Assembly: GCA_034669905.1 (NCBI GenBank)
Contig: JAXMOL010000017.1
Span: 1 to 64,000 of the forward strand
Source: Candidatus Hydrogenedentota bacterium
GTDB lineage: Bacteria > Hydrogenedentota > Hydrogenedentia > Hydrogenedentales > JAEUWI01
DNA: 64,000 nucleotides
Direction of reading: 5' to 3'
Position 1 is the stretch's first letter, and the number at the start of each line of letters is the position of its first letter. Below, piece by piece: positions 1 through 64,000 of this stretch. The notes beneath the pieces were generated by a model. The model made no database searches and had not been told where the DNA came from. It was given only the letters and a program-made list of their open reading frames with translations. A program made the position numbers and the translations under genes.

Positions 1-11
1 CGCTTGGCAAA

Positions 12-237
12 AGCGTAAGCAAGCTTACGCACTCCAAAGCGTCGTCTGATGCTACGCGAGGAGACGCTCTGGCGTGTGGCAGCTTGCTGCTGCCTTCATT
101 CGGGGAGCTTGCTCCCCGGCGTTCGGAAGACCATGGTGCGCCAACAGCACCGAATGGCGACCAACGTTGGCCTCCCAAGAGCCGCGAGCAAGCTCGCTCA
201 GCGAGAGCGTAAGCAAGCTTACGCACTCCAAAGCGTC
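12..237. repeat. REP/REPIN-like palindromic repeat cluster
   Basis: Identical 32-mer AGCGTAAGCAAGCTTACGCACTCCAAAGCGTC at 12-43 and 206-237 (internal palindrome GCGTAAGC-AA-GCTTACGC); diverged inverted copy at 63-96; related mini-hairpins at 101-118 and 184-197. Confidence 0.8.
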
Positions 238-289
238 ACCTGGCTTTTACGATGTATAACGACGAGGAAGGCAGGTCCATCCCTCGTCG

Positions 290-1612
290 TCACCCCACCG
301 CTTCGATGCTGTCGTGGAGTATTTCCAACATGGCGCCCAGCTCTGCTTCCGTGCTGGTCAAGGGGGGCCAGAGATAGACCGTCTCTCCCAAGGGGCGTAT
401 AAACAGCCCGCGCTTGTTGGCTTCGATGGAAATCTCTCGTCCCTTGGCGGCACCACCGGCCGCTTCGGAAATGACGCACATTCCGATAAGACCCAAAGTC
501 TTCTGATACGCCACGCCAGGAAGTTTTCCGATGCGCTCCATCCCTGCTTTGAGCTGGGCGATGCGGGGCGCCGAGGATTCGGGGATGCCGACTTCGTCCA
601 TCACGTCGAGGGTGGCGAGGGCCACGGCGGAGGTGATGGGGTTGCCGCAGTAGGTGTGCCCGTCGAAGAATACGCGGGCCTTGTCGTCGGGGCGGCGGAA
701 GGCGTCGAATACCGTGTCGGAGGCAATGGCCACGCTCATGGGCAGATAGCCCGCCGTGAGGGCCTTTCCGAGGCACAGGATATCGGGCACGATTCCGGCC
801 CGTTCGCAGGCGAAGCGGTGTCCCGTGCGGCCGAAGCCTACGGCGATCTCATCGCAAATCATGAGGATGTCGTGGGCATCACAGAGGGCACGCACTTTTT
901 GCACGTAGCGCTCCGGATAAATATGAATCCCTGCGGCTCCCTGACAGAGGGGCTCAAGGATGACGGCGGCGATGGTATCGGCCTGGGGCACCACCATGGC
1001 TTCCATCTTCGCGAAGGCGGCGTCGGCGGCCGCTTCTTCAGCGGGATCGCCGCTGTTGCAGGGTGCGAAGGGAGCGGGAGCCCGAAGCGAGGGCTTCACG
1101 ACCTTTTCATAGGGTTCGTGAAACCAGGACACATAGCCCACGCTGATAGCACCGAGGGTGTCGCCGTGGTAGCCTTCTTCCAGCCCTACGAACTGGGTCT
1201 TTTCCGGGCGGCCCTGGTAGATCCAGTATTGGACCGCCATCTTCAAGGCGGCTTCTGTGGCACTGGAGCCGTCGGCGGCGAAGTAGCTGTAGTTCAGGTT
1301 ACCGGGAGCCAACTGGGCAAGGCGCTCGGCCAGTTGGACCATCTTGGGGTGGGACATGTTGCCCACAATGCTGTGTTGCAATACATCGGCCTGATCTTTA
1401 AGCGCCGCGATGACCTTGGGGTGGCTGTGGCCCAGGGCGACGGCCCACCAGGAAGCAATCCCGTCATAGAGTTTTCGTCCATCGACGGTATGGAGGTAGA
1501 CCCCCTCCCCCCGCTCGATGCAGGTGTAGGGTTCGGTTTCGAAGGTCACCTGGTCGGTATAGGGATGCCAAACGTGTTTATTGTCTGCGGCGCGCAAGGC
1601 GTCGATATTCAT
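290..1612 (-). CDS. bioA: adenosylmethionine-8-amino-7-oxononanoate (DAPA) aminotransferase
   Basis: HVWHPYT, GYHGDT, DEIAVGFGRTG, PLP lysine in LGKALTAGYLPMS; directly downstream of bioD. Confidence 0.95.
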   Translation of the reverse strand: MNIDALRAADNKHVWHPYTDQVTFETEPYTCIERGEGVYLHTVDGRKLYDGIASWWAVALGHSHPKVIAALKDQADVLQHSIVGNMSHPKMVQLAERLAQLAPGNLNYSYFAADGSSATEAALKMAVQYWIYQGRPEKTQFVGLEEGYHGDTLGAISVGYVSWFHEPYEKVVKPSLRAPAPFAPCNSGDPAEEAAADAAFAKMEAMVVPQADTIAAVILEPLCQGAAGIHIYPERYVQKVRALCDAHDILMICDEIAVGFGRTGHRFACERAGIVPDILCLGKALTAGYLPMSVAIASDTVFDAFRRPDDKARVFFDGHTYCGNPITSAVALATLDVMDEVGIPESSAPRIAQLKAGMERIGKLPGVAYQKTLGLIGMCVISEAAGGAAKGREISIEANKRGLFIRPLGETVYLWPPLTSTEAELGAMLEILHDSIEAVG

Positions 1613-1654
1613 GTACTGCTCCTGGGGTTCATTCTTGTGATGTCATTTAAGGGG

Positions 1655-2392
1655 TTATGTGGTGGAATCGAAATACTGTCGTATCGATTCCAGTCCCGGC
1701 ATATGGCCTTCAAAGGTATGCCACGCGGCCGCGGGATCTTCTTCCAGCCCATCGAGGTAGGGCACGTTGCCCAGGATGGCCACGCCGCCAAAACTGCGGA
1801 CCGCCTCGGGGTTATCCTTGCCGATAAAATCATCGCCTGCCCCCGGCGTCGGGGAACTGAAGACCACGCCCGCTATGGGCACTTCCGCATTCTGCAGGGC
1901 TTCAATCGTAAGCAGACAGTGATTCACTGTGCCCAGGCCGATGTGGGCCACAATGAGGACCGGTACTTCGAGGTGGATAATCAGGCTCAGCTGGGTTTCG
2001 TCTTCATTCAGGGGCACGAGCAATCCGCCGGCACCTTCAATTAACACGCCGTCATGGGCTGCACCGAGTTCGTTGGCACACGACACGATGTGCTCCAGCT
2101 TTACCGGGTCATTGGCCATGCGTCCGGCAAGATGGGGCGAACAGGCGGGCTCATAGCAATAGGGATTCATATTCTTGCGGGTCGCTTCATCGACCGACAA
2201 TCCTGCCGCCTTGAGATGGACGGCCAGGTCGGGCGCTTCCCATCCGGAAGCACTTTGAATGCCCCCCGTCTGCACGGGTTTCATAGGGACGATGTCTTGC
2301 CCCTGATTGCGAAGATAACGAAGGATACCGGCAGTGACGAGGGTTTTTCCTACGTCGGTGCTGGTTCCGGTAATGAAAAGTCCATTGTGCAT
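1655..2392 (-). CDS. bioD: dethiobiotin synthase
   Basis: FITGTSTDVGKT, KPVQTG, SPHLA, IEGAGG, LGTVNH; start moved to ATG at 2392, which follows an AGGA RBS. Confidence 0.95.
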   Translation of the reverse strand: MHNGLFITGTSTDVGKTLVTAGILRYLRNQGQDIVPMKPVQTGGIQSASGWEAPDLAVHLKAAGLSVDEATRKNMNPYCYEPACSPHLAGRMANDPVKLEHIVSCANELGAAHDGVLIEGAGGLLVPLNEDETQLSLIIHLEVPVLIVAHIGLGTVNHCLLTIEALQNAEVPIAGVVFSSPTPGAGDDFIGKDNPEAVRSFGGVAILGNVPYLDGLEEDPAAAWHTFEGHMPGLESIRQYFDSTT

Positions 2393-2496
2393 GGTTTGGG
2401 TTTCCTGTGCGTGGTGTAGTCGCCCATCATACCGCAAAAACGGGGGCGCTTGCGAAGGATGGAAGGACCGGCGGCACGGGAAGAAAGTCGACCGGT

Positions 2497-3666
2497 CTAC
2501 GCCTTCGCCCCCACAAGCACCTGGGCAATCACGTCGGCGGCTTCCTCGAGCACAGGCAGGTCGTGTCCGAGTGTCACGGAAAAACGGAGACGGGATGTTC
2601 CCTCTGGCACGGTGGGCGGACGAATCCCGGTTACGATAAGCCCGGCGTCCAGCAATTGCGCGGCGTAGTCCATTACCTGCCGATCATCCCCTACCATCAC
2701 GGGGAGAATCTGCGTCTCCCCCGCCACCACGTCGACCCCCCGTTCCACGAGCAGGGTCTGAAACTGTCCCGCTCGGGCCAGCAAGGTTTCACCACGGGTC
2801 GGCTCTTCTCGGAGGATTCCAACCGCCGCCCGGGCTGCTGCGCCATTCATGGGAGACACCCCGGTGCTGTAGATAAAACTGCGGGCACGATTTATCAGCA
2901 AGTCGCGATACACCGCATCACAGGCCACGAAACCGCCGCCACTTCCCAGGGCCTTGCCAAGCGTTCCCGTGACCACGTCGGGCCGCACGCCGAGCGCCCG
3001 GGATACACCGCCGCCGTCACCCCAGATGCCGACCGCATGGGCCTCATCCACCACCAACACGGCATCATAGCGCACGGCCAAGTCGGACAATTCTCGAAGG
3101 GGGGCCACGTCGCCATCCATGCTGAAGACCGAATCGGTCACGACAACCCGCCTTCCCTCCGTGCCTGCGCTTTCGAGCAGGGATGCGAGATGGGCCATAT
3201 CGTTGTGCCGATATACAATTATTTTAGCGCGGGACAAACGCGCGCCATCGATAATGCTGGCGTGATTCAGGGCATCGGAAAAGATCTGATCTCCCTTCCC
3301 CGCCAAACTGGTGAGGACCCCGACATTCGCCTGATAGCCGCTGGGAAAGACCAGCGCGTGCTCCCGCCCCATCAGGTCTGCGAGGTCTGCTTCCAGGGCA
3401 TCGTGAATGGTGAGATTGCCCGACATGAGGCGGGAGGCCGTAGCACCACAGCCCTGGGTCTTCATAACCTCCATCACTGCCGTGGCAAGGGCCGGGTGCC
3501 CGCTCAGGCCCAGGTAATCGTTGGAGGAAAAATTGAGAAAGCGCCGACCTTCATGAGTAAAGACGCCACCGGCCCCTTCCCACGTCCGCAGGAAGCGCCA
3601 TCGCGCGCCCTGTCGGAGTTCATCGCGCGCCGATTCATAGGGATGACTTTTTCCCAGAGCCGTCAT
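2497..3666 (-). CDS. bioF: 8-amino-7-oxononanoate synthase
   Basis: NFSSNDYLGL, SGYQAN, DALNHASIIDG, DEAH, GTLGKALG, IRPPTVP. Confidence 0.93.
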   Translation of the reverse strand: MTALGKSHPYESARDELRQGARWRFLRTWEGAGGVFTHEGRRFLNFSSNDYLGLSGHPALATAVMEVMKTQGCGATASRLMSGNLTIHDALEADLADLMGREHALVFPSGYQANVGVLTSLAGKGDQIFSDALNHASIIDGARLSRAKIIVYRHNDMAHLASLLESAGTEGRRVVVTDSVFSMDGDVAPLRELSDLAVRYDAVLVVDEAHAVGIWGDGGGVSRALGVRPDVVTGTLGKALGSGGGFVACDAVYRDLLINRARSFIYSTGVSPMNGAAARAAVGILREEPTRGETLLARAGQFQTLLVERGVDVVAGETQILPVMVGDDRQVMDYAAQLLDAGLIVTGIRPPTVPEGTSRLRFSVTLGHDLPVLEEAADVIAQVLVGAKA

Positions 3667-4688
3667 GGTGCGGTGCTTCCTTCAATGCGCCCCGCCTCGA
3701 GGGCCCCACGAAACTCCCTGTCGGCCTGCACGAGATAGTCCACCCACGGCAGGGCATCGGGCGCTTCGTGGGCGTTGGTCTTGTCCATCCATGCCACCGT
3801 ATCGCGCACGCCATCCTCCCAGGCGATCAGGTCGCGGTATTCCGGCACGTCGGCTTTGAGGGCGCTCCCGTCATAGGCGGCATGATACTGAAAATTCTCA
3901 CGCAGCCATTCCGCTTTGCCTGCGGGTGCCCCGGCCAGGATCTGGGCCGTTGTGAGGGGGGCGAGCTCCACCTCCACCCCAATGGCCTCCCCCATGCGCT
4001 GGTGAAAGTTTCGCCAGGTCATAACTTCATCGCCCACGATATTGTAGGCCTTTCCCTTGGTCCCCTCCCGACCCAGCGCGCCCACAAAGCCCTTGGCCAT
4101 GTCGTCCACATGGCCCGGCTGCCACAGGCCATGGCCATCGCCGGCCACCACAATGGGCAACCCCGCGCGTAGGCGGCTGACCAGGGCACCGTCATAGCCC
4201 CAGATATCGAGCAGCGGTTTTCCCGGGCCGTAGCAGTGGGACGGACGCATCATGGTGACGGGGAAGCCTTCGCGGGCGAAGGCCTCCATAAACACGTCTT
4301 CGGCTTCGGCCTTCCCCCGCCCATAGGGGCTCACGGGCGTACGGGGTTCCGATTCCACAGCGGGAATCTGGCTCAGTGGCCCCCCATAAACACAGACCGT
4401 GCTGCAGAAAATATAGTGGGCGACCCGGCCACCAAATACCGCGACATTATGGGCAGCCCGCGCGGCGTCGAAGGTCAACATATCGATGACCGCGTCAAAG
4501 CCTTCGTTTTTCAGGGACGCTTCAAAGGCGGTATGGTCTTCACGGTTGCCGTGAATACACGTCACTTCCGCGTGGCTGGACGGGGTCTCTCCCCGATTGA
4601 ACAACACCGGCTCATGGCCACTGGCCAGAAGTCGCGCCACAATGGGCGTGCTGATGAGCCCGGTTCCACCCACTACCAATACACGCAT
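3663..4688 (-). CDS. NAD-dependent epimerase/dehydratase (extended SDR)
   Basis: VVGGTGLIS Rossmann motif, STVCVYG, YGRGK (YxxxK); its stop overlaps the bioF start (ATGA). Confidence 0.88.
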   Translation of the reverse strand: MRVLVVGGTGLISTPIVARLLASGHEPVLFNRGETPSSHAEVTCIHGNREDHTAFEASLKNEGFDAVIDMLTFDAARAAHNVAVFGGRVAHYIFCSTVCVYGGPLSQIPAVESEPRTPVSPYGRGKAEAEDVFMEAFAREGFPVTMMRPSHCYGPGKPLLDIWGYDGALVSRLRAGLPIVVAGDGHGLWQPGHVDDMAKGFVGALGREGTKGKAYNIVGDEVMTWRNFHQRMGEAIGVEVELAPLTTAQILAGAPAGKAEWLRENFQYHAAYDGSALKADVPEYRDLIAWEDGVRDTVAWMDKTNAHEAPDALPWVDYLVQADREFRGALEAGRIEGSTAP

Positions 4689-4811
4689 GAAATTGACCTC
4701 TTTCGGAAATAATCAGGAATAACAAGACGACAACAAGCCGCCTGTCTGCGGTATAATACCGTCGCGCACCCAATCGAGTACAGCCGCGGCCCCCGTACAA
4801 AGGACCTTTTC

Positions 4812-5828
4812 ATGCAATTCACGCCATCCATCCTGTTGGCAACGGCCCTGATTCTTGTGGGGTGTCCCGGCCCGGCCGACACACCCCCGCCGCTGGAGGA
4901 GGTGCGCACCGCGCTCCAGTCCGACTTCGCGACGGCCGACAGCAACAACGACGGGGCGCTGTCCCTCAGCGAAGCCCTCGCGGCCGTATCCGGGATGACG
5001 GCGGCCCAATTCGGCGACCTCGATAGCGACAACGATGGCCTCTTGCTCCCCTCCGAATTGGGCGGCAACACCGGAGGCGAGGGTGAAGGCGAAGGCGAAG
5101 GAGAAGGTGAGGGAGAAGGCGAAACCGGCGCGCCGGTGCACTATAGCTATGCCGTGCTGGATACCTTTCCCCACGACACCAATGCGTTCACCCAGGGGCT
5201 GGTGATCGAACAGGGTACGCTCTTTGAGGGCACCGGCCTCTACGGCAGTTCTTCGCTTCGGCGGGTTAACCAGGCAACCGGCGCGGTCCAGCAACAGGCC
5301 AATCTCAGCGCCGCCTATTTTGGTGAGGGTATTGTGGTCTGGGAAGACACAATCATCCAGCTGACCTGGCGCGCGGGCAAAGCCTTTCTCTACAACAAGG
5401 ACACGTTCGAGCCGACGGGCGAATTCACCTATTCCGGTGAAGGCTGGGGTATCACCCACGACGGCAGCGCGCTCATCATGAGCAATGGTACGAGCCGGAT
5501 ACGCTTCCGCAACCCGGAAACCTTCGAAGTCACCCGGGAAATCCTCGTACTCGATGAAGGCCAGGTGGTCCCCCAATTGAACGAGCTCGAGTACATCAAT
5601 GGTGAGATTTGGGCCAATGTGTGGCAGACCGATCTCATCGCGCGCATCGACCCCGCCGATGGGCGGGTCACGGGGTGGGTCGATTGCTCGGGGCTGCTGA
5701 CCGCCAGCCAGGCCTCCCGCGCCGATGTATTGAATGGCATTGCGTACAACCCGGAGTCAGGCCAGATTCTCATCACAGGCAAATACTGGCCCGCGATATT
5801 CCACATAGAAGCGGTGCCCATCCCCTGA
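4812..5828 (+). CDS. lipoprotein glutaminyl-peptide cyclotransferase (type I, beta-propeller) with N-terminal EF-hand-like pair and (GE)n linker
   Basis: Lipobox LVGC; DSNNDGALSLSE and DSDNDGLLLPSE loops; PHDTNAFTQGL, YFGEGI, QLTW, GEGWG, LNELE, VLNGIAY, TGKYWP. Confidence 0.9.
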   Translation: MQFTPSILLATALILVGCPGPADTPPPLEEVRTALQSDFATADSNNDGALSLSEALAAVSGMTAAQFGDLDSDNDGLLLPSELGGNTGGEGEGEGEGEGEGEGETGAPVHYSYAVLDTFPHDTNAFTQGLVIEQGTLFEGTGLYGSSSLRRVNQATGAVQQQANLSAAYFGEGIVVWEDTIIQLTWRAGKAFLYNKDTFEPTGEFTYSGEGWGITHDGSALIMSNGTSRIRFRNPETFEVTREILVLDEGQVVPQLNELEYINGEIWANVWQTDLIARIDPADGRVTGWVDCSGLLTASQASRADVLNGIAYNPESGQILITGKYWPAIFHIEAVPIP

Positions 5829-5877
5829 CATCCCCATTGGGGAGCCCGTGGGCCACAACGGCTTGCACTGAAAGAGG

Positions 5878-5907
5878 TTGCGTGGAAACGGCCCCCTGCG
5901 CTATACT
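5878..5907 (+). promoter_or_regulatory. putative sigma70 promoter of the yicC-gmk operon
   Basis: TTGCGT-18 nt-TATACT upstream of the AGGAG RBS and ATG at 5942. Confidence 0.5.
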
Positions 5908-5941
5908 TCACCGTTCATTCAACCCAGCGCAGGAGTGACCT

Positions 5942-6820
5942 ATGACTCGTAGTATGACCGGTTTCGGACGGGTATCCACCGACATCGAAAACGAAACGGT
6001 AACCATCGAAGTAAATGCGGTGAATCACCGCTTTCTGGAATGTTCCTTTCGTTTACCCAGTGTCTGGGCCAGTCTGGAAACCGACCTGCGCAATGTGGTG
6101 AAGCAGAACGTTGCCCGGGGCAAAGTCACCATCTCCATGCGCCGCGGCCGGGGCGCCACGGGCCGACCGGTCATCCGCTTTGATCAGGAAAATGCGAAGC
6201 AGTACATCGAGGCCAGCCGCGAGCTCGCCCATATGATGAACAGCACAGAGGCCCTCTCGCTGGACGTGCTGGCCCGGATGGACGGTGTCTTCTATCAGGA
6301 AGAACCGGAACAGGACATTGAGGCCACGAAAAAGGTCATATTGCGGGCGTTGGACGACGCCGTGGCCCAGTTGAATCAGGCGCGGGAGCAGGAAGGTGAG
6401 GTGCTCGCCAAGGACGTGGCCGAGCGCATCGCCGAAATGCGGGATGCGCTGGCCGTGGTGGAGAGCCGCCTGCCCGATCTGGCCGCGGCCCATGCCCAGC
6501 GACTCCGTGACCGGGTGGCCGAATTAAATAGCGACGTGGGTATTGCCGAAGACCGGCTCGCCATCGAACTCGCCCTCATGGCCGACAAAATGGATGTCAA
6601 CGAAGAGGTGGTTCGGCTGAACAGTCACTTCGATCAGGTATTGAATCTCCTGGGACAGGATGAGCCCATTGGCCGGGACCTCAATTTTCTCGCGCAGGAA
6701 TTGCAGCGAGAGATCAACACCCTGGGCTCCAAATTGCGGGATTCCGACGTCACCCGCGAGGTGCTTCGTCTCAAGGCCGAACTCGAAAAACTGCGCGAAC
6801 AGGCGCAGAACATCGAATAG
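5942..6820 (+). CDS. yicC: YicC/YloC family endoribonuclease
   Basis: RSMTGFGR, VNHRFLE, DVNEEVVRL, GRDLNFLAQELQREINTLGSK, EQAQNIE; typical position before gmk. Confidence 0.95.
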   Translation: MTRSMTGFGRVSTDIENETVTIEVNAVNHRFLECSFRLPSVWASLETDLRNVVKQNVARGKVTISMRRGRGATGRPVIRFDQENAKQYIEASRELAHMMNSTEALSLDVLARMDGVFYQEEPEQDIEATKKVILRALDDAVAQLNQAREQEGEVLAKDVAERIAEMRDALAVVESRLPDLAAAHAQRLRDRVAELNSDVGIAEDRLAIELALMADKMDVNEEVVRLNSHFDQVLNLLGQDEPIGRDLNFLAQELQREINTLGSKLRDSDVTREVLRLKAELEKLREQAQNIE

Positions 6821-6829
6821 GGTAGCGTT

Positions 6830-7414
6830 GTGGAGAACCCTGGTGTACTTCTGGTCATTTCCGCCCCTTCGGGCGCGGGCAAGCTGACCTTGCTGAATGA
6901 GGTGCGTGCGCGTAAAGTCGACCAGTTTGTCACGACCGTGTCGGCTACGACCCGTCCCCCCCGGACTAGCGAGCAGGAAGGCATCGATTACTATTTCCTG
7001 GAGCGCTCCGTCTTTGAGTCCCGGCGGGATCGGGGTGATTTCGTGGAGTGGGCCGAAGTGCATGGCAACCTCTACGGCACCCTGAACGAAGAATTGGATC
7101 GTTGTCTGGACACGGGCAAGGATGTAATTCTGGAATTGGACGTCCAGGGCATGAAGAATCTGCGCCAATTGCGGGATGATGTGGTAAGCGTTTTCCTTAT
7201 GCCCCCCTCGCTGGAAGAGCTGGAACGTCGCTTGCGCAGCCGCGGCACCGACGACAACGAGGTCATCGAGCTACGCCTGAAGAATGCGCGTCACGAGATC
7301 GCGGAACGCCATACTTTTGATTATATCGTCGTTAATGATAAAATAGCGTCGGCTGCGAGTGACATGGAAGCGATAATCCGTGCCGAACGTTGTCGCGCCG
7401 AACGCCAACCCTGA
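6830..7414 (+). CDS. gmk: guanylate kinase
   Basis: SAPSGAGK, SATTRPPR, EWAEVHGNLYGT, LDVQG, PPSLEELERRL. Confidence 0.96.
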   Translation: MENPGVLLVISAPSGAGKLTLLNEVRARKVDQFVTTVSATTRPPRTSEQEGIDYYFLERSVFESRRDRGDFVEWAEVHGNLYGTLNEELDRCLDTGKDVILELDVQGMKNLRQLRDDVVSVFLMPPSLEELERRLRSRGTDDNEVIELRLKNARHEIAERHTFDYIVVNDKIASAASDMEAIIRAERCRAERQP

Positions 7415-7501
7415 CCTGCACGTTGCAAGGACGACACCCCTTTTGACGTTTGCATATACTTCGGGTACCACCCCCTGGTCCCCCAAAACTGGAGACTGAA
7501 G

Positions 7502-7729
7502 ATGCCTACACCCTTTTCTGTAGACGAATTTGCTGGCAAAATTGACAGCCTGTACCGCCTCACCATTGTGGCTGCCCGCCGGGCCAATCAGATCACGAAG
7601 GATGAGTCCCACGGTTTCGGCACGGTCGTGCACAGCAAGAAATCGACCATTACGGCCCTCGAAGAAGTGCTTGACGACAAGCTCGGGTTTTACACCGGCA
7701 CCCAGGAAGAAGAGAACTACCTGGAGTGA
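7502..7729 (+). CDS. rpoZ: RNA polymerase omega subunit
   Basis: YRLTIVAARRANQI...ITALEEV; lies between gmk and coaBC. Confidence 0.88.
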   Translation: MPTPFSVDEFAGKIDSLYRLTIVAARRANQITKDESHGFGTVVHSKKSTITALEEVLDDKLGFYTGTQEEENYLE

Positions 7730-7734
7730 TCCCG

Positions 7735-8961
7735 ATGGCCAGCGATTTCAAGGAAAAGGTAATCGTCCTGGGCGTTACCGGATCCGTCGCCGCCTACAAA
7801 GCCTGTGAACTCGCCTCTCGTTTGGTTGAAGCCGGTGCCGAAGTTATCCCGGTACTGACCAGCGGGGGGCGTGAGTTCGTTGGGGCCGCGAGTCTCGAGG
7901 GTATCACGGGACAGCGCGCCATCACGGAGATGTTTGAACCGGCACAAAACCCGGAGATCGAGCACATCGCCCTGGCCCGACGGGCCGACCTTTTTCTCAT
8001 TGCCCCGGCTTCGGCCAACGTCCTCGCAAAATCGGCCCACGGCCTTGCCGATGACTGGCTTTCGACCACCCTGCTCGCCACCCGGGCACCCATCCTTTAC
8101 GCACCGGCGATGAACACCAAGATGTATCAGCACGCCGCGACGCAGGACAATATTGCTGTGCTCAGGAAGCGGGGATGTCGTTTTGTTGGCCCCGGCTCCG
8201 GTGCGCTCGCCTGTGGGGAAATTGGTCCCGGACGCCTTATCGACACGCCGGCCATTCTGGAGGCGGCCGCCATCGCCTTGCGCAATGACGACACGCTCGC
8301 CGGAAAACACGTATTGCTGACGAGCGGTGCCAACCACGAGCCGATTGACCCCGTCCGTTTCATCGGCAACCGCAGTAGTGGCAAGATGGGTTATGCAATC
8401 GCACTGGAAGCCCTTAAGCGGGGCGCGCGGGTCACGGTGGTCACCGGCCCCTGTGACGTACCTCCACCCTACGGCGTCACCATCATCCAGGCCGACACAG
8501 CCGTCGCCATGTTGGATGCCGTGAAGGAACTTCTTCCCAGCGCCGATATTTTTGTTGGGGCTGCGGCTGTTGCGGATTACCGCGTCGAGAATCCGCCTAC
8601 CCAAAAGCGGAAGCGAAATGGTCAGCAGCTGGCACTCGAACTGACCCCCAATCCAGACATTGCCGCCCATGTCGGTCTGACCCGTGCCCCCCACCAGATA
8701 GCCGTCGGCTTTGCGGCCGAAACCCATGATTTTCTGGAGCACGCAGAACGCAAGCTGGCGGAGAAACACCTTGACCTGATTGTCGCCAATGATGTGTCGG
8801 GCGCGGACTCTGGTTTTGGCACGGAAACGTCGCGGGCCTGGTTTCTCACACCCGGTGAGGCGGCGGAGGCGTTGCCCCTTCTCTCGAAGTCCGCGTTGGC
8901 AGAGCGACTCTTCTCAAGAATCCTTGCCCTTCCCCGGGCCGCTACCGTCTGCGACGGGTAA
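7735..8961 (+). CDS. coaBC: phosphopantothenoylcysteine decarboxylase/ligase
   Basis: GVTGSVAAYKA, APAMNTKMY, LACGEIGPGRL, EPIDPVRFIGNRSSGKMG, AAVADYR, GFAAET, IVANDVS. Confidence 0.96.
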   Translation: MASDFKEKVIVLGVTGSVAAYKACELASRLVEAGAEVIPVLTSGGREFVGAASLEGITGQRAITEMFEPAQNPEIEHIALARRADLFLIAPASANVLAKSAHGLADDWLSTTLLATRAPILYAPAMNTKMYQHAATQDNIAVLRKRGCRFVGPGSGALACGEIGPGRLIDTPAILEAAAIALRNDDTLAGKHVLLTSGANHEPIDPVRFIGNRSSGKMGYAIALEALKRGARVTVVTGPCDVPPPYGVTIIQADTAVAMLDAVKELLPSADIFVGAAAVADYRVENPPTQKRKRNGQQLALELTPNPDIAAHVGLTRAPHQIAVGFAAETHDFLEHAERKLAEKHLDLIVANDVSGADSGFGTETSRAWFLTPGEAAEALPLLSKSALAERLFSRILALPRAATVCDG

Positions 8962-9000
8962 CACGCGATTCGTGCCCCTCGTTGCCCGACGTATGTTCCG

Positions 9001-9190
9001 CGCCCCCGCCCTCAGCACATTGGGGTCAAGGCAGGGTTTCATCCCAAGATATCGAAGCAAGACGTGCTCACGGTGTATGGCCTGTCTGATTACGCGAAGC
9101 TAGCGCTCCACACACACTCCCGCTTCGACACGACGAAAGCCTCCCGGCTTGTACGTTCAAGCTCCTTCGTACCGGTCGATTCCTGGGGCG
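9001..9190 (-). ncRNA. ssrS: candidate 6S RNA (about 190 nt irregular long hairpin with central bubble)
   Basis: On the minus strand, nested helices CGCCCC/GGGGCG, CGGTACG/TGTGCTG, TTTCGTC/GATGAAA, GTGTCGAAGC/GCTTCGATAT and GTGTGTGG/CCATACAC; many pairs are G-U only on this strand; CTTGAAC...GGGAG and ACCCTGCCTTG bracket a bubble, as in known 6S RNAs. Confidence 0.55.
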
Positions 9191-9371
9191 CGCCGGTGCA
9201 ATCCCACTTGCAACTTCCCCTGAAATAACGCACAATAGCCCCAGCGAATTCTCAGGTTGCCCTGCGAGGGAGAGTCGCAGGACGATCGGAGCGTGCGCCA
9301 TCCAAACCCTACATTGAATCCAGCAGCGCACCCAATTGTCACAACCGTTTGAAGGGCATGGGCAGGTATCG

Positions 9372-10322
9372 ATGGATAAGAAGGAAGCGAAGACCCGTTT
9401 TGCAAAGGCCGATAAGCTCTTCATCCATGGTCGCTATGAAGACGCCCTTGCCGAGCTGGACGCTATCGAAGGGTACTATCCCGACAATCACCGCATTCTG
9501 AACGCCCAGGCACGGACCCTCGAACGCCTGCAGCAATACGAACGCGCCCTTACCATCTGTGACCGCCTGCTCAACGAATTTCAGTATGAAAAGGTGCGAC
9601 CGCTGCGGGAAAACATCGCGGTCGCCCAGCGCAACGTGCCCCCGCCCCTCCCGAAATCGCGCCCGGCGCCTCCCGCACCCGGAAGTGCGCCGAACCAGGA
9701 AGGAAGTCCCATGGACGAACCCGTGTCACGCTTCAAGATCAAACCCATTCGCCTCATCATCCTCGTCGCCCTGTGCGCGGGGATGTATCTGGGCTATGTC
9801 CCCCTTTGGCTGGGCGCGGGGCTCATCGTCTTCTACTTTGTGGCGAAATTCCTGATTGGCGCTGCCTTCCGAAAGCTTTTTGCCGCGCCCTTTAAGATGA
9901 AGGGGAAAGCACTGGCGGGGGCCACCTGTGTCCTCCACGGATTCGAATGGACGGAAAAACCCGCGGACGGCGACTGGAGCGACGACGAGGAAGAGGCGGA
10001 ACCGGCGCCCGACCTGCGTTATGTCTGGCTGGATCTGACGATCACCCCCCAGGAAAAGAGTGAGGGTTTCGTGTATTGGGAACCGGGAGAGTTGATGCTG
10101 GTACCTTCCGACAAGGTCATCAAGGGGCTGGAGGATCTTGAGGATTGTTTCCAGGTGGATGATGTAAAACTGGTGCACGACGGTCAGGTATCGGATGATG
10201 AAGACGGTAAGTATGCCGGACCTCAGCGGGTCAAACTACTCGCTGGCATCCCGCAGGACACGCACCATTTTTGCCTCCAGTATTACTTCGAGCAATTTGG
10301 CGACATCCAGTTGAGTGGCTGA
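9372..10322 (+). CDS. hypothetical membrane protein (N-terminal TPR, Pro-rich linker, two TM helices, acidic beta-rich C-domain)
   Basis: TPR-like helices (GRYEDALAEL..ARTLERLQQYERAL), PPPLPKSRPAPPAP, hydrophobic hairpin. Confidence 0.75.
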   Translation: MDKKEAKTRFAKADKLFIHGRYEDALAELDAIEGYYPDNHRILNAQARTLERLQQYERALTICDRLLNEFQYEKVRPLRENIAVAQRNVPPPLPKSRPAPPAPGSAPNQEGSPMDEPVSRFKIKPIRLIILVALCAGMYLGYVPLWLGAGLIVFYFVAKFLIGAAFRKLFAAPFKMKGKALAGATCVLHGFEWTEKPADGDWSDDEEEAEPAPDLRYVWLDLTITPQEKSEGFVYWEPGELMLVPSDKVIKGLEDLEDCFQVDDVKLVHDGQVSDDEDGKYAGPQRVKLLAGIPQDTHHFCLQYYFEQFGDIQLSG

Positions 10323-10644
10323 GCGTTGGCGCTTGTCTACTAATTACCTGCACCGGCTCGCCGTTTTCGGTATCGGTCGGACAGGGCCTTTCCTCAAGGA
10401 GGCCTCCCGGTTCCGGTCGCAGTAAGACCGCGCGCCCCCCTCCTCTCCACCATTATCCCCTGTAAAAACGGGCCAATCGGGCTTTCCAGGAAATGTATCG
10501 GGCCCCGCGACCGCCCGCACGCGCGGTGGGCCACCTCCCCTTATGGGCCCTCACCTCTTCCCCCGCTCCCTACCGCTTTTTTTTTACCCACCCCCTGTGG
10601 TACCGTGATAAAAAAACAATAGTACAAAAACTATAGGCAATGCT

Positions 10645-11715
10645 ATGGCACAGAAAACCTCCGGTCGGTATACCATTCATGACATCGCGCACGAACTGGG
10701 CGTTTCTGCACGTACCGTAAGTCGTGTGCTGAATAATCAGGCAGGCGTGGGCAAGTCCACCCGGGCACGGGTACAGGAGTTTATTCGGGCGGTAAATTTT
10801 CACCCCCACTCTGGTGCCCGCAGTCTGCGGCGTCAGCGACTCGATTGCATCGGGGTGGCCGTCACCGCGCCGCCCAACCTGATTCCCGTCAGCAACGATG
10901 TACTCACCTGGCTCTTTTTTGAGTTGAACCGTATCTTCAAGGCGGGTGAGTTCATCGGGTTTGATATGAATCCTCCCCTTCGCGACGGCCACTATGACTA
11001 CGCACGGGGGGTCAACGAGCAGCGCTTTGGTGCCTGTGTGGTGGCCGGTCCCCTGCGGGTGAATGACCCCATCGTCCAGCGTATCCATGATGCCGGCTGC
11101 CCCTACATGGCCATGGGACGACTGGACAGTTTTCCCGATGTCTCCTGCGCCACAGTGGACTATGAAGAGGCCGCCTACATCAGCACGAAATTTCTGATCG
11201 ACAAGGGGCACACCCGCATCGGAATGTTGAAGGGACTCGAAGGCTACCAACCGGGTGTGGAGCGTGATCGGGGATATCAACGGGCCCTCGATGAGGCGGG
11301 AATTCCCTTTGACGAGGCGCTGGTCCGCCCCACTAATTTTGATTCGGACAATAATGTGCGCATCACGCACCGGCTGCTGCATGATCGGGACATCACCGGT
11401 CTTGTGGAATGCAGCGGCACGGAAGATGGCTCCAGCATCCGGGAAGGTGCGCGAAGAGCGGGCCGTATGCCGGGCGAGAATCTCGATATTGTGGAGTGGA
11501 CCTACACCTACAAGGCGTCGGTCGTTTCCGAGGCGGCGGCCCACGTGTGGCTTCCCCTGCGTGAAGCGGGCTCAGAAGGCCTGGAACTCCTCGCCGACTG
11601 GTTTTACGAACGGCGTTCCGATCCCTTTCAGGTCCTCTATCGCCCCATACTGTACGAAACACCCCACGATGGCGATGTCGAACCGCCCCGCCCGGTATTC
11701 AGCGTGAATCCCTGA
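10645..11715 (+). CDS. LacI family transcriptional regulator
   Basis: TIHDIAHELGVSARTVSRVLN HTH; C-terminal periplasmic-binding-type fold (GHTRIGML). Confidence 0.93.
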   Translation: MAQKTSGRYTIHDIAHELGVSARTVSRVLNNQAGVGKSTRARVQEFIRAVNFHPHSGARSLRRQRLDCIGVAVTAPPNLIPVSNDVLTWLFFELNRIFKAGEFIGFDMNPPLRDGHYDYARGVNEQRFGACVVAGPLRVNDPIVQRIHDAGCPYMAMGRLDSFPDVSCATVDYEEAAYISTKFLIDKGHTRIGMLKGLEGYQPGVERDRGYQRALDEAGIPFDEALVRPTNFDSDNNVRITHRLLHDRDITGLVECSGTEDGSSIREGARRAGRMPGENLDIVEWTYTYKASVVSEAAAHVWLPLREAGSEGLELLADWFYERRSDPFQVLYRPILYETPHDGDVEPPRPVFSVNP

Positions 11716-11725
11716 ACGGGTCGGC

Positions 11726-12619
11726 CTATGCCCGCGGATGAAACTTCTGGTGGGCCTCTCGCTGGCGTGCCACACTGACGTAGGTGTAAATCTGGGTTGT
11801 GCTGATATCGGCGTGACCGAGCAATTCCTGCACCGCGCGCAAATCGGCCCCATGGTCCAGCAGGTGGGTGGCGAAACTGTGGCGCAGCATGTGGGGCGTC
11901 ACATTACGGCTGATGCCGGCGGCCCGGACCCAGTGTTTCACCACGCGCCATACCGCCCCCCGATTCAGCCGCTTTCCTTTGGCATTGAGGAACACGGTCT
12001 CGTCGGCGATGACACCCGATGCACGGAGTGAGAGCCACGCGCGCACGCAGGATTGGGCGCGACGCCCCAGGGGCACGAGCCGCACTTTACTCCCCTTGCC
12101 ACGAACCCGCAACACGCCTTCTTCCAAATCGAGGTTGCTGACGGGCAGATTGGCCAATTCCGATATGCGCAATCCGCACGAATAGAAGAGTTCGAGAATC
12201 GCCGTATCGCGAACACCGTGGGGCGCTTCCGGGTCCTTCCCCGGCGCGGCCAGAAGGCGTTCCACTTCTTCCGGTCCCAGGCTATGGGGCAGCAAGCGGG
12301 CCAGGCGGGGCGTTTCAATCCCCTCCGCCGGATCGCCGGGTGCCAACTGTTCTTCCCGGGCGAATTGATGAAAGCGCCGAATGGCACTGAGATGACGGGC
12401 CAATGAGCGGGCCTGAAGTCCGGAGGCAATCAGCCCCCCCAGGTGATCGAGGACATCTTCCCGGGCCACCTCTTCCACCTGCTCGATTCCATTTTGTGAA
12501 AGAAACGCAAGATAGCGGCGGAGGTCGGCGCCATAGGCGGACAGGGTCGCTTCGGAGAGTCCGGCTTCGAAAACGGCCATCTGCAGGTAGCGATCTAATG
12601 CGGTATCGAGGGTGGTCAT
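11726..12619 (-). CDS. xerD: site-specific tyrosine recombinase XerD
   Basis: ELFYSCGLRISEL, GKGSKVRLVP, TPHMLRHSFATHLL, LLGHADISTTQIYT; no mobile-element context. Confidence 0.88.
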   Translation of the reverse strand: MTTLDTALDRYLQMAVFEAGLSEATLSAYGADLRRYLAFLSQNGIEQVEEVAREDVLDHLGGLIASGLQARSLARHLSAIRRFHQFAREEQLAPGDPAEGIETPRLARLLPHSLGPEEVERLLAAPGKDPEAPHGVRDTAILELFYSCGLRISELANLPVSNLDLEEGVLRVRGKGSKVRLVPLGRRAQSCVRAWLSLRASGVIADETVFLNAKGKRLNRGAVWRVVKHWVRAAGISRNVTPHMLRHSFATHLLDHGADLRAVQELLGHADISTTQIYTYVSVARQREAHQKFHPRA

Positions 12620-12721
12620 GATAGCTTCATGATAGCACAGGCCGCACATCACCCCCCATTCTTCCGCGACCATAGTCGCCGCACTTTATCGGGCACCGAT
12701 CAATCCGTATACTCTCATTCC

Positions 12722-13573
12722 ATGAGCGACACCCCCGACCCAACACCCCGCGTTTCCGTCATCATTCCTTCCTGGGATGGCCACCGGGACGGGTGCGTCC
12801 CCCGCCTTCTGGCCAGTGTGGAACGACAGACGTTTACGGACTTCGAGACCATCGTGGTCAAAGGGGTTTCCCCCCAGGGCAAGGCCATCAACCAGGGTGC
12901 GGCACAGGCCCGGGGCGAGATCTTGCTTATACTGGACGACGACAGCGAGTTGGCCGACGCGCATGTCTTTGAGCGCATCCTGAAGACAATCGATGAGGAC
13001 CCGCGCATCGGCATGGCCGGAGCCAGTATCGTGATTTTCCCGGACTCCAATCCCTTCCAGCAGAAGGCGGCACTTCAGTTTCCCCGCTTTCACACGCCGG
13101 TTGTGGATGAAACGACGGACAGCGATTTGGCCTGCCACGGCTGCTGCGCCATCCCGGCCGCGGTTTTCCATGCGGTAGGCCGGGAGCGGGAAGACATCTT
13201 GCGCGGCCTTGACCCCGACCTCCGGGTTCGGCTTCGCGCTGCGGGCTATCGGGTGGTCCTCGCCGCCCAGGCCCGAATCTATCACCCCCTTCCGGGAAGC
13301 TGGCCCAAGTTGCTCCGCATCTTTTTTCGCAATGGCTTCGGCTCGGCCTATGCCTACAAGTTCCAACCGGAAAGCGTCTATGAAACCCATGAGTCCCTCC
13401 ATGACGCAGACTTCGAGCCACGGACGTCGCTGCCCTATCGCATTGCCCGCTTCCCCCTTCGCCTGCTCAAGGCCCTCGGCAGTGGGCAACAGATGCGCTT
13501 CGCGGCCTACAGCAGCTATGCCCTCGGGTATGCCTGGGGCCTGATCACCGCGCGCAAGCTTTCCCATGGCTAG
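12722..13573 (+). CDS. glycosyltransferase family 2
   Basis: VSVIIPSW, ILLILDDDS (DxD), IYHP. Confidence 0.88.
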   Translation: MSDTPDPTPRVSVIIPSWDGHRDGCVPRLLASVERQTFTDFETIVVKGVSPQGKAINQGAAQARGEILLILDDDSELADAHVFERILKTIDEDPRIGMAGASIVIFPDSNPFQQKAALQFPRFHTPVVDETTDSDLACHGCCAIPAAVFHAVGREREDILRGLDPDLRVRLRAAGYRVVLAAQARIYHPLPGSWPKLLRIFFRNGFGSAYAYKFQPESVYETHESLHDADFEPRTSLPYRIARFPLRLLKALGSGQQMRFAAYSSYALGYAWGLITARKLSHG

Positions 13574-14402
13574 GGGACAACGTCTCAAGAATGGGCTCAA
13601 GCGGGGCATCCGGTCGACCATGCGTTTGTGGGGCCCCTGCCTGAGCAGCGCGCGCCGCCCCACCTCGCGGATTCTCACCTACCACAGCATCGGCCACCGA
13701 CGTTATGAAATGAACGTCACGCCCGAGGATTTCGCGCGCCAGATGGCGTGGCTGGCCGATTCCCACGAGGTCATCTCGTTGGATGCGGCCGCGGCGGGAA
13801 AACCCGGGGTGGCCCTCACCTTCGACGATGGCTATGCCGACAACCTGCACCATGCGGCGCCCGTTTTGGCGAAACACGGCTTCCCGGCGACCATCTTCGT
13901 CGTCTCCGGCCACCTTGGGGGCACCCTGCCTTTTGAGCAGGAGCCGGAAAGCGGCCGGTTAATGACTCCAGAGGAGCTTCGGGAAGCGGTGGCAGCGGGC
14001 ATCCAGATAGGGGCCCACACGGTGCACCACCCCCGTCTTGCCACCCTGCCACTGGAAGCCCAGGAACGGGAAATTGTGGATTCCAGGCAAGCCCTGGAGA
14101 CCCTTCTGGAGGCGCCGATAACTGCCTTTGCCTATCCCTACGGAGCGGCCCCGGATTTCACGGCGGCGACGGAAGCACTGGTCGCGGCGGCGGGCTTTCA
14201 CTATGCCTGCGCCAACCAGTATGGGCACAACACACCCGTCCGCAACCGCTGGGCACTACGCCGCATCTGGATAGACAGTTCGGACAATCTGGCTTCCTTC
14301 GCCGACAAGGTATCGGGCCGTCTGGACGGGCTTTCCCTGCAGGACAGCGCCCTTGGCATTCGGTTTCGGCGGCTCTTGAATCGGGGGCTGGGCACGCGCT
14401 GA
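13566..14402 (+). CDS. polysaccharide deacetylase (CE4/NodB)
   Basis: ILTYHSI, LTFDDGY, GAHTVHHPRL, FAYPYG. Confidence 0.92.
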   Translation: MARGQRLKNGLKRGIRSTMRLWGPCLSSARRPTSRILTYHSIGHRRYEMNVTPEDFARQMAWLADSHEVISLDAAAAGKPGVALTFDDGYADNLHHAAPVLAKHGFPATIFVVSGHLGGTLPFEQEPESGRLMTPEELREAVAAGIQIGAHTVHHPRLATLPLEAQEREIVDSRQALETLLEAPITAFAYPYGAAPDFTAATEALVAAAGFHYACANQYGHNTPVRNRWALRRIWIDSSDNLASFADKVSGRLDGLSLQDSALGIRFRRLLNRGLGTR

Positions 14403-14415
14403 GCAAGAATAACGA

Positions 14416-14448
14416 CGGCGGGCCGCCCGGGATAAGGCAGGCCCGCCG
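14416..14448 (+). terminator. GC-rich hairpin after the deacetylase (possible terminator, no U tract)
   Basis: CGGCGGGCC-GCC...GGC-A-GGCCCGCCG. Confidence 0.4.
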
Positions 14449-14626
14449 CCACGGTGACAGCGCGACACCGAATGGGAGATGGAATGGGATTCACCTCTGC
14501 AGGAAGTAACGCAGAGAATACCCCGGGTGATGACAAGAATTTGTCGAAAGTTGTCAGGAAGTCCCACCTGAAGCAAGATATGCTGTATCTAACTCAAAAC
14601 AAAAGTCTTATCTCTATCATCACCGC

Positions 14627-14655
14627 TTGCGCCACCTTGGACCCTATGCTATACT
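14627..14655 (+). promoter_or_regulatory. putative sigma70 promoter of the fliM-fliY-fliA operon
   Basis: TTGCGC-17 nt-TATACT with extended TG, in an AT-richer intergenic region. Confidence 0.6.
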
Positions 14656-14703
14656 CGCTTCACAATTGCGGGACCTAAACAGGCGTTTGGACAAAGGGTT
14701 AGC

Positions 14704-15687
14704 ATGGCCGACATTCTCAGCCAGGACGAAGTCGATCTACTTCTGGGTGCCGTCTCAGAAGGCGACATCGGCGAGGCCGAACAGGGTGCGCAGTCCGAAC
14801 AGGATGTGAGCCTGTCGCCCTACGATTTCCGCCGGCCCGAGCGCGTTTCCAAAGAGCAGCTCAAGGGGCTCCAGAGCCTCTTTGAAGCCTTTTCCCGGGA
14901 AGTCAGTATCATCTTCCCCCCGTTTCTGCGCACAGTCGTCCGTGTGGACCTTACTTCCATCGATCAGTTGACCTACGACGAGTTCATCCTTTCGGTGGCA
15001 CGGCCCACGGCCCTGTCTATCATCGACATGGCCCCCCTGGAAGGGACGGCGGTCATAGAAATGAGCCCTTCGATGGTTTTTCCCATCGTCGACCGGGTGC
15101 TCGGCGGAAAAGGCATGACCCTGCCGGAACCCCGCGAATTGACCGAGATTGAGAACCGGATCATCCAGCGTATTGTGATGATGATTCTGGACAGTCTCCG
15201 CCGTTCCTGGGAACAACTCATCGAGTTCCGCCTGAGCGTTCTCCAACAGGAGAGCGATCCCCTGATCGTTCAGATCGTGGCCGGCAGTGAAATGGTCATT
15301 CTCGTCGGCTATGAAGTGCATATCGGGGAAACGGTGGGCACGATGAATTTCTGTATCCCCCTGCTGGTCCTCAATCCCATCCTCGATCTGATCTCCCAGC
15401 AGGCCCACTTCTCCCGTCGGATGAGTGATGATGTGGCAGAAATGACCCGGAACGCGATCAAGACACAGCTTCTGCGCAGCCGGATACCCGTGGATGCCAT
15501 ACTGGGCCGTGCCCGGGTTTCGGTCAGCGATGTGGCCACCCTTTCCGTGGGCGATGTGATCCAATTGGACAGTTCCCCCCATTCCCCCTTGCTGGTTGAG
15601 GTGGGTGGGCGTCCCAAGTTTCATGCCTCGCCGGGCCGCCGCCGCGAAAACAGCGCCGTACAACTGTTAGACTTTTACCGGGAGTAA
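14704..15687 (+). CDS. fliM: flagellar motor switch protein FliM
   Basis: N-terminal ILSQDEVDLLL, YDFRRPERVSKEQL, DQLTYDEFI, RELTEIE, C-terminal SPOA domain. Confidence 0.96.
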   Translation: MADILSQDEVDLLLGAVSEGDIGEAEQGAQSEQDVSLSPYDFRRPERVSKEQLKGLQSLFEAFSREVSIIFPPFLRTVVRVDLTSIDQLTYDEFILSVARPTALSIIDMAPLEGTAVIEMSPSMVFPIVDRVLGGKGMTLPEPRELTEIENRIIQRIVMMILDSLRRSWEQLIEFRLSVLQQESDPLIVQIVAGSEMVILVGYEVHIGETVGTMNFCIPLLVLNPILDLISQQAHFSRRMSDDVAEMTRNAIKTQLLRSRIPVDAILGRARVSVSDVATLSVGDVIQLDSSPHSPLLVEVGGRPKFHASPGRRRENSAVQLLDFYRE

Positions 15688-15697
15688 CCGACGCTAT

Positions 15698-16645
15698 ATG
15701 AATCCGATCGCTGCTAACATCGTGGGAACGGGCCTGCTCAAGGGCGCCTTTGACGTCCTTGACGCCATGCTGAGTTGTTCCTTCCAATTCGAACTCGCTG
15801 AGGGAGAAGCCATTACAGCCGATGGCCTTGCCCTGCGGCTGTCGGAGTTCCCGGTCACCTTGCAGGCCACCATTCAAGGGGATTTGGGCGCTGTGGCGCT
15901 GCTACTCAACGTCCACACCGCCGCCCAGGTGGCGGCGCTGATTCAAGAGCAGGAATTCACGGCCGCGGAGGCCCTCAGCGATGATGATCGTTCCATGCTC
16001 AAGGAAATCGCTGACCCGGCACTCGGAGGCGGGGTCACCCACCTGCTGGAACAATTCGGACGCGATGCCGCCCCCCTGGAAAATGTTGAACTGGCGGACA
16101 CGGGCGCGGATCACGGCACGGCCCTGATGGAACTGCTCGGAGCGGACGGAAGTCTGGTCCCCTTCACCTTTACCAACAACGCCGACATATCCGGTGCCGG
16201 GGTGATTCTCTTCAGCCACCCCTTAGAAAGTCTGGTTCCCGAAGAGCAGCTGGTTGCGCCCAAATCCGGGCTGGCCACCGAGGCGGAATTAAGTCCCGAT
16301 GAAATGAACGACATTCTCAGCGGTTTTGGTGGCGAGATGGCCCCGGCAGACGATGACTACCGGGGCGGCACTCGGGCAGCCGCGCCCGAAAACCTGGACA
16401 TGGTCCTGGACATCGGGCTCGTGGCCACCGCGCGGTTAGGCCGGGTGGAAATGCCGATATCAGAGATCCTCAATCTTGGTCCGGGGTCGATTGTGGAGGT
16501 TGCCCACCTGGTGGATGAGCCGGTGGACCTCCTTGTAAATGGAAAACTTATCGCACGGGGCGACGTGGTCGTTGTAGACGAGAAGTTTGGCCTTCGCATC
16601 ACGGAGATCATCAGTACCCGTGCGCGTATAGAGAGTTTGCGTTGA
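15698..16645 (+). CDS. fliY: FliY-like C-ring protein (degenerate CheC-like N-domain plus FliN domain)
   Basis: C-terminal NLDMVLDI...LVNGKLIARGDVVVVDEKFGLRITEI; about 230-aa N-terminal extension; follows fliM. Confidence 0.75.
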   Translation: MNPIAANIVGTGLLKGAFDVLDAMLSCSFQFELAEGEAITADGLALRLSEFPVTLQATIQGDLGAVALLLNVHTAAQVAALIQEQEFTAAEALSDDDRSMLKEIADPALGGGVTHLLEQFGRDAAPLENVELADTGADHGTALMELLGADGSLVPFTFTNNADISGAGVILFSHPLESLVPEEQLVAPKSGLATEAELSPDEMNDILSGFGGEMAPADDDYRGGTRAAAPENLDMVLDIGLVATARLGRVEMPISEILNLGPGSIVEVAHLVDEPVDLLVNGKLIARGDVVVVDEKFGLRITEIISTRARIESLR

Positions 16646-17400
16646 CAGAAGAAGACGAAAAAGAGTACTGGCGCCTCTTTAAAGAGGATGGCAAATCCAC
16701 AGCCCGAGACCAGCTCATCCTGCATCACATGCGTATCGTGAAGTATATTGCGGGACGTATGGCCATCCACGTGCCCAGCAATGTGGAGATGGATGATCTG
16801 GTAGGTTGGGGATGCATCGGCCTCATGGATGCGGTGGAAAAATATGATCACACCCAGGAGATCAAGTTTTCCACCTACGCCTCGATCCGAATTCGCGGCG
16901 CCATTATCGATCAGATTCGGTCCCTCGATTGGGCGCCCCGCTCGCTCCGCACTATGGCGCGCAAGGTCGGTGCTGCCCGCGAAAAGCTCCGTCATGCGGA
17001 AGGACGCGAACCCTCTACGGATGCCATCGCCGACGAAGTCGGCACGACTCCGGAACATGTGGAAGAGACCATGGCCCAATTGCAGACGGCCCAGGTCCTT
17101 TCACTGGATGACTACATCCCCTCTGAAGACAGCGGAGAAACCCGCAAGGTGGAGATGATTGGCTCCAACAGCGCGCCCCACCCGGCCCAGGCGGCCGAAA
17201 ATCAGGAGCGCAAGGAGCTGTTGGTGCAGGCCATCCTTAATTTGCCCGATCAGCAGCAGAAAGTGTTAAACTTATATTACTATGAAGAGTTGACGCTCAA
17301 AGAGATTGGGCTCGTGCTCAGTGTGTCCGAATCTCGCATTTGCCAGATTCACAGCGCGGCCATGAAAAAATTGCGAAAGGCGGTCAACGAAAACGCGTAA
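16642..17400 (+). CDS. fliA: flagellar sigma factor sigma28 (FliA/WhiG)
   Basis: KFSTYASIRIRGAIIDQIRSLDWAPRS, LYYYEELTLKEIG, SESRICQIHS; TTG start overlaps the upstream stop. Confidence 0.95.
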   Translation: MTEEDEKEYWRLFKEDGKSTARDQLILHHMRIVKYIAGRMAIHVPSNVEMDDLVGWGCIGLMDAVEKYDHTQEIKFSTYASIRIRGAIIDQIRSLDWAPRSLRTMARKVGAAREKLRHAEGREPSTDAIADEVGTTPEHVEETMAQLQTAQVLSLDDYIPSEDSGETRKVEMIGSNSAPHPAQAAENQERKELLVQAILNLPDQQQKVLNLYYYEELTLKEIGLVLSVSESRICQIHSAAMKKLRKAVNENA

Positions 17401-17423
17401 ATCGCCTGCGCCGGGAAGGTGTC

Positions 17424-17768
17424 ATGCCCCAACCCATTGACCCTCAGACGGAATTAGGACGGGCCTCCGCTGCCGAACGGATCCAGCAGATTGCTGACCG
17501 GACGTCGCTGGCGGCCCAGGCGCGGGTCGCTTCGGAGTCGGCCAGTGGGCAACGGGCCGCCGAAACGCAGGTACAACACACCTCCCCGAAAAACGACGAA
17601 GTTGATCGGGAGCTTCGCCGACGCAATCCTTTTGTAGGAAAACGTCGCAAACGGGAACAAGGCAGCGGTCAGGGCAAGAATCAGCGCTCCATGCAGTTTT
17701 ACAATGCATCGGAAAAGGAAGTCCTCGCCGACGATCCGCAGGCCCACGACTTTGACGTAGAAATCTAA
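17424..17768 (+). CDS. hypothetical protein in flagellar operon
   Basis: Co-directional ORF after fliA with GGAAGG RBS; low-complexity sequence ending in HDFDVEI. Confidence 0.65.
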   Translation: MPQPIDPQTELGRASAAERIQQIADRTSLAAQARVASESASGQRAAETQVQHTSPKNDEVDRELRRRNPFVGKRRKREQGSGQGKNQRSMQFYNASEKEVLADDPQAHDFDVEI

Positions 17769-17809
17769 TCCCATGCGGTATTACGGCTACAGATTAACCC
17801 CCCTGAAGG

Positions 17810-19054
17810 TTGGAGGAGCGGGCCATGCTTGACACGATTGCCCAGGCCCTCGGCAACCCGGTGGCACTCCTTTTCTTCGCCATCGCCCTGGCGTTCCTCG
17901 CGATCGCCCTGGCGCTGGTCGTCGTACTGCACCAACGGGAGAAGAAAGCAGACCTCCGCCTGAAACAGGCCCGCGCCGACATTACGGACATGACGATATT
18001 GTTTCAGACGATGCGGGATATTATCGGGCAACAGAAGAAACTGGCAAAAGAATTCAATGTCGAATTAGAACACAAGATGGGGCAGGTTAAGCACATCCTC
18101 AATCAGGGCATGGAGAAAAACAAGCAGCTCTACGAGAAACAACTGCGAATCGCCCAAGAGCTTGAAGAGGCCCAGGCGCAAATCGACGGCATCTTTCGCC
18201 AAATGGCCCGCACGGGCGACGGCGCAGGTTTCTCCAGTCTGCCCGCTGAAGCCCCCCGTCACCGGTCCACCGCGCCCTTGAGCGAACCCCGGCGACGGGA
18301 GGATGTACTTCCGACGCGGTCGGAAACGCCTGCCCCCTCCTCCGTCACGCCCCCGAAACCGGCACCACGGCCGACGTCGCCTATCGATTCACTGCGTGCC
18401 GCACCGCGCACAGAAACACCGCTCAAGAAGCCGGCTCCCGAACGTCCCTCCAGTGCCCCGGCAAACGCCATCCAGTCGAACGGGGCACCGATCGGGAAGA
18501 GCATTCTGGACACGGTTCGGCCCGCGCCGCGCCCCAGCGCGCCCAAAACGCCCGCACCGGAAGCGACCAAGGAAGCGGACAAGCTGGAAGATACGGGTGT
18601 GACCAAGTCGTCCTTTACTTCGTGGGTCGCCGAAGACTTCAGCGCGCCCGCTCCCCCCAAAAAAGAAGCCCGCGAAGTTCACGCGCCTGGGAACGCAGCC
18701 CCCACCCCTCCCCGAGAGACGCCGCGCGCACCCCGGGAGGAAGAGGAGCCTGCACCGAAGAACGGCGACGCCGCGCGGGAAGCCTTTCGCGCCTTGTTGA
18801 ACATCCCATCGGAAGCCCCAACATCCCGTGGGGGGCTCGATCTGCCGGGCCAAATGGCTTCCATGGCCGACCTGAGTCCCACGGATGAATCGCAGGATTT
18901 CGCGCAAGACCCGGCCAACATGCAGCAACGGGTCTTGGAATATAGTGATGCGGGCATGACGGTCGCCGAAGTTTCCCGCGAGTTGGGCATTGGAAAAGGG
19001 GAGGTGCGCCTCATGCTCAGCCTCGCCAAGCAGGGCGCGTCGCCGAATGGCTGA
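17810..19054 (+). CDS. SwrB/YlxL-like (DUF6115-type) membrane protein with coiled coil, Pro-rich linker and C-terminal HTH
   Basis: N-terminal TM, coiled coil, long P/A/S/T linker, GMTVAEVSRELGIGKGEVRLMLSL; downstream of sigma28 as for Bacillus ylxL; start may be ATG 17825. Confidence 0.7.
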   Translation: MEERAMLDTIAQALGNPVALLFFAIALAFLAIALALVVVLHQREKKADLRLKQARADITDMTILFQTMRDIIGQQKKLAKEFNVELEHKMGQVKHILNQGMEKNKQLYEKQLRIAQELEEAQAQIDGIFRQMARTGDGAGFSSLPAEAPRHRSTAPLSEPRRREDVLPTRSETPAPSSVTPPKPAPRPTSPIDSLRAAPRTETPLKKPAPERPSSAPANAIQSNGAPIGKSILDTVRPAPRPSAPKTPAPEATKEADKLEDTGVTKSSFTSWVAEDFSAPAPPKKEAREVHAPGNAAPTPPRETPRAPREEEEPAPKNGDAAREAFRALLNIPSEAPTSRGGLDLPGQMASMADLSPTDESQDFAQDPANMQQRVLEYSDAGMTVAEVSRELGIGKGEVRLMLSLAKQGASPNG

Positions 19055-19067
19055 GCCCCGTCCCTGA

Positions 19068-20267
19068 TTGCACATGATGTTACCTCCCACGCCGCCAACC
19101 ACGGTCCAATTCACACCGCCGACCACCCATTCACCGCTACAAGCCGGACATAATTACAGTGGCGTCATTCGAAACCAACCGGATGGCCTTGCTGCGGTGG
19201 TCGCCGGCTTGAAGATACCCCTGGGTGCGGACAGTGGCCTTCAGGCAGGACAACGGGTTCTGGTTCAGGTCCAGGCCCAGGGCGACCACCTGCAACTCAC
19301 CCTGCGCGCAGCCGCGGTCTCCACAGGCACCGCCGTCGAAACGGGCGACCCGTCCGCACTCTTTCGGGCGGTGCTGCAGCAAATCGGCCGTTTGGACCTG
19401 GAAGACCGGCTCCCCACGTTGCTCCCCCGTCAAACACCCCAATCAGCGGAATTGCTTCGGGCCCTGGTGAGCACCCTCCTGTCGGACCGCGGGACGGGCA
19501 AAGACCTGCAGCAACTCCAGCAGATTCTTTCACAGGCTAACCAACAAGGGGTACTACGCTCCGATGGCGGTGCCGCACTTTCCCCCTGGCTGTCGCTGAC
19601 TGGGCTGGCCGATGTAACGGCGTGGTACGACCTGGTACGACGGGCCCGTTCCGAACGGAATGGGCTGGCACGATTGGCCCAGATCGTACGCGGAGAAGCG
19701 CCCATGGGTGCGCTCGCCACGCTCAAAGAATCCCTGGCCTCCCTCACGCGGCAACTTCTCGATGAAGACGCGTTTCGGAACTGGCTGCGCAAGGAAGGAC
19801 TCGAAGAAGGCTTCAAGGCCCTGACCGAGCGGACGGCCGAACGGGCGCTGGGTAGTGACGTACAGAATTTACGTGCCCTGGACCAGCCCTATGAATTTAT
19901 GGAGTTTCCGCTGGGGGAAGAGCAGGGCTTCCGCCGCCTGCAGCTGCACGTTTTTTCCGAGGCCCCCTCAAGAAATGACCCCCAGGGCCAGGCCATCCAT
20001 CAGACGGTGTTGGACCTGGAGCTCACCCGCCTGGGCCCCATGTGGATCGCACTCCGTGCGCAGGGGCCGCAATGTACCTGCGCGTTTCGTGTCATGACGC
20101 CGGAGCTGGCCACCCATCTGAATCGTGTGGCGGACGAATTGCGCGATGAACTTGCCGGGCTTGGGTTCCCCCACGCCCGGATCACCGCGACCGTATGGGA
20201 TGGCGATCGGGAAAGTGCGCTGCTTTCCCTGCTGAGCCCTTATCAGGGATTGGATCTGGATGCATGA
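19068..20267 (+). CDS. FliK-like protein (C-terminal T3S4/hook-length-control-like domain)
   Basis: C-terminal VLDLELTRLGPMWIAL...LAGLGF...LDLDA; directly followed by a small FlhB-C gene (ylqG-ylqH-type pair). Confidence 0.65.
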   Translation: MHMMLPPTPPTTVQFTPPTTHSPLQAGHNYSGVIRNQPDGLAAVVAGLKIPLGADSGLQAGQRVLVQVQAQGDHLQLTLRAAAVSTGTAVETGDPSALFRAVLQQIGRLDLEDRLPTLLPRQTPQSAELLRALVSTLLSDRGTGKDLQQLQQILSQANQQGVLRSDGGAALSPWLSLTGLADVTAWYDLVRRARSERNGLARLAQIVRGEAPMGALATLKESLASLTRQLLDEDAFRNWLRKEGLEEGFKALTERTAERALGSDVQNLRALDQPYEFMEFPLGEEQGFRRLQLHVFSEAPSRNDPQGQAIHQTVLDLELTRLGPMWIALRAQGPQCTCAFRVMTPELATHLNRVADELRDELAGLGFPHARITATVWDGDRESALLSLLSPYQGLDLDA

Positions 20268-20545
20268 AGGAAGCCCGCGACCCCCGTAAACGCGCCATAG
20301 CGGTACGTTACCAGTCTGACTCGGATCCGGCGCCCAAAGTAGTTGCCAAGGGGCAAGGCGTCCTGGCCGATCGTATCCTTGCGATCGCTGCGAAAGAAGG
20401 GATTCACATCCAGGAGGACCCCGATCTGGTCTCCCTCCTCGCCAAAGTAGATGTGGACGACACGATTCCGGAAGAACTCTACCGGGCTGTGGCGGAAGTG
20501 CTGGCCTTTGTTTATCGCCTCAACCGGAATTACCCCCAGGGATAG
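20264..20545 (+). CDS. FlhB C-terminal-like (EscU/YscU/YlqH) export switch protein
   Basis: AIAVRY..APKVVAKGQG.LADRILAIA...IPEELYRAVAEVLAFVY. Confidence 0.9.
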   Translation: MKEARDPRKRAIAVRYQSDSDPAPKVVAKGQGVLADRILAIAAKEGIHIQEDPDLVSLLAKVDVDDTIPEELYRAVAEVLAFVYRLNRNYPQG

Positions 20546-20608
20546 GAAAAACGCCTGCAGCCAGGGGGGCTACAGGCGTCTAAGGGAGGTACAGGCCAAT
20601 GGCACCTA

Positions 20609-21565
20609 TCAGTCGATTTCCTCGACATTGATGTGCTCATTGTAAAACTTGACGATATCCGGTTCGCAGTCGCCCGCGCTCACATTGGCCATATAGGCCA
20701 GGGCCGTGCGGGGGTGTTTATTCAAGACCCCCGTGACCAGGTAGGGTGGCTCATAGCCCCACTTCAGGTCCTGCTTCAGGCTTTCGAAGTATTTTTCGAT
20801 GAGGCCCAGCACCGGGCGGATGTTGTACTTCGGATTTTTCAGGAAACCCAACAGCAATTCCGTGGTGCAATTGCCTGCGGCGCGGCCCATCCCATAGATG
20901 CTGCCGTCCAAGAAATTGATTCCCTTGATGATGCCTTCGACCGTGTTGGCAAAGGCAAGCTGCTGATTGTTGTGGCAGTGAATGCCCACGGTCTTGCCCC
21001 CCAGCCCCGTGATGTACTTGTCTGCCAGGTAGTGGATGTGTTCGGAATAGAAATAGCCGAAACTGTCTACGAGGTAGATGGCCTCGAAATCGGTGGTGGC
21101 GAGTTGGGCCAGGGCCTCATCCAAATCGGGTTCCAGCACATGGGAGGCGGCCATGATATTGACGCACACCTCGTAGCCCAGGGACTTGATGTGGTTGCCC
21201 AGGTGGATCGCCTTGTCGACATCTTTCGCGTAGGTTGCCACGCGGAACATGGAAATGATGGATTCGTCGGCCGGCAGGAAGGCGTCGTAGTCGGTACGTC
21301 CCACATCCACCATGACCGAGATTTTGGTATCACATTCAAAGGCCACATCGCGCAGGTCGGCTTCGTCGCAGAAGCGCCAGGGGCCATGATCCTTGGGTGA
21401 AAACTGCTTCTTATCGGCCCGATAGCCGAGCTCTACGTAGTCTACGCCGGCATCAACCAGGCCCTGAAACACGTCTTTGACCATGGCCTTGTCGAATTCC
21501 CAGTTGTTCATCAATCCGCCATCGCGGATGGTACAATCCAGGATCTTAATTTCCGGCCGGTACAT
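20609..21565 (-). CDS. DRE-TIM metallolyase (HMGL-like / HOA-aldolase-like)
   Basis: LDCTIRDGG, VDSFG, IHCHNNQQLAFAN, GMGRAAGNCTTE. Confidence 0.88.
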   Translation of the reverse strand: MYRPEIKILDCTIRDGGLMNNWEFDKAMVKDVFQGLVDAGVDYVELGYRADKKQFSPKDHGPWRFCDEADLRDVAFECDTKISVMVDVGRTDYDAFLPADESIISMFRVATYAKDVDKAIHLGNHIKSLGYEVCVNIMAASHVLEPDLDEALAQLATTDFEAIYLVDSFGYFYSEHIHYLADKYITGLGGKTVGIHCHNNQQLAFANTVEGIIKGINFLDGSIYGMGRAAGNCTTELLLGFLKNPKYNIRPVLGLIEKYFESLKQDLKWGYEPPYLVTGVLNKHPRTALAYMANVSAGDCEPDIVKFYNEHINVEEID

Positions 21566-21780
21566 ATGATCTCTCCAATCACGCTGTGCCCGATGCCACA
21601 CCGTGCCACGATGTGGCGCGAATCAGGGGTGGAACTTGGGCAGAATTAACGATGGGCAGGCGGGCTCTTCCCCGCGTTCGTGGATTCAAAATAGCGTATA
21701 TAGTACTATTTCCCTTTGTTTCAGCGCAACCGTGCCAGGCGGCACGGGACCTCATTGCGGTAGGAAAGGAATACAGAGCC

Positions 21781-22794
21781 ATGTCGACGGGCGAAAAGGG
21801 CAACATGGGCATTCGCATTATCCTCTTTATGGGGATTGGCACCTTCCTCTTTCTCATGCTGGTGAGCTTCGGGGTCAAGCAATCGCTGAAACCCCAGGAG
21901 AACACGCGGGTCCCCGATGGCGTGGCCCAATCCCCCTTCAACGCCCCGCGGGCCTGGAAAGACCTCGAATACCTGGTGCAACTCGGCCCACGCCCGACCC
22001 AGTCGGAAGGCATGGCAAAACAACAAGCCTACCTCCAACGGGAGCTGCGCCGTGCGGGACTCACGGTGCACCGGCTGGAAGGGGAAGTAACCACGGCACA
22101 AGGACCGGTGAAACTGGTGAACCTGCGCGCTGTTGTTTCGGGGACGATGCCCGGCATCATCGTTCTGAGCACCCATTATGACACCTACGCCGACGGTGAA
22201 GGCCTCCTGGTCGGTGCCAACGAAAGTGGGTCAGGCACGGCCTGGCTGCTGGAGATGGCCCGCACGCTGGGACGCACCCGGGATGGGCGCACCATTTGGC
22301 TGGTCTTTTTCGACGGTAAGAACGGGCGGGACGGGGCAGATTCGGAACCCGGATTGTACGGCAGCCACCTGTTTCGGGAGCAGCTGGAGCAGTCGGGAGC
22401 ACTCGCCTCCATCGATGCCCTGATCAATGTGGAAATGATTGGCGACTGCTATCTGAGCGTTTCACGGGATGAGCATGCTCCACGCTGGCTGACAGAGATT
22501 CTCTGGAACACGGCAACGCGCCAGGGCTACAAAACCCACTTCGGCGCCTTTGCCGAAGATCGGGCAAGTGATCACCGCCCCTTCCGTGATGCGGGTATCC
22601 CCGCCCTGGAACTGCTGGACGTCCGCTATGGCGGCTCGCCGGTGGACCACCAGAAAAACTGGCAAACGGAGGCCGATACGCTGGACAAGCTGTGTGTGGG
22701 AAGTTTGCGGGCTGTCGGAGACGTGATCTATCATGCCTTGCCGATAATTGATGGTCAACTGAACACGACGGGCCCCCGCACCGATGGACCTTAA
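21781..22794 (+). CDS. M28 peptidase / type II glutaminyl cyclase-like protein, membrane anchored, catalytic site degenerate
   Basis: N-terminal TM; GPRP, STHYDT, GANESGSGTA, FFDGKN, VEMIGD, SDHRPF, WQTEADT follow the M28 motif order but with substituted ligands. Confidence 0.85.
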   Translation: MSTGEKGNMGIRIILFMGIGTFLFLMLVSFGVKQSLKPQENTRVPDGVAQSPFNAPRAWKDLEYLVQLGPRPTQSEGMAKQQAYLQRELRRAGLTVHRLEGEVTTAQGPVKLVNLRAVVSGTMPGIIVLSTHYDTYADGEGLLVGANESGSGTAWLLEMARTLGRTRDGRTIWLVFFDGKNGRDGADSEPGLYGSHLFREQLEQSGALASIDALINVEMIGDCYLSVSRDEHAPRWLTEILWNTATRQGYKTHFGAFAEDRASDHRPFRDAGIPALELLDVRYGGSPVDHQKNWQTEADTLDKLCVGSLRAVGDVIYHALPIIDGQLNTTGPRTDGP

Positions 22795-24064
22795 GCTCCA
22801 CGAACAACTTCCCTGGTTAGACAGCGCCTCGAACGCCGAGATGCGTCGTGCGGTGGAAGCCCTTTATCGGGTCCACGAGTTTATCAGCGCCATTACCGAT
22901 TTGGATTCGCTCCTGGAATACATTACCGTGGAAAGCCAGATCGTGGCGGGGGCCGAAGCCTCGTCCATCATCCTCTATGATGGGGAGCGGGATGATCTCT
23001 ATTTTCACGTTGCTCTCGGGGAGTCGGGCGATCAGGAGCGCCTCAAGCAGGAGGTGCGTCTCAAGCTTGGCCAGGGCATCGCCGGGGCCACGGCACAAAG
23101 CCGGACGTCTATCAACGTCAAGAACGCACAAGAAGACGAACGATTCTTTCGCTCGGCCGATGACACGAGCAATTTCCAGACCCGTAGTTTGCTGGCCGTG
23201 CCCATGGTGGACCATGACCGCCTGGTCGGCGTGTTGGAAGTGCTCAACAAGATTGATGGGGACTACTTTTCGACCCTCGACATGCGGGTTATGGAGATGT
23301 TTGCCGGGCTCGCAGCGACGGCCATCACCAATGCACGCCTGGTCGAGGAGAAGATCAAGACCGAGCGGATGGCGGCCATCGGTCAGGCCGTAACGGGCCT
23401 TTCGCACTACACAAAGAACATCGTCTCCGGGCTGAACAACAGCGCCGAGCTGATTGAAATGGGGCTGAAGCAGAACAATTTTGACGTACTGCACCGAACC
23501 TGGCCCGTCTTCAAACGAAGCACCAAGCGAATCACCCATTTCGTACAGGATATGCTGAGCTTTTCGAAGCCCCGAAAACCCTATCGGGAACTATTCCAGC
23601 TCCCCGAATTACTCGAGGAAGTGGTCGAGAGTTATCACGACCTCTTTCATCGCAAGAAAATCGTTGTCTCCGTCGACACGGCCTCGCTCAAGAACCCCGT
23701 CTATGGCGAGCCCGTATCTCTCCATCGTTGCATCCTGAACCTGGTGAGCAATGCGGCCGACGCGGTTTCCGACACTGAGGGTAGAATTGCTATTCGGACC
23801 CAGGATCTCGATGGTGGCGGAGTGGAAATCATTATCGAAGACAATGGCCCGGGAATACCCGAGGATATTCAGCCCCAGATATTTGATCCCTTTTTCAGCA
23901 CCAAAGGGGCAAAGGGAACGGGGCTGGGCCTGGCGATAACGCAAAAGATAATCCATGAGCATGATGGCGAACTGACCCTCGGGCAGAGCCCCCTGGGTGG
24001 GGCAGCCTTTCGAATTCTGTTGCCGTCGTATTCACCGGAAAAGGAGAAGGCGCTCAATGAGTGA
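22784..24064 (+). CDS. GAF-domain sensor histidine kinase (cytoplasmic)
   Basis: GAF (QTRSLLAVPM, VLEVLNK), H-box SHYTKN, NLVSNAADA, DNGPGI, PFFSTKG, GTGLGL. Confidence 0.93.
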   Translation: MDLKLHEQLPWLDSASNAEMRRAVEALYRVHEFISAITDLDSLLEYITVESQIVAGAEASSIILYDGERDDLYFHVALGESGDQERLKQEVRLKLGQGIAGATAQSRTSINVKNAQEDERFFRSADDTSNFQTRSLLAVPMVDHDRLVGVLEVLNKIDGDYFSTLDMRVMEMFAGLAATAITNARLVEEKIKTERMAAIGQAVTGLSHYTKNIVSGLNNSAELIEMGLKQNNFDVLHRTWPVFKRSTKRITHFVQDMLSFSKPRKPYRELFQLPELLEEVVESYHDLFHRKKIVVSVDTASLKNPVYGEPVSLHRCILNLVSNAADAVSDTEGRIAIRTQDLDGGGVEIIIEDNGPGIPEDIQPQIFDPFFSTKGAKGTGLGLAITQKIIHEHDGELTLGQSPLGGAAFRILLPSYSPEKEKALNE

Positions 24065-24308
24065 AGAACCCCGTTTTGCATCGGTAGGCTGGAAATTCCT
24101 GGGAGTCGCCTGGTTGATTTGCCTGGTGCCCACCTACTATTTTGTATTCAGCGTCACCATGGACAACACGCCCGCGGCACTGCGGCTGGGCAGCATTGCC
24201 TTCATGGCGGGCTTCGTGGCGGCCATTATCACGTGGATCGTGAATACGCTACTGGGCTATATTGCAGGTCGCGGCAATTCGGAAATCACGGAGACCGATG
24301 AAGACTAG
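24057..24308 (+). CDS. small hypothetical membrane protein (two TM helices)
   Basis: Two hydrophobic stretches; start overlaps the kinase 3' end, AGGAG upstream. Confidence 0.7.
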   Translation: MSEEPRFASVGWKFLGVAWLICLVPTYYFVFSVTMDNTPAALRLGSIAFMAGFVAAIITWIVNTLLGYIAGRGNSEITETDED

Positions 24309-24374
24309 ACCGCAGCGCCCGTGATAGGATGGGCCCAATGGCCCGGAAATTGATTTTTGACTGCCGGAGGAACT

Positions 24375-25888
24375 ATGGCAGAGATTTGGGATATAGCCCG
24401 TTATGTGGAAGCCAACCCGGACGACCATGAACAGCGGTGGCGTCTGGCAAAGAAGCTTTACACGGCGTGGGAGTATCGGCTCGCTCTGGAGCACCTGCAG
24501 GTGCTGAAGAATGAAGGCCAGGAACGGATCAATATTCTCCGTTATCTGGCAGCCACATACTATCGGCTTGGTCGTTATGATGAAGCGACCGAGGAACTCC
24601 GCCACGCCATCTCCATCTGGCCCGATGAAATTGGTCTGATTGAGCAGCTCGCGCGGGTCCTGGAAATCGCGGGCGACCATACCGGCGCGGCGGAAATGTG
24701 GGAACGCGTGTACAGGCTGGACCCCCACCACCCCATGGCCGCCCATGCCGCAGCACGTCTCCGCAGTACCGTACCGGATACGGATAAAAAAAAAAGAATT
24801 CAGTAGCCGCCATTCCGGATGCGGATGACCTCCGCCTCACCGAGAGTGACAGCGGTATCGATCTGAGTCAGGGCAATGTTTGCGCCATGTGTGGGGCGCA
24901 GAACAATGGAAGTCAATCGCACTGCTGGCAGTGTAAATCGCTTTTGCTTCAGACGCTGCCCCGTGGGCACATGACGCCCGGCTCCGCCAAGCGCTCGCAA
25001 CGGCATCTCTCCGGCATCAGTCATCAGTTGGACGGAAAGTTTTTCATCATGGCCTTTGCCGTGCTGATTGGCTCCGTTGCCTTGGGGGGCTATTTCACGT
25101 ATCAGAGCGCCCAATCGGGTTTTCCTGCGCCGCGCACGTTGGTCGAGTTTGTTCAGTACCACATGTCGACGACCCGTATCGTAGTCGGTGCTGTCGCCAT
25201 CCTCCTCTCCCCCATCCTCCTCAACATTGCGCTCCGGATTTTATCGGTCCGCCCCCGATGCAGCGGCAATCGCGTGGCCCTCATTGCCTTCATCCCACCG
25301 GGACTGGTATTCCTCCTCTCCTGGCTTCCCCCGCTGGCTTTCGCGGCGACCCTGCTCATCCCGGCCGTGGCCCTCTGGTTTCTTTACCGCCGCGGTATGT
25401 CCCTCAGTGCGCCAAACGCCACGTCGGTAGGGCTCACCCACGTGCTACTGAGCGTTCTCCTTGTGCTGTCCAGCGCCTGGGGCCTGGAATCCTTGCAGGC
25501 GGAACGGCCCCTCAATCCTATGGCCGAATACCGTGCTCTCAGCGGCGCGTTAGACTCCCTTCGCGCGGAAGACGTGACGACGACCCTCAGCAGCGGCATG
25601 GCCGCGCCCCGTATCCGCTGGGAACGCACGGGTTCCGACTGGCTTGACTTCCGGGCCAATCGCGCCCAGATTGAGGTCCGGGGAAACTATGCCGATGAGC
25701 AGCGCGTAGAACTGGTGGCGGTGGACCGTCAACAGGCCCTGGTAACTGGCGAGATGGATGGGTCGGTCTGGCGCTCCCCGGTCTTCGCGCCCCACGCGGA
25801 CACGACATACCAGGTACGTATCTCCGGGGGTGTCATCGGGGGCACCCAGATTCGCGTTCGCAGTTTAGTGCCCGCCCACCTCTACTGA
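24375..25888 (+). pseudogene. TPR + zinc-ribbon + multi-TM membrane protein, split by a frameshift at an A10 tract (ORFs 24375-24806 and 24794-25888)
   Basis: TPR ORF stops 9 nt after A10 (24786-24795); the -1 frame is open from the tract (KNSVAAIPDADDLRLTESDSGIDLSQGNVCAMCGAQN) into the downstream CxxC...CxxC membrane ORF. Confidence 0.7.
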
Positions 25889-27498
25889 GCGCGCCCATCC
25901 CGCCCACCGTTGTTCAACGTTACACCCCGCTGTTGCGCCTGCACGAAGCAGCGGGTAGCCACCTCCTCCCACCCCAATTGTTGTGCGGTCATCCCCATTA
26001 GCAGGTGCAGCCGCCCGGTGTTGAGTTCGCGGCGGGCCGCCTGAAAAGACTGCCAGGCACCCTGCCCGTCCCCCTGGGTCAGCCGATATATACCAAAGCT
26101 CTCATGGGCTTCCCCCCGATAGCCCGGTCCGGCGATGGCCGACCTATAGGCCTCTTCCGCTGGAATGCCGGCCAGGTGCCGGTCTTCTGCGCGACGCAGC
26201 AGAAAACTGGGGCCCAGGGTGGTCACCCCGTGGAGCACGGCACCTCCGAGGAGGATTCCCGCCATCAGGACGCGGGTGGCTCGCACGGGCACGCGCGTCA
26301 CCGGAAGAGGCACCGGCCCGGGCGCCATGTTCATACCCAGGAGTAGCAGGAAGGCGAGGGCGTGGGGAGCGCTTGCCCACATGGGGTGGAAACACGAGAA
26401 GACGACCAGGGTCATGGTTCCCGCCGCCGCGCCGGAACTGACCCGTCGTAGGCGATACAATTGTCCGCTCAGCAGGAGTATGCCCAGCCCCCCCACTTCG
26501 CACAGCAGCTCCAAGAGATCCAGGTGGGCATGGTACACGGTCACCCGATCGGGAACCGCCTCACTGGGTAGTCCAAGATACGGCGGCAACCCGTAAGAAA
26601 AATTACCCATACCCACACCGAGGAAGGGCTGCTCCCAAAACATGGCCACACTGGCATGCCAAATCCACCCGCGAACGGCCACGCCCACGTCACCCGGCTG
26701 AAAGGTCATGGCCCATTTGCTTAGGCTGGGAGCGCCTGCCACAACGCAGAGCAGCCCAAACAGCAGCACGCCCGCGGCCCCCTTTGGGAGTGACGGGCGC
26801 CATGGGGGGCGATGGGCTACCAGATAAACGGCAAGTCCCACCAGAAGGGCCACATGGGCACCCCGGGATGCGCTGTAAAGGAACGCCACGGCCATCGTCC
26901 CGCCTGCGGCGGCGGCCAGGAGCCAGCGCCCGCCTCTTCGGGGGCAGGATTTCAACAGCTCCGGTAGGAGCACGAGCCCCAGGGCAAGGTAGCCCGCGAG
27001 GAGGCCCGCGTTGCCAAACACGGAATACATGGTCTGATCATAGTGGGAAAAGGATGGAAAAAGGGCCTCCAGCATCCCGGCCCGTTGCCCGAGTGCCAGC
27101 GCTGCCGCCACCGTAGCGGTGCCGACGATAGTACGGAACAGCATCCGGCGCCCTGCCTCGGTACGCCCGACGCTGCAGGCGAATGTGGCTACCGCCAGCA
27201 GGGCCGATGTACGCAATAGCGACGCGACGGCAAGCCAGGGCACCTCGGCCCGCACCACGCTGAGAATGCCCAGGGCCCACACACCGCACCAGGTGGGCCA
27301 CCAGACCCGAAATCCGACCAACGGATGCCCGGGCCGAAGCACAAAGGGCGTTGCCAGCCCCAGGCATCCAAGCCACAGGGCCCCCTCTTTGACATGATTG
27401 AACGACACGAAGTGCAGGGACCAGCTGAGAGTTGCCACGAGGAGGGTAACCACAAGCCACGACCGCAGCCAGCGTTCCCACGCTGCTGGAGTCACCAT
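25882..27498 (-). CDS. O-antigen ligase / O-oligosaccharyltransferase family membrane protein (Wzy_C) with C-terminal TPR
   Basis: About 12 TM helices, SVFGNAGLLAGYL, SASRGA, R..IW, P.LGVGMGNF, HAHLDLLELLCEVG. Confidence 0.85.
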   Translation of the reverse strand: MVTPAAWERWLRSWLVVTLLVATLSWSLHFVSFNHVKEGALWLGCLGLATPFVLRPGHPLVGFRVWWPTWCGVWALGILSVVRAEVPWLAVASLLRTSALLAVATFACSVGRTEAGRRMLFRTIVGTATVAAALALGQRAGMLEALFPSFSHYDQTMYSVFGNAGLLAGYLALGLVLLPELLKSCPRRGGRWLLAAAAGGTMAVAFLYSASRGAHVALLVGLAVYLVAHRPPWRPSLPKGAAGVLLFGLLCVVAGAPSLSKWAMTFQPGDVGVAVRGWIWHASVAMFWEQPFLGVGMGNFSYGLPPYLGLPSEAVPDRVTVYHAHLDLLELLCEVGGLGILLLSGQLYRLRRVSSGAAAGTMTLVVFSCFHPMWASAPHALAFLLLLGMNMAPGPVPLPVTRVPVRATRVLMAGILLGGAVLHGVTTLGPSFLLRRAEDRHLAGIPAEEAYRSAIAGPGYRGEAHESFGIYRLTQGDGQGAWQSFQAARRELNTGRLHLLMGMTAQQLGWEEVATRCFVQAQQRGVTLNNGGRDGRAQ

Positions 27499-27644
27499 CG
27501 TCGTCTTGGCCCCTGGTGGGATTCGCCCCGTGCCGTTGTCTGGTCATTGCGCGTCATGCGCCCAGTTTAGCACGCATCCCACATCCCCTTCCGTATTACC
27601 CCCCTGCCGACACCCCGTGCGCGGGACAAAGTTGTACATATAAA

Positions 27645-27673
27645 TTGCGGCGCTCCGGGTGGCGTGATAGAAT
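27645..27673 (+). promoter_or_regulatory. putative sigma70 promoter of the 27849 operon
   Basis: TTGCGG-17 nt-TAGAAT with extended TG. Confidence 0.5.
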
Positions 27674-27848
27674 GCAGAAAAGGCGTAGTGCCTTCGGTTT
27701 ACGCACAAACCAATGGTGATCTCACGCCCCAAAGAGTACGCGGAGCGATTCGTTGTCACGTCAGACACGGTTCACCGTCTTAACGTGAAGCGCCGGGTGC
27801 TGCACACACCCTACGACGGCACCGTGGCCGGGAGTTTTTACCTGACTC

Positions 27849-30800
27849 ATGAGCGACGAAGAAAAACAACGTCCATCCAGTCTGGACGAGGAAATGCTGA
27901 AGGCCCTGGAAGCGGCTGAGGCAGGCCTTCCGTCCCCCTTGCTGGATGATGGTTTTCTTGTCGATACGGATTTTCTCGAGGATAACTCCCCACTCGTCCG
28001 CCCGGACGGCGAGGCACCCATCGCCGCCCAGACGCCCCTGGCACGTCCCGTGCCACCGCTGCCACGCCCCCGACCGGAAACGCCGTCACGCCGTACCACG
28101 CAGACGCCGTCGACTCCCCCGACCAGTGGGCCGTTGGAAGAACTGGCCTCGGTGCCCGCCGAAACGACTCCCGATGATACGGACTATGTCTCCGGAACGG
28201 ACGATACCCTTACCGAAGAGGAACTCGCGGCACTCGTCGCACAGCGAAAGTCCGAAAAATCCGATTTCGACCCCGAGCTCCCTTTGTCACAGGAAGATCT
28301 CGACGCGCTTATCAATGGGATAGGGCATGAGGGGGATGAACATGGCGAGGACCAGGAGACTTCCACTGCGACGCCGGAAGAAGTGGAGGCACCGGACAGC
28401 GCCCCGCTGATTCCTCACGATGACTTGGGCACCGAATCTGGCGCGGAAACCGAACCTTCCGATACTCCTGCCGAAGAGACTCCCATGGCGCAAGACGAGC
28501 TCGACGCCCTGCTGGCGGGTACCGGAGCTGCAGAGGCGACCGACACACCCGACACGGCTCCCGAAGAAGCCCCCATGGCGGAAGCAGACCTCGACGCCCT
28601 CCTGGCAGGTACGGGAGCTGCGGAGGCGACCGACACCCCCGACACCGAGGCCAACGAGGCCCCCATGGCGGAAGCAGACCTCGATGCGCTCCTGGCAGGT
28701 ACGGGAGCTGCGGAGGCGACCGACACTGAGGCCGAAGAGGCCCCCATGGCGGAAGCAGACCTTGACGCCCTCCTGGCGGGTACGGGAGCTGCGGAGGCGA
28801 CCGACACACCCGACACCGAGGCCGAAGAGGCCCCCATGTCGGAAGCAGACCTTGACGCCCTCCTGGCGGGTACGGGAGCTGCGGAGGCGACCGACACACC
28901 CGACACTGAGGCCGAAGAGGCCCCCATGTCGGAAGCAGACCTTGACGCCCTCCTGGCGGGTACGGGAGCTGCGGAGGCGACCGACACACCCGACACCCCA
29001 GGCAAAGAGGCCCCCGACCTCGACGCGCTCCTGGCGGACGCCGGCGCTGCAGCGGAAAGCGACACGTCCGAAGGGGGCAGTGGCGCCATGTCGCAGGAAG
29101 ATTTGGATGCCCTCCTCGCGACGGCAGCAGAGGAATCTGAAGACGGCGCCTCCCAATCAGGTGACGACGACATTTCCGGCCACACCGATGAGGGCACCCC
29201 TACGTCAGCGACGGCCGATGGCGAAGCGGCATTGGATGAAACGAATCTTGACGCCGTATTGGGCGGGCCCCGTGAGGAGCAGGTGCTGGATGGGTCCCAG
29301 CTTGACGCCCCCGTCATCCCCGAAGAGGATTCCCCCGAGGTCTCGTTGAGCCAGTCAAGCATCGACTCGCTCATGGCCGATCTGGACAGCTCTGGCGCGC
29401 TGGACGGCCTCCCTGCAAGCCCCGAGGCGGAAAGCCCGCCGGACGATGAAGCGGAAGAAGAAGAGATTGGCGACATTTCGCAGGACATGATCGATTCGCT
29501 CATCGCGAGTGCCCAGCAGGAAGCCACCGATGAACGCAGTGCCGCGTCGAAGAGCGAGATCGGATCGGAGAATCTTGCGGCAGCGGCGGCCTCGGAATCG
29601 GGTTCCGAAAGCCTGTCTCAGAGTGATCTGGACAAACTCATCGAGGCCTCCAAGAACGGAGATACGGGCCCCGCGCCCGCGTCACCTGCTCCCCTTCAAG
29701 AGGGCGATGGCGCCTCCTCTGCCGACACCGCGCTTTCGCCCGAAGCGGGTTCCGCTCGAGGAACAGGTCGGGGCAAACGATTCCGCAAGCAGTCGCCCCT
29801 GGTCCCCTTCGTCCAGGAAAACGCCGTCCGCCTCGCTGCGTGCCTGACCATGGGCACGCTGATCGCCCTGGGTACTGGCGGCATCCTTACCCTGAACCGG
29901 GAGCACCGTCCCGATGCCGGTATGGAGCGGGCGTTGGACTCCCTCGAGATCGCGCTGACCCGGGCACGCGACAAGATGGCCTCCGGAGATTACGTGGGCG
30001 TTGTGGAAGAATTGGACGAGCCCATCGCGGCCGCCTATCCGGGACAACTGCGAAGTGACGCCCTCTTCGTTCGTCTGGAAGCCCAGTTTCGGGCGTTTCG
30101 GGGTGAATGGGGCACGCCGGAGTTCGACCAGATGACGGCGAATATCGACGATGTGCTGAAGGAAGTACCCTCTCACCCGCGGATTCCCGAGGCGCTGTAT
30201 TGGAAGGCAAAGCTCTTTACCGCGGATCAGCCCATCCTCGCCTTGGATATCTACAAGAATATTTTCGAACAGTACGCGGATGCACCCGAGCGGGATCGCA
30301 TGTTGATTGAGGCGTCCCAACTCGCCCTGGAGCAAGAGGACCCGCTGACCGCGGCCATCTACGCACAAAACCTGCTTTCCAACTATCCCGCTTCTCCCTG
30401 GGCGGGGGAGGCCAAATTGGCTATTGGGGATGCCAACGTCAAAGCAGGCAACTACAGCGACGCCCGCACCATGTTTATCCGGGTGGCCCAAAGTTCTCCT
30501 GACTCTGCACTGGCTGCTAAAGCCTTTGTCCGTCTTGGCCGTCTGGCCTATGAATCCGGCCAGTATAAGAATGCCGAGATGCACCTGAAGAATCAGATCG
30601 AGACATCGACCCACCTGGAAGGCAATGACGAGGTGTACTTGCTCCTCGCCCAGACCTACCGCGCCTCCGGCCAGTTAGAAAATGCGCGGGATACCCTGAC
30701 CGATTTGTTGACCTTCTTTGAAGACAGCCCCCTCCGACCACAGGCCTTTATCGAGAACGCGCAGGTCCTAGAGGCCCTGGGAGAGCGGGAGCGCGCCATT

Positions 30801-31928
30801 AAGACCGCGCAGCGGGCCACCCTGGAGTATCCCAACAACCCCGATGTGCTGAAGAACAACGGCGAGCTTCAGGGGCTGGACGGCAACCCCCTGGCGGCCG
30901 CCATCGCTTTCGTGGCGGCCGACAAGGCGGGCGCCGCCGACCCGAGTCTCTTGCTGAATGCCGCTCGCTACTATCGGACCGCGAACATGCCCACCGAGGC
31001 CACCCGCACCTATCAACGTCTGAAGACCTTGTACGCGGGCTCCCCGGAAGCACTCTCGGGCAGCATCGAAGCGGCCCGGCTGCGCTACGAGCAGGGCGGC
31101 ACGGAAGGCGCCCTGGACGATCTGACGTCGCTCCTGGCGGCCACCCGGGGCACGCGCCACCAATTGCCCACCCTGGAGGCCATCCAATCGATTTACCGGG
31201 ACCTGGGACTGCCCGACCATATCAGGACCACGGCCCGCGATATTGTGTCCGTCGCGACCGAGCCAGAGACCCTGGCCCAGGCCGCCATCGACCTCATCGA
31301 CAATGGTGATTTAGAAAACGCGCAGGCCGCCATTGGAAAGCTGGATCTCAATCGGCTGCGTACCCGAACCGCCTTCTCCCTGCTGATGAAGGAAGGCGAA
31401 GCCCTCCTTTCCATCGCGCCCCAGCGGGGACTGGAAAAGATGGAACAGGCCTACTTCAATTATCCAGAAGCCCGTACCCGCCCCTCGGACCAAAAGCTGC
31501 TGCGGACCTATCTTGACACAGGGCGTGCCGCCGCCGCGCGCCGCATGGTCATGGATCTCAAGGCCCATGTGGAGACCGCCCCCATCGACACGCCCTATCT
31601 GGTGGACGCGGCCATCGCGTGGGGAGACTTTCTCTACGACAAAGAAGACTATCGGACGGCGGTTTTCGCCTTCTCGATTGCCGAAGACTCCACGTCCAAC
31701 AGCAAACTCCCGGTCACGGGACTCCGCTCCGATCCCGAGTGGGCCCGCTACCAGCGCGCCAACGCCCTGCTACAACTGGCGGATTACGAAGGTTGCCTCA
31801 GCCTTTACGAATCCATTGCAGCCTCCGATTCGCCCTGGGCCCAGGAGGCGGCTGTCAAGGCCAACCTGGCCCGGCTCGAACAACGGCAACGGGGTGTACC
31901 CGTTGCCCAGAATAATCCGGCAGGTTAA
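27849..31928 (+). CDS. large single-pass membrane protein: acidic N-terminal region with repeated LSQxxLDALL helices, TM, periplasmic TPR array
   Basis: About 650-aa acidic low-complexity region, basic patch RGKRFRKQ, TM (LAACLTMGTLIALGTGGILTL), multiple TPRs (EALYWKAK, EAKLAIGD, KAFVRLGRL, EVYLLLAQTY). Confidence 0.9.
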   Translation: MSDEEKQRPSSLDEEMLKALEAAEAGLPSPLLDDGFLVDTDFLEDNSPLVRPDGEAPIAAQTPLARPVPPLPRPRPETPSRRTTQTPSTPPTSGPLEELASVPAETTPDDTDYVSGTDDTLTEEELAALVAQRKSEKSDFDPELPLSQEDLDALINGIGHEGDEHGEDQETSTATPEEVEAPDSAPLIPHDDLGTESGAETEPSDTPAEETPMAQDELDALLAGTGAAEATDTPDTAPEEAPMAEADLDALLAGTGAAEATDTPDTEANEAPMAEADLDALLAGTGAAEATDTEAEEAPMAEADLDALLAGTGAAEATDTPDTEAEEAPMSEADLDALLAGTGAAEATDTPDTEAEEAPMSEADLDALLAGTGAAEATDTPDTPGKEAPDLDALLADAGAAAESDTSEGGSGAMSQEDLDALLATAAEESEDGASQSGDDDISGHTDEGTPTSATADGEAALDETNLDAVLGGPREEQVLDGSQLDAPVIPEEDSPEVSLSQSSIDSLMADLDSSGALDGLPASPEAESPPDDEAEEEEIGDISQDMIDSLIASAQQEATDERSAASKSEIGSENLAAAAASESGSESLSQSDLDKLIEASKNGDTGPAPASPAPLQEGDGASSADTALSPEAGSARGTGRGKRFRKQSPLVPFVQENAVRLAACLTMGTLIALGTGGILTLNREHRPDAGMERALDSLEIALTRARDKMASGDYVGVVEELDEPIAAAYPGQLRSDALFVRLEAQFRAFRGEWGTPEFDQMTANIDDVLKEVPSHPRIPEALYWKAKLFTADQPILALDIYKNIFEQYADAPERDRMLIEASQLALEQEDPLTAAIYAQNLLSNYPASPWAGEAKLAIGDANVKAGNYSDARTMFIRVAQSSPDSALAAKAFVRLGRLAYESGQYKNAEMHLKNQIETSTHLEGNDEVYLLLAQTYRASGQLENARDTLTDLLTFFEDSPLRPQAFIENAQVLEALGERERAIKTAQRATLEYPNNPDVLKNNGELQGLDGNPLAAAIAFVAADKAGAADPSLLLNAARYYRTANMPTEATRTYQRLKTLYAGSPEALSGSIEAARLRYEQGGTEGALDDLTSLLAATRGTRHQLPTLEAIQSIYRDLGLPDHIRTTARDIVSVATEPETLAQAAIDLIDNGDLENAQAAIGKLDLNRLRTRTAFSLLMKEGEALLSIAPQRGLEKMEQAYFNYPEARTRPSDQKLLRTYLDTGRAAAARRMVMDLKAHVETAPIDTPYLVDAAIAWGDFLYDKEDYRTAVFAFSIAEDSTSNSKLPVTGLRSDPEWARYQRANALLQLADYEGCLSLYESIAASDSPWAQEAAVKANLARLEQRQRGVPVAQNNPAG
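28482..29060 (+). repeat. coding tandem repeat with a 90-bp (30-aa) unit: six units plus a truncated seventh
   Basis: Units start at 28482, 28572, 28662, 28743 (preceding unit 81 bp), 28833, 28923, with a partial unit at 29013; encodes PM(A/S)EADLDALLAGTGAAEATDTPDTEAEEA. Confidence 0.95.
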
Positions 31929-31930
31929 CT

Positions 31931-32368
31931 ATGCCCACCTACCCGCTCGCTTACCGTATCGAAGACTTCCTACGACGTCAGATCGCGTGGGCCGACCAGG
32001 TGCTGACTGAGCTGGATGCCGTCCCGGATGCATCCGCCGAGTCCCTCGAATCACTCGTCTTGCACCAGCAACAGCGACAAAAGGAGGCCCGAGATTTCGC
32101 CCGGGAGTACAACGGCCTCGCAGCGGAATGGCGACGCGATGAGGAGACGACCGACGAAGAACGGGCTCGAATTCGCGTCCAGTCGGAACGGGCCCAGGGG
32201 CTGATGACCACCCTTCAATCCCGCTTTGACACCGTGCAAGAACGTGCGGACCAACAAGCCGCCCGACTGCGCCAGGAAGTGAATGACTTGCGCCGTGGCG
32301 GCCGCTCTGTCACTATTTACCAGACGGAGCTCTTGACCGCTCCGGAATTCGTCGACAAGAAGGCCTGA
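31931..32368 (+). CDS. FlgN/FliT-like helical flagellar chaperone (putative)
   Basis: All-helical 145 aa, C-terminal FVDKKA typical of FlgN-like proteins; flagellar regulatory operon context. Confidence 0.55.
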   Translation: MPTYPLAYRIEDFLRRQIAWADQVLTELDAVPDASAESLESLVLHQQQRQKEARDFAREYNGLAAEWRRDEETTDEERARIRVQSERAQGLMTTLQSRFDTVQERADQQAARLRQEVNDLRRGGRSVTIYQTELLTAPEFVDKKA

Positions 32369-32441
32369 ATCGCTGCTTGCCCGCCGGGCAGGCCCAACCC
32401 GGCAACACGTAGAAAATTTCAGCAGAGAGTATAGCGCGCGT

Positions 32442-33590
32442 ATGGAAGCACCAAAAACGGACGTCGAGGCCCTGGCACAGGCCTTTGATCTCTTTACCAA
32501 GACAACCGCCAGCATGGAGGAGGCCTATCGGCATCTCCAGCAACGGGTCACCGATCTGGATCAGGAACTGGCCACCAAGAATCTGCAGTTGGCCCTCACG
32601 ACCGATTACCTTTCCAACCTGCTCGAAAGCATTTCTGACGGCGTGATCGCCGTGGACACCCAGGAAACCGTGACCCGATTCAACCGGGCCGCCAGTCTGG
32701 TGCTCGGTTTTTCCGCCGAGGAAATCGTCGGACAGTCTTTTTCCAAGGTCTTCGGACGTCCCTTTGCCGCCACGACAACGCCGGGCACCACGGAGTTAGA
32801 GGCCAAAAGCGGGCGGGCCGTGCCGGTAAGCGAACGGGATTCGGTTATTGCCGACCGCGATGGTAACCGCCTGGGCTACGTAAAGACGTTTCAGGATCTG
32901 AGTGAACTGAGTGCCCTGCGGGAACAGGTGCGACAGATTGACCGTCTGGCGGCCATCGGCGAGATGGCGGCCACGGTGGCCCATGAAATCCGCAATCCGC
33001 TGGGCGGCATTCGGGGTTTTGCCACCTTCCTTTCCCAGGACACCCCCGAAGACGATCCGCGGCACCGACTGGTCCAGAAAATTCTCGTGGGTACGGCCAG
33101 CCTCGAGAAGGTGGTCAACGGATTGCTGGAGTACACGCGGCCGGTAGAACTGAAAATGACGCCCACCTCCTGCGCGAGCATTGCCCAGGCTGCCATGCGC
33201 TATATGGAATATGACCCCAACAAGGTGACGATTTTCACGGAAATCGCGCCCGACTTGCGAATCCTGGCCGACGGCGATAAGATCCGGCAAGTGTTGATGA
33301 ATATCCTGGTCAACGCGGTGCAGAGTATTGAGTCGAAAGGAGAGATTCGCCTCACGGCCGTTGCCGGTGAAAACGTCGTTCACCTGTCGATACAAGACAC
33401 GGGCTCCGGCATGGATGAAGAAGCCCTGAAACAGATCTTCTCTCCTTTTTTTACCACCAAAGAAAAAGGCACGGGGCTGGGCATGGCCGTATCGCAGAAA
33501 ATCGTCGAAGGACACGGTGGCGTGCTCTCAGCCCATAGCGTGGCGGGTGAAGGCACCCGTATCGCGATCCAACTACCCCGCGCGGAGTAA
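32442..33590 (+). CDS. PAS sensor histidine kinase, FleS/FlrB-like
   Basis: N-terminal LAQAFDLF..LQQRV coil, PAS (ESISDGVIAVD), AHEIRNPLGGI, PFFTTKEKGTGLG; no TM. Confidence 0.92.
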   Translation: MEAPKTDVEALAQAFDLFTKTTASMEEAYRHLQQRVTDLDQELATKNLQLALTTDYLSNLLESISDGVIAVDTQETVTRFNRAASLVLGFSAEEIVGQSFSKVFGRPFAATTTPGTTELEAKSGRAVPVSERDSVIADRDGNRLGYVKTFQDLSELSALREQVRQIDRLAAIGEMAATVAHEIRNPLGGIRGFATFLSQDTPEDDPRHRLVQKILVGTASLEKVVNGLLEYTRPVELKMTPTSCASIAQAAMRYMEYDPNKVTIFTEIAPDLRILADGDKIRQVLMNILVNAVQSIESKGEIRLTAVAGENVVHLSIQDTGSGMDEEALKQIFSPFFTTKEKGTGLGMAVSQKIVEGHGGVLSAHSVAGEGTRIAIQLPRAE

Positions 33591-33598
33591 GTATAGGT

Positions 33599-34984
33599 AT
33601 GACCATTTCTCCCTCGAAACACCGTATTCTCGTCGTGGACGATGAATTGCTTATGCGAGAGTATGTGGAAGAGGCCCTCCTGCGCGCAGGCTATCTGGTC
33701 GACACCGCCACGAATGGGGCCGATGGGCTGGCCCTTTTCGAAACCCATCAGCACGATGTGGTGGTTACCGATTTGAAGATGACCCCCATGGACGGACTCG
33801 CCGTGCTGCAGGGGGTCCTGGAGAAGCACCCCGAGACCCGCGTGATTGTCATGACGGCCTACGGCACCATCGAAACTGCGGTGCGTGCGCTGAAAGGGGG
33901 GGCCACCGACTATATTCTAAAACCCTTCGCGCCCGACGTATTGGAGCTGGCCGTCACCCGGGCCCTGGAATTGGCCCGACTGACGCAAGAAAACCGCTAC
34001 TTACGGGAAGAGCTGAATACACGCTATGACAGCGGCGCCATGGTCGGCTACAGCCCGGCGATGGAGCAGGTCAAGCAGGATATTGCCAAGGTGGTGGATA
34101 GTCGCGCGACGGTGCTCATCCGTGGTGCGAGCGGTACCGGTAAGGAGCTGGTTGCCCGGGCCATTCATCATGGCGGTTCCCGCACCAACAAGCCCTTCAT
34201 CAAGGTAAACTGTGCGGCCCTCTCGGCGGGCATTCTGGAGAGCGAATTATTCGGACACGAGAAAGGGGCCTTTACGGGTGCCCATGATCGCAAGATTGGC
34301 CGCTTCGAACTCGCGGACGGTGGCACCCTGCTGCTCGACGAAGTGAGTGAGATCAACATTGAGCTCCAGGCCAAGTTACTCCGTGCCCTGCAGGAACGGG
34401 AAATCGAGCGGGTCGGTGGCACGCAGACCATCCCCGTGGATACGCGCATCGTGGCCACCTCCAACCGCGATCTGGAGGAAGCCGTTGCCGAGGGGACCTT
34501 TCGGGAAGACCTGTTTTTCCGGCTCAACGTCATCACGATTCAGCTGCCACCGCTCCGGGAGCGGCGGGACGATATCGCGCGCCTGGCGGAGCATTTCTTC
34601 AACGTGTTCAACCGCGAGAATGGCCGCAATCTACGTGGGATTTCCAAAGCCGCTCAAGAGGCCCTGGTGGCGTACAGTTGGCCAGGAAACGTGCGGGAAC
34701 TACAGAACGCAATCGAACGCGCGGTCGTGTTGGCCAGCGGCAAGGAACTCACGCCAGAGGATTTTCAGTTCAATACGGCGGCCCTGCTGAAATCGGAAGC
34801 CCCTCCGGGGCTCTCGGCAGGCACAACGGTCTCGGACATGGAACGGCAACTCATTTTTACGACGCTCGAGCACTGCAGTCAGAATCGCACCCGGGCTTCT
34901 GAACTTCTCGGGATCAGCGTCCGTACCCTGCGCAATAAGCTGAAGGAATACCAGGAAGCGGGTATTGAAGTACCTTCGGCCTGA
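33599..34984 (+). CDS. sigma54-dependent response regulator, FleR/FlrC-like
   Basis: REC (VVDDE, TDLKM), GASGTGKE, GAFTGA, LLLDEV, WPGNVREL, HTH LGISVRTLRNKL. Confidence 0.95.
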   Translation: MTISPSKHRILVVDDELLMREYVEEALLRAGYLVDTATNGADGLALFETHQHDVVVTDLKMTPMDGLAVLQGVLEKHPETRVIVMTAYGTIETAVRALKGGATDYILKPFAPDVLELAVTRALELARLTQENRYLREELNTRYDSGAMVGYSPAMEQVKQDIAKVVDSRATVLIRGASGTGKELVARAIHHGGSRTNKPFIKVNCAALSAGILESELFGHEKGAFTGAHDRKIGRFELADGGTLLLDEVSEINIELQAKLLRALQEREIERVGGTQTIPVDTRIVATSNRDLEEAVAEGTFREDLFFRLNVITIQLPPLRERRDDIARLAEHFFNVFNRENGRNLRGISKAAQEALVAYSWPGNVRELQNAIERAVVLASGKELTPEDFQFNTAALLKSEAPPGLSAGTTVSDMERQLIFTTLEHCSQNRTRASELLGISVRTLRNKLKEYQEAGIEVPSA

Positions 34985-35012
34985 GGCCGGGCGGAAGGGC
35001 GAGCCGGCACGC

Positions 35013-36092
35013 ATGGATGCGACGCGTCACAAGGGGGCATCAGGGTACGGCCTTCACCAACTGGCCATCGCGCTGCCTCCCACCGTCTTCATCGTCAGCA
35101 ACGCCGTCTTCCTGGCGCTCCTGCGCTTCGCCCACATGGACACGGTCATACGGATCACCTACAACACGAATACCCTCTACACCCCCCTGCTCCTCGCGGG
35201 CGCCGCACTCGTATTGTTCCTCGCCCCCCCGGGAAGACCACGCATCGCTACCGTCTGGCTCATGGTGGCGCTTCTTCTCATTTCGCTGCGGATATACGGG
35301 ACGCACCTTGAACCGCACCGCCTACAGGTACGGGAGCTTACCATTCACACTCCGAAGGTCCAACGTCCCCTGACCGTGCTCCACATGTCCGACATTCAAT
35401 CGGCGGGGGTAGGCCGTTATGAAGAGAAGGTCTTCGCCCGTATTCGGGCACTGAATCCCGATCTCCTTCTCTACACCGGCGATTTCCTCCAGCCCGTCGG
35501 CAAGGCCACCTTCGAAAGCGAACTCCCAAAGCTCGCGGCGCTTTTTGCCACCCTCGCTCCCCCACTTGGCATGTATGCGGTAGAAGGAGAAAGTGACCAC
35601 GCTCTGAAGAGCCATGATGCAGCGGCCCTGGGCGGCATTCGGTTCCTTCACACAGAAGCCGTGGTAATTGAGTGGGATGGGGCGCCGATCAGAATTCTCG
35701 GTCTCCAGCTCTCCGATACCCGAACGCGCGGTGTCGTCCCCCTGGAGACAATTGACCGATGGTTGGCCGAGTCTCCGGACGATGCACTGAACATCGTGAT
35801 GGGGCACCGACCGGATTACATGATGCGACTGCACGAGCGCACCGTTGATTTGTGTCTCGCCGGGCACACCCACGGTGGACAAATCCGCCTTCCATTTTAT
35901 GGCCCACTGATTACCTCATCGGGAGTTCCCCGGGACTGGGCCCGGGGTTTTCGCACGGAGGGACAGGCACGCTTCAATGTCTCCGCTGGAATCGGTTCCG
36001 GTCACAACAAAGGACTGCCGGCGATCCGCTTCAACTGCCCACCGGAGATGACCGTGATCCATATACTTCCCGAAGTCCCGCCGGTGCATTGA
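35013..36092 (+). CDS. membrane-anchored metallophosphoesterase (YkuE-like), paralog 1
   Basis: Three N-terminal TM, HLEPHRLQV, SDIQ, TGDF, GESDH, GHRPD, AGHTHGGQIRLP, SAGIG, CPPE. Confidence 0.9.
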   Translation: MDATRHKGASGYGLHQLAIALPPTVFIVSNAVFLALLRFAHMDTVIRITYNTNTLYTPLLLAGAALVLFLAPPGRPRIATVWLMVALLLISLRIYGTHLEPHRLQVRELTIHTPKVQRPLTVLHMSDIQSAGVGRYEEKVFARIRALNPDLLLYTGDFLQPVGKATFESELPKLAALFATLAPPLGMYAVEGESDHALKSHDAAALGGIRFLHTEAVVIEWDGAPIRILGLQLSDTRTRGVVPLETIDRWLAESPDDALNIVMGHRPDYMMRLHERTVDLCLAGHTHGGQIRLPFYGPLITSSGVPRDWARGFRTEGQARFNVSAGIGSGHNKGLPAIRFNCPPEMTVIHILPEVPPVH

Positions 36093-36195
36093 CGCGGCTA
36101 TGGCAATATGTCACTATTCTTAGCGTGAGTCTCCCTGTGTCGGGCGCGGCTCATTGTGAGGCCGAACGTATACCGTTCTGGGAGGCAACTGTCGA

Positions 36196-38082
36196 ATGAC
36201 GAAGGTACCACGGCTGTCCACCATGGTGGACACCGCCGGACCGTCAGGAAAAGCGGGCACAAGCGTGTATTATCCAGCGCTACTGATTCTGGGGGTCGGC
36301 ATCATCGCGACGATCGCCGCCGTGCTCTGGTCCATCAGCCTGGCGGAGTCGGAGGCCCAACTGCGCTTCGAACGCCGAAGCGACCGCCTGGTAACAGAGA
36401 TTCAACGTCGGGTACAGCTGACCGGCCATGGCCTGATGGGGGCGCGGGACCTCTACATGGGCAGCACGAATGTGAGTCGCTCGGATTTTCGTGACTATGT
36501 AGAATCCCGGGATTTCCGTCGCGAGTTCCCCGGTGCGATTGGCTTTGGCGTGGTTGAGCGGGTACTGCGCGAGGAGCTCGAGGCCTTCGTAGCGGCGGAA
36601 CGCGCCGATCAGGCCCCCCACTATGACGTGGTAGACCCGGGTTCCCATGAGGACCTCTATCCCATCAAATACATTGAACCCCTGGCGCAGAATCAGGGGG
36701 CGCTGGGCTTTGATATCGGGTCCGACCCGGTTCGTCGGGCTGCCGTTGAGAAGGCCATCCGCACCGGGGAGCACAGCCTCACGCCGCCGATTCAATTGGT
36801 CCAGGACGCCAGCGCCCGCGCGGGCTTTCTCTATCTGGTACCCCTCTATAAAAAAGATGCCACTGTCACGTCACCGGAGGAACGCCTGGAAAACCTGCTG
36901 GGGCTGGTTTTCGCGCCCATCACAATTGGCACCGTTCTGACCGATTCGGAAGAACTTACCGCGGGCATGATACATTTTTCCCTGTATGATGGCGCCATTG
37001 CGATGGAGTCCGACCCATTCTTTCAAAGCCCCCCATCCCTGCCGGTGGAAGCCCATGCCAGCGGCCAGGCCTTGCCGTTGGACGGCCGTTTTCAATCGAA
37101 CGGTATCTGCATGATTGCCGATCGCGTCTGGACCGTCCAGACCCATTCGACTCCTACATTCGATGCCACGCTTGACCGTCAGACCGCCATCCGTGCCGCC
37201 ACGGTTGGAACGGCGCTGACGCTCCTGCTCAGCTTCCTTATAGGTGTCTTATCAATCTATCGCTCCCAGTCCACCGCGCTGGCCCATCACCATGCCCTCG
37301 CCGTGGCGCGGGAGTCTGACAATGCCACGTTGGAGCGCTTGCTGGAAGAGCGCTCCCGTGAACTGGAAGCGACACAACGGGAGTTACTCAAGAAGGAGCG
37401 CATGGCCGTTCTGGGAGAACTGATTTCCACCGTAAGTCACGAATTACGGACGCCTCTGGGTACGATCCAGGCCTCCATCTATACGGTAAAGAAGCGTGCC
37501 GAAAATTCCGACCTCGGTCTGGAAGCGCCCATCGAGCGGGCTGCGCGAAACATTCACCGGTGCGACCGCATCATCGAAGAGCTGTTGGACTACACCCGTA
37601 GCCGCCCCCTGGAATGCACCCTGACCGACGTGGACCGCTGGGTTCAGGAAACCCTGGCTGACTTTCCATTCCCGGATGGGGTGAAGGTCGAGGCCGATTT
37701 GCGAAGTGGCATCACGATTCCCATTGATCAGTCCAACATCCGACGTTGTCTCGTAAACGCCCTTCAGAACGCCTGCGACGCCATGGTCGGAATTGATGTA
37801 AAAACGCAGAAACCGGAGGGAGCATCCGTGACCGTAAGCACCCAAATCGAAGGGGACCGTCTCGTCATTGCGGTTCGCGACAACGGGTGCGGCATTTCAA
37901 TGACCAATATGGAGCGTATCCACGAACCACTCTTCACGACGAAGAGTTTGGGAATCGGCCTGGGCATCCCCATTGTCACGGAAATCCTGGCCTTTCATGG
38001 CGGGGGGCTGGAGATTCAGAGTGACGAGGGCGTCGGTACCACGGTTTCCATGTGGCTCCCCACGCCGGAGGAAGCCTCATGA
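36196..38082 (+). CDS. CHASE-domain sensor histidine kinase
   Basis: TM-CHASE (YIEP..N..ALGFDIGSDPVRR, PIQLVQD)-TM, SHELRTPL, NALQNACDAM, DNGCGI, GIGLG. Confidence 0.93.
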   Translation: MTKVPRLSTMVDTAGPSGKAGTSVYYPALLILGVGIIATIAAVLWSISLAESEAQLRFERRSDRLVTEIQRRVQLTGHGLMGARDLYMGSTNVSRSDFRDYVESRDFRREFPGAIGFGVVERVLREELEAFVAAERADQAPHYDVVDPGSHEDLYPIKYIEPLAQNQGALGFDIGSDPVRRAAVEKAIRTGEHSLTPPIQLVQDASARAGFLYLVPLYKKDATVTSPEERLENLLGLVFAPITIGTVLTDSEELTAGMIHFSLYDGAIAMESDPFFQSPPSLPVEAHASGQALPLDGRFQSNGICMIADRVWTVQTHSTPTFDATLDRQTAIRAATVGTALTLLLSFLIGVLSIYRSQSTALAHHHALAVARESDNATLERLLEERSRELEATQRELLKKERMAVLGELISTVSHELRTPLGTIQASIYTVKKRAENSDLGLEAPIERAARNIHRCDRIIEELLDYTRSRPLECTLTDVDRWVQETLADFPFPDGVKVEADLRSGITIPIDQSNIRRCLVNALQNACDAMVGIDVKTQKPEGASVTVSTQIEGDRLVIAVRDNGCGISMTNMERIHEPLFTTKSLGIGLGIPIVTEILAFHGGGLEIQSDEGVGTTVSMWLPTPEEAS

Positions 38083-39146
38083 GTTGGAGCCCGCGCCTGA
38101 CACATCGGGGAAAAGCGCTTAGCATTGCGCCCATTTTCTTCTTCGTCGTCAACGCCGTTCTGGTGCTGGGCTTTACCCGCATCCACTTCGCCACGCTGGT
38201 CCATTCCATCTATACCTTCAATACGATCCTCCTGCCGATCCTTTTCACCCTGACGGCCCTGGTGGCCTGGCGCCTCCCGTTGTCCGAGGCGAATAGACCG
38301 CGCCACCAGCGACTTCCGCTGTTGTGGTTTGGGGCCGCCATCGCACTCGTTGGCCTTCGCATCTACGCGACCCACATCGAGCCGAATGCCCTGCAAGTCC
38401 GGGAGCTCGAGATACGCAGTGCGAAAATAAGTGCGCCCTTCACCTTGCTCCACCTATCAGACATCCAATCCGCCGGGATCGGCGCCTACGAAACGAGGGT
38501 CTTCGAACGAATCCGCGCATTGAACCCGGACCTGATCGTCCATACAGGCGATCTGCTGCAGCCCGTCGCCCCGGCCTCCTACCACTCCGAGATGCCCAAA
38601 CTCGCCGAACTCTTTCGTACCCTCTCCCCACGGCTCGGCATGTATATGGTCCAGGGTGATGCGACAGGCCCGCTCCTCCATCTCAGACCGGAGCAGACGG
38701 GGGGCATTGCCTTTTTGCGCAACGCAGAGGCAGTCATTCAAGCCGAGGGCATCGACATCCGGCTCTATGGTCTTACCCTGCGGTCCTCCACCGCCCGCAC
38801 CTGGGCCCGTCACGGCATTATGCACTGGCTGCAGGAGTCGCCAGAAGCACTCCACATCGTCATGGGGCACCGTCCGGATTATGTCCTCAAGTTTAATGAT
38901 CTCCCGATTGACTTGTGCCTCGCCGGGCATACCCATGGCGGACAGATCCGGATTCCCTTCTGGGGCCCGCTGGTCACCTTCAGCAAGATCCCCCGAAAAT
39001 GGGCCCGCGGTTTTCATGCGGTGGGCAACACCTGGCTGAATGTATCGGCCGGTATTGGTGCCGAACACGCGGGAGGCCTGCCGTCCATCCGGCTGAATTG
39101 CCCTCCGGAAATGACCTTGATACACTTTGTCCCGACGCTGAAATAA
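38079..39146 (+). CDS. membrane-anchored metallophosphoesterase (YkuE-like), paralog 2
   Basis: Same layout as 35013-36092: HIEPNALQV, SDIQ, TGDL, QGDAT, GHRPD, AGHTHGGQIRIP. Confidence 0.9.
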   Translation: MSWSPRLTHRGKALSIAPIFFFVVNAVLVLGFTRIHFATLVHSIYTFNTILLPILFTLTALVAWRLPLSEANRPRHQRLPLLWFGAAIALVGLRIYATHIEPNALQVRELEIRSAKISAPFTLLHLSDIQSAGIGAYETRVFERIRALNPDLIVHTGDLLQPVAPASYHSEMPKLAELFRTLSPRLGMYMVQGDATGPLLHLRPEQTGGIAFLRNAEAVIQAEGIDIRLYGLTLRSSTARTWARHGIMHWLQESPEALHIVMGHRPDYVLKFNDLPIDLCLAGHTHGGQIRIPFWGPLVTFSKIPRKWARGFHAVGNTWLNVSAGIGAEHAGGLPSIRLNCPPEMTLIHFVPTLK

Positions 39147-39219
39147 CCTATCGGGTGCTGTGCTGTGGTTACCGCTCGGCGGAGAATTCAAAATCTACGG
39201 GTTGCTTCGGTGAGAAGGA

Positions 39220-39380
39220 ATGAAATAGGGAGCGGGCCTTCAGCTCCTGTACGGGAATTGCCCCTATTCATGGGCCGTTGGCCCATGCTGGGATGTTGCC
39301 GGGCCTTTGGCCCTCTGGAGAACGGAGTTGCTACGAAGGGCCCGACAGGGGCGGCAACCTACCAGCCCAGACCATTGGCG
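39220..39380. repeat. degenerate palindromic intergenic element (REP-like)
   Basis: Nested short inverted repeats: TGAAATAGGG...CCCCTATTCA, ATGGGCC-GTT-GGCCCAT, GGGCC-TTT-GGCCC, and a partly complementary AAGGGCCC...ACCAGCCCAG. Confidence 0.4.
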
Positions 39381-39528
39381 TGGTAGCTCGTCATGCGTCG
39401 TTTTTAGAAGGGCTGTACGCCCACACCTTATTTAGAGCGAACGCCACGCCGTCGCACCGGAATGTGCGTCGACCCGTGGATGATAACCGGTAATACGAGC
39501 GCAACACCTTCAACATAGGATCTTATCC

Positions 39529-40656
39529 ATGCCCTTCGCCCACCACCAATACCCTCGCCCGCCACGACACCGTGCCATGGTGGCGTTATTTGTACTTGTC
39601 GGTTTTCTAGGAGTCTCGGACGCAACGTGGGCCCAGGCCGTTGTCAAAAAGGATGTATTCGTCGGGGGCGAATCGGGTTATCACACCTATCGTATTCCTG
39701 CGCTGGTGATCAGCAATGCCGGCACGATCCTGGCCTTTTGCGAAGGGAGAAAAGACAACGCCGGGGACCAGGGGAACATCGACCTCGTGCTGAAACGTAG
39801 TCATGACGGGGGCATTACATGGGATGCGATCCAGCAGGTGCACGAAGAAGGTGGTGATGCGCCCATCGCTATCGGAAATCCTGTTCCGGTGGTCGTGCAC
39901 GATGACGATACCATCCACCTCCTCTTCACCCGAAATAACAAACGGCTCTTCTACACCCAAAGTGAAGACGACGGTCTGACGTGGCGTGCGCCCCGTGAGC
40001 TGACCGATATACTCGCCGATGTGCCATTTCCGTGGCTTCGCATTGGCACCGGCCCGGTGCACGGCATTCAACTTCGAAACTCTCAACTCGCTGTGCCCAT
40101 CTGGTATTGCGATGGAGAACCCCATGCCAGGGAAAAGCGATATCGGGCGGGCATCCTCTTGGGCAATGCAACGGGCACCACGTGGCAGGCGGGCGGAATC
40201 GTCCCCGAGAATATCCCCAAGCTGAACGAATGCACGGTGCTGGAGCGCAAGGATGGCTCCCTGCTGCTGAACATGCGTGGCTACAAGTCAGGCTATCGTG
40301 CCGTAGCGCATAGCGGTGATGGCGGCGTGACCTGGTCGGATGCGAAACAGGAAATCACCTTGCCCGATACGACCTGTCAGGGAAGCCTCCTCCGTCTTCA
40401 GGATGGCCGGGTTCTCTTTTCCAATGTTCCAGGGAACACCCGGGAAAAGCTGTCTCTGACGCTTTCGGAAGATGATGGGGATACCTGGGGGGCCTCCCAG
40501 GTTTTAGAGCAGGGCCCGAGCGCTTATGCGGATCTTGCCCAGGGTGTGGATGGCACCGTATTATGCCTCTATGAACGGGGAGAGCAGCGGTACAACGAAC
40601 GCATTTCCGTGGCCCGAATACCGCCGTCCTGGTTCCAACCGATCCCAAAACCGTAG
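39529..40656 (+). CDS. sialidase-family (GH33 / BNR Asp-box) secreted protein
   Basis: YRIP motif, Asp boxes SHDGGITW, SEDDGLTW, SGDGGVTW, SEDDGDTW, NECTV, SAYADL, LYERG; signal peptide (start may be 39577). Confidence 0.92.
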   Translation: MPFAHHQYPRPPRHRAMVALFVLVGFLGVSDATWAQAVVKKDVFVGGESGYHTYRIPALVISNAGTILAFCEGRKDNAGDQGNIDLVLKRSHDGGITWDAIQQVHEEGGDAPIAIGNPVPVVVHDDDTIHLLFTRNNKRLFYTQSEDDGLTWRAPRELTDILADVPFPWLRIGTGPVHGIQLRNSQLAVPIWYCDGEPHAREKRYRAGILLGNATGTTWQAGGIVPENIPKLNECTVLERKDGSLLLNMRGYKSGYRAVAHSGDGGVTWSDAKQEITLPDTTCQGSLLRLQDGRVLFSNVPGNTREKLSLTLSEDDGDTWGASQVLEQGPSAYADLAQGVDGTVLCLYERGEQRYNERISVARIPPSWFQPIPKP

Positions 40657-40669
40657 GAGGCGCTGAGCC

Positions 40670-41536
40670 GTGCCCTATCGCTCGCTCAACCTGGAGAAGA
40701 CCCGCGGCACCCTGTGGAAGCTGGTGCAGCGTATCGAAGAGCGCTTTCCCGAATCCGGGTTGGCCCAGGTGGCACGGGAACTTCATGAGATCTCCCTCGA
40801 AGCGGAGTCGAAAGTGGCGTGGATCTCCACCCCCAACTACTATCTCCGAACGGGTGCCGGCCTGCTTATTGTGGCCATCCTTGCCGTACTGGCGCTGAGC
40901 TTTTACACCGTCGATTGGAGAATTGGCACCTTCCCCATGACGGAATTTATTCAGGTGGTGGAGGCGGGCTTCAATGATCTGGTGCTCATCGGTGCAGCAA
41001 TCTTCTTCCTCGTCAGCATTGAGACCCGGGTCAAGCGTGCCCGGGTACTTGCCTCCCTGAATGAACTGCGGGCCATCGCCCATGTCATCGATATGCACCA
41101 GCTCACCAAGGACCCGACAGAACTGACGACACCTGGACGGCGGGCCTCCTCGGTACCCCGGCACAATCTGACGCCCTTCGAGCTGAATCGCTACCTGGAT
41201 TATTGCAGCGAACTCCTCTCCCTCGTCAGCAAAATCGCGTCCATATACGCCCAGAACTTTCCGGATGGTACGGTCGTTTCCGCCATCAATGAGTTGGAAG
41301 CGCTGACGACAGGGCTCAGCCGAAAGGTCTGGCAGAAGATCGTCATTCTCCAGGGTACCGAGGGGAGCGACACGGGGGCGACGCCCTTGAGCACCACGCC
41401 CCCGAAGGCCTCGCCTGCCACGAAGAAGTCACCGGCGAAATCCCGGTCCAGAAAGAAAGCGACGAAGAGTCTTATCCCGGCGAAGGCACGGGTAAAAGCT
41501 GCCGCACCGGCTAAAACAACAAAGGGGAAGATATGA
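40670..41536 (+). CDS. conserved hypothetical membrane protein with Lys/Ala-rich tail
   Basis: Two TM, ELRAIAHVIDMHQLTKDP, RYLDYCSELLSL; basic C-tail. Confidence 0.8.
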   Translation: MPYRSLNLEKTRGTLWKLVQRIEERFPESGLAQVARELHEISLEAESKVAWISTPNYYLRTGAGLLIVAILAVLALSFYTVDWRIGTFPMTEFIQVVEAGFNDLVLIGAAIFFLVSIETRVKRARVLASLNELRAIAHVIDMHQLTKDPTELTTPGRRASSVPRHNLTPFELNRYLDYCSELLSLVSKIASIYAQNFPDGTVVSAINELEALTTGLSRKVWQKIVILQGTEGSDTGATPLSTTPPKASPATKKSPAKSRSRKKATKSLIPAKARVKAAAPAKTTKGKI

Positions 41537-42009
41537 CGGCAGACACCACCTTTCGCTGTTCCGTGATTGATATCGTAGACGAAGCGTACATCGCGCTCCT
41601 CCTCCTGGCCGATCCCGATCGGGAGCGGGTCACCCACTACGCCGCATCGGGCAACTGCTTCCAGGCCACCACTGCCGCGTCCCGCGTCGGCGCTGCGGTG
41701 TGGCATCCACAAAGCACCACCCAGGTCGAACTCCTCAATATTTCCGTTCCGACGGCGTTACAAGGCAAAGGCTACGGCAAGCAATTGCTCCGTGCGCTCC
41801 TGGCGGAGGCGCGCGACCGTGGCTTTCACACCATGACCGTGGGTACCGGCAACTCGAGCCTGGGTGCCCTCGCCCTCTATCAGAAGGCCGGGTTTCGGAT
41901 CGAGGGTGTGGTGAAGGATTACTTCGTACGTCATTATCCCGATCCTATCGAAGAGCACGGAATTCCCTGCCGTGATATGATTCGTCTTCAATACGACCTG
42001 ACCGAATGA
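41533..42009 (+). CDS. GNAT family N-acetyltransferase
   Basis: LLLADP, QGKGYGKQLL, VGTGNSS, LYQKAGFRI. Confidence 0.92.
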   Translation: MTADTTFRCSVIDIVDEAYIALLLLADPDRERVTHYAASGNCFQATTAASRVGAAVWHPQSTTQVELLNISVPTALQGKGYGKQLLRALLAEARDRGFHTMTVGTGNSSLGALALYQKAGFRIEGVVKDYFVRHYPDPIEEHGIPCRDMIRLQYDLTE

Positions 42010-42024
42010 CCGGAGAAATCGGCT

Positions 42025-42498
42025 ATGCCCCCCTTCATTGGTATCATTTCAGACACCCACGGACAGCTGCGTCCTGAGGCCCTCGACGCCCTGAAGGGTA
42101 GTGAGTTGATTATTCATGCGGGCGACGTGGGCAGTGAAGACATCCTGCCCCGGCTGGCGTCCATCGCGCCCGTGCACGCGGTGCGGGGCAATGTGGATTA
42201 CGGCGAATTCGGTGCTACACTCCCCCTGGATGCGGTGGTGAGCTGGCGGGAGAAGCACCTCTATGTGCTCCATATCTTCGCCGAGCTGGATTTGGATCCG
42301 GCCGCTGCGGGGTTTCATGCCGTCATTTACGGGCACTCCCACAAGCCCGACATCCAGACCAAAGAGGGAGTACTCTATCTTAATCCCGGGAGTGCAGGCC
42401 CCCGGCGTTTCTCATTGCCCATTACGGTGGCGCGAATCACCCTCGCGGAGGACGGTTCCCTGCAGGCCACCCACGTTTCCCTGGAAAGTACCCCATGA
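42025..42498 (+). CDS. YfcE/MJ0936-type metallophosphoesterase
   Basis: ISDTHG, HAGD, RGNVD, GHSHKP, NPGSAGPRRF. Confidence 0.92.
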   Translation: MPPFIGIISDTHGQLRPEALDALKGSELIIHAGDVGSEDILPRLASIAPVHAVRGNVDYGEFGATLPLDAVVSWREKHLYVLHIFAELDLDPAAAGFHAVIYGHSHKPDIQTKEGVLYLNPGSAGPRRFSLPITVARITLAEDGSLQATHVSLESTP

Positions 42499-43322
42499 CG
42501 CTATTTCGATCTGCCGGCACCGCACTCTTCCTCCTCATGACCGCCGTGACGGTTCACGGTGCCGAATACCAGCCCCCCGAAGACCTCGCCTTCACGGCGT
42601 CCGTTGATGGCACCGAGCAACGGTATATCTTGCGGCGGCCTCCCCACTTCGATGATTCGGAACCCCATGATCTCCTCCTCGCGCTCCACGGACATGGCTC
42701 GGATCGGTGGCAGTTTGCTACCGACACACGGGATGAGTGCCAGGGCGTGCGGGATGGGGCGTTGGCGCACGAAATGATTTACGTCTCGCCCGACTACCGC
42801 GCCAAAACTTCCTGGATGGGCCCCAAGGCAGAGGCCGATATGGTCCAGTTGATTGGCCTGTTGAAGCAGCGCTTCACCATCCGGCACGTGATTCTGGCGG
42901 GCGGCTCCATGGGCGGCAGCTCCAGCCTCACCTTCGCCGCCCTGCACCCCGAGCTCATCGATGGCGTGGTGGCCCTGAATGGCACCGCGAATCATCTGGA
43001 GTACGAGAACTTTCAGGAGGCCATTTCGGCTTCCTTCGGCGGCACCAAGCAACAGGTGCCCGACGAATATAAGAAACGCAGTGCTGAGTATTGGCCCCTG
43101 CGGCTCACCATGCCCATCGCCCTGACCACTGGCGGAATGGACACGTCCGTTCCACCAGACAGTGTTATCCGGCTGGCGGACGTATTGAAGAAGCTCCACC
43201 CCCACGTCCTACACCTCCACCGTCCGGAAACGGGGCACACCACCAGCCATAAAGACACGGTCGCGGCCATGCGATACGTGATGGAAACCCTGGCCCAGGC
43301 GCAATCCGCCGAAACCAGGTAA
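42495..43322 (+). CDS. secreted alpha/beta hydrolase
   Basis: Signal peptide, LHGHGS, GGSMGG nucleophile elbow, DTSVP, TGH. Confidence 0.88.
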   Translation: MTLFRSAGTALFLLMTAVTVHGAEYQPPEDLAFTASVDGTEQRYILRRPPHFDDSEPHDLLLALHGHGSDRWQFATDTRDECQGVRDGALAHEMIYVSPDYRAKTSWMGPKAEADMVQLIGLLKQRFTIRHVILAGGSMGGSSSLTFAALHPELIDGVVALNGTANHLEYENFQEAISASFGGTKQQVPDEYKKRSAEYWPLRLTMPIALTTGGMDTSVPPDSVIRLADVLKKLHPHVLHLHRPETGHTTSHKDTVAAMRYVMETLAQAQSAETR

Positions 43323-43345
43323 GGCCCCTTCCCTCCCGCCCATAC

Positions 43346-43378
43346 AAAAAGCCCCGCGTCCGGGTGAGACACGGGGCT
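43346..43378 (-). terminator. intrinsic terminator of the minus-strand prepilin gene (possibly bidirectional)
   Basis: AGCCCCG-CGTC...GAC-A-CGGGGCT hairpin preceded by AAAAA on the + strand (U tract on the - strand), between convergent genes. Confidence 0.75.
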
Positions 43379-43400
43379 GAAGAGGCGCCAATAGGGTTGC

Positions 43401-44366
43401 CTACAGGTCGTTGGTGGCCCCCATGAATTCGGCGAGTCCCGGCGAGAGGGGTGCGTCGGCACTTGGGTAACGCTGGAATTCGACGTGGCCGTCCAGGTAG
43501 AGCACATTGGAACCACCGGGGATGTGGTTAAATTCCTCGGCTTTGGTGCTGGTCACATCGGTCATGACCCATACGTCACTTTGGGCCTTCGCGCTGGCTC
43601 CCGGGTTGTTGATATCGGTGATCAGGAAACGCTCAATTCCTTCCCGAAGATTCATCAACGTGTCGCCACCGCCATTGCCCGCCGTGTCGAAGGACGTGCC
43701 GCTGTAGCCATTGCCCGCGAATTCCAGGGGGAAATCCAAGAGTCCCGAGCCGTCACCGCCGTAGGTGGTATACCCGTAGGAAGCGTAAATGGCGCCGTAG
43801 TATAGCGCCAGGATCTGGACGGGAATCTCTACGCCACTGTAGGTCAGGTGGGGGGAGTCCACATCTACCTGATCAAGTACGTAGCCCGTGTACCAGTAGT
43901 GATGATCCAGGAGTGCGACTCCCCGGTCCCCGACGGTTCCACCTGCGCCGTCATCACACGCCATGTGGGCTTCCCACTCGCCGGTGGTCGGATGTTTCAA
44001 GTCCGCCTCCGATACGGTACCGTTGGATGGGCAGAGTAGCACGCCGGGGTCTGCCAGATACTCCGGATAGACCTCATCCATGCGGGCGACCCACAGGTAG
44101 AGTCCGGAGGCGTCATTCAGGGGTTGACGGGTATCACAGTCATATTTGGGGGTCTGACTCATGGCCAAGGCGGGAAAACGCTCGCCTTCGGCCTCGTTGG
44201 CGAACATTTTGAAGGACAGTCCGATTTGCTTGAGGTTGTTCTGGCAGCTTGCACGCCGTGCGGCTTCCCGGGCACGGGCCAGGGCGGGGAGCAGGATGGC
44301 GGCCAGTATTCCGATGATGGCAATGACCACCAGTAGTTCGATGAGGGTAAATCCGCGTTTCTTCAC
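43401..44366 (-). CDS. DUF1559 prepilin-type N-terminal cleavage/methylation protein with H-X9-DG C-terminal motif
   Basis: GTG start after [72 protein letters not shown]. Confidence 0.92.
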
Positions 44367-44476
44367 AGGGCTTCTCCATAGGTTGAGATGTACGTAATGT
44401 TCGTATTCAAGAAAGGGGCAGAGCGCGACTCCACCGACAATGTACATTGCTTGATCGAAAGTTTAGCCTGCTTAAC

Positions 44477-44512
44477 TAATGATTTGCAACCATTAATTTT
44501 GATTTGTATAAT
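44477..44512 (+). promoter_or_regulatory. sigma70 promoter with an overlapping inverted repeat (candidate metal-regulator operator)
   Basis: TTGCAA(44484)-17 nt-TATAAT(44507); TAATG-N9-CATTA (44477-44495) centred on the -35. Confidence 0.6.
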
Positions 44513-44551
44513 AACCCCATCTTTTAACCCACAACCTAACAGGAGAACACC

Positions 44552-45223
44552 ATGAAATTACGCCTACTGACCGCCCTGCTTATACTGCTGGGCAGCACCG
44601 CCACCCAGGCCCACTTTGTCTGGATTGAACTTCCGCCCAATGCTCCGAACAAGGCCTACATGCGCCTGGCCGAAGCCCCCCTGGAAAGAACCAATCAGAA
44701 GCTTCAGGATTTGTGCGCCCCCATGACCGTCACCACCTTGGACAAGAAGGCCGTAGACTTCCTGCCTGGGGACGACAAGCGGGTGGCCGAAATCGACGAG
44801 GAAGTCGGGTTGCTTCTCGGCAATCTGGAATACGGCATCATGGACCGACGGGAATCGGGGGGAGAGCAGTACCTCCTCGAATACCACGCGAAAGCGGCAC
44901 GGACCCTCGCCGACGCGGCCCGGGAGACGAGCCTGCCGGTGGATATTCTGGCCAGCGTATCGGGCAGCACCCTCACGGTGACGGTGCGCTTCCAGGGGAA
45001 GGCCTATGAAGGCTCGGAACTGACCATGGACCTTCCGGGCGCGGTCGAGCCGCTGACCGGAACGACGGATGCCGCCGGCCAGGCGACCTTTCCCATAGAG
45101 CCTGGAGGCTGGATTGGCGTTCGCGCGCTGGTTCCCGAGAGCAAAGCAGGTGAATTTGACGGAAAAGCCTACGCCAACTCGCGCCATTATGGAACATTAG
45201 CGGTTCCCTACCCGACCCGATAG
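44552..45223 (+). CDS. DUF4198-like exported protein (NikM-like metal-uptake-associated family)
   Basis: Signal peptide ending TQA|HFVWI, V.FQGK, TTDAAGQATF, final TL strand; AGGAG RBS. Confidence 0.7.
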   Translation: MKLRLLTALLILLGSTATQAHFVWIELPPNAPNKAYMRLAEAPLERTNQKLQDLCAPMTVTTLDKKAVDFLPGDDKRVAEIDEEVGLLLGNLEYGIMDRRESGGEQYLLEYHAKAARTLADAARETSLPVDILASVSGSTLTVTVRFQGKAYEGSELTMDLPGAVEPLTGTTDAAGQATFPIEPGGWIGVRALVPESKAGEFDGKAYANSRHYGTLAVPYPTR

Positions 45224-45390
45224 TCCCCATGCACCTCCCCGTGGGGCTTTTACCGGAGCGACGGGATGTCGGCCCGTCGCTCCGGGTCACGCGGCAGAAT
45301 AAGCCCTTCCACCCGGCAACAATTGCCTCCCCTCCCCTGAGATTCCGACATCCTCCTTGTTTTTACAGGCCTTTTCGCCTTCGCTCCCGA

Positions 45391-45405
45391 TGGCACGCCC
45401 CTTGC
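45391..45405 (+). promoter_or_regulatory. sigma54 (-24/-12) promoter of the flgB operon
   Basis: TGGCACG-CCCC-TTGC, a perfect consensus, 38 nt upstream of the flgB ATG. Confidence 0.88.
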
Positions 45406-45443
45406 GTTACCCGGTTGGAAGTAGAAACTGAGGAAGGCATCCC

Positions 45444-45842
45444 ATGACCCCATACGCTGGTGTAGATACGACAACCCTCCTGGTGCAGGCCATGAAAGTG
45501 CGGGAACAGAACCACCGCTATCTGGCCAACAACATCGCCAATGTGGATACGCCCCACTTTACGCCCAGTGAAATCGACTTCCAGAAGACGCTGCATACCA
45601 TGATTGAAGGTCGGGGCGCCGTCGCCCTCCGCACGACGCGACCCCGCCACTTTGATCATTCCACCTATCGTACCGAATTCGATCGTCTTGCAATTTTATC
45701 GAAGAATGACTACAATAAAGTTGACATAGATGATCAAATGAGTAAATTGTCGCAGAACACGGGTGACTACTCGACGTACGCGCGACTGCTCAGCAAGAAA
45801 TTTGAAATGACCAAGTCCATGTTGAACAGCCTGGCACGGTAG
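45444..45842 (+). CDS. flgB: flagellar basal body rod protein FlgB
   Basis: LANNIANVDTPHF, NDYNKVDIDDQM. Confidence 0.93.
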   Translation: MTPYAGVDTTTLLVQAMKVREQNHRYLANNIANVDTPHFTPSEIDFQKTLHTMIEGRGAVALRTTRPRHFDHSTYRTEFDRLAILSKNDYNKVDIDDQMSKLSQNTGDYSTYARLLSKKFEMTKSMLNSLAR

Positions 45843-45851
45843 GAGTAAGGG

Positions 45852-46274
45852 ATGAACCTCGATCGAATCTCCGCCCGTGACATCGCCGTCAGTGGTCTGA
45901 AGGCCCAGCGGGTCCGCATGAACATCATCGCGAACAACATCGCGAATGTGGAAACGACCCGCACCCCGGAAGGGGGCGCCTTTCGCCGACAGATGGTGGT
46001 ATTCCGGGGCGAGGAAATCGGCAACGGCCCGAACCCCGAAAAGTTGGGGGTGATGGTAAAACGGGTTATCCGAGACCCCTCCCCCCTCCGCCAGGTATTC
46101 GATCCCCAACATCCCGATGCCAATGAAGACGGCATTGTGGAATACCCCAACGTCAACATGGCAGTAGAAATGGTAAATCTTATCTCCGCGCAGCGGGCCT
46201 ATGAGGCCAATATCGCGGTCATTACCTCCGGGCGCCAGATGAAACAGCGCGCCATGGAAATATTGCAGCAATAG
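45852..46274 (+). CDS. flgC: flagellar basal body rod protein FlgC
   Basis: ANNIANVETTR, DPQHPDANEDG.VEYPNVN, AQRAYEAN. Confidence 0.96.
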   Translation: MNLDRISARDIAVSGLKAQRVRMNIIANNIANVETTRTPEGGAFRRQMVVFRGEEIGNGPNPEKLGVMVKRVIRDPSPLRQVFDPQHPDANEDGIVEYPNVNMAVEMVNLISAQRAYEANIAVITSGRQMKQRAMEILQQ

Positions 46275-46300
46275 TAGAAAGGTTTAATCAGGATAGCCCC

Positions 46301-46624
46301 GTGATTATCGATCCCCTGAAAGTCCCCGGCGCACGTCTCCAACCCCCGGAGATCAGTGCCAAGCAGATGCGACCAGCCCAGCCCCGCCCGACGGGCCTGG
46401 AAGACCGGTCGTTTCAGGACGTTCTGGCGGATGCCATCACGGAGGTTAAGCACCTGCAAACCGAAGCCGACACCACCATTAAACAGTTGGTAGCCGGTGA
46501 GATAAAGGATGTTTCCGAAGCCATGGTCGCTGTGGAGAAGGCCGATGTCTCCTTCCAGACCATGATGACCGTGCGCAATAAGGTCATGACGGCCTACGAA
46601 GAAATCATGCGCATGCAGATCTAG
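46301..46624 (+). CDS. fliE: flagellar hook-basal body protein FliE
   Basis: SFQDVL, AMVAVEKA, VRNKVMTAYEEIMRMQI. Confidence 0.95.
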   Translation: MIIDPLKVPGARLQPPEISAKQMRPAQPRPTGLEDRSFQDVLADAITEVKHLQTEADTTIKQLVAGEIKDVSEAMVAVEKADVSFQTMMTVRNKVMTAYEEIMRMQI

Positions 46625-46693
46625 TGGCTCGGAAGGCACCAGATTAATCGACACCGTAAGAAAAGTGGTTCCCGTAACGGTTCCTCTTTTCTT

Positions 46694-46708
46694 TGGTATA
46701 TACGAAGC
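46694..46708 (+). promoter_or_regulatory. possible second sigma54 promoter upstream of fliF
   Basis: TGGTATA-TACG-AAGC (GG-N10-GC spacing, imperfect -12). Confidence 0.35.
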
Positions 46709-47129
46709 ATCCCCGCCACAGGACGTGATATCGGGATGGACAGGATGTCCAGCAAGATGCTTTCAGGGCTCGGGAGCAAGCTCTCGGGTACTGATGCGCG
46801 GAGGTCATAGTTGAATCTACGCTACACAGCGTGAAAGTACCGGTCATCTTGGGACATGTCCGGTGGCTACCGCTGTGCAGTCTCCAGCCGTGTGGCCCTG
46901 AGCGGGAAGTCCACACGACCGCTGGTTCCCTGACGTATCTGTATACTTTTTCCGTACCGATACCAGGCGCAAGAGACACTGCGACGGGTGGGCTGCACCC
47001 GGCGTGGGACATATTGTGAATGGGTGTCCTGGAGCACCCCCTCCCCACGTGGGAAGGGGCATCCCCCGGACGATATCGGATACCGACTGCGCGGATTGAT
47101 GCCCGCAGGCGGCAGGTTAGGGTAGACAC

Positions 47130-48722
47130 GTGAATTTGGCCGACTTAATCGATTTTCTCCGTCAGCAGGGGCGCGCGGTTAAAGAGAATTGGAGTCAACT
47201 CCCCGCAGGCCCCCGGGTCATGATTGTGGGTATTGGCTTGCTCGTCGCGGCGGCCATTGCTGCAGTCAGTATTACAGGGGGCGAAACCCGCTACATCACC
47301 CTCACCGACAACCTCACCGCCGATCAGATCGGGGAGGCTATTGCCCTGTTGGACGCCAAGGGCGTCAAGTATCGGGTCGACGAAAACCGCCGGGCCATCA
47401 CGGTCCTCCCCAAAGACAAGGGCGCCATGCTCCTCGAATTGGAGCGCAACAAACTTCCCGTCGGCCGCAGCACCCCCGCGGGCTATGAAAAACTCTTCGA
47501 CAATCCCGACCTGATGTCCAATCAGTGGCTTAATGATCTTAAGTTCATGCGGGCCATCCAGGGCGAACTCCAGAAACAGCTGGATGATTTCGACTTCGTC
47601 GATTACTCTAATGTGATTATCCGCGAGGCCAAGCAAGAGCTCTTCGTCGATGAGCAGATCCCTTCGGAAGCAGTGGTCAGCCTCTCCGTCAACCGCCCGG
47701 TCACCAAAGAAGAGACCAAGCTCATTGTCAGCATGGTGAGCCACGCCGGTGGCGCCAACCTTCATTCGGGTAATATTGTCGTTTCCACGACCGACGGCAC
47801 CTCGCTCCATCTGCCCGCCGAATCCGAATTTGCCTCGGTCGCCTCTTCCAAACTGGAACTCCAGGACGAAGTGGAACGGCGCATTGAAAACAAGATTAAC
47901 AGCGGTCTGAATCGCATGGGCGTCCACGGCACGGTGATGGTGAGCGCCGACATCAATTTTGATCAGAAAGAAGTGACGGAAGACCTGCTTGGCGAGCCCC
48001 AGCCGGTAAGCGAATGGACGCAGAAACACGAGCTCAACTCTACCGAGCGCCTCCCCGAAGGCGCACCGGGCGCCCTGCAGAATGTGCCTGAAGCGGCTGC
48101 CGGCCCCGGCGGCACCACGACCACCGAAAACACCAACGACGAATTGGTCAATTACGACTTCAGCCGCACCACGACCCGCACCCGAACAGAGCCGGGCGAT
48201 GTGGTAAGATATAAGATAGCGATGGTCGTCCATGGCGACCAAACGGAAGACGTAGAAGGCGAAGATGGCACCCCGCAGAAGGTGTACGCGGGCATTTCTG
48301 ACGATCTGAAAGCCGCCCTTACGGCGCTGGCCCAGAGTGCGGTCAGTATTGAGGGCGTCGAAACGGAAGTAAACATTCTGGACCACGATTACGTCACAGC
48401 CGGGCTCTTGCCGGGCAATGGCGGTCACGATCCCGAGAGTGAAGTCATGGGTGGCCTGTCATTACTGGATAGAATGCCGACACTGGCCATTCAATTTGTG
48501 TTGATATTGATTGGTTTCTTCTTCATCCGATACTTCCTGAAGAATTCCATCATTGTCCCAGGAGACGAGCACGTAGAAGAAGAAGTCAAGGAAATTCCGG
48601 CCGCAACGCTCGAAGACATGCGTCGCCAGGAGGTGTCCGCAGAAATCTCTCAACTTTCCATGGACGATCCCGAAGCGGTGGCCGCCCTGTTGCGCAGCTG
48701 GATGATGACCGACGAGGATTAG
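47130..48722 (+). CDS. fliF: flagellar M-ring protein FliF
   Basis: TM1, GYEKLFD, RAIQGEL, VSADINFD, PGALQN, VNYDFSRT, TM2, DPEAVAALLRSWM. Confidence 0.93.
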   Translation: MNLADLIDFLRQQGRAVKENWSQLPAGPRVMIVGIGLLVAAAIAAVSITGGETRYITLTDNLTADQIGEAIALLDAKGVKYRVDENRRAITVLPKDKGAMLLELERNKLPVGRSTPAGYEKLFDNPDLMSNQWLNDLKFMRAIQGELQKQLDDFDFVDYSNVIIREAKQELFVDEQIPSEAVVSLSVNRPVTKEETKLIVSMVSHAGGANLHSGNIVVSTTDGTSLHLPAESEFASVASSKLELQDEVERRIENKINSGLNRMGVHGTVMVSADINFDQKEVTEDLLGEPQPVSEWTQKHELNSTERLPEGAPGALQNVPEAAAGPGGTTTTENTNDELVNYDFSRTTTRTRTEPGDVVRYKIAMVVHGDQTEDVEGEDGTPQKVYAGISDDLKAALTALAQSAVSIEGVETEVNILDHDYVTAGLLPGNGGHDPESEVMGGLSLLDRMPTLAIQFVLILIGFFFIRYFLKNSIIVPGDEHVEEEVKEIPAATLEDMRRQEVSAEISQLSMDDPEAVAALLRSWMMTDED

Positions 48723-48762
48723 TACGACGACTCCGCAAGATAAAACAGCCCTTATCGAAGAC

Positions 48763-49764
48763 ATGGATGGCCGCCGCAAGGCAGCCATTCTGCTTGCGTG
48801 CCTGGGACCTGAAAATGCCAGTCGCGTGATGGGCAGCTTTTCCGACGACGAAATTGACCAGATGACCCTGGACCTCTCTGGGTTGGGGACCGTGGATGCC
48901 AACATAAAATCTGCGGTACTGGACGAGTTTTATGAAATGGCGGTGGCGAAGCGCTTCGTGGCGCAAGGGGGCATCGACTTTGCCAAGGACCTGCTGGAGA
49001 AATCCTTCGGCAGCGAGCGGGCCTTTGAAATCCTGAACCGTCTCCAGAGCAGTCTGCAGGAAGTGCCCTTTCAGTTTCTGAAGAAGGCCGATCCCTCGCA
49101 GATTTCCAGCTTTATCCAGGACGAACACCCTCAGACGATTTCCCTGATTCTGGCCCATATGAACCCGGCCACTTCGTCGATTATCCTCTCCTCCCTCCCC
49201 CAGGATGTGCAATCCGACGTGGTGATTCGAATCGCCACCATGGACCGCACGGCCCCGGAAATTGTGCGTGAGGTGGAGCGGGTACTTGAGCGAAAAATGG
49301 CGGCGGTCTTCAGTCAGGGCTTTACCTTCGCCGGTGGTGTGAAGGACGTGGCCGAAATTCTCAATATGATCGAACGCGCCACGGAAAAAACCATCATGGC
49401 CGACCTCGAAGAGCGGGACCCCGAACTGGCCGACGAGATATCCCGTCTCATGTTTACCTTCGACGACATTATCTTCGTCGACGACGCGGGCATACAGAAG
49501 ACCCTCCGCGAGGTCGAGAGCAAGGATCTCGCCCTGGCCCTCAAGGCATCCAACGAGGAAGTCAAAGACAAAGTGCTCCGCAACATGTCCGAGCGGGCCC
49601 GCGAAATGATCCAGGAAGAAATCGATTTCATGGGGCCAACCCGCATGAAAAACGTGGAAGAAGCCCAACAGAAAATCGTGGCCATTGTCCGCCGTCTGGA
49701 AGAGTCGGGCGACGTGGTCATCTCTGGACGGGGTGGCGGAGATGCGGATGAAATTCTCGTATAG
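48763..49764 (+). CDS. fliG: flagellar motor switch protein FliG
   Basis: KAAILL, GGIDFAK, EHPQTI, MFTFDD, LALALK, NMSERA, MGP; true start may be slightly upstream. Confidence 0.97.
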   Translation: MDGRRKAAILLACLGPENASRVMGSFSDDEIDQMTLDLSGLGTVDANIKSAVLDEFYEMAVAKRFVAQGGIDFAKDLLEKSFGSERAFEILNRLQSSLQEVPFQFLKKADPSQISSFIQDEHPQTISLILAHMNPATSSIILSSLPQDVQSDVVIRIATMDRTAPEIVREVERVLERKMAAVFSQGFTFAGGVKDVAEILNMIERATEKTIMADLEERDPELADEISRLMFTFDDIIFVDDAGIQKTLREVESKDLALALKASNEEVKDKVLRNMSERAREMIQEEIDFMGPTRMKNVEEAQQKIVAIVRRLEESGDVVISGRGGGDADEILV

Positions 49765-49802
49765 CAAGGTCCGCCACGACAGGCAGGGGAGTACTCCGGC
49801 TT

Positions 49803-50501
49803 ATGTCTAGGGTGCTCAAATTTATCCATGCCGAAACCGAAGGGGCCTCCCTCTTCGGCCGCGACCTGCTGGAAGCCTTTCCCGACAAAGAGGAGATGGT
49901 CCCTGCGCTGGAAGCTACGCCGGAAGAGGACCGCGACGGGGAGGCGGCTCCGGTAGATACGGAGCAGTTGCGCCAGGAAGTCCTGGCCGCCGCACGGGAT
50001 GAGGCCGCGCAAAAGGTGCAGGAGGCCTATCAAGAGGGATTGGCCCGCGGCACGGAAGCGGGGAAAGAGGCCTTTGAAGCCACCTTAGCGGAATGTGCCA
50101 GCGCACTCACGGCCGCCGGGGAGCAGATCGAGGCGACGCATCGGGCCTTCCTGGAGAGCCTGGAACCCCAGGTGATCGCGTTGGTCAAAGACATCGCCTC
50201 GAAGGTCATCGCGGTAGAACTGCAGACGAACGATGCCATTTTGCAGCGCACGGTGGAGCGAACGCTCTCAGAGCTGGTCGGTGAACACGCCGTAACGCTG
50301 TTGCTCAACCCCCAGGATCTGGAAGCCATTCGACACCACGAAGTACAGCTTCTGGAGTCCTTCCCCCGTATCAGCACCTTTTCCCTGGAAGCCGATGAGA
50401 GCATCCCCCCCGGAGGCTGCATTGCCCGCACGGATACGATGGATGTGGATGGGCGATTGGATACCTTGCTATCCCACGTACTCGACAGCCTCACGGAGTA
50501 A
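49803..50501 (+). CDS. fliH: flagellar assembly protein FliH
   Basis: AYQEGLARG repeats, LNPQDL, IPPGGCI, DGRLDT. Confidence 0.92.
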   Translation: MSRVLKFIHAETEGASLFGRDLLEAFPDKEEMVPALEATPEEDRDGEAAPVDTEQLRQEVLAAARDEAAQKVQEAYQEGLARGTEAGKEAFEATLAECASALTAAGEQIEATHRAFLESLEPQVIALVKDIASKVIAVELQTNDAILQRTVERTLSELVGEHAVTLLLNPQDLEAIRHHEVQLLESFPRISTFSLEADESIPPGGCIARTDTMDVDGRLDTLLSHVLDSLTE

Positions 50502-50509
50502 CGGCGCTC

Positions 50510-51823
50510 ATGATGGATCTATCCGGCTATGCGCAACGTTTGCAGACCGCACGGCCGCTGGTTGCCTCCGGCAAGATTACCGATGTCGTCGGGCTAACCA
50601 TTGAGGCGAGCGGCCCCCCCATGCAAGTGGGTGACCTTTGCCTGGTGGAGTCCACCCGCGCGGACCAGCCCATCTCTGTAGAAGTCGTCGGATTTCGTAA
50701 AGAGAAGATATTGCTCATGCCCCTGGGCGACATGAAAGGCATTGGGCCCGGGTGTCGTGTACGACCAACGCACCGCCCTCCCCGGGTTGCGGTAGGCCCC
50801 GGATTGGTCGGACGGGTCATCGGGAGCAATGGCACCCCCATTGATTCAGGCACTCCGCTTCCCTTTGTAGAGAAAGTCCCCCTTCATGCGGCCCCTCCCC
50901 CACCGTTGACGCGGGCACGAATTCAACGCCCCCTCAGCACGGGAATCCGGGCTATTGACGCCTGCCTCACCTGTGGGCGGGGTCAGCGTATGGGCATTAT
51001 GTCCGGCAGTGGCGTTGGCAAGAGCAAGCTCATTGGCATGGTGGCCCGCAACACCGACGCCGATCTGAATGTCATCGCCCTTATCGGGGAACGGGGCCGT
51101 GAGGTCCGGGAATTTATTGAGAGCGACCTGGGCGAAGAAGGCCTTGCCCGGTCCATCGTAGTGGTGGCCACTTCCGATGAGCCCGCCCTGTTGCGCCTTA
51201 ATGGTGCCTTCATCGCCACGGCGATTGCCGAATGGTTTCGGGCGCAGGGACTGGACGTCATGCTCATAATGGATTCCGTAACACGGGTCGCCATGGCACA
51301 GCGGGAAGTCGGTCTGGCCATCGGGGAACCCCCCACGACCCGGGGCTATCCCCCTTCGGTCTATGCCATGCTTCCCCGCCTGCTGGAACGGGCCGGCACT
51401 TCGGACAAAGGCAGTATTACCGGGTTCTATGCCGTTCTGGTGGAAGCCGATGACATGAACGACCCGGTTGGTGATACGGTGCGCAGTATCCTGGATGGGC
51501 ACATCGCCCTCTCCCGCGATTTGGCGGGGAAGGGCCACTACCCGCCTATCGATCTGCTCGGCAGCGTGAGTCGTGTGATGAATGAAGTGACCGATGAAAA
51601 CCACCGCACCTGGGCCTATCGTTTCCGAGAACTGCTGGCGGCCTACCGCGACGCGGAAGACCTCATCAATATTGGGGCCTACGTCCCGGGGAGTAACCCG
51701 GAAGTCGATCTGGCGGTCCAGCTTATGCCCGATATCAACCGTTTCCTCAAACAAGGACTGGGGGAAGACGCTCCCTTCGCGGAGACGGTCCACCGTCTGG
51801 GCCAACTGACGGGAGGCCGGTAA
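50510..51823 (+). CDS. fliI: flagellar export ATPase FliI
   Basis: GSGVGKS, LIGERGREV, MDSVTR, GEPPTTRGYPPSV, ILDGHI. Confidence 0.97.
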   Translation: MMDLSGYAQRLQTARPLVASGKITDVVGLTIEASGPPMQVGDLCLVESTRADQPISVEVVGFRKEKILLMPLGDMKGIGPGCRVRPTHRPPRVAVGPGLVGRVIGSNGTPIDSGTPLPFVEKVPLHAAPPPPLTRARIQRPLSTGIRAIDACLTCGRGQRMGIMSGSGVGKSKLIGMVARNTDADLNVIALIGERGREVREFIESDLGEEGLARSIVVVATSDEPALLRLNGAFIATAIAEWFRAQGLDVMLIMDSVTRVAMAQREVGLAIGEPPTTRGYPPSVYAMLPRLLERAGTSDKGSITGFYAVLVEADDMNDPVGDTVRSILDGHIALSRDLAGKGHYPPIDLLGSVSRVMNEVTDENHRTWAYRFRELLAAYRDAEDLINIGAYVPGSNPEVDLAVQLMPDINRFLKQGLGEDAPFAETVHRLGQLTGGR

Positions 51824-51826
51824 GTC

Positions 51827-52294
51827 ATGCGCCACCCCGATCGCTACCGCGTGCTGCTGCGGGTTCGCAAGCAGGAAGAAGACATCAAGGCCCAGGCCCT
51901 GGCCCGGAGTCGTCAGGCGGTCCAACAATCGGAACGGGAGCGCACTTCGCTGGAGTTAACCCGCCAGGCCGCCCTGGAGCACGCCGGTCAGAGTCTCCTG
52001 ACGGAATTTGACGCTGCGGAGGTGCGGAGCTACTATCAGTATGAGCGCCATCTGGCCGCCCTTCGCGATCAGAAAGATGCGGAAATCCGGTCCCTACAGG
52101 CCGACGAAGCGGAAAAGCGCTCCATCCTCGAAGCGTCTACGAAAGCACGACAAATCGCAGAAAAACTACACCACCGTCGGCGGGATGCCTACCAGCAGTA
52201 TCTCCATCGCGAAGCGCAGAAACAGCTCGACGAAACGGCGACCCTGTATGCCGCCCGAGACATACACGGTGCTTCGACGAACGACGAGCCATAA
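51827..52294 (+). CDS. fliJ: flagellar export protein FliJ
   Basis: Coiled-coil protein after fliI; VLLRVRK, EKL, EAQKQLDE. Confidence 0.85.
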   Translation: MRHPDRYRVLLRVRKQEEDIKAQALARSRQAVQQSERERTSLELTRQAALEHAGQSLLTEFDAAEVRSYYQYERHLAALRDQKDAEIRSLQADEAEKRSILEASTKARQIAEKLHHRRRDAYQQYLHREAQKQLDETATLYAARDIHGASTNDEP

Positions 52295-52312
52295 TCGCAG
52301 GGGAATATTGAT

Positions 52313-52879
52313 ATGGGAAAACTAATTCTAATGGGTGGCGGATTCGTCCTCGTGCTCATCGGTGCCTTGGCGGGATTGCTCGCCATGGACGGCAAGCTCA
52401 ACGCCGAAACCCTACAGCGCTTTACCGACCCGGAGTCCTACGCCGAAGCCCAGAAAATGCATATGGAAGAATCCAAGGCGAAGGAACCCGCCCTGGGAAC
52501 CCTGGCCAATCAGCTGAACGAGCGGGCGAAGGCGCTGGAAGAACGAAGAATCGCGTTGGACGAACGGGAAAAGCAGCTACAGCAACGGGAAGATGACCTG
52601 GCGAAAGCCCGGGAGGATCTCGAAATGCTGCAAAAGACCATCAATGAGTCCTTCGATGTGGCGGCTGAAAGCCGAAAGACCCAGCTCAAGACCATCGCGA
52701 TTACCCTCGAAAGCATGGAAGCCCAGAGCGCGGCCCAGCGGCTGGAAGCCATGCCCACCGACGAGGTCGCTGAAATACTCTTGAGTGTGAAGGATAAGAA
52801 GCGGGGCGAAATCCTGGAAGCCATGGATACGGAAACTGCCCGTCGGGTTATCAAGGCTATCCTCGAGAGCGGAACCTGA
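52313..52879 (+). CDS. YlxF/MotE/FlbB-like flagellar protein (TM, coiled coil, MgtE-N-like domain)
   Basis: MEAQSAAQRLEAM...EILEAMDTETA; conserved position after fliJ. Confidence 0.8.
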   Translation: MGKLILMGGGFVLVLIGALAGLLAMDGKLNAETLQRFTDPESYAEAQKMHMEESKAKEPALGTLANQLNERAKALEERRIALDEREKQLQQREDDLAKAREDLEMLQKTINESFDVAAESRKTQLKTIAITLESMEAQSAAQRLEAMPTDEVAEILLSVKDKKRGEILEAMDTETARRVIKAILESGT

Positions 52880-53036
52880 ACTTCACTTCCGGTTTGAATG
52901 CCCCGCAGTCCAGCCGTTTCGGGACCTGAAACAAGTCCCCCCGTGCCCCGTTCCGCACCTGAGACACCTGCTCCCCGGAGACGGTGACTCTCGTCGGAAC
53001 GATCCCCCCAATTTAATCGACAGGAGACGTGTACCT

Positions 53037-54440
53037 ATGATGATCAATCCCAGCCATGCCGTGCACGATCCGAGTCGAGCACGGTCAGAAGGGGCCACCC
53101 CATACGTCCGGTCAGCGCCCCCCACCAATCGGTTTACCGACCACTTCAACGACATCCACCGTGATGATGAAGTCCGCCTTCCGGACCGCACGCCCGCAGC
53201 CCGGGAAACCGATACCAGGGATCTGGAAGAAACGGAAGCCACCGAGGAGTCGCGTGCCTCCGAAGCGCTAGAGACGACAGATGAAGCTTCCGAAGCGGAG
53301 GACGATGTGGCCGTAGCCGTGGCACCGGCCCCCATCCCCGATGTGCCGGAGAAGCCCCAGGAGGCGACGCCAGCGATGTTGGCCTCTCACCGACATAACC
53401 CCCACGCTCGGGGCATCATGGGCTCGGTGACTATAACTACCGACACGCCGACACCCGAAGACCCCGGCCTGGCGGCAAACCTGCCCCAGATGGACACGTT
53501 GGAATCTCCCCTGGCCGAAGGCAACGGAGAAGACACCGTGGGTGAATCGGCGTCTGATATCGCTTTTTTGAACCCTGGTGCTGAATCAAACTCCCCGGTT
53601 TCAGAAGACACCGCGACCCCGGACCTGTTGACCGAGTCCGTGGACGGTTCGGAAGAAGTCGCTGCGGCGTTCGTTCCGCCAACAAGCACGACGGACGGAA
53701 ACCCGGTGGACTCGGGTTTGACCACGACCGAGGAAAGCGAACACGAGCCACGTCCGCCGCAGCCCCTTATACGTCAGTTTCCGCGGACACTGAACGCTCT
53801 TTTCGCCGAACAGGCGGTGCGGGCGCGTCAGAGCACTGCGACCTCGGTGCAGCAATTGGTCAATGAACTGGCCGAAGTATCCGAACCTGTGCCCACGCAG
53901 GGCACGGGGGACGAGCCACCGCCACCCAGTACGGCACCCACCAGCCCGACAGCCGCCCTCGAAGGAGGGGGCGTGCGGGTTGCATCCACTCAGGCCGGCC
54001 CTCGCATTCCCCTTTCGAACTTGCCGGGTGAAATGGCACAGCAAATCCACCGCATTCAGCAGGAAGGCGCCACGACCCTCCACCTCCGCATTTCGCCCGA
54101 GAGTCTGGGCGACTTACGACTGGAAGTACACCGGGAAGGCGATGCCATCCGGGTGGCCATGGTGTCCAACAATCCCCAGGTACGGGAAGCACTGGAAGGC
54201 CAGCTGTCCGACCTTCGCCGGGCGCTGAGCCAACAGGGCTTCGATCTGTTGGAAGCTTCGGTGGAAGACGGGAACGCGCGGCGCAACGAAAGCGATAGTG
54301 CTTCGCGGCAAACCACAAGAAACGACAGGCAAGATGGCAGCCTCCCTCCTCCCTCCCACGGGGAGCCGCTGGAGACGCTGCAAACCGCCGTACGGGAATC
54401 CGCCCGGATTACGTCGGATAGCATCAATGTGCTGGCATAG
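53037..54440 (+). CDS. fliK: flagellar hook-length control protein FliK
   Basis: Long disordered N-terminus; LRISPESLGDLRLEV...VREALE..L.DLR..LSQQG; ends INVLA; precedes flgD. Confidence 0.9.
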   Translation: MMINPSHAVHDPSRARSEGATPYVRSAPPTNRFTDHFNDIHRDDEVRLPDRTPAARETDTRDLEETEATEESRASEALETTDEASEAEDDVAVAVAPAPIPDVPEKPQEATPAMLASHRHNPHARGIMGSVTITTDTPTPEDPGLAANLPQMDTLESPLAEGNGEDTVGESASDIAFLNPGAESNSPVSEDTATPDLLTESVDGSEEVAAAFVPPTSTTDGNPVDSGLTTTEESEHEPRPPQPLIRQFPRTLNALFAEQAVRARQSTATSVQQLVNELAEVSEPVPTQGTGDEPPPPSTAPTSPTAALEGGGVRVASTQAGPRIPLSNLPGEMAQQIHRIQQEGATTLHLRISPESLGDLRLEVHREGDAIRVAMVSNNPQVREALEGQLSDLRRALSQQGFDLLEASVEDGNARRNESDSASRQTTRNDRQDGSLPPPSHGEPLETLQTAVRESARITSDSINVLA

Positions 54441-54458
54441 CACGACAAGGAGCACCCC

Positions 54459-55115
54459 ATGAACGCACTCGTAGGCTATCGCGGCAACAGTCTCGGCAAC
54501 CTGTCGATCACCCGCGAACAACAGCTCGATGCGAACCGCGAGATCACATCGGGGATACGCGCCAAGTATGCGGCGGCGGTCCAGAAATCCGACACGACAA
54601 AACAAACGTCGGAGACTACCGAGGTCAGCACCGCCATCGCGGATAACAACGCGCTGGGACGGGATGCCTTTCTTCAACTCCTGGTACTCGAATTGCAGAA
54701 CCAGGATCCGCTGGAGCCGGTAGATAATTCTCAGATGATTGCCCAGTTGGCTCAGTTTTCGTCACTGGAAGGAATGGAGAAGTTAAACAGTAACTTTGAG
54801 TTGCTGACAGGCAATGTGGACCAGTTGAATTTTATTTCAGCACAGGGTCTCATCGGAAAGTATGTCGAGGGCGTAAATGATGCGGGCGAAGTGGCCATTG
54901 GCCGGGTGGATTCCGTCTATCTGGACGGCAGCATCGTGGTGTTGAATGTGGAAGGGGAAATCGTTCCCATGAGCAATGTGCTCTCCATCAGCGATACTGC
55001 ATCGGAGGACACCACGGAAGACCCCGAAGAGAACAACGAAGGTACGGACGGTGAGAAGCGTGGCGTGGTTCAAAAACTCGGCGCCTCCATCACCAATTTC
55101 TTAGATAGATTTTAA
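54459..55115 (+). CDS. flgD: flagellar hook capping protein FlgD
   Basis: LGRDAFLQLLVLELQNQDPLEP, AQLAQFSSLE, LIGKYV. Confidence 0.95.
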   Translation: MNALVGYRGNSLGNLSITREQQLDANREITSGIRAKYAAAVQKSDTTKQTSETTEVSTAIADNNALGRDAFLQLLVLELQNQDPLEPVDNSQMIAQLAQFSSLEGMEKLNSNFELLTGNVDQLNFISAQGLIGKYVEGVNDAGEVAIGRVDSVYLDGSIVVLNVEGEIVPMSNVLSISDTASEDTTEDPEENNEGTDGEKRGVVQKLGASITNFLDRF

Positions 55116-55158
55116 TCCAAAACGGGACGGAATTGACCGTCCTACAAGGAGCAAACCC

Positions 55159-56448
55159 ATGGGTAGAGCACTCTTCACCGCCGTCACCGGGCTGAAAGCC
55201 CAGCAGAACAAGCTGGATGTGGTGGCCAACAACATCGCCAACGTGAGCACAACGGGGTACCGGAGTTCCCGTATCTTGTTCCAGGATCTCTTCAGCCAGA
55301 CCCTGGTCAGCGGGTCTGCCCCGACGGCCACCAATGGCGGCACCAACCCCGAGCAAATTGGTCTCGGCGTACAAACAGCGAGTATCGACGTAAACCACGA
55401 GCAGGGTTCCCTCGTCACCACGGGGATAAACTCCGACCTGGCGATCCAGGGCAATGGCTTCTTCGTGCTCAGCGATGGGGTCACCAATGTCTACACCCGA
55501 GATGGATCTTTTACGGTCAATTCGGTCGGCGTGCTGATCGATCCCGCCACGGGCCTCCGTGTCCAGGGCTATACGGCCGACGCCAATGGGGTCATCGATC
55601 CTGCCAATACGGTGCTTGGGGACATCAACATCCCGCTGGGTGCCTCGGGCATCGCCCAGGCGACTACGGAAGCCGAGATCGTCGGGAATCTGAATTCGGG
55701 TACCGCAGCGGGTCAGACAGTGGTCCGTAATGTGGAAATTTTTGACTCGCTGGGCATCGCGCGCAATATTGAGTTCACCTTCACCAAGTCCGCAACCGGG
55801 AATGAATGGGACTGGGACGCGAGTTACGATGACAATGGCCCCGTGGTTTCTGCGGGCTCGGGCACCCTGGATTTTGACGTCAATGGCGTGCCCACCACAG
55901 CGAGTGCTACGGGGGCCCTTACGCTCACGGCGGCCCAGCTGCAGACCGAGCCCCCCCTCCCCGATGCCCTTTCCGTCGCGCTGGATTTCTCTGACATGAC
56001 CCAGTTGTCGCCGCCGGTTGATCCCGCGGCCGATCCGGCTGCCCAGCCACCGAGCGATATCACGTTGCGCAGCCAGAATGGCTATGCCTTCGGCACCTTG
56101 GATAGCTTTGGGATCGGGGACAATGGCCAGGTTATCGGCGTGTACTCCAACGATCTGACGCAGGTCATCGCCCAGGTATCGCTGGCGACCTTCGCCAATG
56201 TGGGCGGACTAGATCGGGATGGCAACACGGCGTTCCGCCAGTCTCCTGCTTCGGGCGTGGCGAATATTGGCACACCGGGATCGGGTGGACGTGGTACCGT
56301 GAGCGGTGGGGTCCTGGAGAGCTCCAATGCCGATTTGGGCACGGAGTTCAGCGAGCTCATTATCGCCCAGCGCGCCTTCCAGGCCAACTCGCGGACCATA
56401 ACGGCGGCCGATACCCTGTTACAGGAAGCCGTGAATCTGGTCCGATAG
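55159..56448 (+). CDS. flgE: flagellar hook protein FlgE
   Basis: ANNIANVSTTGYR, FQDLFSQT, DLAIQGNGFF, YTRDGSF, LESSNADL, AQRAFQANSRTI. Confidence 0.96.
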   Translation: MGRALFTAVTGLKAQQNKLDVVANNIANVSTTGYRSSRILFQDLFSQTLVSGSAPTATNGGTNPEQIGLGVQTASIDVNHEQGSLVTTGINSDLAIQGNGFFVLSDGVTNVYTRDGSFTVNSVGVLIDPATGLRVQGYTADANGVIDPANTVLGDINIPLGASGIAQATTEAEIVGNLNSGTAAGQTVVRNVEIFDSLGIARNIEFTFTKSATGNEWDWDASYDDNGPVVSAGSGTLDFDVNGVPTTASATGALTLTAAQLQTEPPLPDALSVALDFSDMTQLSPPVDPAADPAAQPPSDITLRSQNGYAFGTLDSFGIGDNGQVIGVYSNDLTQVIAQVSLATFANVGGLDRDGNTAFRQSPASGVANIGTPGSGGRGTVSGGVLESSNADLGTEFSELIIAQRAFQANSRTITAADTLLQEAVNLVR

Positions 56449-56463
56449 GTTTTAGCATTCGGT

Positions 56464-56499
56464 GGGTCCGGGGTCTTCGTTCGCGAGAACCCCGGGCCC
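56464..56499 (+). terminator. strong hairpin after flgE (terminator or mRNA-stabilising stem)
   Basis: GGGTCCGGGGT..TCG-TTCG-CGA..ACCCCGGGCCC followed by a second hairpin containing CTTTTCTT. Confidence 0.6.
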
Positions 56500-56650
56500 C
56501 GAATCTGCTTTTCTTGCGGATTCGCAGAAAAGGCATGATTTCCCTGTCTGACCGGTAGACGGGTTCTGGTAGAGAGTGCTAGAATAGAATCCGGAACGGG
56601 AACCCCCAACATCGGTGCATGGCCGCCGTGATGAATACAAGGTATGGTGT

Positions 56651-57430
56651 ATGGACATCGCGACAATCATCGGATTGGTAGCAGGCTTTCTTCTGATCAT
56701 AATTACCATCGTACTCGGTGGCCCCCTCGGGATCTTTATCAATATCCCGTCATTGATTGTCGTTATCGGTGGCACCCTCGCCGCCATCCTGGTGAACTTT
56801 CCCCTCTCCCACGTGATCAGCGTGGTGGGCGTACTGAAGAATGCCTTCATCCACAAAGAAGTCCTGACGGAAGACCTGATCACGAAAATGATTGAGTTCG
56901 CAACCGTCGCCCGTCGCGAGGGCATCCTGGCCCTCGAAAGCCACGTGGCCAGCGCCGGCGATGAGTTCCTGGGCAAGAGCGTTCAGCTGGCAATCGACGG
57001 CACCGCCCCGGAATTGATCAAGGACATCCTGACCACGGAAATTGCCTTCATGGAAGATCGGCACAACATGGGCGCGTCCATCATCGACGCGGGCGGCACC
57101 TTTGCACCGGCCTTCGGCATGATCGGGACGCTTATCGGACTGGTGCAGATGTTGGCCAACATGGATGACCCATCTCAAATTGGTCCCGCCATGGCCGTGG
57201 CACTGCTCACCACGCTCTATGGTGCCGTACTCGCCAACCTGGTCTGTCTCCCCTGTGTCGGCAAGCTCAAAGCCCGTACTGCCACGGAGTTACTCCAGAA
57301 AGAAGTCGTCATTGAGGGCATTCTGAGCATCCAGTCGGGCGACAACCCCCGGGTGGTCGAACAGAAACTGAAGGCCTTTGTGTCCCCCGCAGTCCGCGAA
57401 CGCATCGTGGTCGGCGGAGCCGGCGGCTGA
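56651..57430 (+). CDS. motA: flagellar stator subunit A (PomA/MotP-type)
   Basis: MDIATIIG, ARREGILALE, APAFGMIGTLIGLV, ALLTTLYG, IQSGDNPR. Confidence 0.95.
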   Translation: MDIATIIGLVAGFLLIIITIVLGGPLGIFINIPSLIVVIGGTLAAILVNFPLSHVISVVGVLKNAFIHKEVLTEDLITKMIEFATVARREGILALESHVASAGDEFLGKSVQLAIDGTAPELIKDILTTEIAFMEDRHNMGASIIDAGGTFAPAFGMIGTLIGLVQMLANMDDPSQIGPAMAVALLTTLYGAVLANLVCLPCVGKLKARTATELLQKEVVIEGILSIQSGDNPRVVEQKLKAFVSPAVRERIVVGGAGG

Positions 57431-57431
57431 T

Positions 57432-58226
57432 ATGGGCAAGAAGAACGAATGTCCCCCACCGGGGGCACCAGGGTGGATGGCCACCTTCGCCGACTTAATG
57501 AGTCTGCTCCTCACTTTCTTCGTACTTCTGCTCTCTTTCTCCACCATCAGTGATGAAAAATTTAACCAGGCGCTCATGTCCCTGGAAGGGGGCTTCAAAC
57601 CCTTCCCGAAGTCGGCAGGCTTTATCACCCTCATCCCCAAGCCGCCCAAGAACCAGAATGAAGAGGCGGCACAGGTTGCCCGACGTCTGAAGCGGCGCCT
57701 CCAGGTCCGTGGACTGGAGCGCAAGGTTAAGGTGGAGTATGATGCCCTGGGTGGCGTCAAGATTAATCTGCCGAGTTCCCTGCTCTTTGAGGCAAGTGAA
57801 TCGACCCTGCGGCCGGCCGCCCTGCCGATTATCCAGGACATTGCCGAAGTGCTTGGCGAGTTGCCCGAGAGTTTTTTTGAGGTACAGGGGCATACCGACT
57901 CCCGTCCCCTCAGCAATGCGATCCTGTTTCGCGACAATTATGATTTGAGCTACCAGCGGGCCCACAGTGTAACCGAGCAATTGGTCGCCACGGGGGGCAT
58001 TTCTGTGAACCAGTTTGAGATTCACGCCATTGGTGCCGGGCAGCCGATCGCCACGAACAGCACCGAAGAAGGCCGGGCCGCCAATCGCCGTGTCGAGATT
58101 TATGTGCGGGGTTTGTTGGACAAGCAGAAGCTGAATACGTTATTACAAGGCATGGAAACGGATGAGCCGGAGGAAGAGAGAGAGACCCTTCCCCTGTCCC
58201 CCCGTGAACTGGACGACTTGAGGTAA
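57432..58226 (+). CDS. motB: flagellar stator subunit B (PomB/MotS-type) with OmpA-like peptidoglycan-binding domain
   Basis: WMATFADLMSLLLTFFVLLLSFS, GHTD, LSYQRA, NRRVEI. Confidence 0.95.
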   Translation: MGKKNECPPPGAPGWMATFADLMSLLLTFFVLLLSFSTISDEKFNQALMSLEGGFKPFPKSAGFITLIPKPPKNQNEEAAQVARRLKRRLQVRGLERKVKVEYDALGGVKINLPSSLLFEASESTLRPAALPIIQDIAEVLGELPESFFEVQGHTDSRPLSNAILFRDNYDLSYQRAHSVTEQLVATGGISVNQFEIHAIGAGQPIATNSTEEGRAANRRVEIYVRGLLDKQKLNTLLQGMETDEPEEERETLPLSPRELDDLR

Positions 58227-58232
58227 TCGCAC

Positions 58233-58766
58233 ATGGCCGAAGAACAGAATGCGGAGCAGGAAGAAGTAAAGAAGTCTTCTCCCCTGATCAAGTATGGGAT
58301 AATCCTGGGCCTCATTGTGATCGTCCCCATGGTTCTGGCGTTCGTCGTCTATTCGTACTTTTTGAAGCCCGCCCTTGAGCCTGAGGAGCCAGAACAGTCC
58401 GGGCCCGCGGTGGTGGATCCCTTTCCGGCGACGATGACGGAAATCATATTTGACGAACAACAGATTTCGGTGCAGACCGAGGACCCCGAAATGGTGGCGC
58501 CCCTGTTGATCGTGCAGGTTACCCTTATTTGCCGTGATCCTGAAACGGCGGCCCTGGTGGAGCTACGAAAGTCGCTCTTTTCGGCGATGATCCTGCGTAT
58601 GCACCGGGGCCGGACCCGGACCGAACTCAATGACACGTTGGTGGAAAACAGCATCCTGGAGCAGATCAAGCAACAGTCCAATATCCTGTTGAAGCGACTC
58701 AATCCGGAAGCCGATCTGATGGTGTTGGATGCCCTGCACCTGAAATATACGATTGTAGACCTATGA
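58233..58766 (+). CDS. fliL: flagellar basal body-associated protein FliL
   Basis: Short acidic N-terminus, TM, periplasmic domain; position after motB. Confidence 0.8.
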   Translation: MAEEQNAEQEEVKKSSPLIKYGIILGLIVIVPMVLAFVVYSYFLKPALEPEEPEQSGPAVVDPFPATMTEIIFDEQQISVQTEDPEMVAPLLIVQVTLICRDPETAALVELRKSLFSAMILRMHRGRTRTELNDTLVENSILEQIKQQSNILLKRLNPEADLMVLDALHLKYTIVDL

Positions 58767-59110
58767 CCGATGCGCATCATTCGAGTGATTCAGACGCTCG
58801 CAATCACGAATTTGAGGACGAGTTCACGGGCGGGGTGACCGCGCAGGAACATCTGATGATCGATGATTTGGGAGAAGTCACCCTGGAGATTTCGGCGGAT
58901 ATTGGCCAGTGTGACATCACGGTCCGCGAAATTCTCGAGTTGAAAAATGGCACGGTACTCCCGCTGGATAAGGTTGCGGGAGAAATGGCGGATGTATATG
59001 TGAACGGGGTGGCATTTGCACGGGGCGAAGTCGTGGTACTCGTCGACTCGTTGCATGTGCGCCTCGCGGAGATCATTGGTGCCTTCGAGAAAGATGCGGG
59101 CTATGCGTAA
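58763..59110 (+). CDS. fliN: flagellar switch protein FliN (SPOA)
   Basis: VTLEISADIG, LDKVAGE, VYVNGVAFARGEVVV. Confidence 0.88.
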   Translation: MTDAHHSSDSDARNHEFEDEFTGGVTAQEHLMIDDLGEVTLEISADIGQCDITVREILELKNGTVLPLDKVAGEMADVYVNGVAFARGEVVVLVDSLHVRLAEIIGAFEKDAGYA

Positions 59111-59876
59111 GGGCCTCGTCCTCTTGGCCACCCTGATGGCCCCCCTATGGGGCGTTGCGGCGCAGGATAACCTGGATGGCCTTCAACAAACCGCGCCCCC
59201 CAAGGTCCCCCCCATGGCCCTGGATACGGCAGCCCCCGAGCCCACCGCTCCCCCGGAAGTTGTTCCTCCTGCGGAGACTGACCCCTGGATGGAGGAAGTA
59301 AGAAAACTCCAGGCCGAGGAAGATGGGGCCGTGGGAAATACGGAAAGCGCCGACAGTGAGGGTCCGGGTGGCGCCAACGAAAACACGGCCCCCCAGGACG
59401 AGCGTGATTTTGAACTCTTCCCTGCCCTGCTGCAGGGTCTGGCGGCCCTACTGGGCACCTTGGCACTCTTTCTGTTACTTCTTGCTGTCCTGAAGCGCTG
59501 GGGACGGCGTAGCCCCCTTCTGACGGGCACTGGCCTAGGGGAAATGATTGGGCGCATCACCCTGTCGCCCCAGGCCTCAATTCATTTCATCCGGGTAAAG
59601 AACGAAGTGCTTGTGGTTGGGGTAACCCAGCAGTCGGTGAACCTGATTCGCACCATGGACGCAGAACTTTTCGACGCGGAGGAAGAGCTGGAAATGCCCA
59701 GCGGCGCGACGGAAGGTGCCGAACCCATTGATTTTATCGCTCAGTTGCAGGCCTCCCAATCGGCCATGGGACAAGCGGCCACTTCCGCCAATATGGATGA
59801 GGAACTTGATAGCCTGAAGGGCGACCTTCAGCGACTCAAGCAGTACTTCCAGGAAAGCACCCGTGAGCAAGACTAG
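59103..59876 (+). CDS. fliO: flagellar biosynthesis protein FliO/FliZ (extended)
   Basis: Signal peptide, acidic linker, TM, then [25 protein letters not shown] FliO domain; lies between fliN and fliP. Confidence 0.85.
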
Positions 59877-60648
59877 CCGTCACATAGCCATCGCGGCGGC
59901 GGTGCTTGTTCTGACCTTGGGCCTTTTCTGCATGCCTGCCGCCCTGGCCCAGGATACGACCGACGCGAGCGTGGGTGGCATTGATGTAAATCAGGCCGTG
60001 CGGAGCTTTACCACCCGTGAAAACGCGTCCAGCTCCCTCGTCATCGTTTTTTTGATCACGATTATCAGTCTGGCACCGGCCATCCTGGTGATGACGACGT
60101 CGTTCACACGCATTATCGTCGTGCTGGGCTTCCTTCGCCAGGCCATGGCCACCCAACAGACGCCCCCCAACCAGATCCTGATTGGGCTGGCGCTGATTCT
60201 CACCTTCTTCATCATGACCCCCACCTATCAGGCCGTCAACGAGACGGCCCTCCAACCCTATATGAACAACGAAATCACGGATACCGAGGCGCTATCTGCC
60301 GCCCTCATCCCCATGCGCGAATTCATGTTTCGTCAAACTCGCCCCAAAGATGTGGTCCTGTTTTTGCGCATCGCCGAAATGGAAGCCCCGCAGACGCGAG
60401 ATGATGTCCCCACGCATGTGCTGGTCCCGGCGTTTATTCTAAGTGAGCTGACGACAGCCTTTATGATTGGTTTCATCATCTACATCCCCTTCCTGATTAT
60501 TGATATGGTAGTCGCCAGTACCCTCATGGCCATGGGCATGATGATGCTCCCCCCCATCTTCGTCTCCCTGCCCTTCAAGATAATCATGTTTGTACTGGCC
60601 GATGGGTGGTTCTTACTCTTTGAAACCCTGACCCGCAGCTTCCAGTAG
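59863..60648 (+). CDS. fliP: flagellar export pore protein FliP
   Basis: [51 protein letters not shown]. Confidence 0.97.
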
Positions 60649-60913
60649 GTCTTTCCGTGCCCCTTTATGGCCGGGCACGTTCCCTATTGGCATAAGCGTG
60701 TATGGCTTTCTGCGTAAAACGCGATGCAGCCACACTGGATTGTTGTAACCGCCCCCGCCCGTCCTTATTGAGCCTTACGCAACGTGCCGGTCTGGCTACC
60801 TGTTTGCACCAGAGCCGAGAGCACCGTTCGAGCCGGGGGAAATAAGGAATGCGCCTGGGTGAGGTTGAAAGTGTATGGCGTGTAGACCATCCTATCTCAA
60901 CTCGGAATGGGCC

Positions 60914-60999
60914 CGCCATCTCAGTGAAAGCGGGGACACAGTAATTAAAGTCACGAAAGCCGTCAAGCGCGCTGGATTTCCGCCTTCGCGGGAATGACG
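60914..60999. repeat. inverted pair of GTCATTCCCGCGAA-type palindromic repeats
   Basis: CTGGATTTCCGCCTTCGCGGGAATGACG (60972-60999) faces the degenerate CGCCATCTCAGTGAAAGCGGGGACACAG (60914-60941). Confidence 0.6.
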
Positions 61000-61160
61000 G
61001 CACCTTAGTATCATGACGCTGTGTTTCCAGAAGCATGTCGTGCGGTGCAGAGAAGACGGACAACCCAGAGGACAGTGGTGGCAGCTGAATCCCGCGGGCA
61101 GCAGCACCGATAGTCTTTCCTGGCTCACGATGGAGTCCAAAGCCCCCCACAAATACGATA

Positions 61161-61190
61161 CGGGCGACCCACCCGAAGGTGAGTCGCCCG
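61161..61190 (-). terminator. hairpin (cUUCGg tetraloop) downstream of the PEP-CTERM gene
   Basis: Minus strand CGGGCGACTCACC-TTCG-GGTGGGTCGCCCG followed by TATCGTATTTG. Confidence 0.65.
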
Positions 61191-61247
61191 AGAGTACTCG
61201 TAGGTATGTATTTTTTCTTCGCTAGCTAGCTATTCGGTAACGGGTAA

Positions 61248-62090
61248 TTAGCAGACGGGGCGACGAGCGCGAAGCGCCATGCCGAGCACGCCCATACCAA
61301 GCAACACCATCGTGGTGGGCTCAGGAACGGGAGCAAGCGGCACATCATCGATCACGTCGATGGCATCGTTACCGCAACCCATGGTCCAGTGGAGGGTAAG
61401 ACCACCCGCACCAAGACCATCGTCGACGAGCAGTTCCATGTCGCCGTTGAGATCAATGCAGATCTCGAGGAAGTTGTGGTGGGAACCTTCCACATCTTTA
61501 CCCCAAGCGACCGTAGAACCCAATCCGGTTGCGAGACCGGTGCCATATTCAATGACACCACCGGCCGTCTCATCGACGCGGTAGGGCGTGTTTTCGTCGA
61601 ACGGATTGGGATCGATAATCGACCAACCGTCGTTAATCCACGCACCACCGAAACGAGCTTCGTCATCGTCTGTGGCAACCGCCAGATCGAAATCGGCGTC
61701 TGGCCCCAGGCCGATGAACATATCACCTGCGGGGAACTCCCGATTGAAGGAGTCCGGCCCGTTCGGGTTGTAACCCGTTACCATGCCGATGTAGAGTTTG
61801 CCACCGGTGAAGGCATTGATATCGTCATCTTCGTAGATGTAAAAAATCTGCTCGATGTCGTATTCCTGACCGCCCCACGCATCCCAATTGGAATCGTTGG
61901 CAAAGCGAATAGCCGGATTCACCAAGCTACTCGAGGCCGCATCGTGATCCCAGATCCAGTGGTAACCATCAACACCGGTGCCGTCATGGGTGAACCAGTC
62001 ATCCCAGTCACCGTCGGCCGTGATTGCCGAAGCACTCCCGGCCATCATTACCATGGCTAATGCACTTAGCCATATACCTGTTCTTCTCAT
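61248..62090 (-). CDS. PEP-CTERM sorting domain surface protein
   Basis: Signal peptide ending ASA; C-terminal VPEPTTMVLLGMGVLGMALRARR. Confidence 0.92.
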   Translation of the reverse strand: MRRTGIWLSALAMVMMAGSASAITADGDWDDWFTHDGTGVDGYHWIWDHDAASSSLVNPAIRFANDSNWDAWGGQEYDIEQIFYIYEDDDINAFTGGKLYIGMVTGYNPNGPDSFNREFPAGDMFIGLGPDADFDLAVATDDDEARFGGAWINDGWSIIDPNPFDENTPYRVDETAGGVIEYGTGLATGLGSTVAWGKDVEGSHHNFLEICIDLNGDMELLVDDGLGAGGLTLHWTMGCGNDAIDVIDDVPLAPVPEPTTMVLLGMGVLGMALRARRPVC

Positions 62091-62326
62091 TGTAAAACCC
62101 CTTTCATGGATTTTTGTCGCTGGGAAACACTGTTTAAACTTCGCACTACAATTTATTCTTATACCTACGTCACGCTATCGCTAAACAAGTTACCCAGCCT
62201 TGTTGACGCTGCTTAAAAACTCTATTACGTGGGCGATGCTTACGCCCCGTACGATCCACCTGAAAACTTCCATACGATGGTAGCTACGGGTATCCCAAGT
62301 TCCACCCGTACCCTGCAGTTAACGCA

Positions 62327-62356
62327 ATCATACCCGACGATTTTAAATTCTGTCAA
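62327..62356 (-). promoter_or_regulatory. putative sigma70 promoter of the PEP-CTERM gene
   Basis: Minus strand TTGACA-18 nt-TATGAT. Confidence 0.6.
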
Positions 62357-62602
62357 GTCCCGCTGTCCGTTATACTTAGCCCTGTTCCAAGCGGATCAGT
62401 AATCACTTTACAAACAGCGCATTTTCTGTAGATACTTTTACTACTTTGGGCCTCCGCAACAGCGCATCATACCTCAAAGCCAGCATGAAATCAATTAAAA
62501 CGATTATTTTCGATTTCTGGCAAAAGTTCCCTTTTTCAGACTTTTGGGACCTGACAAAATCTGCAATTCTACGTCTATCGATGGCGTCACCGCCACAGGG
62601 AC

Positions 62603-64000
62603 CTAATTCCCGCCTTCGGCCCGGGCTTTCTTATAGGCATCGATGAGGCCACGGGCCAGGTGCTCGGGAACTTCGTCATAGCCATGGGGCGTCATATCAA
62701 AACTCCCCCGCCCATGCGTCAGGCTGCGCAACTCCGTCGCGTAGCGCAACACCTCGGCTTCTGGTACAAGGGCATGAATACATTGGCGACCGGCACCGAC
62801 CGTTTCCATGCCAATGATACGGCCCCGTCGGCCATTGAGGTCCCCATTGATATCGCCCATGAATTCCTCGGGCATCACGACCCGGATCTCCACGATGGGT
62901 TCGAGGAGGCAGGGCTGTGCGTTCTTCACCGCCTTCTGAATGGCCATTGATGCGGCGATTTTGAAGGCCATCTCCGACGAATCCACATTGTGGAAGGAAC
63001 CGAAGAACAGCTCCACTTCGACGTCCACCACGGGATAACCTGCCACCACCCCTTTGGCCAGGGCTTCCTGGGCGCCCTTGTCGACGTGGGGAATGAATTG
63101 CCGGGGCACGACGCCCCCTACAATGCTATCCACAAAGGCATAGCCACTCCCCCGCTCCCGGGCCTTTACGCGCAGATGCACATCGCCGTACTGCCCATGC
63201 CCCCCTGTCTGCTTCTTATGTTTGCCCTGGGCCTCCGCCGTCCCCTTGATGGTCTCCAGATAGGCTACCTGGGGTGTGGAGGTCTCCACTTCGACATTGT
63301 ACTTCCGTTTCATCCGGTCAAGGAGGATCTCCAGTTGCAGATCGCCGGTTCCCTGAATTACATGTTCTCCGGTCGCTTCGTTGCGGTGATGGGAAAAGGT
63401 GGGGTCTTCTTCGGCGAGTCGATGCAGCGCATCACCGATTTTGTCTTCGTCGGTGCGGGTCTTGGGAGCTATTGCGAGCTTCACCATGGAAGGGGGCATC
63501 TCGATTTCGGGCAGACGGTAGGTCGTTCCGAGGGCTCCGATCGTATCGCCGAAGTTGGTGTGTTTCAGTTTCGTGACGGCGGCGAGATCGCCGGGGCCCA
63601 CTTCATCCACCGCGGTCTGCTCTTTGCCGTTCAGCAGATAGATCTTGCCCGTACGCTCTTTGCTCCCGGTGCTCACATTGTAAAATTCACTGTCCGATTG
63701 GAGGGTGCCCGTGAGGACGCGAAAGAAGGTGAGGTGGCCCACGTAGGGGTCCACGACATTGCGGAAGACCTGCCCGAGGAAGGGCTCATCCCGCCTTACT
63801 GGCAACTCCTTGGGATCGGCCTCCCCATTCTGGACGAGTACATGCCGGTCCAGCGGACTGGGAAACGACTCTGCAATGACGTCCAGCAGCTCATCCACGC
63901 CAAGATACTGGCTCGCGCTACCGGCAATAATGGGCATGATCTTGCCGGCCGTGATGCCGTCGTGCAGGCCCTTATGGAATTCGTCTGGGGTGAGCTCGCC
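62603..64000 (-). CDS. fusA: elongation factor G family protein, 3' part (5' end outside the window); probably an EF-G paralog
   Basis: EEDPTF, GDLQLEI, HKKQTGGHGQYG, IVGGVVPRQFIP, FHNVDSSEMAF, LLEPI, GDLNGRRG; not followed by tuf. Confidence 0.88.
   Translation of the reverse strand, partial: GELTPDEFHKGLHDGITAGKIMPIIAGSASQYLGVDELLDVIAESFPSPLDRHVLVQNGEADPKELPVRRDEPFLGQVFRNVVDPYVGHLTFFRVLTGTLQSDSEFYNVSTGSKERTGKIYLLNGKEQTAVDEVGPGDLAAVTKLKHTNFGDTIGALGTTYRLPEIEMPPSMVKLAIAPKTRTDEDKIGDALHRLAEEDPTFSHHRNEATGEHVIQGTGDLQLEILLDRMKRKYNVEVETSTPQVAYLETIKGTAEAQGKHKKQTGGHGQYGDVHLRVKARERGSGYAFVDSIVGGVVPRQFIPHVDKGAQEALAKGVVAGYPVVDVEVELFFGSFHNVDSSEMAFKIAASMAIQKAVKNAQPCLLEPIVEIRVVMPEEFMGDINGDLNGRRGRIIGMETVGAGRQCIHALVPEAEVLRYATELRSLTHGRGSFDMTPHGYDEVPEHLARGLIDAYKKARAEGGN

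Follow-up and report, generated by a model that had tools for sequence, protein, structure and literature searches.

CheY-P docks at single peptides on FliM, FliY and CheZ, and CheZ tethers it through a similar C-terminal helix. The locus described here raises the question of what a membrane protein that carries more than a dozen FliM-like peptides would bind, and to what end. The window, by which we mean the whole stretch of 64,000 nucleotides of Candidatus Hydrogenedentota contig JAXMOL010000017.1 that was analysed, contains the gene for this protein, which we refer to as the scaffold:

27849..31928, + strand: scaffold gene (1359 aa), from the ORF call and Pfam; acidic disordered arm, one transmembrane (TM) helix and TPR domain
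28209..29642, + strand: FliM-N/EIDAL-like motif array, 13 scored copies and a truncated one, from a regular expression and the family matrix
28470..29015, + strand: 90-bp (30-aa) tandem array, 6.2 copies with 87% matches, from repeat detection
29559..29588, + strand: second conserved motif [VI]GSEN[LV]AAA, single-copy and independent of chemotaxis status
29769..29888, + strand: basic patch (residues 641-647) and TM helix (about 662-680), predicted N-in
29889..31925, + strand: TPR region, predicted periplasmic, with Pfam TPR families downstream of the TM helix

Composition, hydropathy and Pfam agree with the layout proposed in an earlier note on this DNA, namely an acidic low-complexity N-terminal part followed by a basic patch, one TM helix and a TPR array. 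Residues 1-640 contain 25.6% D+E and 3.0% K+R, and the top hydrophobic segment of the protein is 662-680, with a Kyte-Doolittle value of 1.79. Residues 1-664 gave zero Pfam matches at E up to 1, and the arms of five orthologs gave no credible match to Pfam. The N-in topology that the note had also proposed is backed by the family, in which K/R is richer before the TM helix than after it in 118 of 133 proteins; by the positive-inside rule, the acidic arm would be cytoplasmic and the TPR part periplasmic. The TPR region is conserved order-wide, with a mean column identity of 46% among 43 sequences, and sequence searches with this part against PDB, NCBIfam and Atlas returned generic TPR matches only.

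Scored with a matrix derived from the family, the window protein has 13 motif copies of at least 6 bits, starting at residues 121, 146, 213, 243, 273, 300, 330, 360, 414, 462, 500, 543 and 589, and eight copies of at least 12 bits, compared with a mean of 0.09 and a maximum of 2 copies (at least 6 bits) in 300 shuffles of residues 1-664. Together with a truncated PDLDALL copy at residue 389, this bears out the earlier count of about 14 motifs, and those named at the time all lie within residues 121-598. When run on the genome's complete set of 62,049 six-frame ORFs, the motif regular expression matched 12 times in the scaffold ORF and twice elsewhere, one of the two being the N-terminus of FliM itself. 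Six or seven motif copies are supplied by the tandem array and are therefore not independent, and in five of the tandem-array copies E replaces the Q that is conserved in the family.

The scaffold is a member of a Ca. Hydrogenedentota family whose proteins combine an acidic, predicted cytoplasmic arm with a single TM helix and a TPR domain. Matrix matches in the family number 567, versus 2 in shuffles, and are present in 115 of 132 proteins, with 0 to 24 scored copies per protein on arms of about 140 to 1030 aa. The consensus is L[SD]Q[DASE][DE][LI]DAL[LI], with frequencies of L65% [S41/D32] Q90% x [D31/E26] [L53/I37] D86% A58% L86% [L47/I29]. Both the variable arm length and the recent tandem duplication, which inflates copy number, would suit repeats that act as generic amphipathic stickers, or that arose by slippage within a spacer arm, and that have no receiver-domain ligand. 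We consider this improbable, because conservation extends beyond the hydrophobic anchor to the L, S/D, Q and D positions (when motifs are anchored on hydrophobic positions only, Q still reaches 65%, which is 15 times background, and D reaches 70%) and because motif quality and number follow chemotaxis status, as set out below, whereas length and acidity do not.

The window also encodes a protein that bears a peptide of this type:

14704..15687, + strand: FliM, from Pfam; N-terminal peptide at 14716-14745

The likeness of the array motifs to this N-terminus, noted earlier by eye, is reflected in a score of 18.3 bits for the FliM-N of the window genome on the array matrix, and a search of PDB with the motif profile placed the FliM of 8umd at rank 1, but at an E of only 0.23. 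Over ten residues, the array shares the L, S, Q, hydrophobic, D, A, L and L positions with the N-terminal EIDAL peptide of FliM, which is found also on FliY and some FliN. FliM D12, to which the conserved D of the motif corresponds, is described as pairing with CheY K119 (10.1101/781468). The CheY of relatives retains Y106 and K119, but has E where E. coli has K91, which is described as another FliM-N contact. Judged from sequence, the array motif thus resembles the FliM-N/EIDAL-type consensus, including the D that would pair with CheY K119. The two differ in that the scaffold has many copies on a disordered membrane-protein arm, whereas FliM has a single copy on a C-ring subunit, and in that position 5 of the array is D or E about equally; binding of a receiver domain by the array is predicted.

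Orthologs were found in 87 of the 109 genomes of the phylum, and the link to the flagellum anticipated by the earlier note is clear from their presence in 52 of 54 FliM-positive versus 0 of 7 FliM-negative genomes; FliM-positive genomes without a detected ortholog are G034, G056, G075 and G097. Its proposal that the gene sits in an operon with a flagellar kinase/activator pair likewise stands, the kinase being part of the locus around the ortholog in 46 of 51 genomes. In the window the neighbouring genes, and the flagellar genes further on, are:

31931..32368, + strand: 145-aa helical protein, weakly FlgN-like; position conserved, Atlas lead at 0.86
32442..33590, + strand: PAS histidine kinase in FlgS/FlrB-type position, from Pfam
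33599..34984, + strand: REC-sigma54-HTH activator in FlgR/FlrC-type position, from Pfam, NCBIfam and locus context
45444-60648: flagellar genes, named by eye

One ortholog of the 145-aa protein matches PF05130 at E 0.001, below the cut-off. In G061 and G062 the activator is followed by flgB/flgC-like genes, and the scaffold gene lies four genes upstream of these (both by eye); in the window genome it is about 13 kb from the flagellar clusters of the window. The scaffold therefore co-travels with the flagellum and resides in a conserved flagellar operon, while the number of its FliM-N-like peptides is variable.

What the array binds can be approached through lineages that have lost chemotaxis, a recurrent event for which the tree allows as many as 19 changes of state. 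We compared 88 orthologs, 28 of them CheY-less and 60 CheY-bearing. Motif density is 0.52 per 100 aa without a chemotaxis CheY versus 1.42 with it, and the median number of copies is 1.5 versus 5. The difference persists in tree-corrected PGLS (whatever the lambda, p lies between 2e-10 and 1.5e-3), in 16 independent pairs (on average 9.5 in the same direction, 0.3 opposite and 6.3 with no difference; median p 0.004) and in a strict set, 14 genomes with neither CheW nor CheY (p 4e-7). Arm length, acid content, TPR root-to-tip distance and the second conserved (EN) motif do not differ between the two groups, and FliM-N is essentially unaltered in the CheY-less lineages. The training set of the scoring matrix was the family itself. 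When motifs are counted without a matrix the effect is weaker, with p in the strict set of 0.012 at the best lambda and 0.13 at the worst, and in the high-quality subset the mean motif score is no longer significant at high lambda. There are exceptions in both directions, as CheY-less G060 and G000 hold 7 and 8 strong copies, and G013, G046, G106, G023 and G045 have a CheY match but 1-2 copies; 7 of the 28 CheY-less genomes are less than 90% complete. Dependence of the array on a cognate CheY holds at the family level after tree correction, not for the window genome alone, and its erosion in lineages without chemotaxis is a new finding. CheY vanishes together with the whole chemotaxis cluster, so that the correlation cannot name the ligand within the cluster.

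FlhG, a MinD-like ATPase, is a second known ligand of the EIDAL peptide, and one that the earlier note omitted; in Shewanella the EIDAL motif is reported to be necessary and sufficient for FlhG binding (10.1101/2022.04.21.489128; PMC12826062). The repeats might be docking sites for FlhG, like those that HubP offers at the pole, and so influence how many flagella are made or where they are placed. FlhF tracks the ortholog in 53 of 61 genomes, the window genome carries flhF-flhG, and a median of 1.5 copies remains even without CheY. FlhG is nevertheless a rather unlikely main ligand, as the array erodes in CheY-less loci although FlhG is kept in 24 of 25; moreover, G062 has FlhG yet zero scored copies, and G061 has zero at 12 bits.

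Joint loss of the whole chemotaxis cluster in array-eroding lineages would equally accommodate another cluster product (CheY2, CheX or CheA) as ligand, or an arm that positions receptor arrays as a polar landmark. The window genome keeps cheY2 plus many motif copies, and the non-chemotaxis CheY-like Cle proteins are described as binding FliM-N too (PMC5677366); that description gives no support to the idea that Caulobacter Cle proteins themselves have a FliM-like peptide. We nevertheless hold this reading to be unlikely, since the K119 equivalent is absent from CheY2 (by eye), reading two of the clusters by eye revealed no ParA/ParC-like gene, and the motif is specifically FliM-N-like. The earlier note had also put forward the REC domain of the co-encoded FleR-like sigma-54 activator, which would link motor assembly to transcription, and the operon with kinase and activator is conserved. 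This is very improbable, as kinase and activator are present in CheY-less G003, G014, G022, G027, G030, G036, G051, G057 and G060, where the array is mostly eroded, and G062 has the pair with zero scored copies.

Because FlhG, FliM-N and the co-encoded sigma-54 regulator all persist where the array erodes, CheY-P is the likeliest candidate ligand at the family level. The earlier proposal of CheY-P thus stands for the family, but not for the window genome, which has lost the cheA/W/Y/R/B core and retains cheY2, a second single-domain receiver. An assembly gap was considered as the cause of the missing genes and rejected, the chemotaxis locus on contig C40 being contiguous and N-free. Given the loss of this core, the array of the window genome is probably a decaying relic, or else serves a residual ligand, with the scaffold part kept. 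CheZ was absent in all five genomes tested.

The proposed arrangement has partial precedents. FlcA, the Borrelia collar protein, and PflB, at the rim of the Campylobacter/Helicobacter proximal disk, are described as flagella-linked proteins that likewise have a single TM helix and, in the periplasm, a long TPR domain. As in the predicted topology of the scaffold, FlcA has a cytoplasmic N-terminal part too, but this is described as a globular domain touching MotA, whereas that of the scaffold is a disordered peptide array. The earlier comparison with PflB, FlcA and FimV holds for the FlcA-like layout, and membership of these families finds no support: the window protein has no match to NCBIfam NF047371 (FlcA), for which one ortholog reaches 23.5 bits versus a cut-off of 300, the TPR profile finds generic TPR chains and no PflB or FlcA chain in PDB at E 1e-5, and the window protein and the arms of five orthologs have no LysM or FimV domain in Pfam. 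TPR scaffolds are poorly conserved in sequence, PflB closes its TPR array with a TM helix and an antiparallel beta-pair, and potential PflA/PflB homologs were taken to be flagellum-linked proteins with more than 3 TPRs within five genes of flagellar genes (PMC11870540). HubP/FimV too is described as having a single TM helix and a long, acidic and unstructured region in the cytoplasm, where imperfect repeats occur in variable number (PMC12918733). Its order is the opposite one, however: the N-terminal LysM domain is periplasmic, and the FimV TPR lies at the cytoplasmic C-terminus. ZomB is described as a single-TM accessory required for CheY-dependent switching; its size is about 30 kDa, its TM helix is N-terminal, and the available description mentions no such repeats. 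A literature search for such a docking array found nothing relevant, most subscription papers being outside its reach. With residues 120-620 as query, 8000 candidates of 747-2379 aa were scored and 19 proteins retrieved, 18 with TPR domains plus P0169, whose similar array suggests a recurring design.

Taken as a whole, we find it slightly more probable than its converse that the scaffold is a bitopic flagellar accessory protein whose arm peptides capture CheY-P beside the C-ring. By analogy with FlcA and PflB, the periplasmic TPR domain would hold the protein at the motor as a stator scaffold, a location that topology and gene context suggest. Each peptide on the disordered cytoplasmic arm may fold onto the FliM-binding face of CheY-P, and many weak sites near the C-ring could together act as a local CheY-P reservoir, which would buffer the signal and hand it to FliM or, alternatively, retain it for the CheX phosphatase.

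It is possible, although we would wager slightly against it, that this is an undescribed class of chemotaxis component: a scaffold anchored at the motor, with as many as about 25 FliM-N mimics on the disordered arm of each chain. If so, one scaffold per stator would give the motor several times the number of CheY-P sites found on the C-ring, the copy number, altered by tandem duplication, would be a dial by which evolution sets switching sensitivity, and the array would decay repeatedly upon loss of chemotaxis. Many flagellated members of the phylum appear to lack the chemotaxis core, and its repeated loss is a natural experiment that separates CheY from FlhG as ligand. A multivalent array on a motor scaffold would then be a spatial buffer between signalling and switching that is absent from models of chemotaxis.

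The array protein is linked to the flagellum and carries a conserved multi-copy motif whose retention depends on the chemotaxis cluster. Its features in the window are:

27849-31928, + strand: array-protein open reading frame, 1359 aa
After the acidic arm, in order: basic patch (residues 641-647), hydrophobic segment (residues 662-680), TPR repeats
29559-29588: single-copy motif [VI]GSEN[LV]AAA, 40-170 residues N-terminal of the TM helix, in 48 of 71 full-length orthologs

Acidic residues make up 25.6% of positions 1-640 and basic residues 3.0%, and every motif listed in the earlier note is found in the protein. Thirteen copies reach at least 6 bits with the family matrix, whereas 300 shuffles yield 0.09 copies on average. 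Among 62,049 six-frame ORFs genome-wide, a motif regular expression matches the array ORF 12 times and has two further hits, one in the FliM N-terminus and one in an unrelated enzyme-like ORF. A single 90-bp tandem array accounts for 6 or 7 of the copies, and in five copies of this tandem array E replaces the family Q. The presence of [VI]GSEN[LV]AAA is independent of chemotaxis status; the motif is a candidate motor-binding site. P0169, a 1000-aa protein without a Pfam domain or obvious TM, has approximately 25 copies of the array motif counted by eye, and therefore the array exists in another architecture too.

The hydrophobic pattern alone, used as an anchor, recovers L (51%), S/D (64%), Q (65%, 15x background) and D (70%) at the FliM-N positions. 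A refined matrix detects 567 copies in 115 of 132 family proteins (median 3, maximum 17) versus 2 in shuffles, and the FliM N-terminus ranks first of 177,635 PDB sequences against a 47-copy profile, with an E of 0.23 that is not significant alone. CheY K119 is reported to pair with FliM D12 (10.1101/781468), and the relatives' chemotaxis-cluster CheY, which aligns with solved CheY proteins, keeps Y106 and K119 and has E at K91. FlhG is reported as a further binder of the FliM-N/EIDAL peptide (10.1101/2022.04.21.489128; PMC12826062), and motif likeness by itself therefore cannot identify the ligand. Elsewhere in the window, FliN (15698-16645, 315 aa) has a long N-terminal part that looks CheC-like by eye and a weak internal EIDAL-like copy (5.7 bits); where a CheC-type E-x-x-N motif would be expected, 30 orthologs have none. 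In the fliM operon, two uncharacterised genes (17340-19054) lie behind a sigma-28-like gene, one with a C-terminal DUF6115 match.

Clear orthologs of the TM and TPR part (E <1e-40) were recovered from 52 of the 61 relatives searched, a figure that includes the genome of the window; matches with E no higher than 1e-30 occur in 87 of the 109 genomes of the phylum. A profile search returned approximately 146 family representatives at 50% identity, and three family members have Ca. Hydrogenedens or Hydrogenedentes as their source. Of the 61 genomes, 54 have FliM, and the ortholog occurs in 52 of these versus none of the seven without FliM, bearing out the flagellar co-occurrence that the earlier note had proposed to check. 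Further exceptions are G075 and G097, with FliM and no ortholog, and G107, with an ortholog and FliM not found. A PAS kinase lies inside the fetched ortholog locus in 46 of 51 genomes. In two outgroup genomes, with genes named by eye, the TPR gene is followed by a small helical gene, the kinase and the sigma-54 activator, and flgB- and flgC-like genes come next. The distant orthologs L162 (G062) and L163 (G061), 25-26% identical and from flagellated genomes without CheW, have the acidic arm, no strong motif copies, and flgB/flgC-like genes four genes downstream. Genome G074 has two near-identical ortholog copies (L130 and L164) on separate contigs, reflecting duplication or contamination (5%).

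The genome of the window, G000, is a flagellated genome with clean loss of the chemotaxis core, whereas its closest relative, G007, retains CheW and CheY. It has flagellins, FlhF and FlhG, and no CheW or MCP domains were found in it (95.7% complete). Its syntenic locus on contig C40 has no counterparts of cheA, cheW, cheX, cheY, cheD, cheR and cheB of the related genome G004, names assigned by eye and from CheW matches. A contiguous, N-free stretch (G000:C40:63818-72694) still carries the genes on either side, together with a cheD-HDOD-cheY2-cheX-like remnant. Therefore the "CheY sponge" suggested by the earlier note could not operate ordinarily in this genome.

Chemotaxis-cluster CheY is found in 62 of 109 genomes. 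We compared 88 ingroup orthologs, 60 with CheY and 28 from CheY-less genomes, of which 7 are <90% complete and 9 have some CheW domain. The comparison leaves out G019, whose arm is not in a single frame, the partial and unfetched G108, the G053 C-terminal piece, the second G074 copy, and outgroups G061 and G062. Scored with a matrix derived from the family itself, the median number of strong copies is 1.5 without CheY and 5 with it; density per 100 aa is 0.52 versus 1.42, both slightly underestimated because arm length was measured from the upstream stop codon. The 37 later-added genomes, taken alone, give 0.30 versus 1.37 (p 3e-5). PGLS on density with the TM and TPR-part tree gives p from 2e-10 to 1.5e-3 across all lambda. 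Of 16 independent pairs on well-supported branches, an average of 9.5 go in the same direction, 0.3 go the opposite way and 6.3 show no difference (median p 0.004), and 15 of 19 sister contrasts chosen by hand are lower. The effect persists in a strict set of 14 genomes at least 90% complete and lacking both CheW and CheY (p 4e-7), with unique copies only, and in the 150 residues adjoining the TM (p 0.009). A matrix-free count gives a weaker effect, with p in the strict set running from 0.012 at the most favourable lambda to 0.13 at the least favourable, and mean motif score in the high-quality subset is not significant at high lambda. G060 and G000 have many copies despite no CheY, and G013, G046, G106, G023 and G045 few despite CheY.

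The two groups do not differ in arm length, acid content, TPR root-to-tip distance or the [VI]GSEN[LV]AAA motif. All 25 CheY-less genomes tested keep FlhF, and FlhG is present at 24 of their 25 loci, one locus being truncated by a contig end. FliM-N is essentially unchanged in every CheY-less genome where readable, and the kinase-activator pair is likewise kept. In one CheY-less genome (G113:C11) the FliM match is split over two frames (L171/L172), a broken gene or assembly error. Given that the whole chemotaxis cluster is lost jointly, CheY is picked by motif likeness and not correlation alone. Copy loss is only partial, which would allow for an additional ligand, for example FlhG.

The N-terminal side of the TM carries more K/R residues than the C-terminal side in 118 of 133 proteins and fewer in 4 (17 of 150 matches dropped as too short), which argues for an N-in topology. 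FlcA, reported to bridge FliL, MotB and MotA, has the same layout (10.64898/2026.10.14.759253), and PflB is a second analogue (PMC12222027; PMC11870540); with these as models, the TPR domain may be a stator scaffold. By the tests runnable here, the array protein is neither FlcA nor HubP/FimV. Its parts are already known; no protein combining them turned up in the portions of the literature searched, which included PMC13277936, PMC12918733, PMC6946799, PMC5677366 and 10.1101/2021.07.06.451403, although Supplementary Table 5 of PMC11870540, on flagellum-linked TPR proteins phyla-wide, might list the family. We lean slightly towards a combined reading in which an N-in protein would scaffold the stator through its TPR domain and bind CheY-P at each motif copy. 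CheZ was found in none of five genomes. The array would then either pass CheY-P to FliM or retain it for the phosphatase CheX.
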